A stretch of 32,000 nt of DNA from Candidatus Iainarchaeum sp. (GTDB lineage Archaea; Iainarchaeota; Iainarchaeia; Iainarchaeales; JAZDEL01): contig JAZDEL010000008.1 of assembly GCA_043808785.1 (NCBI GenBank), forward strand, positions 30,001 to 62,000, in the 5' to 3' direction. Shown piece by piece: positions 1 to 32,000 of this stretch. Numbering within the stretch: the first letter of the stretch is position 1; every line of letters starts with the position of its first letter. The translations under genes and the position numbers were made by a program. The notes under the pieces were generated by a model, which did no database searches, was not told the origin of the DNA, and was given only the letters and a program-made list of their open reading frames with translations.

Positions 1-110
1 GCAGTGTCGCGACCTGCGCAACGAAGATGAGCATTTCCATCGCCATCTGAAACCTCCTTGGGTTCAGAGTATAACTGCGAGGGGGTATTTAATTGTTCTT
101 CCGCGCGCAA

Positions 111-554
111 TCAGAACAGCAGCGGCTTTTCCCCGAGGGTGTTGAGGAGCACGCAGGTTTCGCTCCTTTCAATTGATTCATACACGTGCAGATGTTTCAG
201 GAAGGCGTCGAGCGCCTGCCGGTTCCTGAAGCGCGCCACAACAAGGACGTCGAACCTGCCTGTGATGTCGTGCACAGCAATAACGCTCGGGTGCTTTGCT
301 ACTTCTATCCCGACCTTTGAAACCATCTCCTTGGGTATGCAGAGGTTCACAATCACAGGCAGGTCATAGCCGAGCTTGTCGTAATCTATGACTGCGGAGT
401 AGCGCTTTATAATTCCGGAATCCTCGAGGCGCTTCAGGCGCGTCATAACCGTTGCCGGGGCGAGGCCTATTTTCTTTGCGATTTTTCTCAGGGAGAGGCG
501 GGCGTTTTCAGTAACCGCGTTAAGGATATCGCTGTCGGCACGGTCGAGGTCCAT
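111..554 (-). CDS. Lrp/AsnC family transcriptional regulator (147 aa; paralog of 2868..3311)
   Basis: MDLDRADSDILNAVTENARLSLRKIAKKIGLAPATVMTRLKRLEDSGIIKRY... shows an N-terminal HTH plus a C-terminal AsnC/RAM-type domain. The ORF track extends to 638, but those 28 extra codons run through the intergenic repeat, so I start at the ATG (cat at 552-554). Confidence 0.9.
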   Translation of the reverse strand: MDLDRADSDILNAVTENARLSLRKIAKKIGLAPATVMTRLKRLEDSGIIKRYSAVIDYDKLGYDLPVIVNLCIPKEMVSKVGIEVAKHPSVIAVHDITGRFDVLVVARFRNRQALDAFLKHLHVYESIERSETCVLLNTLGEKPLLF

Positions 555-587
555 ACGTTCCAGCCGCCTTTTGTGTTGTTCGTTTGA

Positions 588-731
588 TTTTGTTTGGTTT
601 ATTCTAATATAACCGAACGAATATTTAATTTTATGCAATAATGTTGCCGTTTTGTTCTGAAGTAATTTGCACGCTTGTTTGCTTTTGTTTGGGTTATTCT
701 AATATAACCAAACATATATTTAATTTTATGC
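588..731. repeat. Two 49-bp direct repeat copies (588..636 and 683..731, 45/49 identical), each carrying a GGTTAT-N6-ATAACC-type palindrome; putative duplicated operator/promoter
   Basis: Copy A is ttttgtttggtttattctaatataaccgaacgaatatttaattttatgc. Copy B is ttttgtttgggttattctaatataaccaaacatatatttaattttatgc. Both lie in the divergent spacer between the Lrp gene and the micro-ORF at 800. Confidence 0.85.
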
Positions 732-799
732 CACGAAGGAGATGTTTTGTTCTGAAAAACCAAAGAAAACTATATTTATGCCGGTGCGGATATATGTGC

Positions 800-895
800 A
801 TGGGCAGGAAACCGCCTATGAAGGTTGCCAAGAAAGTTCCGATATTCGTCGGGAAGAAGCGGTATCTCGTGGACGTGCGCGAGGAGAACGGATAA
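800..895 (+). CDS. Micro-ORF, 31 aa (MGRKPPMKVAKKVPIFVGKKRYLVDVREENG), paralog of 2502..2615
   Basis: The TATA-like tatatttatg at 771-780 ends 20 nt before the ATG. The peptide shares the motif P-I-x-V-x4-Y-x-V-D with the second micro-ORF, which has the same position relative to an Lrp paralog. No family recognised. Confidence 0.4.
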   Translation: MGRKPPMKVAKKVPIFVGKKRYLVDVREENG

Positions 896-1261
896 GAAAG
901 GCGCGATGTCGCGTTAACCGCGGTTTTTGTTAGGCGCTTTTGTTGTGTTTTTATTTTGGCGGAAAAACTTTTTTAACCCGGAAAAAACAGGCGTGATTGC
1001 CGCGCCGGCGGCAATGCGGAAATGAAAATTAAACCGCGCGCGGATTACGGCATCCTGCGGATTTTTGGGGTTGCTTTCTTCCGGAGAAAGAACCGGTCAA
1101 GAATGTCCAACTGCGTCCTTGCGAGGTTCTCGGAAATAGAAGTACGCGATTTGCGCCTTAGCTTTATTTTAGGTCTTAAAGGCCTAACCAGATAAACCAC
1201 CACTAATTAAATACAACGACGCCGTGATATTTAATGGTTTGGGTTTGTTTTCTGCGAAGGC

Positions 1262-1732
1262 TTACCCCAGTTGGGCGGTGTATTCCGCTCTCGCTCCCCT
1301 CACAAGTTTCCTGGCTTTTTCAATGTCGCGGCTTTTCTTAGCTTCATCCAGTTCTCGCCTAAATGCGGCGGGCAAATTGCTGAAATCGATATCCCGCGAA
1401 TTAAATTTCTCCAGGAATTTTTTGCCGTCGCCGACAAGAAACCGTTCGACATTCCCAACATCCCGCAGTACCCTTAAACAACTTCCCCCCCCCGGCGCCC
1501 CTAGTTTCAGCTCCCGCGCTCGCTGTCTTAATTCACCCAGCTCTTCATTGCCGCCGTAATAAGGGTGGTGCCCGTAGTCAGGCACGTCATGCTCGGGAAA
1601 CTTGTCAGCGGGAAATGCGGCACTGAAGCGCGATTCGCGGTTTTCTGAAAAGGGGTAATCCGCGCCTTTCCCGCCGCCTCTTTCCTTTCTGTCGGTTTTT
1701 TTCGGCTTGCACCGTTTCGGGAGCCAGGGCAT
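1262..1732 (-). CDS. Hypothetical protein (156 aa), basic N-terminus, possible helix-hairpin-helix-like segment
   Basis: The long ORF 1262..2086 overlaps the AMMECR1 gene. The internal ATG at 1730-1732 sits behind the A/T box ttttatttt (rc of 1745-1756) in a divergent promoter region. The sequence LKLGAPGGGSCLRVLRDVGNVERFL is HhH-like by eye only. Confidence 0.5.
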   Translation of the reverse strand: MPWLPKRCKPKKTDRKERGGGKGADYPFSENRESRFSAAFPADKFPEHDVPDYGHHPYYGGNEELGELRQRARELKLGAPGGGSCLRVLRDVGNVERFLVGDGKKFLEKFNSRDIDFSNLPAAFRRELDEAKKSRDIEKARKLVRGARAEYTAQLG

Positions 1733-1787
1733 TGGAACACCAGTAACAAAATAAAAGGGCGCCGCTGTATTTATATGTTTGGTTTGC

Positions 1788-2420
1788 ATGGCAAAAAACG
1801 GCTTCGCTTTGGAGGAGGGCGAACTCCTTGTACGCGCCGCGCGCAGGAGCATCGAGTATGCAATGGCTTCCGGCAGGGTTATGCGAGAGAGCGCACCGAA
1901 AAGCGCGTTCACTGAGGAGCGCGGCGTGTTCGTAACTCTGCACACTTTTCCCGCGCGGGAGCTGAGGGGATGCATAGGATACCCCGAACCCGTGAGGCCG
2001 CTGTGGAATGCCGTGTTAGAGTGCGCGGTGAACGCCGCATTTAACGACCCTCGGTTTCCGCAATTGCGTGCGGGGGAAATGGACAATGTTGTTGTCGAGG
2101 TGAGCGTCCTTACGCGGCCCGAACCTGTCGTGCTTGACGACGAAACGAAACCTGAGCAATACCTGAAAAAAATAAATGTGGGGAGGGACGGGTTGATTGC
2201 GGAGCGCGGGGCAAAAAGGGGCTTGCTGCTTCCCCAGGTTGCACCCGAGCGGGGCTGGAAGGAGGGGGAATTCCTTTCGCAAACCTGCAGGAAGGCGGGG
2301 TTAAGTACGGAGGCGTGGAAAGAGAAGGGGACTAAAATTTACAGTTTTCAGGCGCAGGTTTTTGGGGAAACAAAGCCGAAAGGGAAAGTTGTTGAGGGCG
2401 AACAGGGGAAGGTTTGCTAA
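1788..2420 (+). CDS. AMMECR1 domain protein
   Basis: Carries the hallmark ...FVTLHTFPARELRGCIGYPEPVRPLWNAVLECAVNAAFNDPRFP... and ...KRGLLLPQV... The ORF track start at 1779 is TTG; the ATG at 1788 follows TATA tatttatatg (1768-1777). Confidence 0.9.
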   Translation: MAKNGFALEEGELLVRAARRSIEYAMASGRVMRESAPKSAFTEERGVFVTLHTFPARELRGCIGYPEPVRPLWNAVLECAVNAAFNDPRFPQLRAGEMDNVVVEVSVLTRPEPVVLDDETKPEQYLKKINVGRDGLIAERGAKRGLLLPQVAPERGWKEGEFLSQTCRKAGLSTEAWKEKGTKIYSFQAQVFGETKPKGKVVEGEQGKVC

Positions 2421-2501
2421 GCGGGCGCAAGGAATGTTTTGAGGGCGAACAGGGGGAAAGGCTGCTGAGCCGGCAAAATAGCCCGGGCTGCAGGAGAAAA
2501 A

Positions 2502-2615
2502 TCATTCATCATACCCCAGGGGCAGGTCGACGAAATACTGCGTGCCGTTTACTGTGATGGGCGCTCTCTTTTTTTTAGGCTTGACCTCCCTGGAAATATC
2601 AACATATTTAGGCAT
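2502..2615 (-). CDS. Micro-ORF, 37 aa (MPKYVDISREVKPKKKRAPITVNGTQYFVDLPLGYDE), paralog of 800..895
   Basis: Not in the ORF track because it is under 60 aa. The rc of 2635-2644 is tatatttatg and ends 20 nt before the ATG, the same spacing as at the other micro-ORF. It is divergent from the second Lrp paralog. Confidence 0.4.
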   Translation of the reverse strand: MPKYVDISREVKPKKKRAPITVNGTQYFVDLPLGYDE

Positions 2616-2867
2616 ATATAGCTAACGCAGTCAACATAAATATACTTTTTTGCGTTTTTTTGAAACAAAAATAGCAATTTTTTTTATTTAATGTGTATTC
2701 TGTTTATTTATTCATTGCAAAATAAAACACTGAATAACGTTTGTATTCTTATTCAATTATTTTTTTATTACAAATGCGCAAAATGGGCGATATATTTAAG
2801 TATTTGTTTACTCATAATCAATTAAAATAAACGAGAATGAACATTCACCCTTAGGGGGCAGTTTGGA

Positions 2868-3311
2868 ATGGAACTTGACGGCACAAACCGCGAGATACTG
2901 AATGTCATAACCGAAAACGCGCGCCTCTCGCTCAGGCAGATTGCAAAGAAAACCGGGTTCTCCCCCGCCACAGTAATGAAACGCATGAAGAGCCTTGAGG
3001 ATGGGGGTGCGATTAAGCGCTACACAGTAATGCTCGACTACGACAAGCTCGGCTATGAGTTCGGGGTAATAACAAGCATCCATATTTCCGGGGGGAAAAG
3101 CCTTGAGCTGGAGAAGGAAGTGGCAAAGGAAGTGGGGGTTATCGGGGTTTACGGAATAACAGGCGCGGATGACTTGCTTGTTATTTCGCGCTTCAACAGC
3201 AGGCGCGCCGTGGACAACTTCCTGAAGCGCGTCAGGGAGTTTGATTTTGTCGAGCACTCGCAGAGTTCGCTCATACTGCGCGCTGCAGTGGAAAAACCCC
3301 TGCAGTTCTGA
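2868..3311 (+). CDS. Lrp/AsnC family transcriptional regulator (147 aa)
   Basis: MELDGTNREILNVITENARLSLRQIAKKTGFSPATVMKRMKSLEDGGAIKRY... is co-linear with the protein of 111..554. A G-rich SD-like gggggc lies at 2852-2857. Confidence 0.9.
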   Translation: MELDGTNREILNVITENARLSLRQIAKKTGFSPATVMKRMKSLEDGGAIKRYTVMLDYDKLGYEFGVITSIHISGGKSLELEKEVAKEVGVIGVYGITGADDLLVISRFNSRRAVDNFLKRVREFDFVEHSQSSLILRAAVEKPLQF

Positions 3312-3388
3312 GCGCACGGTAAGTGCGCCCCTAAAGGGCGGGCGTTTCCGCCCCCTTCCCGCGCCATGGCCGACAATGCATAATTCGC

Positions 3389-3679
3389 CTAACCCGGAAG
3401 TTCGCACGTTTCCGCGTCGATGCCCAATTTGTTCATGCACGCGTAATAGGAATCGGCCTTTGTGTTCAGCGCGGAGTACTGTTCGCCCAGCGAGTTGTAA
3501 TCGGAACTTGCCTTGTGCAGTGCTGCGGCATCAAGGAAGTTTGATGTAAGGTACCAGCCTGCGAGGATGCCCGCGATGAAAATTACGATAAGGATTATGT
3601 TCTGCGGACTCGAAATGTTGGGGAGCAGCCCTTTTTTCCTTCTTCTCCCGCGGCCTGAATCTTCCTCTTCGTCGGACAT
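3389..3679 (-). CDS. Small membrane protein (96 aa): acidic/basic N-terminus, one TM helix, C-terminal domain with two Cys
   Basis: The hydrophobic stretch IILIVIFIAGILAGWYL follows RGRRRKKG. No family recognised. Confidence 0.5.
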   Translation of the reverse strand: MSDEEEDSGRGRRRKKGLLPNISSPQNIILIVIFIAGILAGWYLTSNFLDAAALHKASSDYNSLGEQYSALNTKADSYYACMNKLGIDAETCELPG

Positions 3680-3692
3680 TTAAACCAGCCCT

Positions 3693-3730
3693 GCAAACAA
3701 AAAAATCACAAAAACCCGAAAACGGGTTTT
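3693..3730 (-). terminator. Hairpin aaaacccg-aaaa-cgggtttt followed (minus strand) by a T-rich run; likely terminator of taw1
   Basis: A perfect 8-bp stem lies at 3711-3730. Downstream on the minus strand the sequence reads ttttgtgatttttttgtttg. Confidence 0.5.
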
Positions 3731-3742
3731 GGTTTTTGTTCT

Positions 3743-4702
3743 TTATTTTTCCGCTCCGCAGCCCGGAATTACCATCGGGGTTTTGCCGTTCCACAGCATT
3801 GCAACCCTTGAATCCGCGCTCTGTGCGGCAAGAGAATAACCGCGCAGGTGCTTATTAACCTTTTCTGCGAAAACGAGAATCTCGGCATGCGAGGGCATAT
3901 TTGATTCCTCGAGGCGCTTCCTGCTGAGTCCGAGGAACATGTAGGCTTTTGCCTCTATGAACGATGGCTGTGCTGGCTGCAGGAGTTCGGCATACTGTTC
4001 GGCCTCAAGCATGTTCATGCCCTTAACCAAAGTCATGCGCACAACCGAGCGGTTGAATTTTTTCACGAGGGAGAGGGATTTCATTATTTTTTCCCACGAG
4101 CCTTCGGTAAGCGGCCTGCAAGAGCGCGCGAAAACTTTCTCGTTCGGCGCGGGAAGGGTAAGGTAAAATTGTGTGGGCTGCGCGTTTTGCTTCAGGATTT
4201 TTTTCAGCATCTCGGGCTGCGTGCCGTTCGTCACCAAAAAGGTTTTCATTCCGCGCGAATGGATTTCTGAAATCAGTTCAGGCAGGAGGGGGTAAAGCGT
4301 TGGCTCGCCAATAAGGCTTATTGCGAAGTGCAGCGGTTTTGCAGCCTCGGCAAGCTTGCGCCTGTCGACATTTTCATACCCTCCGAAGCCGCTGAGGAGT
4401 TTTTTCTGTGCTGCAAGGCAGCCGTCGACGATTGCCGCAGGCGAATCGGCTTCCCCCTTCCATTCCGCCTCCGTGAACTCGACATTGCGCCAGCACCAGA
4501 GGCAGCGCAGGTTGCAGGAGATTAAGGCAGGGGTCATCTGCACGCACCTGTGGGAGCGGATGCCGTAGAATTTTTCCTTGTAGCACACGCCCGAGCCGCG
4601 CAGGGATTTCCTTAACCAGGCGCAGGTTTTTACTGCGGAGTGGCTCCCCACGACGGCGTAATGCTGGCGTGCCAGAACCGAGAGGTAATTATCGGAAAGC
4701 AT
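3743..4702 (-). CDS. taw1: tRNA 4-demethylwyosine synthase (radical SAM, TYW1/Taw1)
   Basis: HYAVVGSHSAVKTCAWLRKSLRGSGVCYKEKFYGIRSHRCVQMTPALISCNLRCLWCWR matches the Taw1 N-terminal Cys region plus the radical-SAM CxxxCxxC. I chose the start at 4702 (MLSDNY...) because ttttttataag lies about 20-30 nt upstream. An alternative ATG is at 4741. Confidence 0.9.
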   Translation of the reverse strand: MLSDNYLSVLARQHYAVVGSHSAVKTCAWLRKSLRGSGVCYKEKFYGIRSHRCVQMTPALISCNLRCLWCWRNVEFTEAEWKGEADSPAAIVDGCLAAQKKLLSGFGGYENVDRRKLAEAAKPLHFAISLIGEPTLYPLLPELISEIHSRGMKTFLVTNGTQPEMLKKILKQNAQPTQFYLTLPAPNEKVFARSCRPLTEGSWEKIMKSLSLVKKFNRSVVRMTLVKGMNMLEAEQYAELLQPAQPSFIEAKAYMFLGLSRKRLEESNMPSHAEILVFAEKVNKHLRGYSLAAQSADSRVAMLWNGKTPMVIPGCGAEK

Positions 4703-4765
4703 GAATATGAGGGAGTGGGAACTTATAAAAAACTGTTGCAAAACGCGGCAAAAAAATAAAAAACC

Positions 4766-4821
4766 GCGCTATTCGGGCGCGAGCCCGAATGCGCCCATTT
4801 GGCAGGAGCCAAATAGGGCGG
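4766..4821. repeat. Palindromic double-hairpin element, copy 1
   Basis: The sequence is gcgct attcgggc-gcga-gcccgaat gcgccc atttggc-agga-gccaaat agggcgg. A second copy lies at 6596..6653 in the opposite internal order. Confidence 0.8.
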
Positions 4822-4998
4822 TTTTCGGGTTTTGTGCGGTTTTAAATGGTTCTTTCCGAAGTTTTGTGTGTTATGTAGAGGGGTGTTTTTTTGCGGGAAT
4901 TAAGGGGGAATTTAAAAACCCCCAAAAAACGATTATGTAGCGTGCGAAGAACGCAAGATTTATATACAGGTTCACCGTTTATAGATAAGTGATTTTTC

Positions 4999-5268
4999 AT
5001 GTACAAATACACAATTGCAAGGCAGTTAGCAACAAAGCGCGTCATCACAAACAGGGGTGACGAAATAGGGAAACTCACAGACCTGCTCGTTGCGGAGAAT
5101 AACGGGGATATAGAATACCTGCTTGTTGAAGTGGACAGGGACAGCAAACTGGCCAGGACCACGGCACTCAAGGAGCGCACAATCAAGATCCCTTATTCTG
5201 CCGTAACTGCGGTAAGCGATGTTTTCATTGTGGATGAAAGGGAGCTAAGTTCGGTTAGTGCGGAATAA
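4999..5268 (+). CDS. PRC-barrel domain protein (89 aa)
   Basis: VITNRGDEIGKLTDLLVAENNGDIEYLLVEV...KIPYSAVTAVSDVFIV is the typical small archaeal PRC-barrel pattern. TATA gatttatatac lies at about 4958-4968. Confidence 0.8.
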   Translation: MYKYTIARQLATKRVITNRGDEIGKLTDLLVAENNGDIEYLLVEVDRDSKLARTTALKERTIKIPYSAVTAVSDVFIVDERELSSVSAE

Positions 5269-5444
5269 GCCCTTGGTTGGGGTTTAGTTTTTTAGGGGTG
5301 GCTCCCTTTTTATCCAAGCCGTGCTTTGGTTGCGCGACTTTCTGTTTGTTATGTAATTCCGTTTCTTTGGGAAGGCTGCGCCTGGGCAGTGCCCTTTGCT
5401 TTTTTCGCCTTTTGCCTTAACGCGCCAATGCTTTGCCGGTTGCG

Positions 5445-6716
5445 CTAGGGAAGCTCAGCAACCAGTTCCTTGCGCTTGCTGTCATAGGAGAGAAGGAGTT
5501 TTGCCGCCTTGTTGCCTTTTGCAGCCTCGGAACGTATCTTATACATAATTTCTTTTTCGGGAATTTTCTTCTTCTCTGCCGAGGAAATTGCATTCACCAG
5601 TTCCTGTAACTCGGTGAAATGTGAGTAAATGAGTTCCCCTGCGCGCTTGTTTTCCGCTTCCCTGCTTTCAAGCATTGCCTTTGCCTCGCGCTGCTGTGAG
5701 AGATAATGCCCGACTTTTTTGCGCCCGCTGTCCTCCACAGCGGCTTCTTCAGTGCTTTCCTGCGCAAGGTGAGAGGAGGAAAAAATCTCGTCAATAGCGT
5801 CGTTCAGTGTGCCAAGCTCGCGTGCCCCTGAAGGTATGGATTGCAAACCGAAAGGGAGCAGCGTGTTTTGGAAAAGCACTGTGTTTTTGTTTGGGGGTTC
5901 ATGCGCCGAGTAGAGCCTAGTTATGTGTGCGTGCAACTGTGAAATTTCGGCACGCGTGAGGTTTTTGGCAGGGGTCTGCTTGCCAATCCCTGCAAGGTGC
6001 AGGGCTTCCTCGGCGAAAAGAGGCGCTATGTTGATGTTTTTCACGAGGGTTCGCACAGCGTCCGCGGAGCCCTGCGCGAAGATTTTTTGCAGTTCCTCCG
6101 CGCTAACTTTCGCGGGGTCAAGGCCGCGCGCGGGAGGGAACTTATATGCTTCCCCCTTCAGCACCTTCCTGTCCTTCCACTCCCGCCTGTGCAGGGGCTG
6201 CATAATAATTCCTTTGCCATCAAGCAGCACAATGTTGAAATCCGCAAGGAATTCAACAACCAGCGAATTGCCGTGGCTGAATTTCAGCACAACTAACCTG
6301 TCGGATTCGTGCTGTTCAACAGAGAGGATTTTCTTGTTCTTCAGGTGCTTGTTCAGGAACGCGCCGAACCCTGCGGCATTTTGTTTTGCGGGGATTTTGT
6401 AATTTGTGAAATAGATGGATTGCGGGCAAATGATGAAATCCTTGCTGCCTACTCTCGTGCGCATCTTGAATTTGTAAATTTCCCTCTCCACTTCCTGCAC
6501 GCGGTTGATGAACGCGTTCTCGAGCAGGGGGCGCAACTCAAGCAAGAGATGGCGGAGCGTGAGGTTGGTTAACTGAATTTCTTCCGCGCGCGGGTGCGCT
6601 ATTTTGGCTCTTGCCAAAATGCGCCCATTCGGGCATGTGCCCGAATAGGGCGGGGCTTTGTTGGCTGCGTGCGCCTGGTTTTTGCCTGCGCGCGCCGGGG
6701 TTTTGGCTGAAGGCAT
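5445..6716 (-). CDS. NFACT-N (FbpA/Rqc2-like) protein with HhH and coiled-coil but no NFACT-R/DUF814 part
   Basis: LTNLTLRHLLLELRPLLENAFINRVQEV...DRLVVLKF... is NFACT-N like. NINIAPLFAEEALHLAGI is the HhH, and the C-terminus is a coiled coil. The ATG at 6716 has tttaaatattt 22-33 nt upstream. The first ~45 codons are encoded by repeat copy 2, so the true start is uncertain (an in-frame TTG lies within the repeat). Confidence 0.75.
   Translation of the reverse strand: MPSAKTPARAGKNQAHAANKAPPYSGTCPNGRILARAKIAHPRAEEIQLTNLTLRHLLLELRPLLENAFINRVQEVEREIYKFKMRTRVGSKDFIICPQSIYFTNYKIPAKQNAAGFGAFLNKHLKNKKILSVEQHESDRLVVLKFSHGNSLVVEFLADFNIVLLDGKGIIMQPLHRREWKDRKVLKGEAYKFPPARGLDPAKVSAEELQKIFAQGSADAVRTLVKNINIAPLFAEEALHLAGIGKQTPAKNLTRAEISQLHAHITRLYSAHEPPNKNTVLFQNTLLPFGLQSIPSGARELGTLNDAIDEIFSSSHLAQESTEEAAVEDSGRKKVGHYLSQQREAKAMLESREAENKRAGELIYSHFTELQELVNAISSAEKKKIPEKEIMYKIRSEAAKGNKAAKLLLSYDSKRKELVAELP
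6596..6653. repeat. Palindromic double-hairpin element, copy 2 (inside the 5' end of the NFACT ORF)
   Basis: The sequence is gcgct attttggc-tctt-gccaaaat gcgccc attcgggc-atgt-gcccgaat agggcgg. Confidence 0.8.
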
Positions 6717-6769
6717 GAGGATTAATTAGATGCAGGAAATATTTAAACAGTGCCTAACAAGATTACTTA

Positions 6770-7054
6770 CTAGTAATTTTCCCACCAAGGGCGCGGCTCG
6801 TCGGGCTTTTTGGTTTCTTTGGGAATACGTTCTTTGGGAATACGTTTAGTTGGCAAAACACCAGCTTTTGGCGTTTGACCCTTCCTACTTGCTTTTTCAA
6901 GGCGCACTCTGTGCGCATCTCTCAGCCAAGGCGGGTTGAACTTTTCGCCTTTTGGTTTTTTCTTAAAAACCCTCCAAGGCTTATTTTTGCTAGCTGGAGG
7001 TTGCGGGGCAACATTTGTTGCCGTTTTGCGCCTTTTAAAAAAGTTGAACGGCAT
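6770..7054 (-). CDS. Hypothetical highly basic protein (94 aa)
   Basis: MPFNFFKRRKTATN...KRIPKERIPKETKKPDEPRPWWENY. The promoter-like aaaggttatatatgc (rc of 7086-7100) lies about 32-46 nt upstream of the ATG at 7054. Confidence 0.4.
   Translation of the reverse strand: MPFNFFKRRKTATNVAPQPPASKNKPWRVFKKKPKGEKFNPPWLRDAHRVRLEKASRKGQTPKAGVLPTKRIPKERIPKETKKPDEPRPWWENY
6817..6846. repeat. Perfect 15-bp tandem duplication (ctttgggaatacgtt x2) inside the CDS
   Basis: Read directly from the sequence. It encodes the repeated IPKER pentapeptide. Confidence 0.95.
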
Positions 7055-7116
7055 AAGAACAACCCGCAATCAATATTGTGCGAGGGCATATATAACCTTT
7101 GTGGTGCGGTTCGCTT

Positions 7117-7214
7117 TGTAGAAATCCTCAAAACCAAAAAAACAAACCGCCGCAAACCAGCGGTTTGACAGGTTTTGCGAACCCGATTTTTGGGGTTTAT
7201 AAAGGATTTCTACA
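7117..7214. repeat. 12-bp perfect inverted repeat (tgtagaaatcct / aggatttctaca) enclosing an inner 8-bp-stem hairpin (caaaccgc...gcggtttg)
   Basis: The arms lie at 7117-7128 and 7203-7214 and the inner stem at 7143-7150 / 7160-7167. The structure sits between divergent genes. Confidence 0.8.
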
Positions 7215-7312
7215 GAGCCGGTGCGGTTTTGAGTGCCCGCATCATAACTGAGGGGGCCAGTGCACGGGAATATTTAAATACAGCCGCGGCGTTGTTCTTT
7301 TGGGGCTTTGGA

Positions 7313-7930
7313 ATGGTTGTCCGGAGCGGGGGAAGTTTTACAAGCAGGAAAGTTAGAACACGCTTCGAGCCCCCTGAAGTGCTCAAGGTAAAAAAAGGCG
7401 GCCTCGGCGGGTATTCGCACATCAGTGACGAGTACAAGATTACAAAAGAGGGGTTCAGAAAACATGCGCAAGAATTCCTGGAAAAAATACGGAACTACAA
7501 GGATTACAAGACGAATGCGATAGGGCTCCCAGTATGTGACACTGACCTTCATGGAATCTGGATGGATTTTTTTAGCAAAGTCATGAATTCGGCCAGCCTG
7601 AATGTATTGGATACTAAATTAATCTATCTGAATTTGCTCAGATATAAAATAGTTACGAAAGAAGAACTTGTCAAACTGCACAAGTCATATATCCTTGCCA
7701 AGTTTACCTCCCCAGAGTCCGAGCTAAAGAGAGAGGCTGGCCTTGAATTTCAGCTCCGAGAGGAGTTGAAAAAACCGCACTACCTGCGGAACACGGAGAC
7801 AATTCTAAAAACCCACCCAAAAATGGTGGCATTAAATGACCCGGCGGCTGACCTAAAGAGAATATTGGACTACCATCCAATAACTTGGATGAGCCCCAAA
7901 ATCAAGAAAGAAACAAGCAGGCGAAGATGA
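7313..7930 (+). CDS. Hypothetical protein (205 aa), AT-richer than its neighbours
   Basis: The ORF track start (7175) is non-ATG. The ATG at 7313 lies about 35 nt downstream of gaatatttaaatac (7268-7281). No family recognised. Confidence 0.5.
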   Translation: MVVRSGGSFTSRKVRTRFEPPEVLKVKKGGLGGYSHISDEYKITKEGFRKHAQEFLEKIRNYKDYKTNAIGLPVCDTDLHGIWMDFFSKVMNSASLNVLDTKLIYLNLLRYKIVTKEELVKLHKSYILAKFTSPESELKREAGLEFQLREELKKPHYLRNTETILKTHPKMVALNDPAADLKRILDYHPITWMSPKIKKETSRRR

Positions 7931-8126
7931 CGAAAAATGCCGCACCTTCACCTCGCTAGCGCCTTCTGCATCTGGCGCCCGCTTTCGCGCGCCGCGCGCA
8001 GCGTTTTCTTCGCAAGGCCGTCGTAAACAGAAACAAGAGCAAGGACTTCGGGATTTTCGAGGGTGGCGATAAGTTTTAATCATTTTCGTCAATTGTCTTA
8101 ATTATTGGTTAACCAAAAAACATAAT

Positions 8127-8151
8127 AAAACATAACATTTAATTATGTTTT
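8127..8151 (+). promoter_or_regulatory. Perfect 9-bp inverted repeat aaaacataa-N7-ttatgtttt overlapping the A/T promoter region of the TA operon; probable antitoxin operator
   Basis: Read directly. It lies about 27-51 nt upstream of the antitoxin ATG (8178), and a G-rich SD-like ggggggt is at 8166-8172. Confidence 0.55.
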
Positions 8152-8177
8152 GTTACATGAATCTGCGGGGGGTTTGA

Positions 8178-8420
8178 ATGGTGCAGGCACTTATAAATCT
8201 CGATGAGCGCCTTGACAGGGTGCTCACTATAGTAAAGGGCAAGTACGGCCTGAAAAACAAGTCCGAGGCGGTGAGCCTTATTGTCGAAAAATTCGAGCAG
8301 AACATTCTGGAGCCGGAACTGCGCCCGGAGTATAAGGAGGAACTGCTCAAAATAGACAAGGGCAAATTCAGGCATTACCCAAGCATTGAGGCGCTGAAAA
8401 GGGAGCTTGAAAATGCATGA
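8178..8420 (+). CDS. Type II antitoxin (RelB-like/RHH-type small archaeal antitoxin, 80 aa)
   Basis: MVQALINLDERLDRVLTIVKGKYGLKNKSEAVSLIVEKF... is immediately upstream of, and overlaps, a RelE-like toxin gene. Confidence 0.7.
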   Translation: MVQALINLDERLDRVLTIVKGKYGLKNKSEAVSLIVEKFEQNILEPELRPEYKEELLKIDKGKFRHYPSIEALKRELENA

Positions 8421-8685
8421 TTTCGACATCAGCGAAAAACTGCGCAGAATCCTGAAGAAGCTCTCTAAAAAGGACAGTGTGCGGCTTCAGGCAACGCTGA
8501 AAAAGATGGGGGAAATTCGCGCTGGCGAAAGCACGGAACACTACAAGAACCTTTCGTACGAAATGAAGGAATTCAAAAGGGTTCACATAGATTCGCATTT
8601 TGTGCTGGTCTTCAGGTTCGAAAGGGCAAACAAAAAAATATGGTTTGAAGACCTGCAGCACCACGACACTATTTACAAAAGATGA
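8413..8685 (+). CDS. relE: RelE/ParE family toxin (90 aa)
   Basis: ...YKNLSYEMKEFKRVHIDSHFVLVFRFERANKKIWFEDLQHHDTIYKR is the typical archaeal RelE C-terminal pattern. The ATG at 8413 overlaps the antitoxin stop by 8 nt. Confidence 0.8.
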   Translation: MHDFDISEKLRRILKKLSKKDSVRLQATLKKMGEIRAGESTEHYKNLSYEMKEFKRVHIDSHFVLVFRFERANKKIWFEDLQHHDTIYKR

Positions 8686-8774
8686 AACGCGTGGCTTTGC
8701 CGCATCAGAGGTGCTTCAGCATCTGCCCCATTGCGTAGGGGCGATCCGCGTGCTGCCTACAGCAGCACTGGCCT

Positions 8775-9962
8775 TCACAAGTGCTTTAACATTTTTTTCA
8801 TCAGCGCGGGCTTCTTGATGAAGCGTAGCCCTATCTTTGCCTTCATTCCGAGGTCGCCTTCGGCAAGCTTCAGCACTTCATCCCCCGTGAGGTTGTCCGC
8901 GATTGTTTCAAAGTCTTCGTCGGACATTTCCTCGAGCATGAGCCTGCGCTTCAGGCGCCCTTTAAGGTGCGTGCCGCGGGTTTCGTACCATTTTGAATTG
9001 TAAGGCGCGAGGGCTTTCTGCGAGAGGTCCTTCTTTTTCAGCGAATCGGAAATAACATCGGCGGCAATCTGCCCTGCTTCCATCACAATGCCCATTCCGC
9101 CGCCGTGAATAGGGTCGACCTGGTGCGCCGCGTCCCCCACAACAACCATGTTGTCCATAACCATGTTGTCCAAAAACCCGCCCACGGGAATTGCGCCCGC
9201 ATTTACGATTATTTTAGAGCCGTTCTCAAGGCCCTTGTGCGCTGCGATGAACTTGTCCAAATAATACCTCGCCTTTTTGGTTTGGTTTCCGCCTATCCCG
9301 ACCCCAACATTCGCCTCGTGCTTTCCTTTGGGAAACACCCAGCAATAACCCCTAGGGGCTATGTTGTTCCCGAAGAACAGCGTGATGAGGTCGGGGTCGT
9401 CGAAATCTATGCCCGCCATTTCATACTGGAACCCTGAATCAACGTCAACAAGGCTTATTTTCGTGTCCATGCCGAGCATGCGCGCAATCCTGCTTTCAAT
9501 TCCGTCGGCAGCGACAATTACCTTTGCGCGGTATTTCACGCTTTCGCCGAAATATTCCGCTGTAACATCGACCATTCCGTCCCTGCGCTTTGCGTCTATA
9601 ATCGGGCATTTCACGATTATTTTCGCGCCTTTTTTCGCTGCCCAGCGCGCGAGTTCCTTTTCGAAAATCCTGCGCTCGAGGACGTAGCCCGAGGTTTTTT
9701 TCGTGCGGAGTTCGACTTTCTTCCCTTTCGGCGTCCAGAGAGCGCCGCCGCGGATTTCGTTCACTGCCCACGCTTTATCGGGCTTTATGTTCAGGCGGTT
9801 GAACCATCCAAGGCCCAGGCCTTCCGCGCAGCGCACCGGCGCGCCGATTTCCTGCAGTTTCTCAAGGCATAAAACGCTTACTCCCTTCTCCGCGAGCTTC
9901 TGGGAGCACATCAGGCCTGCGGGGCCTCCGCCCGCGACAATTACATCGTATTCCTCGACCAT
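8775..9962 (-). CDS. Geranylgeranyl reductase family FAD-dependent oxidoreductase (digeranylgeranylglycerophospholipid reductase-like)
   Basis: Carries the dinucleotide fold YDVIVAGGGPAGLMCSQKLAEKGVSVLCLEK, plus ...RCAEGLG... and ...VGDAAHQVDPIHGGGMG... An alternative upstream ATG is at 9983. Confidence 0.9.
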   Translation of the reverse strand: MVEEYDVIVAGGGPAGLMCSQKLAEKGVSVLCLEKLQEIGAPVRCAEGLGLGWFNRLNIKPDKAWAVNEIRGGALWTPKGKKVELRTKKTSGYVLERRIFEKELARWAAKKGAKIIVKCPIIDAKRRDGMVDVTAEYFGESVKYRAKVIVAADGIESRIARMLGMDTKISLVDVDSGFQYEMAGIDFDDPDLITLFFGNNIAPRGYCWVFPKGKHEANVGVGIGGNQTKKARYYLDKFIAAHKGLENGSKIIVNAGAIPVGGFLDNMVMDNMVVVGDAAHQVDPIHGGGMGIVMEAGQIAADVISDSLKKKDLSQKALAPYNSKWYETRGTHLKGRLKRRLMLEEMSDEDFETIADNLTGDEVLKLAEGDLGMKAKIGLRFIKKPALMKKMLKHL

Positions 9963-10027
9963 CAGAAAGCACCCCTTGCGCACAATTCTTCAGCCATGTG
10001 TTCACCTTGCGCTTTCGCATCATTTTT

Positions 10028-10219
10028 TCAGCATTGCCTCAACCGCACCCATACCTTCCGCATTGCCTCGACAGGGCAAATGAGGATGCAGGAGCCGCAT
10101 TCGATGCATTTTTTAGCGTCGATTTCGATGCGGGTTTCGTTAAGCGTTATCGCCGCCTTCGGGCACACCCCGACACATCCGCCGCAGTAGCAGCACTTCT
10201 TCGGGTCGTTCACAATCAT
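10028..10219 (-). CDS. 2x[4Fe-4S] ferredoxin (63 aa)
   Basis: Two Cys clusters are present: CCYCGGCVGVCP and CIECGSCILICP. It is directly upstream of and co-oriented with GGR, an arrangement known from Methanosarcina, where the ferredoxin donates electrons to GGR. Confidence 0.85.
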   Translation of the reverse strand: MIVNDPKKCCYCGGCVGVCPKAAITLNETRIEIDAKKCIECGSCILICPVEAMRKVWVRLRQC

Positions 10220-10379
10220 TTTCGCGCCTTCAGAATTTTTGGGCGGCTCACAACCATCGTTTCGCCTTCATGAATGGGGGCTGGTAAATTTTAAAAAGCG
10301 GTTTGTTGGCACACACGGCAGATTAGGCTAAGGAAGTTATTTATATGACTGACGCCTATCCTTTATCGGGGCCTTGACA

Positions 10380-10940
10380 ATGCGCTGGCGCAGAGAGAAA
10401 AATCCGCTTCTGGAGGAAGGTGCCTTTAGAAAAGGCGGGTTTTCGGACGCTTTTTTCCTGCATAAAAACGGCTCCGGCGGCAAACCTACCGCGTTCATGA
10501 CGCGTTTGAAAGAACTTTCAATCAAACACGGCGAAGAGCCGGCAGCACTTGCCCAGCAGTACTATGTCGCGGCAAAAGAGGCGGGGCAACCCTGCCATGG
10601 AAGAGAACTTGCGGGGGCATTGTTAATTTCAGTTTTCCGCAAAAATCCCGCATTGCTCCAGGAATGTGCCGGCATCCTGGAAAAAAGATATTCTCTGAAA
10701 AGAAAGGAAGTACACGGCAAGTTTGAATCCCAAAAGGCACTGAGGCTTGAAAATCATTTTGCGCTGGCAGCATCCTATTGCAAAAAGATTGCAAATTCAA
10801 AGATTGAGGCCAAAAAATTCATAGGCATGGCATCAGGGTTTTCCAAACTTATAGGCGCTGAAGAGAAGGTGAAGGAACTGGTGAGCGACCCTGAATTTGT
10901 AGAGCGCATGAAAGCGTATTTTGGGGGCAAATTCAAATGA
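10380..10940 (+). CDS. Hypothetical protein (186 aa)
   Basis: The ATG at 10380 lies about 35 nt after agttatttatatg (10334-10346). The all-helical sequence gives a weak cyclin/TFB-repeat-like impression (AAKEAGQPCHGRELAGALLISVF) that I cannot support further. Confidence 0.5.
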   Translation: MRWRREKNPLLEEGAFRKGGFSDAFFLHKNGSGGKPTAFMTRLKELSIKHGEEPAALAQQYYVAAKEAGQPCHGRELAGALLISVFRKNPALLQECAGILEKRYSLKRKEVHGKFESQKALRLENHFALAASYCKKIANSKIEAKKFIGMASGFSKLIGAEEKVKELVSDPEFVERMKAYFGGKFK

Positions 10941-11034
10941 GTTTTACCGCCTCACTCATTTACTGCCTGGAGAACATCCTGAAGAGACATACAGGCGACT
11001 GATTGCTCAGTTCCCGGCGCGGCGCGTAAAAAAC

Positions 11035-11080
11035 AAAAACCCCCGCTGGTTTTTTGCAGGTTGCTGTGCGGGGGTTTTTT
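11035..11080 (+). terminator. Stem aaaaacccccgc ... gcgggggttttt with a trailing T-run
   Basis: The arms lie at 11035-11046 and 11068-11080, downstream of the 10380..10940 gene. Confidence 0.5.
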
Positions 11081-11156
11081 GCCGTGCCGCAAAAAACCGC
11101 AACCTTTTTAAAAAGCACCATGTGCTACATAGTAATACCGCTGCGGGGGATGGAGA

Positions 11157-11453
11157 ATGGAGCATGTAAGCATAAAACTCGAATCAGGCATTGCGAAGCA
11201 GATTGAGAAGGGAATGCGCGAGTTCAATTATACGACCAAAACCGAGTTCATAAGGGACGCGATAAGGGCGAAACTGAAGGAAATGGACGGGGAGCGCAAA
11301 AAGAATAAGGCGTGGGACGCGCTGTTTGCGGCGAAAGGAATCTTCAAAGGAAAGGGCAGGACGCGGACAGACGAGGAATGGCATGCCTGGCGCAAGGAAT
11401 ACGGGGAGCAGCTTGTAAAGGAACTTGCTGAAAAGCACGGGCTTAAGGCTTAA
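11157..11453 (+). CDS. Ribbon-helix-helix (CopG/VapB-like) protein (98 aa)
   Basis: MEHVSIKLESGIAKQIEKGMREFNYTTKTEFIRDAIRAKLKE shows the RHH beta-strand plus helix pattern. Confidence 0.75.
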   Translation: MEHVSIKLESGIAKQIEKGMREFNYTTKTEFIRDAIRAKLKEMDGERKKNKAWDALFAAKGIFKGKGRTRTDEEWHAWRKEYGEQLVKELAEKHGLKA

Positions 11454-11866
11454 TCGATTTCCTCGGGCAGGGAGCAATCGGCGATTTTTATTTCCCGAAA
11501 ATGCCAGTCCCTGCACACAAGCACTGCACCGCAATCCCTTGCGATAACCGAATGCAGCACATCGGAAAACGGAAACTCCTTTCCGGTTTTTTCCCAGAAT
11601 GAACGTGCCTCGGAAAGCTGCGTTTCGGAATAACCAACCTTCACAATTATATCAATAAATGAGGAAAAAACCTGCCCGACTCTCTCCGCAGAATAATGGT
11701 TCAAAAGCTCCTTTTCGACAATCGGGGAAACGAGCACAATGTGCTTCTCCCTCCTGCACATTTTAAGGAACTGAAACGCAAGGTCGCCGAGCGGACGGAT
11801 GCAGTTCTTCCTGTCCTCGAAATAATCGCGCCAGACCGAGGTGTCGAGGTAGAATTTACGCTGCAT
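11450..11866 (-). CDS. PIN domain protein (VapC-like, 138 aa)
   Basis: The N-terminal FYLDTSVW acidic motif, the central VSPIVEKEL and the C-terminal ...ARDCGAVLVCRD give a PIN-like distribution of acidic residues. Confidence 0.75.
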   Translation of the reverse strand: MQRKFYLDTSVWRDYFEDRKNCIRPLGDLAFQFLKMCRREKHIVLVSPIVEKELLNHYSAERVGQVFSSFIDIIVKVGYSETQLSEARSFWEKTGKEFPFSDVLHSVIARDCGAVLVCRDWHFREIKIADCSLPEEID

Positions 11867-12003
11867 AAATAAGCAAACCTTTGGCGGGTTTAAAAACTCA
11901 CGCAGGGTTCATTTCCGGTGCGCGGGTTTTTTGCACAATGCGAACCCGCACGAGAAAAACCAACCAATTTAATTGGTTCGCAGCAAGGTATTTTTCGGTA
12001 AGC

Positions 12004-13257
12004 ATGCACCCGTCGCTTGAGATTGAAGGAAGCGCAAGCAAACGCCTGCGCGGGAAGCGCGTTGTGCTCGCGCTGACGGGCAGCGTTGCGCTTGTGAAAG
12101 GGTTTGAAATCTGCAGGGAACTGATGCGCAGGGGGGCGCAGGTGCAGGTCGTTATGAGCGAAGCCGCACAAAAATTGGTAAGCGCGGAGATGATGCATTA
12201 CGCATCGGGGCGTAAACCCATAACGGAAATTACGGGAAGGGTCGAACACGTTGAGTGGTTCGGGAAGAAGGGGAAGGGGGACCTTTTGCTCATTGCGCCC
12301 GCCACTGCAAACACGATAAGCAAAATCGCGCTTGGCATTGATGACACGCCCGTAACCACGTTCGCAACAACCGCGATAGGTTCCGGAAAACCCGTAATTC
12401 TTGTTCCCGCGATGCATGAATCGATGTACAACCACGCAGTGGTAAAAAAGAACCTGAAAACCCTCGCGCGCAGGGGGGTTTTGGTTATGGAACCATTGGT
12501 GCAGGAGGGCAAGGCTAAGCTTGCGGGCGTGGGGGATATAGTGCTTGAGGGCGAGAGGGCGCTGCTGCGCTGCGGAACCTGCCGCGGAAGGCGCGGCAAA
12601 CGCGCGGGCTCGCGCGTGAAGGGCACGCTTGAAGGCGCAAAGGTTGTTGTAAGCGCAGGCACGACTTACGAAAGCATCGACCCCGTGCGCGTGATTGCCA
12701 CGCGCGCCTCGGGGAAAACGGGTTTGGAAATCGCGAGGGAGGCGTACAGGCGCGGTGCGGAGGTTACTCTTCTGCATAACCATAACAGCGCGGAAGCGGG
12801 AATAAAACAGGTTACGTTCTCATCCGCGCGGGAAATGAAAAACGCGCTCATGAAGGAACTGAAAGGGGCGGATTATTTTGTTTCAAGCGCCGCGGTGGGG
12901 GATTTCACAATTGCGGGCAAAGGGAGCAAAGAAAAAATAAAATCGGGTTCAGCCCTTACCCTCGCGCTGAAGCCGAACGAGAAAATAATTTCGGGCGTGC
13001 GGAAAAAATTCCCTAAATTGTTCATTGCCGGGTTCAAGGCGGAAACGAACAAAACGAAAAATCAGATGCTCGCAATTTGCAGCGGGTTCATGCGCACGAA
13101 CGGCCTGCAGATGGTTGTGGGGAACGATATCGCAAGGGGCGGGATGGGGACGGAAACGAACAGCGTTGTTATCGTCCGCCAGAACGCCAAACCCGTGCGG
13201 GTTTCGGGGAAAAAGGAAAAAATCGCGGAAAAAATCGTCCTGCAGATGGCGCGCTAG
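12004..13257 (+). CDS. coaBC: Bifunctional phosphopantothenoylcysteine decarboxylase / phosphopantothenate-cysteine ligase
   Basis: The flavoprotein part is KRVVLALTGSVALVKGFEICRELMRRGAQVQVVMSEAA...LLLIAPATANTISKIALGIDDTPV. The DFP ligase part is VVVSAGTTYESIDPVRVIATRASGKTG. The ATG at 12004 lies about 30 nt after the palindromic A/T box aaccaatttaattggtt. Confidence 0.9.
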   Translation: MHPSLEIEGSASKRLRGKRVVLALTGSVALVKGFEICRELMRRGAQVQVVMSEAAQKLVSAEMMHYASGRKPITEITGRVEHVEWFGKKGKGDLLLIAPATANTISKIALGIDDTPVTTFATTAIGSGKPVILVPAMHESMYNHAVVKKNLKTLARRGVLVMEPLVQEGKAKLAGVGDIVLEGERALLRCGTCRGRRGKRAGSRVKGTLEGAKVVVSAGTTYESIDPVRVIATRASGKTGLEIAREAYRRGAEVTLLHNHNSAEAGIKQVTFSSAREMKNALMKELKGADYFVSSAAVGDFTIAGKGSKEKIKSGSALTLALKPNEKIISGVRKKFPKLFIAGFKAETNKTKNQMLAICSGFMRTNGLQMVVGNDIARGGMGTETNSVVIVRQNAKPVRVSGKKEKIAEKIVLQMAR

Positions 13258-13400
13258 AGTTTCTTCGAAACAGGGTAGCCGTCATTTATCGTGAAGCTGT
13301 GCCTTGCGTCCGCGGTGCACACGAAAACGCCGTCTTTCGCTTCCTTCAGCGGAACGGTGCAGAAGCTTTTGCCGTAGCACTTGGGGCAGAAATGTCTCAT
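13254..13400 (-). CDS. Small Cys-containing (zinc-ribbon-like) protein, 48 aa
   Basis: MRHFCPKCYGKSFCTVPLKEAKDGVFVCTADARHSFTINDGYPVSKKL. It is below the ORF-track cutoff. tgtttaaatcttc (rc of 13429-13441) lies about 30-40 nt upstream. Its 3' end overlaps the coaBC stop by 4 nt. Confidence 0.45.
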   Translation of the reverse strand: MRHFCPKCYGKSFCTVPLKEAKDGVFVCTADARHSFTINDGYPVSKKL

Positions 13401-13503
13401 GGGAATCACCCACCTATACTCCTGGCGAAGATTTAAACATCCATCGTTGGGGGGTGATGCGGGTTTTTGCGGTTTCGGGCACAGGGCACGGGTTTTCCGT
13501 TGC

Positions 13504-14706
13504 TCAGCCCTTCAGCACTTCCAGGCCCGGCAGTTTTTCGCCGGAGAGGTATTCGAGCAGCGCCTTTCCCGCGAGGGAGACGAAATCGAAATCGGAGGGG
13601 AGCAGGCCTATTGCAGACAAGGCCTTTTCGGTGTCCCCGCCCCCCACGATGCTGAAGGTGCGCGAGAACGCAACTGCCTCAAGAACCTTCTGCGTGCCTA
13701 TGCCGAACTGCTTCTCCTCGTATTTCCCCATGGGGCCGTTGAATATCACGAGGCTGCTTGCGCGGATTTTCGCCTTGAACTGCCCGTATGTCTGCTTGCC
13801 TATGTCGAATGTGCTCAATGTCGAGGGAAGTGCGGAAAGCGGTATTTCCCTGCGTTTGCCCTTTTCGGAAACCGCGAAATCAACGGGGAGGGAAATTTTC
13901 CTGCCGAACTTGTCGAGGATTTTCTTTGCCTTCGGCTTCAGTTCGGAAAACCCGTTCCCCTCGAAAAACTTGTCCTTCTCCCCCAGCCTCACGCCGCGCG
14001 CCCAGAGGAAAAGTTCGCCGAAAATGCCGCCAAGAACTGCCTCATCCGCCCTTTTGGTTTCGAGCATTTTCTCGAGCACCGCAATGCTGTCCTTCGGCTT
14101 CGCCCCGCCCAGGACAAGGAGGCGTTTGCCCTTTGCCGCATTGAGGCCGGAAAGGGCTTCGAGTTCCTTCAGGAGATAGCAGCCGGCGTAGCAGGGCATG
14201 CGCTTTGAAAAGCCGACAACTGTTGCATGCTGGCGGTGGCAGATGCTCAGCGCGTCCTGCACGAACAAATCGCCGAGGGGCGCGAGTTCGGAAATCAATT
14301 TTCCTTTCGCGTGCTCAGCAGCGGTTTTCTCCTCCATCTCCTCCTCCCTGAAGCGCACGTTCTCGAGGAGCAAAACCTGCCCGTCCTGCATTTTTTTTAT
14401 TTCCGATGCATAATCCGAATCCCATGTGCAGAATTTTACCTCGCGGCTCAGGAGCTTCGCAAGCTTCTCCCCGTGCCTTTTCAGGGAGATGAACCCCTCT
14501 TCGCCGGGGCGCGCCTGGTGCGAGAGGACAACGGTTTTTGCGCCCTCCTCCGAGAGGTAGTAAATGGTTTTCGCGTGCTCCCTTATCCTCGCGCCCATAA
14601 GCACGCGCCCCTCGACAACGGGGCTGTTCAGGTCAACGCGGAGGAAAACGGTTTTGCCTTTTACGTTCACGTCGTAAATCGATTTGCAGCCGAGAACCGA
14701 GGGCAT
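13504..14706 (-). CDS. pgk: Phosphoglycerate kinase (archaeal type)
   Basis: KTVFLRVDLNSPV...RIREHAKTIYYLSEEGAKTVVLSHQARPGE...VGGGDT... is co-linear with PGK. Confidence 0.92.
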   Translation of the reverse strand: MPSVLGCKSIYDVNVKGKTVFLRVDLNSPVVEGRVLMGARIREHAKTIYYLSEEGAKTVVLSHQARPGEEGFISLKRHGEKLAKLLSREVKFCTWDSDYASEIKKMQDGQVLLLENVRFREEEMEEKTAAEHAKGKLISELAPLGDLFVQDALSICHRQHATVVGFSKRMPCYAGCYLLKELEALSGLNAAKGKRLLVLGGAKPKDSIAVLEKMLETKRADEAVLGGIFGELFLWARGVRLGEKDKFFEGNGFSELKPKAKKILDKFGRKISLPVDFAVSEKGKRREIPLSALPSTLSTFDIGKQTYGQFKAKIRASSLVIFNGPMGKYEEKQFGIGTQKVLEAVAFSRTFSIVGGGDTEKALSAIGLLPSDFDFVSLAGKALLEYLSGEKLPGLEVLKG

Positions 14707-14729
14707 GAAAACACCGACAGAATTTAGTG

Positions 14730-14751
14730 GGGAAGGGTTAAATATATAACC
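14730..14751 (-). promoter_or_regulatory. BRE/TATA-type promoter box gggaagggttaaatatataacc (near-palindromic core) upstream of pgk
   Basis: The core ggttaaatatataacc lies about 30-45 nt from the pgk ATG (14706). An identical 22-mer recurs at 16468-16489. Confidence 0.6.
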
Positions 14752-14762
14752 ACGCGCATGGA

Positions 14763-15074
14763 TTATTCGACAGCCTGTTTGCCATGCACAGCCCTAAGGT
14801 TCTGGTTCTTCTTTATTGCATCTAACACCTTCTTGCTCCGCATAGCCACAATCCTGCGCTCTATTGCGCTTGGCGCATCCCTAAATCCTTTGGCACGCTG
14901 GATAGCCAAGGCAACATCTCCCGGTCCAAGGCCCGCTTCCTTCGCATACTCAAGGCTTTTCTCCAGACGGGCGACGACATTCCGTGTATTTTTTAATCCC
15001 TTAGATTTGCTCGCAACTCCATAATCTGGCCTGCGAATTGAAGGCAGCCCGAGGAGCGCAAGTTTTTGCTCCAA
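14763..15074 (-). CDS. Hypothetical protein (103 aa)
   Basis: An ATG-initiated ORF 24 nt downstream of, and co-oriented with, 15098..15643. It is helical and basic. No family recognised. Confidence 0.5.
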   Translation of the reverse strand: MEQKLALLGLPSIRRPDYGVASKSKGLKNTRNVVARLEKSLEYAKEAGLGPGDVALAIQRAKGFRDAPSAIERRIVAMRSKKVLDAIKKNQNLRAVHGKQAVE

Positions 15075-15097
15075 GAAACTGGTGGTTTTTGCCGGGT

Positions 15098-15643
15098 TCA
15101 GTTTTTCCCTTCACTAATTGAACTGATTAGTTCGGACAGCATCAAGCCGCTTATGCGCTCGCGTGAACCAATGCTCCCGCGCACCATTGAGGTCGTGAGA
15201 TGTGCCTCTTCGTGCCTTATCGTTTTTTTAGCAGAACAGTTAAAAAGCAAGTTTATCCCGACAACGCCGACGCCGGGAAGAAAAACTGCCTCGCTTGTGC
15301 CATATGACTTCCAAACCCAAATAGGCCGCTCTGAAATCACGGCTATGTTGACTCCCAATGGGCTGCTTTGTTTGGCTATTTTGAACTTCACACGATTAAG
15401 CACTTCGGGAGAGCCTGTGAGGCTGTATTGACTGGCCCATTTTCTCAGTTTACTGATAAGCGCCTGCTTAGCTTCGGGGTTTTTCCAGCATTCAAGGAAT
15501 TTACGCTTGCCCGCAAGCAGAACTCGGGTTCGCTCCAGCGCATCCAGCCCCCCGATGCGCGCGCCGCTTCCAAACCCTGCTTTGCGCAATTGGGCAGTGT
15601 ATTCAGATTTTGACTTTGAAACTCTCGGCGCCATTGCTCTCAA
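15098..15643 (-). CDS. Hypothetical protein (181 aa) with an HExxH motif (RHEEAHL); possible zinc metallopeptidase
   Basis: VVGINLLFNCSAKKTIRHEEAHLTTSM shows a beta-strand then HExxH, reminiscent of ImmA/IrrE- or SprT-like minimal metallopeptidases. The promoter-like gcattttaatattgcc (rc of 15661-15676) is upstream. Confidence 0.5.
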   Translation of the reverse strand: MRAMAPRVSKSKSEYTAQLRKAGFGSGARIGGLDALERTRVLLAGKRKFLECWKNPEAKQALISKLRKWASQYSLTGSPEVLNRVKFKIAKQSSPLGVNIAVISERPIWVWKSYGTSEAVFLPGVGVVGINLLFNCSAKKTIRHEEAHLTTSMVRGSIGSRERISGLMLSELISSISEGKN

Positions 15644-15812
15644 TTAATACAACGGCAAGGCAATATTAAAATGCTTGCCTTAGCGCACGGTTCCCATAAG
15701 CGCGAAGCGGGAAAACCGCGGAACCCGCCCTCTGCGGCGTGTTTTGGCATTTCCTACAAGTAAGAAAGTCTTATATATTAGAACGCACGCATTTATTGCA
15801 GGAGGTGAATCT

Positions 15813-16079
15813 ATGCAGGCTTCTGTCGAAACAACAAAAATGTCAACAAAGGGGCAGGTGATAATCCCGAAAAGGGCAAGGGAGTTCACTGGCAGCGGGA
15901 AGGAAACCATATTCACTGTTTTTCCCTTTGACAAGGACACCATAGTGCTGAGAAAGCTGGACGCGGAGAAACTGGTCAAGGAGTTCAGGCAGCTCAGGGC
16001 GAAAGTAAGGGGCAAGGTTCCGGAAGCGGAGGTGTGCGGGATTGTCGGCAAGGCAAGGCGCGGAACGGGTTGTAATTGA
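15813..16079 (+). CDS. AbrB/MazE/SpoVT family antitoxin (VapB-like)
   Basis: MSTKGQVIIPKRAREFTGSGKETIFTVFPFDKDTIVLRKL is the SpoVT-AbrB fold signature. SD ggaggtga lies at 15801-15808 and TATA cttatatatta at about 15769-15779. Confidence 0.75.
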   Translation: MQASVETTKMSTKGQVIIPKRAREFTGSGKETIFTVFPFDKDTIVLRKLDAEKLVKEFRQLRAKVRGKVPEAEVCGIVGKARRGTGCN

Positions 16080-16479
16080 CACCAACATAGCGGTGTCCGC
16101 GCTTATCGCAAAGGAGGGCGCGCCTGCAAAGGTATTCGAGAAACTCATCCGCAGGGAAATCGAGAATTACACTTCAAAGGAGATAATATCCGAACTGAAG
16201 GAAGTGCTGAAAAGGAAGGAAATCGCCGAAAGGACGAGCGGAAAGGCGAGGAAGTTCATCCTGAGGGAGTACCTGAATAATTCAATGAGGGTCGCGGCAA
16301 AGCGCGGGGTGCACGCTGCGGCGCACGATGCGGACAACAGGTTCCTTGAGGCTGCGCTGGCTGCGGGGGCGAAATATATAATTACGGGCGACAGCCATCT
16401 GCTGGAACTGCGCGAATTTGGGGGCGCGAAAATATTGAGGGCGAAGGAATTTCTGGAAACATCGGCAGGGAAGGGTTAA
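16042..16479 (+). CDS. PIN domain toxin
   Basis: VVIDTNIAVSALI...AAHDADNRFLEAALAAGAKYIITGDSHLLEL..FGGAKILRAKEFL is a PIN-type pattern. The only in-frame start is TTG at 16042, which overlaps the antitoxin by 38 nt. Confidence 0.8.
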   Translation: MSARQGAERVVIDTNIAVSALIAKEGAPAKVFEKLIRREIENYTSKEIISELKEVLKRKEIAERTSGKARKFILREYLNNSMRVAAKRGVHAAAHDADNRFLEAALAAGAKYIITGDSHLLELREFGGAKILRAKEFLETSAGKG

Positions 16480-16489
16480 ATATATAACC
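16468..16489 (+). promoter_or_regulatory. Second exact copy of the 22-mer gggaagggttaaatatataacc, followed by a weaker gaaaggttaaaaac box (16505-16518)
   Basis: Read directly. It overlaps the PIN stop codon and lies upstream of the small ORF at 16551. Confidence 0.5.
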
Positions 16490-16550
16490 CGCTTCCTGCG
16501 CGGGGAAAGGTTAAAAACAAAGGAAGCGCAGGTATATTCGGGGTTCGGGA

Positions 16551-16748
16551 ATGCCTGCAAGGACAATGCGCGGAATAGTCCGCGGGTTCGGGTCAATAAG
16601 GCTTGACATATCGAATGTGGAAACAGCCGAGGAATTTGAAAGGCTGGAAACTGAACTTAACGACCCCGATGTCCTGAGCGAAGTCGGCGCGGAAAGCGTG
16701 CGCGTTTTGAGGGAACTGATGCTTGAAAGGCGCAGGGAAAAGGAATAG
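16551..16748 (+). CDS. Small acidic hypothetical protein (65 aa)
   Basis: An ATG ORF behind promoter-like boxes. Its 5' leader (ttcggggttcggga-ATGCCT) resembles that of the next gene. Confidence 0.45.
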   Translation: MPARTMRGIVRGFGSIRLDISNVETAEEFERLETELNDPDVLSEVGAESVRVLRELMLERRREKE

Positions 16749-16755
16749 GCACTGC

Positions 16756-16777
16756 GGGAAAGGTTAAATATAAAACC
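16756..16777 (+). promoter_or_regulatory. Third copy of the promoter box (gggaaaggttaaatataaaacc, 2 mismatches) upstream of cupin PGI
   Basis: It lies about 35-55 nt upstream of the ATG at 16812. Confidence 0.55.
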
Positions 16778-16811
16778 ACAAACAAACACAAACGCTTCGG
16801 GTTCGGTTCGG

Positions 16812-17597
16812 ATGCCTTCGGTTTTTGTCGATTTGCAGAAAATTTCAGGCTTGCCCCTGAAACTTGACAAAAAAACCAACCGCGCGGTTTTCGGTTCGGG
16901 TGCGAGGAAGGTTGACGCGGTTATACGCACGGGCGCGGAAATGAGGCAGGCGCTTGCTGATGCGGATTCTGTTGAGCCCGCAAAGGAGTGCTATTACATG
17001 TACCGCGGGGTTTGCATGGAGCACGATGCTTTGGAGATTGAAAGCGCGGGGCTGAGGTATGATATAACTGTTTTGCCCGCGCTCATGCTCGGAAAGGAGT
17101 TCAACAAAACCTTCGGGCATTTCCACCCGAAAGTCCCCGGCACTGCGATGAGTTACACCGAGGTTTATGAAGTGCTGCAGGGAAAGGCGCATTATATCCT
17201 GCAGAACCCTGCGTGCACGGAGTTTTTTGTTTTTGAAGCAAGCGCGGGGGAAAAGGTTGTTATCCCCCCTGGATACGGGCATGTTACAATAAACCCCTCC
17301 AAAACGGAAACTTTGGTTATGTCGGACTGGACTGCTGCGGGGTTCAAAAGTGATTACGGGGTTTTCAGGGAGAGGCACGGCGCAGCACAATATGAAACCG
17401 CCAAAGGATGGATAAAAAACAAAAAATACGCAAAAGTTCCGAAGATGCGCATGGTTAAGCCGCGCGAGGTTCCAGAGTTCGGGTTCAGGAAAGGGAAGCC
17501 GATGTATTCCCTCGTGCAGGAGGGGAAACTGGAACTGCTGGATTTTTTGAAGATGCCTGCGGATTATGCGAAGGTTTTTGAAAGGCTGCTGCGCTGA
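16812..17597 (+). CDS. pgiA: Cupin-type glucose-6-phosphate isomerase (cPGI)
   Basis: LRYDITVLPALMLGKEFNKTFGHFHPK...TEVYEVLQGKAHYILQ...GEKVVIPPGYGHVTINPS...SDYG aligns by eye with the metal-binding cupin core of Pyrococcus-type PGI. This protein is longer at both ends. Confidence 0.8.
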   Translation: MPSVFVDLQKISGLPLKLDKKTNRAVFGSGARKVDAVIRTGAEMRQALADADSVEPAKECYYMYRGVCMEHDALEIESAGLRYDITVLPALMLGKEFNKTFGHFHPKVPGTAMSYTEVYEVLQGKAHYILQNPACTEFFVFEASAGEKVVIPPGYGHVTINPSKTETLVMSDWTAAGFKSDYGVFRERHGAAQYETAKGWIKNKKYAKVPKMRMVKPREVPEFGFRKGKPMYSLVQEGKLELLDFLKMPADYAKVFERLLR

Positions 17598-17624
17598 ACC
17601 GCGCGCCTGAGCGCACGGGCGCAA

Positions 17625-18629
17625 CTACTTCTTCACAGCAACGAGTTTGCACATTTCAACAAGCCTCTGCGAGTAGCCCATCTCGTTGTCGTACCATGCG
17701 AGGACTTTCACGAGTTTCCCGCCCGAGACGCGGGTCATTGTTGAATCAAAGATGCACGAATGCTTGTTCCCTATGATGTCCGTGCTAACGAGCGGCTCCT
17801 CGGAATACTGCAGGATGCCGTTAAGTTCCTTTTCAGAGGCGCGCCTCATTGCGAAATTTACCTGTGAAGCCGTGGCTTCCTCCTTGAGAAGAACGGTTAA
17901 GTCGGTGATGCTGCCGTCAGCAACGGGAACGCGGAGCGCGAGGCCGTCGAGTTTCCCTTTCATGGCGGGGAGGACGTTGCCTATCGCGCTTGCGGCGCCG
18001 GTTGTTGTCGGCACAATGTTGATTGCGGCGCTCCTCGCGCGGCGCAGGTCGCGGTGCGGACCGTCAACCAAATTCTGGTCCGCGGTGTATGCGTGAACCG
18101 TGGTCATAAGGCCGCACTCGATGCCGAATGATTTCTCAAGAACCATTACAACTGGGGCGAGGGAATTTGTAGTGCATGAGGCGAGGTCGATTATTGTTTC
18201 ACCGTTGTATGAGCCGCAGTTGACGCCGCGGACGAATTCGTTAACGCCCGTGCCTTTTGCAGGGGCGGTGATTATCACTTTCTTGGCGCCGGCAACAAGG
18301 TGCTTGCCAGCGCCCTCTTTGCTGCAGAAAACGCCCGTGCTTTCTATAACTACCTCGATTTTCATTTTTCCCCAGGGGAGCTTTTCTGGTTCCTTCTCGC
18401 TGAGGACGGAAATTTTCTTTCCCGAAACAATAAGCGAACTGCCCTCGTGCTTTACCTCAGCGGAAAATTTGCCGTGCACGGAATCGTGCTTAAGGAGGTG
18501 CGCGAGCGTTGCGCTGTCGGTGAGGTCGTTCACTGCAATTATTTCAATTCCCTTCTCGCCAAAGGCGCACCTGAAAAAATTCCTGCCAATCCTGCCGAAG
18601 CCGTTAATTGCAACGCGAACCATGTGCAA
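17625..18629 (-). CDS. gap: Glyceraldehyde-3-phosphate dehydrogenase, type I (bacterial/eukaryotic-like)
   Basis: VRVAINGFGRIGRNFFRCA..., the catalytic SCTTNSLAPV and ...WYDNEMGYS... are present. SD-like gggaggt lies upstream. Confidence 0.92.
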   Translation of the reverse strand: MHMVRVAINGFGRIGRNFFRCAFGEKGIEIIAVNDLTDSATLAHLLKHDSVHGKFSAEVKHEGSSLIVSGKKISVLSEKEPEKLPWGKMKIEVVIESTGVFCSKEGAGKHLVAGAKKVIITAPAKGTGVNEFVRGVNCGSYNGETIIDLASCTTNSLAPVVMVLEKSFGIECGLMTTVHAYTADQNLVDGPHRDLRRARSAAINIVPTTTGAASAIGNVLPAMKGKLDGLALRVPVADGSITDLTVLLKEEATASQVNFAMRRASEKELNGILQYSEEPLVSTDIIGNKHSCIFDSTMTRVSGGKLVKVLAWYDNEMGYSQRLVEMCKLVAVKK

Positions 18630-18705
18630 ACCTCCCTTGAGCCAATTAACCTAAATATGAAAAGCATTTAAATTTGGTTGTTTTCGGGCGCCCCGAAATT
18701 ACGGG

Positions 18706-19077
18706 CTAGCCGTTCTGCAGTTTAATCCACTTTTTGTGCAAATCCTCTTTGCTAACCCTAATCTGCTCCAGTATCCCGAGCGCAGCATATGTGTCTTTAG
18801 TCCCATATATCTGCGCCAGCGACTTGTTTGACTCCCCTTCCTTCACCATTTCCATTATCTCCCTCAGGCGTGCCGCCCTCTTAAGCCCCTCCTTCCCATA
18901 AACCTTCTTTATGCTCCAGTCGCTTATTTCAGGGTTGTGCAGCACCATCTCGACACCCCAACCGTCCTCGGCCATGGCGGAGCGCATTTCCTTTACATAA
19001 TGGCGCTGCCGCCAGCTTCCGCGCACCTTTGCGATTGCGCCGGAAATAAGCCGCTTCAAAAAGAAAGGCTTCTTCAT
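18706..19077 (-). CDS. Hypothetical protein (123 aa), possible C-terminal HTH
   Basis: An ATG ORF. GESNKSLAQIYGTKDTYAALGILEQI looks HTH-like by eye only. Confidence 0.45.
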   Translation of the reverse strand: MKKPFFLKRLISGAIAKVRGSWRQRHYVKEMRSAMAEDGWGVEMVLHNPEISDWSIKKVYGKEGLKRAARLREIMEMVKEGESNKSLAQIYGTKDTYAALGILEQIRVSKEDLHKKWIKLQNG

Positions 19078-19131
19078 AATGACTTTTCTCGCACGAAATA
19101 TAAAAACCTGCGCAGGAATGCGAAAAACGGC

Positions 19132-20115
19132 TCACACGAACTGCTCGTAGTTCGTTGAATTAAACCTGTATAAAAATCTTCTTATGCGCTGCCCGTTGAA
19201 AGTGTATTTCTGCAGCACCTCTTTCTTTTCCCCCGAAAATTCGGAAAATGCGTGGCTGCGCGAGGGGTCGAGGAGAGTGAACTTTCCCGCGCGTTCGTTA
19301 GCTGCTTGCCCGGCTCCCGCATGCCCTGTTCCTGCGTGCACGGTTCCGGCGCGCTCGGTTATGACAAACGCGTGAGTTGTGAGGTTCTCGAGCTCCGCAA
19401 TCACGACCTCGGCGCTGGAGTCGCCGAGTGCGGAAAGCAGGGAGCAGAGGAAAATCGCAAGGTCCTCGTCATCGGCAATTTTGCCGCGCATTATTTCCTT
19501 GGGCGTGAGCCAGAAATTGATTTCCAAATCGCTTTCGACGTAATTGATGTCGCGCTGGAGGAAATCGAGGATGCGCGCAGCGGCCTGCGGATAGTGCTTT
19601 TCGAAGGAATAATCCGCGTGCCTGTATTCCTGCAGAAGGCTCTGGATTGTCAAATCTTTCTCATCCACAAGCGATTTCAACTCGCCGACGGTTTTTTTCT
19701 CGAATTCGTTTATCAGGTCGGAGTAGCGCGTGAGAAGGGTGCGGTAAAGCCTGGACCTCAAGTCCTGCACCTGCTCGTGCTGCTTCTCGTTTCCTGAAAC
19801 GGAAATTGTCGCGCAGCCTTTGAGGGCGTTGCACTCCTTGAGCGCGCCCATGAGTTTCGCTTTTGTTACCGCAAGTTCCTTTTTCAGGCGCGTGTTCTCG
19901 CGCTCAAGGTCTATGTAAGCGGGCCCCTGCAGGGAAGCAAGGTTGTTCTTGAGGTTTGAAATCTGCTCGGATAATTGCTCCCTGCGCGCATCATCATGCT
20001 CGTCCCTAAGTTCGGATTCGAGTTCCTGTATGCTGCGCCATATTGCCTGCTCCGCCGATGTCTTGCGGAGTTTCTCTATAGGGAGGCTGGATTCGGCATT
20101 TTGCTGTGAATGCAT
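19132..20115 (-). CDS. Coiled-coil protein with a C-terminal transglutaminase-like (Cys-His-Asp) core candidate (327 aa)
   Basis: The N-terminal ~120 aa is heptad-rich. The C-terminal DLAIFLCSLLSALGDSSAEVVIA...TTHAFVITE...GKFTLLDPS places Cys (19444-46), His (19372-74) and Asp (19267-69) in TGase-core order. The ORF-track extension to 20592 crosses the intergenic region and the pilin gene, so I reject it. Confidence 0.55.
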   Translation of the reverse strand: MHSQQNAESSLPIEKLRKTSAEQAIWRSIQELESELRDEHDDARREQLSEQISNLKNNLASLQGPAYIDLERENTRLKKELAVTKAKLMGALKECNALKGCATISVSGNEKQHEQVQDLRSRLYRTLLTRYSDLINEFEKKTVGELKSLVDEKDLTIQSLLQEYRHADYSFEKHYPQAAARILDFLQRDINYVESDLEINFWLTPKEIMRGKIADDEDLAIFLCSLLSALGDSSAEVVIAELENLTTHAFVITERAGTVHAGTGHAGAGQAANERAGKFTLLDPSRSHAFSEFSGEKKEVLQKYTFNGQRIRRFLYRFNSTNYEQFV

Positions 20116-20223
20116 ACGAATATATTTATCTGGGCGGAAAGCCTCAAAAAAGGCACGGTTTTGGTTAGGCACGCAGGAATAAGCGAAAAAGCGCCTGGCT
20201 TCGGCAGGGTTCGGGAAACGGTT

Positions 20224-20324
20224 GCGAAAAAACAAAAAACGCGCGGGTTTTGCGCGGGCACGGGAAAACCGGGCATGGTTTGCCGGACGCGGGGCAAAAA
20301 ACAAAAAACCGCCCGCGGTTTGCG
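20224..20324. repeat. Two direct repeats sharing the 14-mer aaaaaacaaaaaac followed by a GC-rich c/gcgcggttt-type segment (20227-20254 and 20296-20324)
   Basis: Read directly. They lie in the divergent spacer between the TGase-like gene and the first pilin gene. Confidence 0.8.
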
Positions 20325-20344
20325 ATTTACGCGCGCGGGAAAAC

Positions 20345-20371
20345 GAAAGGTAGGGTTTTATATTAATAAAA
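20345..20371 (+). promoter_or_regulatory. BRE/TATA-like box gaaaggtagggttttatattaataaaa for the pilin genes
   Basis: The TATA core at 20357-20366 ends about 21 nt before the ATG at 20387, which implies a leaderless transcript. Confidence 0.5.
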
Positions 20372-20386
20372 ATTACATATAGTGCC

Positions 20387-20824
20387 ATGGTTTCAGTTTT
20401 TGGAAAGGGGAATGGGCGAAAAGGGCAGGTGGCGATAGAGTACATACTCATGAGCGCGTTCCTTCTGCTGGTCGTGGGCGTGCTGTTCGTGCACTCATAT
20501 ACGCAGTATGACAGGACAATGAAGATCGAGATGACGCAGCATGCCGTGGATTCGCTTGGCGAGGCTGCGGACCAGGCGTATGCGCTCGGCACAGGAAGCG
20601 TGCTTTTTGTCGATATGGACCTGCCTTACGGAATCGAGGGCTACACGGTTACGCAGAAGAACATCACATTAAAGTTGAACCTAATAGGGGTGCAGGACAC
20701 GGTATTTACGAGGACTGTTGCCGACCTGAATATGTTTTCCGCAATTCCAACATCCCCGACAAGGCACAGGATGAGGGTCAGCATGGGGGCGACCAACATA
20801 ACGCTGCAGGAGGTCTTCGACTGA
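20387..20824 (+). CDS. Archaeal type IV pilin-like protein with class III signal peptide (145 aa)
   Basis: The N-terminus is MVSVFGKGNGRKG|QVAIEYILMSAFLLLVVGVLFV: a basic residue-Gly, then Q, Glu at +5, then a hydrophobic helix. Confidence 0.8.
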   Translation: MVSVFGKGNGRKGQVAIEYILMSAFLLLVVGVLFVHSYTQYDRTMKIEMTQHAVDSLGEAADQAYALGTGSVLFVDMDLPYGIEGYTVTQKNITLKLNLIGVQDTVFTRTVADLNMFSAIPTSPTRHRMRVSMGATNITLQEVFD

Positions 20825-20864
20825 ACTGCAGCCAGCCAAATCGCTTCGGGGGGGTGTTGCCGGC

Positions 20865-21224
20865 ATGCGTAGAGGACAGGCTTCCATCGAGATCCTGATG
20901 GCTGTGGGGCTTATAATCATAATATTCATCTTTGTGAGCTGGTTTGTCTCAACAAGGGCGGCGGATACGGAATTCGTACACACGCAGTACGAGAACCAGC
21001 GCGTGTGCGAAAGGCTGGCATCCATAATTTCTTCCGTTTACGCGGCAAAGTCCGGGACTGAGATAAAGACCACTATAGAGAGCAATGCCCAAATAGTGAA
21101 CAACAGCATACACATAGGGCAGTATGCCTGCGACTTCGTCGGCAAGGCAAACCCTGCAACCCTGGCTGCGGGGCCGATAAGTGCGCGCAATCAGGGCGGA
21201 ATCGTGATTTTGCAAAACCCGTGA
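20865..21224 (+). CDS. Archaeal type IV pilin-like protein with class III signal peptide (119 aa)
   Basis: The N-terminus is MRRG|QASIEILMAVGLIIIIFIFVSWFV. Confidence 0.8.
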   Translation: MRRGQASIEILMAVGLIIIIFIFVSWFVSTRAADTEFVHTQYENQRVCERLASIISSVYAAKSGTEIKTTIESNAQIVNNSIHIGQYACDFVGKANPATLAAGPISARNQGGIVILQNP

Positions 21225-21260
21225 TCCTGCAAAACATATGATGTTAGCCGAAAACGAGCC

Positions 21261-21276
21261 ATATATTAAATAAAAA
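21261..21276 (+). promoter_or_regulatory. TATA-like box atatattaaataaaaa upstream of the third pilin / VWA operon
   Basis: The centre lies about 23 nt before the ATG at 21291. Confidence 0.4.
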
Positions 21277-21290
21277 ATGCAGAAGGCGTT

Positions 21291-21824
21291 ATGATGGATG
21301 TTGCTTTTCCAGGGAAATCCCCTGCGTGCGGAGTAAGGGGGCAGATTGCGGCAATAGACTTCCTGTTCGGGCTTTTCATATTCCTGCTCATAGTTGCGTG
21401 GCTGCTCAGCGTGTGGACAAACAACATGGAGGTCGCGATAGGCGAGCAGAATTTCGATGAGATGAGGATGAAGGGCTTCCAGATCATGGACGTGCTTGTA
21501 AGGACGCCAGGCACGCCCGAGAACTGGGAGGGCACGGGCATCACAAACATAAGCACGATAGGGCTGGCATACAAGGACAGGGTTGTGGATGCCAACAAGC
21601 TCGCGAAGTTCATATGGCTCGGCGATATCGCGCACGAATATGCAAAAACAAAGGAGATATTCGGGATTGTGCCTTACGATTACGAATTCACGCTTGACGG
21701 CATCGAGGACTTCAACACCGGCAAGCCCATAGAGGGCGCACCCATAGTTATCTCGATGGAGAGAACAGTGCTGTATCTGGGGAGCGATGCAAATGCGAAG
21801 ATTGCCATTTACTGGGAAGAGTAG
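21291..21824 (+). CDS. Pilin-like protein (177 aa) with class III-type N-terminus
   Basis: The N-terminus is MMDVAFPGKSPACGVRG|QIAAIDFLFGLFIFLLIVAWLL. Confidence 0.65.
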   Translation: MMDVAFPGKSPACGVRGQIAAIDFLFGLFIFLLIVAWLLSVWTNNMEVAIGEQNFDEMRMKGFQIMDVLVRTPGTPENWEGTGITNISTIGLAYKDRVVDANKLAKFIWLGDIAHEYAKTKEIFGIVPYDYEFTLDGIEDFNTGKPIEGAPIVISMERTVLYLGSDANAKIAIYWEE

Positions 21825-24087
21825 GGCTGCCTGCACGCGGCGTGCGGGCAGGGGCGTGGCAATATCCGTCGATGCCCTGCTTGCGGTAATATTGATAGCC
21901 ACGCTCGCCACTTTCGGGAAGTTCGCGCTCTACCAGGAGGCTGCGCCCAATAACCTTGTAAAGATGCAGACAATGCAGCGCACGGACGACGTGTTCACTA
22001 CAATGGTAAACTCGGGTTACATGATGGATGTCATGGACGACAACGGCTTCAACTCGGCTTCCGTGCAGGCGATTTACGCAAAGATGAACGCCATGACGCC
22101 GAGCAGCCTCGGGCTCAGGATTGCGATGAGGAAGTACGACATAAATTTCATGCAGTGCAGGGAATCCAAGACATTCGAGGCGTGCTTCCCCGATGAAAGC
22201 ATGAGCGAGATAATTGAGGGTGGCACTGTGCCGCCAGATACCGAGGTGCTGCACGGCAGGAAGGTGTTTGTAAAGCAGGAAAAGCCCGGGGAGTGCGGAG
22301 GCGATTATAACGGGGGGTATGCGCAGGGCGGAATCGCGGATGCGCTTTGGAACGGCATCCTGATGTTCGCTGCCTACGGAAACGCGGACATTAACTTCAG
22401 CATAGATGTCAGCCCCGAGAGTGAGCTCAATTGCGATGAAGAGGCGGATGTGTCGCTTGGAATAAGCGTGGGCATCGGCGGCAGGGACCCTGTCGATGTT
22501 GCGCTTGTTATGGACCGCTCGGGGAGCATGGATGATTACACTATGTTTGACAGGAACGTGCTTACGGGGCAGTTTGACGACGGCAACAAAACCTGCAACT
22601 GCGCAAGCTGGATGTGCAGCCTGTGCGGCAACAGCTGGTGCTCGTGGTGCTATACTTACGGGAACTGGCAGACGCTCGGCACTTTCACAATAGACAGCAA
22701 CCAGGACACGAATGTGACGATGAGGTATGCGGGATACAGCGGGGGCAGCAAGCCGAAGCTGAGGATTGTGAGCCCCGGTGGAACTACTTACGGCGGGACC
22801 GCGGCTTCTGTAGCGGCCAGTTATCCTGTACAGCTAGGCACCTGGACCGCGCAGGGATGGAGCGACGACTGGATAGATTACAATGTGAGCGTATATTACA
22901 GGAAGATCGATGTCTCAAAGGACGGGGCGCAGTATTTTGTGGGGCTTGCGGACTGGGAGGAACAGGACCAGCTTGCGCTGGTTTCCTACAACCAGAGCGC
23001 AACGCTGAACCAGGCGCTGACTACGGACAAGAACAAGGTGTGGGTTGCGATAAACGGGCTGAGCGCCGGCGGCAATACCGCGACAGGGGACGCGATTTAC
23101 AAGGCGACGGACGAACTCATGGGCGGCACGAACCAGAATTCGGATGCGATGAAATTCCAGGTCTTGCTGAGCGACGGGCAGACGAATACCGGCAGTTCAT
23201 CCTCGGCTGCGGCGCAGGACGCAAAAAACAAGGGCATAATAATTTACACAATAGGCCTTGGCGAGGATGTCGATGCGAACGAACTGCAGGCGATTGCGGA
23301 CATAACCGGCGGGCAGTACTATTATGCAAACGACCAGAACGCGCTTCAGGAACTGTATGAAATTATTGCGGGGAATATAGGGGACGACGCTTCGGGGGGA
23401 TATGCAATGACCAATGTCATTGTTAAGATTCCCGTGCCCCCGGGCACAACCATAACCGACACGGGGAACGGCGAATTCCAGGAGGGGGATGAAAACTTCC
23501 TCGTGTTCAATGTCGGGGACATGGAGTACAGTTCGGAGTGGCAGGGGAATTATTCCCTTGTTTATCCCTGCTCGGAAGAGCCGAGCTGCTCGGCTTCCGA
23601 AAAGGTTTTTCCAGAAGAGGGGGCGTACGTGAGTTACATAGACGTGAACGGTATCCCGCAGAATATCGACTGGGATGTCAATGTTACCCTGGATTTCCTC
23701 TACCGCGACCTTGCAATAGAGATAATCGGCGGCGAAATCACGGGCGAGAACGAGGTTTACCTCGATGTGAATGCGAAGAACCCGGGTTACCTTGACACAG
23801 TGGCCACGGACATAAAGTTCTACCTCAACGGCACCGGAGGGGACGGGGGCGAGTACATTACAAGCAGGAATGTTTCGGCAATGTGCGGCGGGTTAAGTGA
23901 AGGGTGCGATAACAGCAGCGAAGAGTTCTACGATATTTTCATAAACAAGGAGGGTTATATTTATGCGGTGATAAATGAGGATTCGGAGAACGAGGAATGC
24001 CCGAACAGGAATGTGGATTCGATAAATTGCTACGAGGGCGCTAAGACGCAGTATTTCACCCTCGATTACTGGGTGTGGCTTAAATGA
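21787..24087 (+). CDS. Large pilin-anchored surface protein: class III-type N-terminus + VWA domain with intact MIDAS + CARDB-like C-terminal domain (766 aa)
   Basis: The N-terminus is ...RRAGRG|VAISVDALLAVILIATL. The MIDAS is DVALVMDRSGSMDD (D243 at 22513), with ...GGNTATGDAI..., ...VLLSDGQTN... and ...IIIYTIGLGEDVD...ITGGQYYYA. The C-terminal GENEVYLDVNAKNPGYLDTVATDIKFYLNG is CARDB-like. There are many N-x-S/T sequons. It overlaps the upstream gene by 38 nt. Confidence 0.85.
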   Translation: MQMRRLPFTGKSRAACTRRAGRGVAISVDALLAVILIATLATFGKFALYQEAAPNNLVKMQTMQRTDDVFTTMVNSGYMMDVMDDNGFNSASVQAIYAKMNAMTPSSLGLRIAMRKYDINFMQCRESKTFEACFPDESMSEIIEGGTVPPDTEVLHGRKVFVKQEKPGECGGDYNGGYAQGGIADALWNGILMFAAYGNADINFSIDVSPESELNCDEEADVSLGISVGIGGRDPVDVALVMDRSGSMDDYTMFDRNVLTGQFDDGNKTCNCASWMCSLCGNSWCSWCYTYGNWQTLGTFTIDSNQDTNVTMRYAGYSGGSKPKLRIVSPGGTTYGGTAASVAASYPVQLGTWTAQGWSDDWIDYNVSVYYRKIDVSKDGAQYFVGLADWEEQDQLALVSYNQSATLNQALTTDKNKVWVAINGLSAGGNTATGDAIYKATDELMGGTNQNSDAMKFQVLLSDGQTNTGSSSSAAAQDAKNKGIIIYTIGLGEDVDANELQAIADITGGQYYYANDQNALQELYEIIAGNIGDDASGGYAMTNVIVKIPVPPGTTITDTGNGEFQEGDENFLVFNVGDMEYSSEWQGNYSLVYPCSEEPSCSASEKVFPEEGAYVSYIDVNGIPQNIDWDVNVTLDFLYRDLAIEIIGGEITGENEVYLDVNAKNPGYLDTVATDIKFYLNGTGGDGGEYITSRNVSAMCGGLSEGCDNSSEEFYDIFINKEGYIYAVINEDSENEECPNRNVDSINCYEGAKTQYFTLDYWVWLK

Positions 24088-26282
24088 ACAAAACGAAAAA
24101 TCAGGCATGCCGCAGGGGCTACACGCTGTCCCTCGATGCAATGCTTGCTCTGCTCCTCGTGATTGCATTCATAGGTTTCAGCAGGGTTGTGCCTTTCGAG
24201 GCCGGCACCACAAGCAACCTGCCGAAGATGCAATCCGTGCAGAGGGCGGACGATGTTTTCACTACGATGATAAACAGCGGATATATGTGGCAGAAAATAG
24301 ACGAGGTCGGGCTGAATAACGAGGCGGCGGAAAACATATACGCCAAGATGAGGGGCATGCTGCCTGACAGTGTCGATTTCAGGATTGTGATAAGGAAGTA
24401 CCAGGTGAATTTCGACCAGTGCAGGCTTGGCAAGACATTTGAGGCGTGCTTCCCGAGCGATGGCTTGTCGGAAAGGATTGCGGGCAAGGTGCCGCCCGTA
24501 AGGAGCGAGGTTGTGCACGGCAGGGGCGTATTTGTGAAGAAGGAGCCTGTCGGGATGTGCACTGTGGAGGGCGGGCTTGCGCCAAAGGAAGGCGGGGTTT
24601 CGGAGAAAAAATCCACTGCATGGCTTGAAGGGGAAATGATGGGGCTTGAGATGACAACAAGCGTAGACCCTCCAGCCCCGCCGTGCCCCCCGAATTCGCT
24701 TTTGTGCGACGGCACTGCTACAACACACCTTGGTCTAAATGCGATAGCCGGGGAGGGAAGGGCGCCGGGGCATGTGCTGTTTGGGATTGACATGGGCAAC
24801 CCTATGGGCAAGAGGTACGTGACCCAGAGCGGCTTCAACCTTGTCGGCCCCTGCAGCAAGCTAGGGACAACCATGGGGACGTTCCAGAACACAACAGATT
24901 ACTCTTTCACGCTTAAATTAAGCGACTGCTTGGGGGCCAAAATTACAGCCATCAGCCCTACTCTCGCGGAATACGGGCCGGGTGACTATGTCGATGTTTA
25001 CCGCCCGACAGCGCTTGGCACCTGGACTGTTCAATGCAGCAATAAAGATGCATTGTCGTGCAATGTCATTATGACGCGCACAAATTTAGAGGCGGGGCAG
25101 ATGTTTCTTGAAGGCGTAGTGGCTACAACCGATTGGAAACTCGAGGGCGCTGAAGGCCCCGACGAGGATGCGTTCACGACATTTCAGGACACCACATCAA
25201 CGCTTCTCGTGCCGTTAACAACTGACGAGGATTCGGTACTGCCTGCAATAGACGGCCTGCTAATCTCCCAGCTTGGCAGCAATGCGGATGTTGCTGCAGC
25301 GGTAATTGCGGCAACCGATATACTAAAAACAACCCCTGAAGGGGAGGTAAGGATATTTATTCCTGTCACAAACATCCACACAGGGGGGAGCATAGCCGAT
25401 GCCGCGAACTATGCCAAGGCAAACGGCGTGGTGGTTTACCCTGTTGGTGCCGGGTATAATTCGGATATGGTTGCACTAAACGAATTAGCATTAATTACAG
25501 GGGGAGAGGCGTGGCTTCTGACCGAAACTGACGCACTAATAGATTATTATACACTCATGGCCCAGAAACTGAAGGAGAGCATGATAAACGGCAACCGCAT
25601 AGACAATGCGCAGCTCAGGATTCCTGTTCCCGCGGGGCAGCTGGTTACCGAACACCTTGGCGGGGAGATAATACCGGAGGGCGAGGAAGAGTTCCTTGTT
25701 TACGACCTTGGAACGCTTGATGTCGGCGAGGGGTGGAGCACGGATTATTCCGTAGTGTTCCAGTGCAATGACGACCACGCATGCCAGAGCGGGAACACGC
25801 GGACTTTCCCGCAGCCTGTAACGGAAATAACCTACATGGATATAGATGGCTTGTTCGGCTCTGTGCCCTGGGACCCGCTTGTGGAGGTGCCTTTCAAATA
25901 CCGCGACCAGGAGGTTAAAATAATGGGCGGCAGGATTGTGGGGGAGAACCAGGTTTACCTTGATGTGAATGTTGCGAATGTCGGGCATCTTGATACGGTG
26001 GATACGTCGCTCAGGTTTTACAAGGACAGCACAGGCGATGACGGCACGTACCTTACCGCAAGGGGCGTAAGCGCGATGTGCGGCGGGCTCGAGGCGGGGT
26101 GCGGGGACAATGAGGCGTTGTATTACGATGTTCCGCTGGCAGCGGAGGGCTATCTTTACGCGATTGTGAACAAGCTCGGGGAAAATTCCGAGTGCCCCAC
26201 AAACAGCCAGGATGTCATACTGTGCCAGCTAGGGGCGAAGACAGAGTATTACACTATCGATTATTATGTGTGGCCGAAATGA
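24084..26282 (+). CDS. Paralog of the preceding protein with a degenerate VWA/MIDAS (732 aa)
   Basis: The N-terminus is MNKTKNQACRRG|YTLSLDAMLALLLVIAFIGF. Shared blocks are QRADDVFTTMINSGYM, KTFEACFP, LGTWTVQ, VYLDVNVANVGHLDTV and VSAMCGGL, plus the C-terminal ...GAKTEYYTIDYYVWPK. The MIDAS position reads HVLFGIDMGNPMG, so the DxSxS is lost. The ATGA start/stop overlaps the upstream gene. Confidence 0.8.
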   Translation: MNKTKNQACRRGYTLSLDAMLALLLVIAFIGFSRVVPFEAGTTSNLPKMQSVQRADDVFTTMINSGYMWQKIDEVGLNNEAAENIYAKMRGMLPDSVDFRIVIRKYQVNFDQCRLGKTFEACFPSDGLSERIAGKVPPVRSEVVHGRGVFVKKEPVGMCTVEGGLAPKEGGVSEKKSTAWLEGEMMGLEMTTSVDPPAPPCPPNSLLCDGTATTHLGLNAIAGEGRAPGHVLFGIDMGNPMGKRYVTQSGFNLVGPCSKLGTTMGTFQNTTDYSFTLKLSDCLGAKITAISPTLAEYGPGDYVDVYRPTALGTWTVQCSNKDALSCNVIMTRTNLEAGQMFLEGVVATTDWKLEGAEGPDEDAFTTFQDTTSTLLVPLTTDEDSVLPAIDGLLISQLGSNADVAAAVIAATDILKTTPEGEVRIFIPVTNIHTGGSIADAANYAKANGVVVYPVGAGYNSDMVALNELALITGGEAWLLTETDALIDYYTLMAQKLKESMINGNRIDNAQLRIPVPAGQLVTEHLGGEIIPEGEEEFLVYDLGTLDVGEGWSTDYSVVFQCNDDHACQSGNTRTFPQPVTEITYMDIDGLFGSVPWDPLVEVPFKYRDQEVKIMGGRIVGENQVYLDVNVANVGHLDTVDTSLRFYKDSTGDDGTYLTARGVSAMCGGLEAGCGDNEALYYDVPLAAEGYLYAIVNKLGENSECPTNSQDVILCQLGAKTEYYTIDYYVWPK

Positions 26283-26306
26283 GCCATTTGAAGGGGGAAT
26301 AAGTGA

Positions 26307-27335
26307 ATGAAAAATTGCCTTGTGCGGAAAGGGATGGGCGAGAGGGGCGTGCTTTTCACATTCATGGTTTTCATGATTGTGATGATAGTGCTCGGCCTCG
26401 GCACGACTATAAAGGGCGGCAGGCTGAAGTTCGAGTCGGATGTCACCAAAACCTCGGCACTGGAGGGCACGAGCAACAAATTCGGCAACATAATGAACGA
26501 TGTCGTAAATTTCGACAAAAACAACCTTGCGAGGAACATACAGAAGAGAATTATGCCGTTCGATTATGAGTATGACGGAAACGCCATCCGGGTAGGGCAG
26601 GAACTGCCGATGAAGGTCGGGATGCTCGACCTTTCGTTCGACATACTGAACGCGTACGATATCTTCATTTCGGACACGAACTCGCAGACTACATACGACC
26701 TGATGCATGTCGACGTGAATGCGGCAAAAAACAAATATTGGGGCGGCGACAGGAACAGCATACAATTCATGATAAAGCCGCAGTGCCTGAAGTTTGTTGT
26801 TGTCGACGAGAACGTTACGGGCTTCTTCGGCGGGATTGCGGACGAGGGCTGCGCATCGGGCTTCTCAGTCCAGAGCCTAAGGAGGTATGACCTCAATATC
26901 CTGATAAAACAGGCCAACCAGGCATATAACAATATTGTGTGCAATTTTGCAGGGTCCCCCCCCGAGGAATGCCCCACGGAAATTTTCAGTTCTGGCGACA
27001 ATGACCCTTACTTCGAGATGTTTGTTGACGACAGTTTGTGCACAAACTGCCAGCTCGGGGGGCAGACAAAGCACATATACGGGCATTACGACCCGGCATC
27101 CAACAATACTGTGGGTGTTTCGTGCGCAGGGGGGCCGGAAATATGCGGCGTCACGATAAACCCCATACTTGTGACTGTCAACAGCGGCATGAAGGCGGAG
27201 AACAAGGGCGGCGCTTTGGACGTAAACATGAGGGCGGAACTCGGGGGAAATATAATGCGGTTTTATTTCATGGACTTTAATTTTGCGGTAAGCCGCCCGG
27301 ATTTCAACACCATGATGACGAATGTCGGGCAGTGA
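26307..27335 (+). CDS. Cys-rich secreted/anchored pilin-like protein (342 aa)
   Basis: The N-terminus is MKNCLVRKGMGERG|VLFTFMVFMIVMIVLGLG. The mature part has multiple Cys (CASG, CNFAG, ECP, CTNC, SCAGGPEIC). Confidence 0.55.
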   Translation: MKNCLVRKGMGERGVLFTFMVFMIVMIVLGLGTTIKGGRLKFESDVTKTSALEGTSNKFGNIMNDVVNFDKNNLARNIQKRIMPFDYEYDGNAIRVGQELPMKVGMLDLSFDILNAYDIFISDTNSQTTYDLMHVDVNAAKNKYWGGDRNSIQFMIKPQCLKFVVVDENVTGFFGGIADEGCASGFSVQSLRRYDLNILIKQANQAYNNIVCNFAGSPPEECPTEIFSSGDNDPYFEMFVDDSLCTNCQLGGQTKHIYGHYDPASNNTVGVSCAGGPEICGVTINPILVTVNSGMKAENKGGALDVNMRAELGGNIMRFYFMDFNFAVSRPDFNTMMTNVGQ

Positions 27336-27468
27336 TGCCGGGCAAATTGCGGGAAAAAATAAGCGGGCGCGGGAAACGCGGAAATAAGAACCAATAAAAA
27401 GCGGAACGGGTATATTTTATTGAAAACAAAATCTTGGCATCGGATGGAAAAAGGAACGGGTCGGAAAT

Positions 27469-29226
27469 ATGGCTGAAGGCACTGGAAAGGAAGGCATCGG
27501 CGAGGCGATACTGAATTTCTTCAGGTCGCTCAGGAGGACGAAGATTCGCGGGAAAAAACAGCAGGATGCCGAGGCGCCGGGGGGCGAACTTGCCGAAGAA
27601 ATTGCACCCGAAGAAAAAAAGGCGGGGAGGGGGAAGGCTGCGCCTGGAAAGGCTGCGGGGGGCTGGGAAGAGCGGGGGGAAACCGCCGAAAAAACAGCCG
27701 GCAGCGGAGAGGCAAAAGCGCGGGAAGGCGAAACCGCGGGAATGGGGCCTGAAGAAAAGAAAATGCTCGAGAAGGAACTCAGTGAGTGGAGGTCAAAAGT
27801 AGATGCGCTTACAAAAAAGGTGGAGAACCTTGAGGAAAGGCTCAAGTCAAACACAATATCCCCCAACCAGGCGGTAAGCGGGATTCAGGTTGTTTACGGG
27901 GAAGTGGACAGGGAGGAGAACTCGATAAACAGGGAGATGCGCGCAACAAAGGCGGTGATGAAGGGCACTGTTTTCGATTATTACAAGAGGCGCATGACGC
28001 TGGACGAGTTCAGGAAGAGGATGCTCGAGTACAGGGGCAGGCTGCGCGTGCTGCAGGTCGAGAAAGCGGAATTGAAGAAGGAGGGCTCGAAGATAAGGGA
28101 AATGGGCGGGACTGTAAAGCAGTTCGCGCTGCAGATGCCTGCAAACGCAACAGTTGTGCCGGGCGGGAGTGCGGAGATGGACGCGGTATTCGGAAAAGGC
28201 GGCGGGGGCGGGAAAGGTAAAATTATAGGCGTGATTGGGGGCGGGGGCGGTGAGCAATCAGGAGGCGGGGCGGCGCCCGGGGGGAGCGGCAATTCCGCAG
28301 GCGGCGGGATAGGCGGCGCTGTTGAGGGCGTTGTTTCCGGAGTTGTGGGGGCAGGGTATGCAGCAGCATCCGCACTTAAGGGCGGGAAAAAAAGCGATGC
28401 GGGTTCGCGCGCGGCGCTGGCTGGTGCGGAACGCGCCGAGAGGGAGGCAAGGGCTTCCGCTGGAAAAGCCGTGGCGGGAAAAGGTGCAAAGGGGCCGAAA
28501 GGCGCAAGGGCATTTGCGGTAAACGTCTCGGGCAGGGATGAAGGGGGGGCGGGAAAGGCTGCCAAGCCGGCGCTCCCGAGGATGCCGAATGGGAAGGGGG
28601 AGCGGGAAGGTGCGGATGCAGGAGGGGGGGAAGAAGTGGATAAGGATGCCCTTGAGGAAAGGTGGGGGGGCGCGGCAGGGGTGAAGGAAATACTTGAGGC
28701 AAAGGCGGGGGGAAAAATCGACAGCGAAAGGCTTGCGGAACTGGAGAAAAAAATAAACGCCCTGCTCAAGGCGCACAAAATTTCCGAAAGCGACCTCGGG
28801 GAAAAGGCCGGGGAGATGGACACCTCGAAAGTCATAGAGAGTTTCAACAAGCTTATAGATTTGGTGGAACTTGAGAAGAGGGCAAAAAGGGCGGGCGTGC
28901 TGCAGGAGCCGACAAACACCCTGGAGGTTTCCGCTGTCGGGCTGGGCTCGCCAAAAAAGGTGGAGGCACTTAAGGGGATTGCGATAGACCTGAAGAAGCA
29001 CCGCATAGTGACGGATTTCGACCGCGTGCTCTCGCTCATAAAGGAAAAAAAGAAGATGGGGCTTATTGAGGTCGCGGCAACGCTCGGCATAGACAAGAAA
29101 TGGGCGGAGGAGTGCTGCGAAATACTCGAACAGAGCGGGCTTGTGGAAATAGTATACCCGCCTTTCGGAAAGGCGGGGGTAAGGCTTTCGGGATATGTTG
29201 AGGAGAAGAAGCCCAAGAAAAAATGA
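27469..29226 (+). CDS. Coiled-coil / Gly-Ala-Lys-rich low-complexity protein with a wHTH-like C-terminal domain (585 aa)
   Basis: The coiled coil is EKELSEWRSKVDALTKKVENLEERLK and the low-complexity part is GKGGGGGKGKIIGVIGGGGGEQSGGGAAPGGSG... The C-terminal FDRVLSLIKEKKKMGLIEVAATLGIDKKWAEECCEILEQSGLVEIVYPPFG looks like a winged helix. It is directly upstream of the ATPase. Confidence 0.6.
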   Translation: MAEGTGKEGIGEAILNFFRSLRRTKIRGKKQQDAEAPGGELAEEIAPEEKKAGRGKAAPGKAAGGWEERGETAEKTAGSGEAKAREGETAGMGPEEKKMLEKELSEWRSKVDALTKKVENLEERLKSNTISPNQAVSGIQVVYGEVDREENSINREMRATKAVMKGTVFDYYKRRMTLDEFRKRMLEYRGRLRVLQVEKAELKKEGSKIREMGGTVKQFALQMPANATVVPGGSAEMDAVFGKGGGGGKGKIIGVIGGGGGEQSGGGAAPGGSGNSAGGGIGGAVEGVVSGVVGAGYAAASALKGGKKSDAGSRAALAGAERAEREARASAGKAVAGKGAKGPKGARAFAVNVSGRDEGGAGKAAKPALPRMPNGKGEREGADAGGGEEVDKDALEERWGGAAGVKEILEAKAGGKIDSERLAELEKKINALLKAHKISESDLGEKAGEMDTSKVIESFNKLIDLVELEKRAKRAGVLQEPTNTLEVSAVGLGSPKKVEALKGIAIDLKKHRIVTDFDRVLSLIKEKKKMGLIEVAATLGIDKKWAEECCEILEQSGLVEIVYPPFGKAGVRLSGYVEEKKPKKK

Positions 29227-29250
29227 AATTTTCACGGGAAGGTGAGGTGC

Positions 29251-30762
29251 ATGGCGGATAAGCAGATAAAGGAATATGAACTCGAATCCGAGGGAATGAA
29301 GGTAAACATACGGATTGTGGAGATGGAGGGCGAATTCGTAAAGAGCTATTTTGTGGACATACCCGAATTCGGCCCCGGCACGGAGGCGCTGCTGCAGAAC
29401 CTGAAGGGCTACCTTGTTACGGACACTAGCATAAAAACGGAGAAGATGTTCGACGCGAAATTCATAGATTCGCTGAGGAAGATATTCAGGGAGCGCGCGG
29501 AAATAATACTCTCCAAGGAGCTGCCGCATGCGGACCAGAGGACGAAGGACCTGCTCATAAGCATGCTGCTGCACGAGATGCTCGGGCTCGGCAAGTTAGA
29601 GTTCATGCTTGCCGACGGGAACCTCGAGGAAGTGGTCGTGAACACGGCAGCGGAGCCTGCGTGGGTCTACCACAAGGAGTTCGGGTGGCTCAAGACGAAC
29701 ATAACGTTCGCGAACGAGGGGCAAACGCAGAACTTCGCAAGCATAATAGCAAGGCGTGTGGGGAAGCAGATAACCGTGCTGAACCCGCTGCTTGACGCGC
29801 ACCTCATAACAGGGGACAGGGCGAATGCGACGCTTTTCCCGATTTCGGGGAAGGGGAACACGATAACGATAAGGCGATTTAGGCGCGACCCGTGGACTGC
29901 CGTGGATTTCATAGCGAACAAAACTGCAACAATTGAACTTATGGCACTTGTGTGGTCCGCAATACAGTATGAAATGAACCTTATAGTGAGCGGCGGCACG
30001 GCTTCGGGAAAGACCTCGTTCCTGAACGTTTGTATGCCGTTCATACAGCCGAACCACAGGATTGTGAGCATAGAGGACACGCGCGAAATTTCATTGCCGA
30101 GCTTCCTGCACTGGGTGCCAATGACCACAAGGGAGCCTAACCCTGAAGGGCACGGCGGGGTGAGCATGCTTGATTTGCTTGTGAACTCGCTCAGGATGAG
30201 GCCTGACAGGATAATTGTGGGTGAAATAAGGAGGCAGAAGGAGGCGGAGGTGCTTTTCGAGGCGATGCACACCGGGCACAGCACTTACACAACAGTACAC
30301 GCAAACACAGCGGACGAAACAATAAGGAGGATGGCGAACCCGCCAATAGCGATACACCCCACGATGCTTGAGGCAGTGCACCTCAATGTGGTCATGTTCA
30401 GGAACCGCAGGCTGGGGATAAGGCGCATACTGGAACTTGCGGAGTTTATACCTGAAAAGAGGTCCGAGACCGAGGAAAATATAAAGCCGAACGTGCTTTA
30501 CAGGTGGAAGCCTGCAAAGGACGTAATAGAGAAGCACGCGGACAGCATAAGGTTCTTCGACGAAATGAGCCTGCACACGGGAATGACACGCAGCGAGATA
30601 GACAAGGACCTCAAGAGCAAGCAGGGCGTGCTTGAATGGATGATAAATCAGAAGATCCGCTCCATTGAGGACGTCGGGGCGGTAATGGCAAATTATTATT
30701 CAAACGAGGACGAAATACTCGGCTTCGTCAAACAGAAAAAGAAACCGCCGTTTGTGAGATGA
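29251..30762 (+). CDS. Type IV filament secretion ATPase (FlaI/ArlI / TadA-CpaF / VirB11 superfamily)
   Basis: Walker A is VSGGTASGKTSFLN, Walker B/Asp box is RPDRIIVGEIRRQKEAEVLFEAMHTGH and the His box is STYTTVHAN. The ATG at 29251 lies behind SD ggtgaggtg; the ORF-track start at 29242 is GTG. Confidence 0.92.
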   Translation: MADKQIKEYELESEGMKVNIRIVEMEGEFVKSYFVDIPEFGPGTEALLQNLKGYLVTDTSIKTEKMFDAKFIDSLRKIFRERAEIILSKELPHADQRTKDLLISMLLHEMLGLGKLEFMLADGNLEEVVVNTAAEPAWVYHKEFGWLKTNITFANEGQTQNFASIIARRVGKQITVLNPLLDAHLITGDRANATLFPISGKGNTITIRRFRRDPWTAVDFIANKTATIELMALVWSAIQYEMNLIVSGGTASGKTSFLNVCMPFIQPNHRIVSIEDTREISLPSFLHWVPMTTREPNPEGHGGVSMLDLLVNSLRMRPDRIIVGEIRRQKEAEVLFEAMHTGHSTYTTVHANTADETIRRMANPPIAIHPTMLEAVHLNVVMFRNRRLGIRRILELAEFIPEKRSETEENIKPNVLYRWKPAKDVIEKHADSIRFFDEMSLHTGMTRSEIDKDLKSKQGVLEWMINQKIRSIEDVGAVMANYYSNEDEILGFVKQKKKPPFVR

Positions 30763-31652
30763 TGAAGCAGGCATCGATACCGTTCAGCCCTTTGCCGGCA
30801 AAAATGCTGCTGCAGCTTTGCGGGCGCTTTAAGGGAATGGGGGCTAGGATAACAAACGCTTTCCCCTACATGAAAGTGGAGCTGAAGCAGGCGGAACTCG
30901 GGGTTGACGAGGCTGAATACGGCGCCGCAATGGTCTTCCTGTTCGGGTTCTATTTTGTGGCGGCAACCATAGTGGTTTATGCTATGGGGCTGCAGTTCTT
31001 CCCTGAAAACGCGATTATTGCGGCGCCGACACTCGGCGGAATATTCGCATTCCTTGTGCTGATACAGCTAAGCATGTTCCCGAAAATAAAGGTAAAGAAG
31101 AAGGTAAGGGACATAGAGCGCAACCTTATTTTTGCGCTTAGGACCCTGCTCATCGAAATAAAATCCGGCGTCACGCTTTTCAACGCGATAAACGTGGTTG
31201 CGGAAGGGCGCTACGGTGCGGTAAGCAGGGAATTCAGCAAGGCCGTTGAGAAGATAAATACCGGCACGAGCGAGGAGGCCGCGCTTGAGGAAATCGCCGC
31301 CCAAAATCCCTCGCTTTTCTTCAGGAGGGCGATGTGGCAGCTGCTTAACGGCCTTAAAACCGGCGGGGACATAAGCAATGCGGTTGCCGCAATGGTGGAT
31401 ACGCTTGCAAAGGAGCAGGCAAATCAGGTGAGGAAATACGGCTCGTCGCTGAGGCTGCTCTCGCTTGTTTACATGATGCTTGGCGTGATAATACCTGCAT
31501 TGGGGCTGACTTTCCTCATAATACTCGGGTCGTTCCCGCAGATAGCGATAACGGAGATGATGTTCTGGGCACTGCTTGCGGCAATAATCCTCGGGCAGTT
31601 TATGTATCTCGGCATGCTTAAATCCGGAAGGCCGAACCTCATGGGTGAGTGA
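30759..31652 (+). CDS. T2SSF-domain platform membrane protein (TadB/TadC/FlaJ-like half, 297 aa)
   Basis: LIFALRTLLIEIKSGVTLFNAINVVAEGRYG... is a T2SSF motif and several TM helices are present. The ATGA overlaps the ATPase stop. Confidence 0.85.
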   Translation: MMKQASIPFSPLPAKMLLQLCGRFKGMGARITNAFPYMKVELKQAELGVDEAEYGAAMVFLFGFYFVAATIVVYAMGLQFFPENAIIAAPTLGGIFAFLVLIQLSMFPKIKVKKKVRDIERNLIFALRTLLIEIKSGVTLFNAINVVAEGRYGAVSREFSKAVEKINTGTSEEAALEEIAAQNPSLFFRRAMWQLLNGLKTGGDISNAVAAMVDTLAKEQANQVRKYGSSLRLLSLVYMMLGVIIPALGLTFLIILGSFPQIAITEMMFWALLAAIILGQFMYLGMLKSGRPNLMGE

Positions 31653-31653
31653 T

Positions 31654-32000
31654 ATGTACAAGAAAATAGCGGCATTCATCCCTTCGGGCATAATCAAGGC
31701 GTTCAGGAGGGAAATGGACTACCTCAATATAGACCTGAGCGAGAAGACCGTGGTTGGGTTCATTGTTGTTTATGGCGCTGCACTGAGCCTCGGGATTGCG
31801 CTGTGCGCGTTTGCCTTCATAGGGGTAGATATTGCCGCGACTTTCCTGGCCTCATTTGTGCTGTTCTGCGTGGGCACATACCTCTGGCTAAGCATTGCCG
31901 CCGAATCGAAGGGAAAGCTTGTGGATTCAATACTCCCCGACGCGCTGCAGCTCATTGCCGCAAACATAAAGGCGGGGCTGACAACCGAAAGGGCACTGCT
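31654..32000 (+). CDS. Second T2SSF-domain platform membrane protein, 5' partial (runs off the window)
   Basis: The ATG at 31654 is 2 nt after the previous stop. MYKKIAAFIPSGIIKAFRREMDYLNIDLSEKTVVGFIVVYGAALSLGIALCAF...SILPDALQLIAANIKAGLTTERAL shows the T2SSF motif. It is absent from the ORF track because no stop is reached. Confidence 0.75.
   Translation, partial: MYKKIAAFIPSGIIKAFRREMDYLNIDLSEKTVVGFIVVYGAALSLGIALCAFAFIGVDIAATFLASFVLFCVGTYLWLSIAAESKGKLVDSILPDALQLIAANIKAGLTTERAL

Follow-up and report, generated by a model that had tools for sequence, protein, structure and literature searches.

The locus described here raises the question of what kind of surface structure, if any, is built by ten genes that lie on the plus strand at positions 20387-32000 of a 32,000-nucleotide stretch of archaeal DNA (the window; Table 1). 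On balance, we consider it probable that they give an archaeon of the Iainarchaeota (DPANN) an adhesion pilus, a type IV filament not used for motility. The preliminary description had counted eleven genes, which was a miscount, as both the list of open reading frames and that reader's own enumeration come to ten. The gene overlaps it mentioned are real, with an ATGA at g4/g5 and at g8/g9 and a longer one of 38 nt at g3/g4, and g10 follows g9 after 1 nt. Its guess about the organism is also supported, in that identical proteins carry the name Candidatus Diapherotrites: g8 is 100% identical to NCBI protein P0001, annotated as belonging to a Candidatus Diapherotrites (Iainarchaeota, DPANN) MAG, the NCBI model starting three codons downstream of the g8 start.

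Table 1. Features of the pilus locus and its upstream flank, with positions in the window
Feature	Position	Strand	Size or remark
Neighbor gene, possibly associated	19132..20115	-	327 aa; divergent from g1
TATA-like A/T box	20357..20375	+	12-30 nt upstream of the g1 ATG; read from sequence
g1, small pilin	20387-20824	+	145 aa
g2, small pilin	20865-21224	+	119 aa
g3, small pilin	21291-21824	+	177 aa
g4, modular pilin	21787-24087	+	766 aa
g5, paralogue of g4	24084-26282	+	732 aa
g6, Cys-rich pilin-like protein	26307-27335	+	342 aa
g7, cytoplasmic coiled-coil/Gly-rich and winged-helix (wHTH) protein	27469-29226	+	585 aa
g8, FlaI/TadA/VirB11-family secretion ATPase	29242-30762	+	Pfam T2SSE
g9, first platform protein, TadB/TadC-like	30759-31652	+	297 aa; one T2SSF domain
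g10, second platform protein	31654-32000	+	Reading frame runs off the window end

The A/T box upstream of g1 may be the promoter of a leaderless pilin operon. On its other side, the divergent neighbor gene encodes a cytoplasmic protein that combines a coiled coil with a domain of transglutaminase-like (CEP76-peptidase-like) type; the Pfam match to CEPT76_peptidase, at 23.3 bits and E 7.8e-5, lies under the gathering score. It occupies the same divergent position beside g1 in 9 Iainarchaeota loci; any function in, or membership of, the pilus system can only be inferred.

The first six genes (g1 to g6) encode class III-type N-termini, (K/R)G followed by a hydrophobic stretch, which are conserved in orthologues, and all six motifs quoted in the preliminary description were found in the translations exactly as written. 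Each of these proteins has a single hydrophobic segment, which is N-terminal, and g7 and g8 have none. In g1, RKG↓QVAIEY (arrows mark the predicted cleavage site) precedes the hydrophobic helix, a class III signal with the G↓xxxxEY of DUF361/Flp-like proteins (Pfam Class_IIIsignal, 23.3 bits, with the gathering score at 23.7), and (K/R)(G/A)↓QxSxEY is kept in orthologues across DPANN loci. The g2 protein starts with MRRG↓QASIE and a hydrophobic helix, keeps G↓QxSxE in its orthologues, fits a FlaFind-like pattern, and has a weak DUF7287 match (E 0.03). The g3 protein starts with VRG↓QIAAID and a hydrophobic helix, and its G↓QxxxxD is kept in about 40 loci; no other pilin of the locus except g1 is conserved as widely. 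The term "complete-looking" applied earlier to this pilus locus goes too far: machinery and pilins are present, but a prepilin peptidase and an evident small major pilin are missing from the cluster. No prepilin peptidase (Peptidase_A24) was found in the window or in any of 80 related loci, which counts against the pilus reading, and processing of the predicted pilins is putative.

The lack of an obvious major pilin bears on the length of the structure. A short pseudopilus or membrane-proximal stalk, comparable to the Sulfolobus bindosome or to the pseudopilus of type II secretion, might display the von Willebrand-type (VWA) proteins at the surface or within the S-layer with no long pilus at all. 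None of the six pilin-like genes is a typical short major pilin, the g1 homologues elsewhere in DPANN are large (425-1206 aa) with Ig-like domains, and g8 is similar to the bindosome ATPase BasE (122 bits), all of which would suit such a stalk. However, the BasE score falls far short of the 1000 set as cut-off for that model and is also lower than those for FlaI/TadA, archaeal major pilins are often encoded away from their locus (PMC4858521), and this locus is without substrate-binding proteins, so we regard a short stalk as unlikely.

The two paralogues of about 750 aa with pilin-type N-termini, g4 and g5, share 36% identity along their entire length. In g4, the class III-type N-terminus GRG↓VAISVD leads into an alpha/beta domain and then a VWA domain (Pfam E 2e-19; 1e-5 in g5) that is interrupted by an inserted Cys-rich beta-sandwich and followed by two further beta-sandwiches, the last remotely CARDB-like. 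The earlier reading of VWA plus CARDB modules thus stands for VWA in Pfam, but CARDB was not found by Pfam on the full-length proteins and has remote support only. The architecture of g5 is the same, except that the metal-binding MIDAS residues, intact in g4 (D243-x-S-x-S), are lost (GIDMGNPM). The DxSxS motif is present in g4 and its orthologue and absent from g5 and its orthologue in the syntenic locus L001, so the split between a MIDAS-bearing g4 and a MIDAS-less g5 holds in both genomes having the pair. Many g4 relatives add LVIVD beta-propeller repeats. The AlphaFold model of g4 (pLDDT 80, with a VWA core) has among its top Foldseek matches the pilus adhesins SpaC (1e-13), Mfa5, PitA, and RrgA, and also the vWA minor pilin PilB of Streptococcus sanguinis (7b7p, E 1.6e-8), a modular type IV pilin. 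Together with the N-terminal motif (K/R)G↓FxF(S/T)x(D/E) and hydrophobic stretch, conserved across the g4 family (alignment A1), these matches bear out the description of g4 and g5 as giant adhesin-like pilins.

The Cys-rich g6 belongs to a family of 134 representative clusters, in which six Cys are nearly invariant and Pfam recognizes no domain. Its N-terminus, ERG↓VLFTF, lacks an acidic residue at +5/+6, and (K/R)G↓hhFT is conserved among its orthologues; the true start is likely M10, at 26334, since homologues align from their own residue 1 to query residue 10. The conserved Cys pairs of g4/g5 and of g6 would fit an extracellular location. These three proteins might instead be surface proteins held by an uncleaved signal anchor, co-expressed with the pilus and unpolymerized. 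In keeping with this, a Foldseek search with the globular portion of the N-terminal domain of g4 gives no significant match among solved pilins (best E 2.8), g5, with Y at +1, and g6, with F at +3, have cleavage-site neighbors outside the FlaFind-type pattern, and the NCBI model of g4 (P0121, 743 aa) starts at an internal GTG and drops the charged leader. Yet the whole g4 family keeps a basic residue plus G/A directly ahead of the hydrophobic helix, as well as an acidic residue at +6, despite leaders ranging from 4 to 37 aa, the g4 N-terminus modeled alone gives an uninterrupted helix of about 49 residues, the gene sits between pilin genes in a position fixed in more than 10 loci, and vWA modular pilins have a bacterial precedent (PMC8179133). 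A signal anchor is accordingly an improbable explanation for the three proteins.

Directly upstream of the ATPase gene, g7 had been described as a coiled-coil/low-complexity wHTH protein. Pfam finds no wHTH in g7 itself, but the family profile does, at about residues 505-575, at the C-terminus. This 64-aa module is encoded in the gene directly upstream of the ATPase gene in 74 of 76 loci, its profile matches LrpA (3.5e-8) and IclR (1e-5) in the PDB, and family members match the TrmB, MarR, and DeoR HTH families. A DNA-binding g7 would suit a system mainly for exchange of DNA or other macromolecules between cells (Ups-like or competence-like), as would the extra C2H2 zinc finger of the nanohaloarchaeal homologues, and there is published speculation that DPANN use type IV pili for exchange (PMC5498576). 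Nuclease, helicase, and DNA-translocase genes are nevertheless absent from the locus, g7 has neither a signal peptide nor a transmembrane segment, and the VWA modules indicate ligand adhesion, which makes an exchange system very unlikely.

The machinery itself consists, as the preliminary description had proposed, of a FlaI/TadA-type ATPase and two T2SSF platform genes. The g8 protein has a Walker A motif (GGTASGKTS), a Walker B motif (DRIIVGE), and a His box, and matches Pfam T2SSE (E 6e-34) and PilB3_C (16 bits); its best PDB match is the Archaeoglobus fulgidus GspE (2OAP, 222 bits), with 162 bits against CpaF structures. Platform protein g9 has a T2SSF domain (E 7.6e-17) and four or more hydrophobic segments. 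By itself, the g10 fragment gives no domain match, and it is identified through its L001 orthologue (64% identical, 335 aa, T2SSF 1.8e-17). Judged by its sequence, g8 is a FlaI/TadA-type ATPase and not an ArlI. An archaellum (motility) cluster, to which automatic JGI/NCBI homologue names such as "flagellar protein FlaI" and the FlaI equivalog as best NCBIfam match of g8 might point, is effectively refuted: the FlaI score is 256 bits against a cut-off of 550, the ArlJ model gives only 25 against 550, the platform is split in two genes, domain searches of the window found no archaellin, ArlF/G/H, or chemotaxis gene, in agreement with the preliminary description, no ArlCDE/X occurs in the window or L001, and no archaellin, ArlF/G/H, or KaiC-like gene lies here or downstream in L001.

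If the locus does build an adhesion pilus, a PibD/EppA-type peptidase encoded elsewhere would cleave after (K/R)G, and the ATPase and platform would pull the pilins from the membrane and polymerize them via their N-terminal helices. The shaft could be built by g1 or by a pilin encoded elsewhere in the genome, with g2, g3, and g6 as a priming or tip complex; the +5/+6 acidic residue missing from g6 is likewise missing from GspK-type tip subunits. At or near the tip, the MIDAS-competent g4 and MIDAS-less g5, perhaps paired, would make metal-dependent contact with a ligand carried by a surface or by another cell, their CARDB-like and other beta-sandwich domains serving as spacers. The g7 protein would most likely act on the ATPase, as its adaptor or regulator, or else control transcription of the locus. 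For filament formation, tip location, ligand, and g7 role alike, we infer from sequences and models, and episymbiosis and host attachment are speculation.

How far is this locus new? Its full gene order recurs in L001, at least ten Iainarchaeota loci keep most of it, and a core of g1/g3, the g7 C-terminus, g8, g9, and g10 is found in Woese-, Nano-, Aenigm-, Nanohalo-, and Altiarchaeota loci; the ATPases of the first four are 52-57% identical to g8 and have a wHTH partner. In the available text of Hamm et al. 2024 (PMC11291902), this core locus type is already published for DPANN: conserved type IV pilus loci that include coiled-coil proteins, some of them seen in proteomic data, share with ours a CpaF/FlaI-type ATPase, TadC-like platform genes, a coiled-coil protein beside the ATPase and, in one of their two loci, pilin genes. 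Those loci belong to cluster 2 DPANN and Undinarchaeota, whereas ours is from the Iainarchaeota, in cluster 1. Their coiled-coil proteins were read as resembling the viral attachment fiber sigma-1, whereas the conserved part here is a cytoplasmic wHTH module, and the VWA modular pilin pair and the g6 family go unmentioned in that text. What is new here is that Iainarchaeota have a pair of VWA pilins and that the wHTH module has been recognized.

Among characterized systems, the Epd pilus of Methanococcus maripaludis (Makarova clade 1; "System 1" of Sivabalasarma and Albers 2026, whose preprint includes DPANN among its hosts) likewise has two platform genes, many pilin genes, Gln +1 pilins with a QxSxE motif (Pfam PF04021/DUF361 type), adhesin-like proteins in the locus, and a role in adhesion. 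In contrast, our locus is without EppA, a headless major pilin of about 70 aa, and DUF2341 adhesins, and the g8 C-terminus resembles PilB3 of clade 2. The earlier label "Tad/Epd-like" suits the platform, which is split, and the pilins, which are of Q+1 QxSxE(Y) type, but the ATPase C-terminus recalls haloarchaeal PilB3. Euryarchaeal clade 2 systems, among them the PilB3-PilC3/PilA adhesion pili of Haloferax volcanii, share a C-terminus of this kind (PilB3_C scores in the ATPase family of 30.7 bits for P0075, 27.0 for P0052, and 16 for g8), the closest solved g8 relative is the A. fulgidus GspE, and haloarchaea have a protein with class III-like, DUF7289, and VWA parts (P0159); clade 2 also has nanoarchaeal members, and paired tadC genes are common in it (Makarova 2016). 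Our pilins, however, are of Q+1 type and encoded in cis, and the likeness rests on the ATPase and not on membership of the pilins in PilA (arCOG02416) or arCOG02911.

The bacterial Tad/Flp system (TadA/CpaF, TadB, TadC, Flp, TadE, TadF, TadG) resembles the locus in its split platform, CpaF-like ATPase, the G↓xxxxEY of g1, several pseudopilin-like proteins, and a VWA domain on a pilin-like protein, TadG, to which g4 is similar at the level of a generic VWA domain. It differs in that secretin, TadZ, and TadD are absent here, as in an archaeal envelope, and the ATPase is nearer to archaeal enzymes. In bacteria, vWA modular pilins are adhesins, and in S. sanguinis PilB a vWA module is grafted on a pilin (PMC8179133; its survey of modular pilins, built on the bacterial IPR012902 signature, does not mention archaea). 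Like PilB, g4 has a class III N-terminus followed by a VWA domain with a MIDAS, and the vWA-plus-propeller layout of Pseudomonas PilY1 is paralleled by the g4 relatives with LVIVD repeats. Unlike either, g4 and g5 are archaeal, have a VWA domain split by a beta-sandwich insert with CARDB-like domains after it, and come as a pair, one with a MIDAS and one without.

By ORF list, the pilus locus of this Candidatus Diapherotrites (Iainarchaeota, within DPANN/Nanobdellati) genome comprises ten co-directional genes, not the eleven counted in the preliminary description, whose own enumeration likewise sums to ten. NCBI has proteins 100% identical to g8 and g4 from a Candidatus Diapherotrites MAG, encoded on a contig of 63,283 bp. 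The tight packing reported there holds, with a 38-nt overlap of g3 and g4, ATGA overlaps at g4/g5 and g8/g9, and a gap of 1 nt between g9 and g10. The core machinery of a type IV filament is readily recognized: g8 matches T2SSE (6e-34) and the FlaI, TadA, and VirB11 families, with Walker A, Walker B, and His box motifs readable in its sequence, while g9 (7.6e-17) and the orthologue of g10 (1.8e-17) match T2SSF. Pfam also recovers VWA domains in g4 (E 2e-19) and g5 (E 1e-5), so that the T2SSE, T2SSF, and VWA assignments made earlier are upheld for g8, g9, g4, and g5. A single hydrophobic segment, at the N terminus, is present in each of g1 to g6, against at least four in g9; such segments are absent from g7 and g8.

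Features of the pilus locus and its surroundings, with window positions (nt); arrows in the leader motifs mark the predicted processing site, and the motifs are conserved in orthologues (g4/g5, in the family)
Feature	Position	Strand	Description	Leader motif
PIN	16042-16479		stand-alone PIN-domain gene	
GAPDH	17625-18629		class I (bacterial-type)	
Neighbour of g1	19132-20115	-	327 aa, transglutaminase-like	
Intergenic region	20116-20386		three repeat units	
Terminator-like units	20256-20240; 20321-20306	-	hairpin plus T-run	
g1	20387-20824	+	small pilin-like	(K/R)(G/A)↓Q-x-S/A-x-E-Y
g2	20865-21224	+	small pilin-like	G↓Q-x-S-x-E
g3	21291-21824	+	small pilin-like	G↓Q-x-x-x-x-D
g4	21787-24087	+	VWA pilin-like	(K/R)G↓F-x-F-S/T-x-D/E
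g4 charged leader	21787-21855	+	dropped in NCBI model	
g5	24084-26282	+	VWA pilin-like	(K/R)G↓F-x-F-S/T-x-D/E
g6	26307-27335	+	Cys-rich pilin-like; probable true start Met10 (26334)	(K/R)G↓h-h-F-T, without acidic residue
g6-g7 gap	27336-27468		133 nt	
g7	27469-29226	+	coiled-coil/wHTH protein	
g8	29242-30762	+	ATPase; start probably 29251	
g9	30759-31652	+	T2SSF platform	
g10	31654 onwards, beyond window end	+	T2SSF platform	

The profile scores agree with the earlier reading of the locus as a pilus rather than an archaellum. The archaellum ATPase ArlI is rejected as an identity for g8, whose 256 bits against the NCBIfam FlaI equivalog fall short of the cut-off of 550, and ArlJ is rejected for g9 (25 bits, cut-off 550), the platform being split into two single-domain genes. 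Neither Pfam nor NCBIfam gave a match to archaellin, ArlF/G/H, or a KaiC-like protein in the locus or its flanks. The nearest solved structure to g8 is A. fulgidus GspE (222 bits over nearly the full length), with FlaI at 168 and CpaF at 162 bits. As stated before, a prepilin peptidase is not visible (Peptidase_A24 was not found in the window), and a regular-expression screen (at least four TM segments plus GxGD) over 80 related loci returned only T2SSF proteins, although so crude a screen cannot prove absence.

All six N-terminal motifs quoted in the preliminary description were found, and their conservation was assessed from orthologue N-termini of related loci and from the g4 family alignment. 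A FlaFind-like regular expression matches g1 to g4 and neither g5 (Y at +1) nor g6 (F at +3), both of which satisfy only the looser rule of (K/R)G followed by hydrophobic residues. The g1 leader lies just below the gathering score of Pfam Class_IIIsignal (23.3 against 23.7 bits). The g1 and g2 motifs fit the "QXSXEXXXL" description of EppA-type substrates in PF04021, and that of g1 also fits the Flp motif G↓xxxxEY. The six proteins are predicted to be processed and polymerized as pilins; a small gene of the about-70-aa major pilin kind was not found in the ten-gene locus. Elsewhere in DPANN (loci L011, L013, L033, L035, and L075), g1-type QxSxEY pilins are 425-1206 aa long, with Ig-like domains of the MG2 or Big_13 families, which suggests that pilins of modular build are common across DPANN pilus loci.

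With each GTDB species represented by a single genome, 593 loci with relatives of the ATPase were found, and g1 to g10 were compared by tblastn with 80 of these; the source species is not among the GTDB representatives. The neighbourhood comparison proposed in the preliminary description recovered the full g1 to g10 order in L001, the closest relative (79% identity in the ATPase), where a 169-aa ORF, a cytidylyltransferase gene, and CoaE follow g10 and neither an archaellum gene nor a peptidase gene was found downstream. Most of the order (g1/g3, one g4-type gene, g6, the g7 C terminus, g8, g9, and g10) recurs in at least ten other Iainarchaeota loci. What the loci of Woese-, Nano-, Aenigm-, Nanohalo-, and Altiarchaeota share with the window is limited to small pilins, the C-terminal module of g7, the ATPase, and the pair of platform genes. 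The g4/g5 duplication was seen in the window and, among the 80 loci, in L001 alone.

The g4 family itself is small, with 45 matches in 5.8 billion clusters, the named top matches being mostly Diapherotrites or "archaeon". In the AlphaFold model of g4 (23 sequences, mean pLDDT 80), an N-terminal helix is followed by an alpha/beta domain (residues 54-171), a small beta-sandwich, and, from residue 236, a VWA domain with the metal site (MIDAS) motif D243-R-S-G-S; a Cys-rich beta-sandwich (residues 256-372) is inserted before the remainder of the VWA domain (residues 373-535), and two beta-sandwiches complete the C terminus. The MIDAS residues are retained in g4 and its L001 orthologue, T431 and D463 being near-invariant in the family. 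The VWA fold is kept in g5, but DxSxS and the other MIDAS residues are gone, as they are in the g5 orthologue of L001. Foldseek of the g4 model against the PDB returned VWA proteins, prominently the pilus tip adhesins SpaC (1e-13), Mfa5, PitA, and RrgA, and also archaeal ArnB and the Streptococcus sanguinis type IV modular minor pilin PilB (7b7p, 1.6e-8). A separate model of the first 212 residues (pLDDT 77) has a 49-residue helix and then helices and four strands; Foldseek with this isolated domain gave no pilin match and nothing below E 1 (best E 2.8), so that it is the leader and helix, rather than the head fold, that justify the term pilin module.

The CARDB modules proposed earlier have remote support: full-length g4 and g5 have no Pfam match to CARDB, but the last domain has remote profile similarity to it. 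The top three PDB matches of the last-domain family profile (E 0.002-0.01) are all true CARDB domains (Pfam 9e-24, 1e-13), and the last domain of g4 alone reaches 14.2 bits (E 0.05) on PF07705; the C-terminal domain profile could not be meaningfully aligned by hhalign with P0149, a relative that contains CARDB. The call is therefore remote, if reasonable. The NCBI gene model of g4 (P0121, 743 aa) begins at an internal GTG, the Val of VAISVD, and drops the charged leader. Although leader length in the g4 family ranges from 4 to 37 residues, a basic residue followed by G/A closes every leader; the NCBI model is therefore likely leader-truncated, and the comparison probably exposes a mis-annotated start codon that leaves the public VWA protein without its leader peptide.

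Many relatives of g4 (P0130-P0146) carry LVIVD beta-propeller repeats (PF08309) in place of the Cys-rich inserted sandwich, a combination of VWA and propeller reminiscent of PilY1. A haloarchaeal protein, P0159 from Halomontanus rarus, combines a class III-like N-terminus (RG↓NAQIIGLVLL) with DUF7289, DUF7305, and VWA. Pilin-like VWA proteins are therefore likely to occur beyond DPANN as well, under no other annotation than "vWA domain-containing protein".

The Cys-rich protein g6 belongs to a family of 134 representative clusters in an exhaustive phmmer search, mostly of about 320 aa, whose members have in common a KG-hhFT N-terminus and six near-invariant cysteines. Pfam found no shared domain in 41 members, and a PDB sequence search with g6 gave no match. 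The probable leader is MGERG. The Glu5 used by other pilins is missing from tip subunits such as GspK, and this analogy makes g6 a candidate for a tip or priming subunit.

In 74 of 76 loci, the gene that directly precedes the ATPase gene, and in many cases overlaps it, encodes a module of 64 residues (g7 residues ~505-575), whose family was gathered from related loci (a word-indexed search with the g7 C terminus gave three matches). Its profile matches the wHTH regulators LrpA (3.5e-8) and IclR (1e-5) in the PDB, and family members match the TrmB, MarR, and DeoR HTH families. The partner regions vary by lineage: (i) a coiled coil without a TM segment in Iainarchaeota, (ii) two to six TM helices in 27 loci, mostly of Woese- and Nanoarchaeota (L019, L020, L022, L027, L032, and others), (iii) CBS-like motifs in Aenigmarchaeota (L041, L049, and L055), and (iv) a C2H2 zinc finger in Nanohaloarchaeota (L039, L040, and L071). 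Such a pattern is consistent with an adaptor or regulator in the cytoplasm, and the module may be a previously unrecognized, DPANN-wide cytoplasmic component of the pilus motor. As such, the wHTH protein would tether or adapt the ATPase, the part taken elsewhere by GspL/PilM, TadZ, or ArlX/ArlH, and would not form an extracellular fibre. It corresponds to the coiled-coil proteins beside CpaF/TadC in cluster 2 DPANN that Hamm et al. 2024 (PMC11291902) likened to the viral fibre sigma-1. The lineage-varied fusions to TM helices, zinc finger, and CBS-like motifs argue for a cytoplasmic role of these proposed attachment fibres, and the wHTH finding suggests such a different role for those of Nanohaloarchaeota.

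Upstream of the locus lie 20 kb of housekeeping genes (AsnC regulator, AMMECR1, wyosine radical-SAM enzyme, NFACT, geranylgeranyl reductase, Dfp, PGK, a PIN protein, cupin-type PGI, and GAPDH). The class I GAPDH gene neighbours those for PGK and the cupin-type glucose-6-phosphate isomerase; the organism therefore retains a glycolytic core. Neither a tRNA nor an Rfam RNA was found anywhere in the window. The divergent neighbour of g1 codes for a protein with a coiled coil at its N terminus and a weakly matching transglutaminase-like domain (Pfam CEPT76_peptidase, 23.3 bits) with a Cys/His/Asp-like motif; it had no match in a PDB sequence search and keeps its divergent position beside g1 in nine Iainarchaeota loci. 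Transglutaminase-family peptidases have been linked to clade 1 pilus loci (Makarova 2016). In the intervening region, three copies of a unit made of an A-rich run and a GC hairpin read as terminator-like on the minus strand; they could bind a regulator, encode a small RNA, or be what remains of a repeat. The g1 ATG is preceded, at 12-30 nt, by a TATA-like A/T-rich box, and a second, GTATATTTTATTG, lies in the g6-g7 gap ~50 nt upstream of the g7 ATG, where it may act as an internal promoter; the two boxes suggest separate pilin and machinery operons. A sigma-70 promoter/terminator scan of the window, a model inapplicable to archaea, stayed at background level.

To our knowledge, little has been established on how DPANN archaea recognize and hold surfaces or host cells, and we know of no cultured representative of the Iainarchaeota, which are often considered more self-sufficient. 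The MIDAS-bearing and MIDAS-less VWA-CARDB pilins g4 and g5 may form a heterodimeric tip adhesin, with which Iainarchaeota would capture a partner cell; if true, this would point to an episymbiotic lifestyle. That such a partner-capturing pair and a DPANN-wide wHTH motor component are both real is, as a joint proposal, rather unlikely. The locus supplies candidates for laboratory expression, namely a predicted metal-dependent VWA adhesin on a pilin and its predicted MIDAS-less partner, and a pilin set suited to modelling of a tip complex.

Compared with known archaeal systems, the two-gene platform (g9, g10) and the Q+1 pilins (g1, g2, g3, and orthologues; the DUF361/PF04021 QxSxE type, typical of EppA substrates) resemble Epd/System 1 (Makarova clade 1), which is further marked by a clade 1 ATPase, a dedicated 9-TM EppA peptidase, and an about-70-aa headless major pilin (arCOG06620). 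Neither trait is exclusive to that type, two-gene platforms also occurring in clades 2, 4A, and 4B (PMC4858521; preprint 10.64898/2026.04.22.720090). The C terminus of the g8 family comes near threshold on Pfam PilB3_C (P0075, 30.7; P0052, 27.0; P0002, 20; g8, 16 bits), which hints at an affinity to euryarchaeal clade 2.

For DPANN in general, the presence of type IV pilus genes is on record (PMC5498576, PMC6393860, PMC8561730), conserved ATPase/TadC/coiled-coil loci have been described (PMC11291902), and large adhesin-like class III proteins are reported from archaeal TFF loci (2026 preprint 10.64898/2026.04.22.720090). The novelty left open in the preliminary description does not extend to the core locus, which is already published, but the Iainarchaeota-specific MIDAS+/MIDAS- VWA-CARDB modular pilin pair, the g6 family, and the recognition of the wHTH module are new; a full-text literature search joining DPANN pili with von Willebrand adhesins returned no match. 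The finding refines a known system and does not overturn current views. Modular pilins with vWA domains are established adhesins in bacteria, in a survey that does not mention archaea (PMC8179133), and the architecture of g4 suggests that archaea share the bacterial strategy of grafting a binding module onto a pilin.

Follow-up and report, generated by a model that had tools for sequence, protein, structure and literature searches.

In Streptococcus sanguinis, the minor pilin PilB, encoded in the pilus locus, is built from a pilin module to which a vWA module has been added, and its metal-ion-dependent adhesion site (MIDAS) is flanked by inserted 'arms' (PDB 7b7p; PMC8179133). This MIDAS is dispensable for piliation but required for function (PMC8179133). 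In the PilA-PilB-PilC complex of the same bacterium, two bulky modular pilins have been modelled at one tip 'like open wings', and the complex also holds a small cap pilin without Glu5 (PMC9934059). In archaea, ArnB of Sulfolobus (PDB 8s05, 5a8j) combines a VWA domain with a β-sandwich and is tied to type IV filaments, but it is a cytoplasmic phospho-regulator of archaellation, never encoded in type IV pilus (T4P) loci (PMC4858521). Other VWA proteins associated with the minor pilins of type IV filaments are PilY1 of P. aeruginosa, which is not a pilin, and TadG of Tad pili, which has a TadE-like N-terminus; β-armed VWA domains are also found in the sortase-pilus tip adhesins SpaC, PitA and RrgA and in the type V protein Mfa5. 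VWA domains without a MIDAS, such as vWF A3, the Sec23/24 trunk and TFIIH p44, serve metal-independent or protein-protein contacts, and vWF A3 binds collagen without a functional MIDAS; a VWA domain lacking this site can therefore stay functional.

A life in attachment to other cells is generally assumed for DPANN archaea. Here we describe two adjacent genes, A and B, in a 32,000-nt stretch of DNA (the window) from a contig of a Candidatus Diapherotrites/Iainarchaeum MAG. They lie inside one T4P operon that is conserved across Iainarchaeia; neither this operon nor any VWA-pilin of archaea was found described in our literature searches. The principle is not new, since each ingredient has been described before: VWA adhesins at pilus tips, modular pilins, and VWA domains that lack a MIDAS. 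What is defined here is a conserved pilus operon in which a pilin fused to a VWA domain is the largest subunit; this fusion is the counterpart in archaea of PilB, the modular pilin of bacteria, and offers a concrete candidate adhesin. Our preferred interpretation, to which we assign a probability of about one half, is that the paralogs A and B are both modular minor pilins and share one archaeal T4P tip, and the placement of the two is best read, by analogy, as comparable to that of S. sanguinis PilB and PilC.

A conserved pilus operon in Iainarchaeia

The genes in the window are ordered as three pilin-like genes, A, B, a larger pilin-like gene (C342), D585, the ATPase and T2SSF (Table 1). A and B are thus encoded together with an assembly ATPase, a platform protein and other pilins, and an equivalent operon with these components was found in the related loci L003, L004, L006, L007 and L090, that of L007 being colinear with the window operon. 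Rfam and tRNA scans of the window gave no matches.

Small pilin-like protein 1, which scored 23.3 bits against Pfam Class_IIIsignal (slightly below the 23.7 cut-off), has an ortholog in L007 (48% identity). Orthologs of small pilin-like protein 2 are present in L002 (47%) and L007 (55%) and those of pilin-like protein 3 in L002 and L007, and the short overlap between pilin-like protein 3 and the VWA gene recurs in L003, L004 and L006. The position of C342 directly downstream of the VWA gene or genes is conserved, with orthologs in L001, L002 and L007 and a similarly sized gene in L003, L004 and L090. The N-terminus of C342 lacks an acidic residue at +5/+6; A, B and C342 are candidate counterparts of the PilA-PilB-PilC complex, if such a complex forms here. 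The D585 slot varies among loci, with partial homology in L002 and L007, and the ATPase scored 256 bits against the NCBIfam FlaI-like model, under its equivalog cut-off.

Table 1 Operon features and the layout of A and B in window coordinates (slash, putative processing site)
Feature	Position	Strand	Remark
Small pilin-like protein 1, 145 aa	20387..20824	+	N-terminus RKG/QVAIEYIL, Glu at +5
Small pilin-like protein 2, 119 aa	20865..21224	+	N-terminus RRG/QASIEILM
Pilin-like protein 3, 177 aa	21291..21824	+	N-terminus VRG/QIAAIDFLF; overlaps A start
Protein A, 766 aa, modular pilin-like VWA protein, intact MIDAS	21787..24087	+	Pfam VWA 2.2e-19
A leader	to about aa 23	+	
A helix and pilin head	nt 21856-22299	+	
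A VWA β1	nt 22483-22542	+	
A MIDAS motif DRSGS, aa 243-247	22513..22527	+	conserved in family
A β-sandwich insert, splitting VWA	nt 22543-22899	+	
Cys/Trp-rich loop of A insert (NKTCNCASWMCSLCGNSWCSWCYTYGNW)	22585..22668	+	deleted in both B-lineage proteins (six-way alignment)
A remaining VWA	nt 22900-23394	+	
A MIDAS Thr loop GGNTATGD, aa 428-435	23068..23091	+	T431
A MIDAS Asp strand LLSDGQTN, aa 460-467	23164..23187	+	D463
A two C-terminal β-domains	nt 23395-24084	+	
Protein B, 732 aa, A paralog, degenerate MIDAS	24084..26282	+	
B pilin module	nt 24120-24566	+	
B VWA β1	nt 24759-24812	+	
B DMGNP replacing DxSxS, aa 236-240	24789..24803	+	Asp (D236) kept, both Ser lost
B shortened insert	nt 24813-25082	+	
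B remaining VWA	nt 25083-25586	+	
B GSNADVAA replacing MIDAS Thr loop, aa 398-405	25275..25298	+	T to A (A401)
B IPVTNIHTGG replacing LLSDGQTN, aa 426-435	25359..25388	+	
B C-terminal β-domains	nt 25587-26279	+	
C342, larger pilin-like protein	26307..27335	+	N-terminus ERG/VLFTFMVFMIVM
D585, coiled-coil and Gly/Ala/Lys-rich protein	27469..29226	+	weak coiled-coil Pfam matches only
Pilus assembly ATPase, archaeal ArlI/FlaI-PilB type	29242..30762	+	Pfam T2SSE 5.9e-34
Platform membrane protein, TadC/ArlJ-like (T2SSF)	30759..31652	+	Pfam T2SSF 7.6e-17

VWA paralogs with intact and degenerate MIDAS motifs

An earlier note on the window had described the two ORFs at 21787-26282 as co-linear paralogs. 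Both ORFs were located there, and BLASTP aligned A and B over their full length with 36% identity (E 4e-139), the alignment containing all of the shared blocks quoted in that note; the motifs quoted for each protein, among them DRSGS at aa 243-247 of A, were also exact. The start codon of B lies inside the stop codon of A (cttaaATGAac), and the ATGA overlap is seen in the window, L007 and L092. According to AF2 models, A and B have a common topology of an N-terminal helix, an α/β head, a split VWA domain and C-terminal β-domains.

Because all five MIDAS residues (D243, S245, S247, T431 and D463) are present, A can be regarded as a MIDAS-competent VWA protein. Its Pfam VWA (PF00092) score was 70.7 bits against a cut-off of 23.8, and Foldseek matched the A model (pLDDT 80.5) to VWA structures at up to E 5e-15, including 4fx5 and S. 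sanguinis PilB (E 1.3e-8). That orthologs of A also lack the MIDAS was not borne out, as the residues DSSTD were observed in 99 relatives of A. SpaC, PitA, RrgA and Mfa5 were among the best Foldseek matches of both A and B; those proteins belong to unrelated assembly systems, and the resemblance is convergent. An LPxTG sorting signal is absent at the C-termini of A (...DYWVWLK) and B (...DYYVWPK). ArnB was also matched by both models, but A and B differ from this cytoplasmic protein in having secretory, pilin-like N-termini. Unlike PilB, which is bacterial, 454 aa long and carries the IPR012902 motif, A and B are archaeal, ~750 aa long and have a large β-sandwich insert after VWA β1 and two further β-domains, and outside the VWA domain a sequence relationship with PilB was undetectable. 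In addition, S. sanguinis PilB and PilC carry unrelated modules (vWA and lectin), whereas A and B are MIDAS-intact and MIDAS-dead paralogs.

Judged from its residues, B is not MIDAS-competent, as four of the five positions are lost. The claim that every MIDAS ligand is replaced in B thus holds for these four but not for the first Asp (D236), which is kept; at the D463 column, no acidic residue was found in any alignment register. Instead of pointing to a protein without a VWA fold, which had been considered as an outcome, profiles and models agree in predicting that B retains this fold. The Pfam VWA match of B (9.8e-6) reached 26.3 bits against the cut-off of 23.8, and L7B, the B ortholog in L007, scored 60.1 bits; its MIDAS reads DRGEF, but Thr and Asp are retained. 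VWA structures (4rck at 2.9e-6) were also matched by a profile made from B-lineage sequences with none from A. The best Foldseek match of the B model was a VWA domain (E 5e-13), although the alignment used for this model consisted mostly of A-type sequences; the model resembles A in its helix and head, with a break at residues 35-44. Both the B model and the B-lineage profile matched the MIDAS-less domains of vWF A3, the Sec23/24 trunk and TFIIH p44, whose contexts are unrelated and none of which is a pilin.

Recurrence and selective divergence of B

The arrangement is not unique to the window: the active/dead pair recurs, again in A–B order, in another species-level lineage (L007, L092, L093). 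B is rare, however, and only these two species-level lineages were found among 1.84 billion representatives and 185,579 species genomes. A word-indexed homolog search with B returned B itself only, an exhaustive HMMER search one further B-type protein only (P0055), a metagenome scan by B-specific peptides no match, and a scan by A-clade peptides three distant loci only. In the phylogeny, B of the window and L7B are sisters, and the clade of four A and two B proteins is recovered, both with 100% bootstrap. The sisterhood suggests a single old duplication, kept in both lineages but lost from L001 and L002, the closest A relatives, where B is absent. About 40 other loci also carry a single VWA gene, suggesting that B is dispensable for the system.

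The divergence of B is selective, as seen from the alignments. In the pilin head, B is 52-57% alike to A orthologs, and in C-terminal domain 2, 50-54%, in both cases equal to the values of A orthologs among themselves, whereas in the VWA domain the likeness is only 28-30%, compared with 63-68% among A orthologs. When the 81 VWA columns invariant in A were inspected, 53 were altered in a single B or differently in the two B lineages, which looks like relaxed or diversifying evolution and not like a fixed new interface.

One interpretation that accommodates these observations is the shared tip. A prepilin-type leader and a pilin module would insert each of A and B into the filament, and because ~600 residues of each protein belong to additional domains (a VWA domain with a β-sandwich 'arm' inserted into it, then two β-sandwich domains), A and B could fit only at the tip. 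A would be the conserved, universal member whose intact MIDAS binds a surface ligand in a metal-dependent manner, plausibly on a host or partner cell of this DPANN archaeon. B, probably derived from one old tandem duplication and translationally coupled to A, would keep the parts for pilus assembly (the pilin head and the last C-terminal domain) while losing metal-dependent binding, and would for this reason be placed beside A as a MIDAS-less second 'wing' of the tip complex, subfunctionalised to serve a structural purpose or to make contacts that need no metal. The earlier note's reading of B as a pseudo-VWA partner is borne out in part: the pilin-like features, the T4P operon, the fold and the recurrence agree with it, but the independent divergence of B in its two lineages does not. 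Neither does P0076: its MIDAS is degenerate, but its operon holds no other VWA gene, suggesting that MIDAS-poor members can work alone and weakening the case for an obligate pseudo-partner. MIDAS degeneration is also seen in the family members P0058, P0087, P0118 and P0115.

Near-identical strains differ in B by a 113-nt variable patch, located in the pilin head (codons 112-150 of L7B), and A has none. Between L007 and L092, A is identical and all B substitutions but one lie inside the patch, so that the B dN/dS of this pair is uninformative. As the source of the patch, a diversity-generating retroelement was ruled out because the substitutions are not adenine-specific, and gene conversion from A was ruled out on sequence.

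It is possible, but rather unlikely, that B is instead an independent, neofunctionalised adhesin whose VWA domain and insert bind another ligand without metal, like vWF A1/A3, and which forms the tip of a separate subset of pili or takes turns with A. Such a role would fit the concentration of B divergence in the surface-exposed VWA domain and insert next to conserved assembly modules, the strain-variable patch in B alone, the presence of vWF A3 among the best PDB matches of the B-lineage profile, and P0076 operating without a MIDAS-intact paralog; separate tips were not excluded by the authors of the PilB/PilC model either (PMC9934059). However, B was found solely with A directly upstream, ATGA-coupled in every case, and the two B lineages share derived residues at only 10 of the 81 A-invariant VWA columns, a pattern not expected of a new binding site under conservation.

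Pilin-like N-termini and proposed placement in the filament

The N-termini, RG/VAISVDALLAVILIATLA in A and RG/YTLSLDAMLALLLVIAFI in B, fit the class III signal peptide pattern (a short charged leader, Gly at -1 and then about 20 hydrophobic residues) in that a leader ending in RG is followed by a hydrophobic stretch, but Pfam and NCBIfam pilin models match neither protein; the acidic residue is Asp at +6. Across the family the N-terminus reads [KR]G-F-x-F-S-x-D (consensus KGFxFSxD), again followed by a hydrophobic helix. The models of A and B predict a long N-terminal α-helix packed on a β-sheet head, as in pilins; in A, the helix spans residues 28-76 and is followed by strands at 108-171, with pLDDT 75-90. 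These features and the shared T4P operon support the pilin-like nature previously proposed for both proteins. Profile searches with Pfam and NCBIfam gave no match of A or B to the bacterial N-methylation/Glu5 motif (IPR012902), and no TadE-like Pfam match, the mark of TadG, was obtained at E<=1; A and B are analogous to bacterial PilB-type pilins, not members of them.

We consider it improbable that A and B are not filament subunits but surface VWA proteins fixed in the membrane by the N-terminal helix as a signal anchor, acting at the base of the machine or at the cell surface. Pfam and NCBIfam pilin models do miss both proteins, the NCBI start of A (P0001, 743 aa) drops the leader, and a role in tethering pili to the membrane was once hypothesised for TadG (PMC4858521). 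Against this, the prepilin-like motif is family-wide, the 49-residue helix packs on the α/β head in the A model, and the VWA gene is always flanked by small pilin genes on one side and a further pilin-like gene on the other.

There is a slim chance that, within a shared tip complex, B acts as a regulatory pseudo-VWA contacting the MIDAS face of A as an internal ligand or gate, a reading modelled on the internal-ligand control of integrin αI/βI; the tip would then be a switchable adhesin, triggered by force or by the host, and the strain-variable patch in the pilin head of B would tune host specificity. That B is a redundant duplicate slowly decaying with no function of its own is very improbable, for although its MIDAS loss, fast-evolving VWA domain, rarity and loss from the L001/L002 lineage are what decay would leave, its ORFs are intact (732 and 797 aa) in lineages now at 36% identity, conserved Cys columns and the ATGA coupling are retained, and the conservation of its pilin head and C-terminal domain 2 equals that seen among A orthologs.

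The A/B pair is a small natural experiment in which the metal site is present in one copy and absent in another that has long been kept, and the contrast separates the role of a VWA-pilin in pilus assembly from its role in adhesion. The abundance of N-x-S/T sequons that the earlier note had taken as a sign of glycosylation was not confirmed: A has 10 (7.0±2.3 in shuffles) and B has 2 (4.2±1.9), and since neither is enriched, this argument for glycosylation is unsupported. Left out of the evidence for stand-alone pilins were short proteins (~150-190 aa), perhaps truncated genes, which match the N-terminal module only.

Gene layout, MIDAS state and predicted fold

The window comes from a 63-kb MAG contig of Candidatus Diapherotrites (Iainarchaeia, DPANN), and its + strand from 20.4 to 31.7 kb is a single tightly packed gene string. 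Two of the genes, A (766 aa) and B (732 aa), overlap by the sequence ATGA, which contains the TGA of A and the ATG of B, and both are NCBI 'vWA domain-containing protein' database entries of the same organism.

Genes of the pilus operon in the window, with N-terminal features of the pilin-like products
Gene	Position	Strand	N-terminus; acidic residue
pil1, small pilin-like	20387	+	RKG/QVAIEY; Glu5
pil2, small pilin-like	20865	+	RRG/QASIEI; Glu5
pil3, small pilin-like	21291	+	VRG/QIAAID; Asp6
A, pilin-like VWA protein	21787..24087	+	Asp6
B, paralog of A	24084..26282	+	Asp6
C342, 342-aa pilin-like	26307-27335	+	ERG/VLFTFMVFMIVMIVLG; none at +5/+6
Coiled-coil, low-complexity Gly/Ala/Lys-rich protein	27469-29226	+	
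T2SSE/ArlI-like ATPase	29242	+	
T2SSF/TadC-like platform protein	30759	+	

A and B are co-linear paralogs that align end to end (36% identity, E 4e-139), as an earlier note on this DNA had claimed, and the shared blocks and motif positions that it quoted are all correct. The Pfam VWA profile matched A at 2.2e-19 and B at 26.3 bits, slightly over the cut-off of 23.8. The same note held that every ligand of the metal-ion-dependent adhesion site (MIDAS; DxSxS, Thr and Asp, or D-S-S-T-D) is replaced in B; four of the five positions are indeed lost, but the first Asp of DxSxS is kept (DMGNP). The N-x-S/T sequons, described there as abundant and taken to fit a glycosylated protein, are not enriched (A, 10 vs 7.0±2.3 in shuffled sequences; B, 2 vs 4.2±1.9).

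In the AF2 model of A (mean pLDDT 80.5), a 49-residue N-terminal helix (28-76) lies against an α/β head reaching to about residue 171, followed by a small β unit and VWA strand β1 with DRSGS. A β-sandwich insert of ~120 residues (253-371) comes directly after β1, and the remaining VWA domain (372-536) and two β-sandwich domains extend to the C-terminus. In the model of B (pLDDT 76.1), the elements follow one another in the same order. Foldseek matched both models to VWA structures; the best multi-domain matches were the 'armed'-VWA pilus tip adhesins SpaC, PitA and Mfa5, together with PilB, a type IV pilin of S. sanguinis, and ArnB of archaea. B additionally matched MIDAS-less VWAs, e.g., Sec24 and TFIIH p44. 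Because the AF2 alignment of B consisted mostly of A-type sequences, its fold was checked independently. L7B, the B ortholog at locus L007 of another Ca. Iainarchaeum MAG, scored 60 bits on Pfam VWA, and a profile from the two B-type proteins alone matched the VWA structure 4rck (2.9e-6) and vWF A3 (1.2e-4), so the absence of a VWA fold in B, which the note had named as a refuting outcome, does not apply.

Recurrence of the pair and divergence of B

The family of A comprises proteins of ~750-1200 aa, almost exclusively from Iainarchaeia-like and other DPANN MAGs, with the N-terminal consensus KGFxFSxD followed by a hydrophobic helix. The conserved operon order is three small pilin-like genes, one VWA gene, a gene for a ~330-aa protein, a variable gene, the ATPase and two T2SSF genes, often with phosphoglycerate kinase and GAPDH upstream. 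In an HMM-registered census, 99 members carried the full D-S-S-T-D and just a handful were degenerate; orthologs of A therefore keep the MIDAS, contrary to the second refuting outcome in the note. One degenerate member, P0076 (L090:10001-12316; TKSGS, then Ser, then Asn), is yet the sole VWA gene of its operon, which is standard in other respects, so the MIDAS is not indispensable for the core role of the family.

When we searched one genome per species (185,579 species) and applied the family HMM to all ORFs of 92 fetched loci, no full-length tandem pairs turned up outside the window and L007. All genes of L007 are colinear with those of the window, and its ATGA junction is identical. The pairing of an intact with a degenerate MIDAS is thus rare but not unique. 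The same pair is present in L092 and L093, near-identical strains of L007, and the only further B-type protein in an exhaustive search of 1.84 billion representatives was a fragment with 96% identity to L7B.

L7B scored 414 bits to the window B vs 308-335 bits to A proteins, and in NJ trees the two B proteins were sisters in 100% of bootstraps. Together with A, its L007 counterpart, P0002 and P0003 they formed a clade with 100% support, in which A grouped with P0002 and P0003 (88%). No B was present at the loci of P0002 (L002) or P0003 (L001), where the A gene adjoins the C342 ortholog. The simplest account places a single duplication at the root of this small clade, with B kept in two lineages and lost in one. 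The MIDAS of L7B is half gone (DRGEF, but Thr and the second Asp retained), and the window B has degenerated further.

The most informative result is that the divergence of B differs between domains. In the pilin head, B shared 52-57% identity with A and the A orthologs, and the latter were equally alike (47-53%); in the last C-terminal domain the values were 50-54% for B and 60-66% for A orthologs. In the VWA domain, A orthologs were 63-68% identical mutually and 58% to a distant member, whereas B reached only 28-30%. Because A and B are equidistant from the outgroup P0005 outside the VWA (head, 24% and 24%; C-terminal domain, 35% and 33%) but differ sharply within it (58% and 28%), the accelerated divergence of B is specific to the VWA and its insert, whose Cys/Trp-rich loop is deleted in both B proteins. 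Among 81 VWA columns invariant in A proteins, 18 are kept in both B proteins, 29 in one, 10 are changed to an identical residue in both and 24 are changed differently. This pattern points to ongoing relaxed or diversifying evolution of the B VWA rather than a newly fixed site.

The A genes of L007, L092 and L093 are 100% identical (2265 nt), with only 2 SNPs in ~4.9 kb of flank. In the pilin head, around the Cys-x8-Cys loop, B of L007 has a 113-nt patch (L007:12639-12751; gene nt 336-448, codons 112-150) with 47 differences and a 6-nt indel relative to the other two strains, whose contigs terminate within B. The differences are not adenine-biased and the patch is not copied from A; it resembles a surface loop that is hypervariable or has recombined. 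L7B (L007:12304-14697) also has a ~50-aa Cys-rich insertion (CTYCGNGVCDDDEGENCSTCSGDCLPTGLECC...) at aa ~165-215, in the linker from pilin head to VWA, which is absent in the window B and all A proteins.

Possible roles at the pilus tip

The modules conserved in B, the pilin head and the last C-terminal domain, would be those for insertion into the filament and holding among the minor pilins, and the changed module, the VWA, would be the binding head. In S. sanguinis, piliation needs the vWA pilin PilB but not the MIDAS of PilB, whereas the function of the pili does require that MIDAS (PMC8179133), and the bulky modular pilins PilB and PilC were modelled side by side at the tip on a small cap pilin (PMC9934059). 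By analogy, we propose that A is the metal-dependent adhesin of the tip and that B, lacking a MIDAS, forms a second wing of that complex. A candidate for the cap subunit, by analogy with GspK and PilA, is C342, since it alone among the pilin-like proteins here has no acidic residue at +5/+6.

In the main rival to the two-winged tip, B would act on its own as a metal-independent adhesin, or be an optional extra. Three facts favour this rival: nearly all relatives have a working pilus system with no B, P0076 serves as sole VWA protein with a degenerate MIDAS, and otherwise identical strains differ in the head patch of B and nowhere in A. Simple decay of B is unlikely, as both ORFs are intact (732 and 797 aa), conserved Cys columns are retained and the A-B gene coupling persists across lineages whose identity has fallen to only 36%.

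Pilus tip adhesins with VWA domains, modular type IV pilins and VWA domains that lack a MIDAS have all been described before. Type IV filaments have known VWA partners in TadG and PilY1, and the VWA proteins mentioned in a 2016 census of archaeal T4P are cytoplasmic ArnB-type only (PMC4858521). Our literature search found no account of an archaeal pilin-VWA fusion, this Iainarchaeia pilus operon or a MIDAS-intact/MIDAS-degenerate pilin pair. A and B may work like bacterial PilB-type pilins, sortase adhesins and TadG, but they lack the membership features of each and belong to none. They would be of use chiefly as a handle on DPANN attachment.

Variation around the operon and in the family

In the NCBI annotation, A (P0001, 743 aa, MAISVD...) begins 23 codons after the ATG at 21787, which drops the charged prepilin-type leader (window 21787-21855); the longer start agrees with relatives, in which the gene slightly overlaps the pilin gene upstream. 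The GC content of the coiled-coil protein gene reaches 0.61, and GC and AT skew are both strong at 28-29 kb; the occupant of its operon slot varies widely in length and sequence among relatives. Upstream of the operon, a divergent gene on the - strand (19132-20592) encodes a protein with a transglutaminase/CEP76-peptidase-like domain and has syntenic counterparts in L003, L006, L092 and L093; a large part of the N-terminus of this 486-aa ORF is probably not coding.

Two metagenome variants (L088:78-2015 and L089:6001-7938) are without the β-sandwich insert, ~150 residues being absent between VWA β1 and the remainder. In L091:9893-13374 the VWA-pilin gene consists of two overlapping ORFs (975 and 275 aa), which could reflect a frameshift, a pseudogene or an assembly error, and the MIDAS Thr and Asp regions do not align. 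In the complete Ca. Iainarchaeum genome CP064981 (L038, L039, ~9998-10918), the VWA match is interrupted by ~450 nt, which suggests an extra insertion within the domain. Other members of 900-1200 aa (P0010, P0017 and others) carry LVIVD repeats, and at L006:15876-18668 an intein bearing a homing endonuclease of the LAGLIDADG type interrupts the pilus ATPase gene (T2SSE, Intein_splicing, LAGLIDADG_3, T2SSE).
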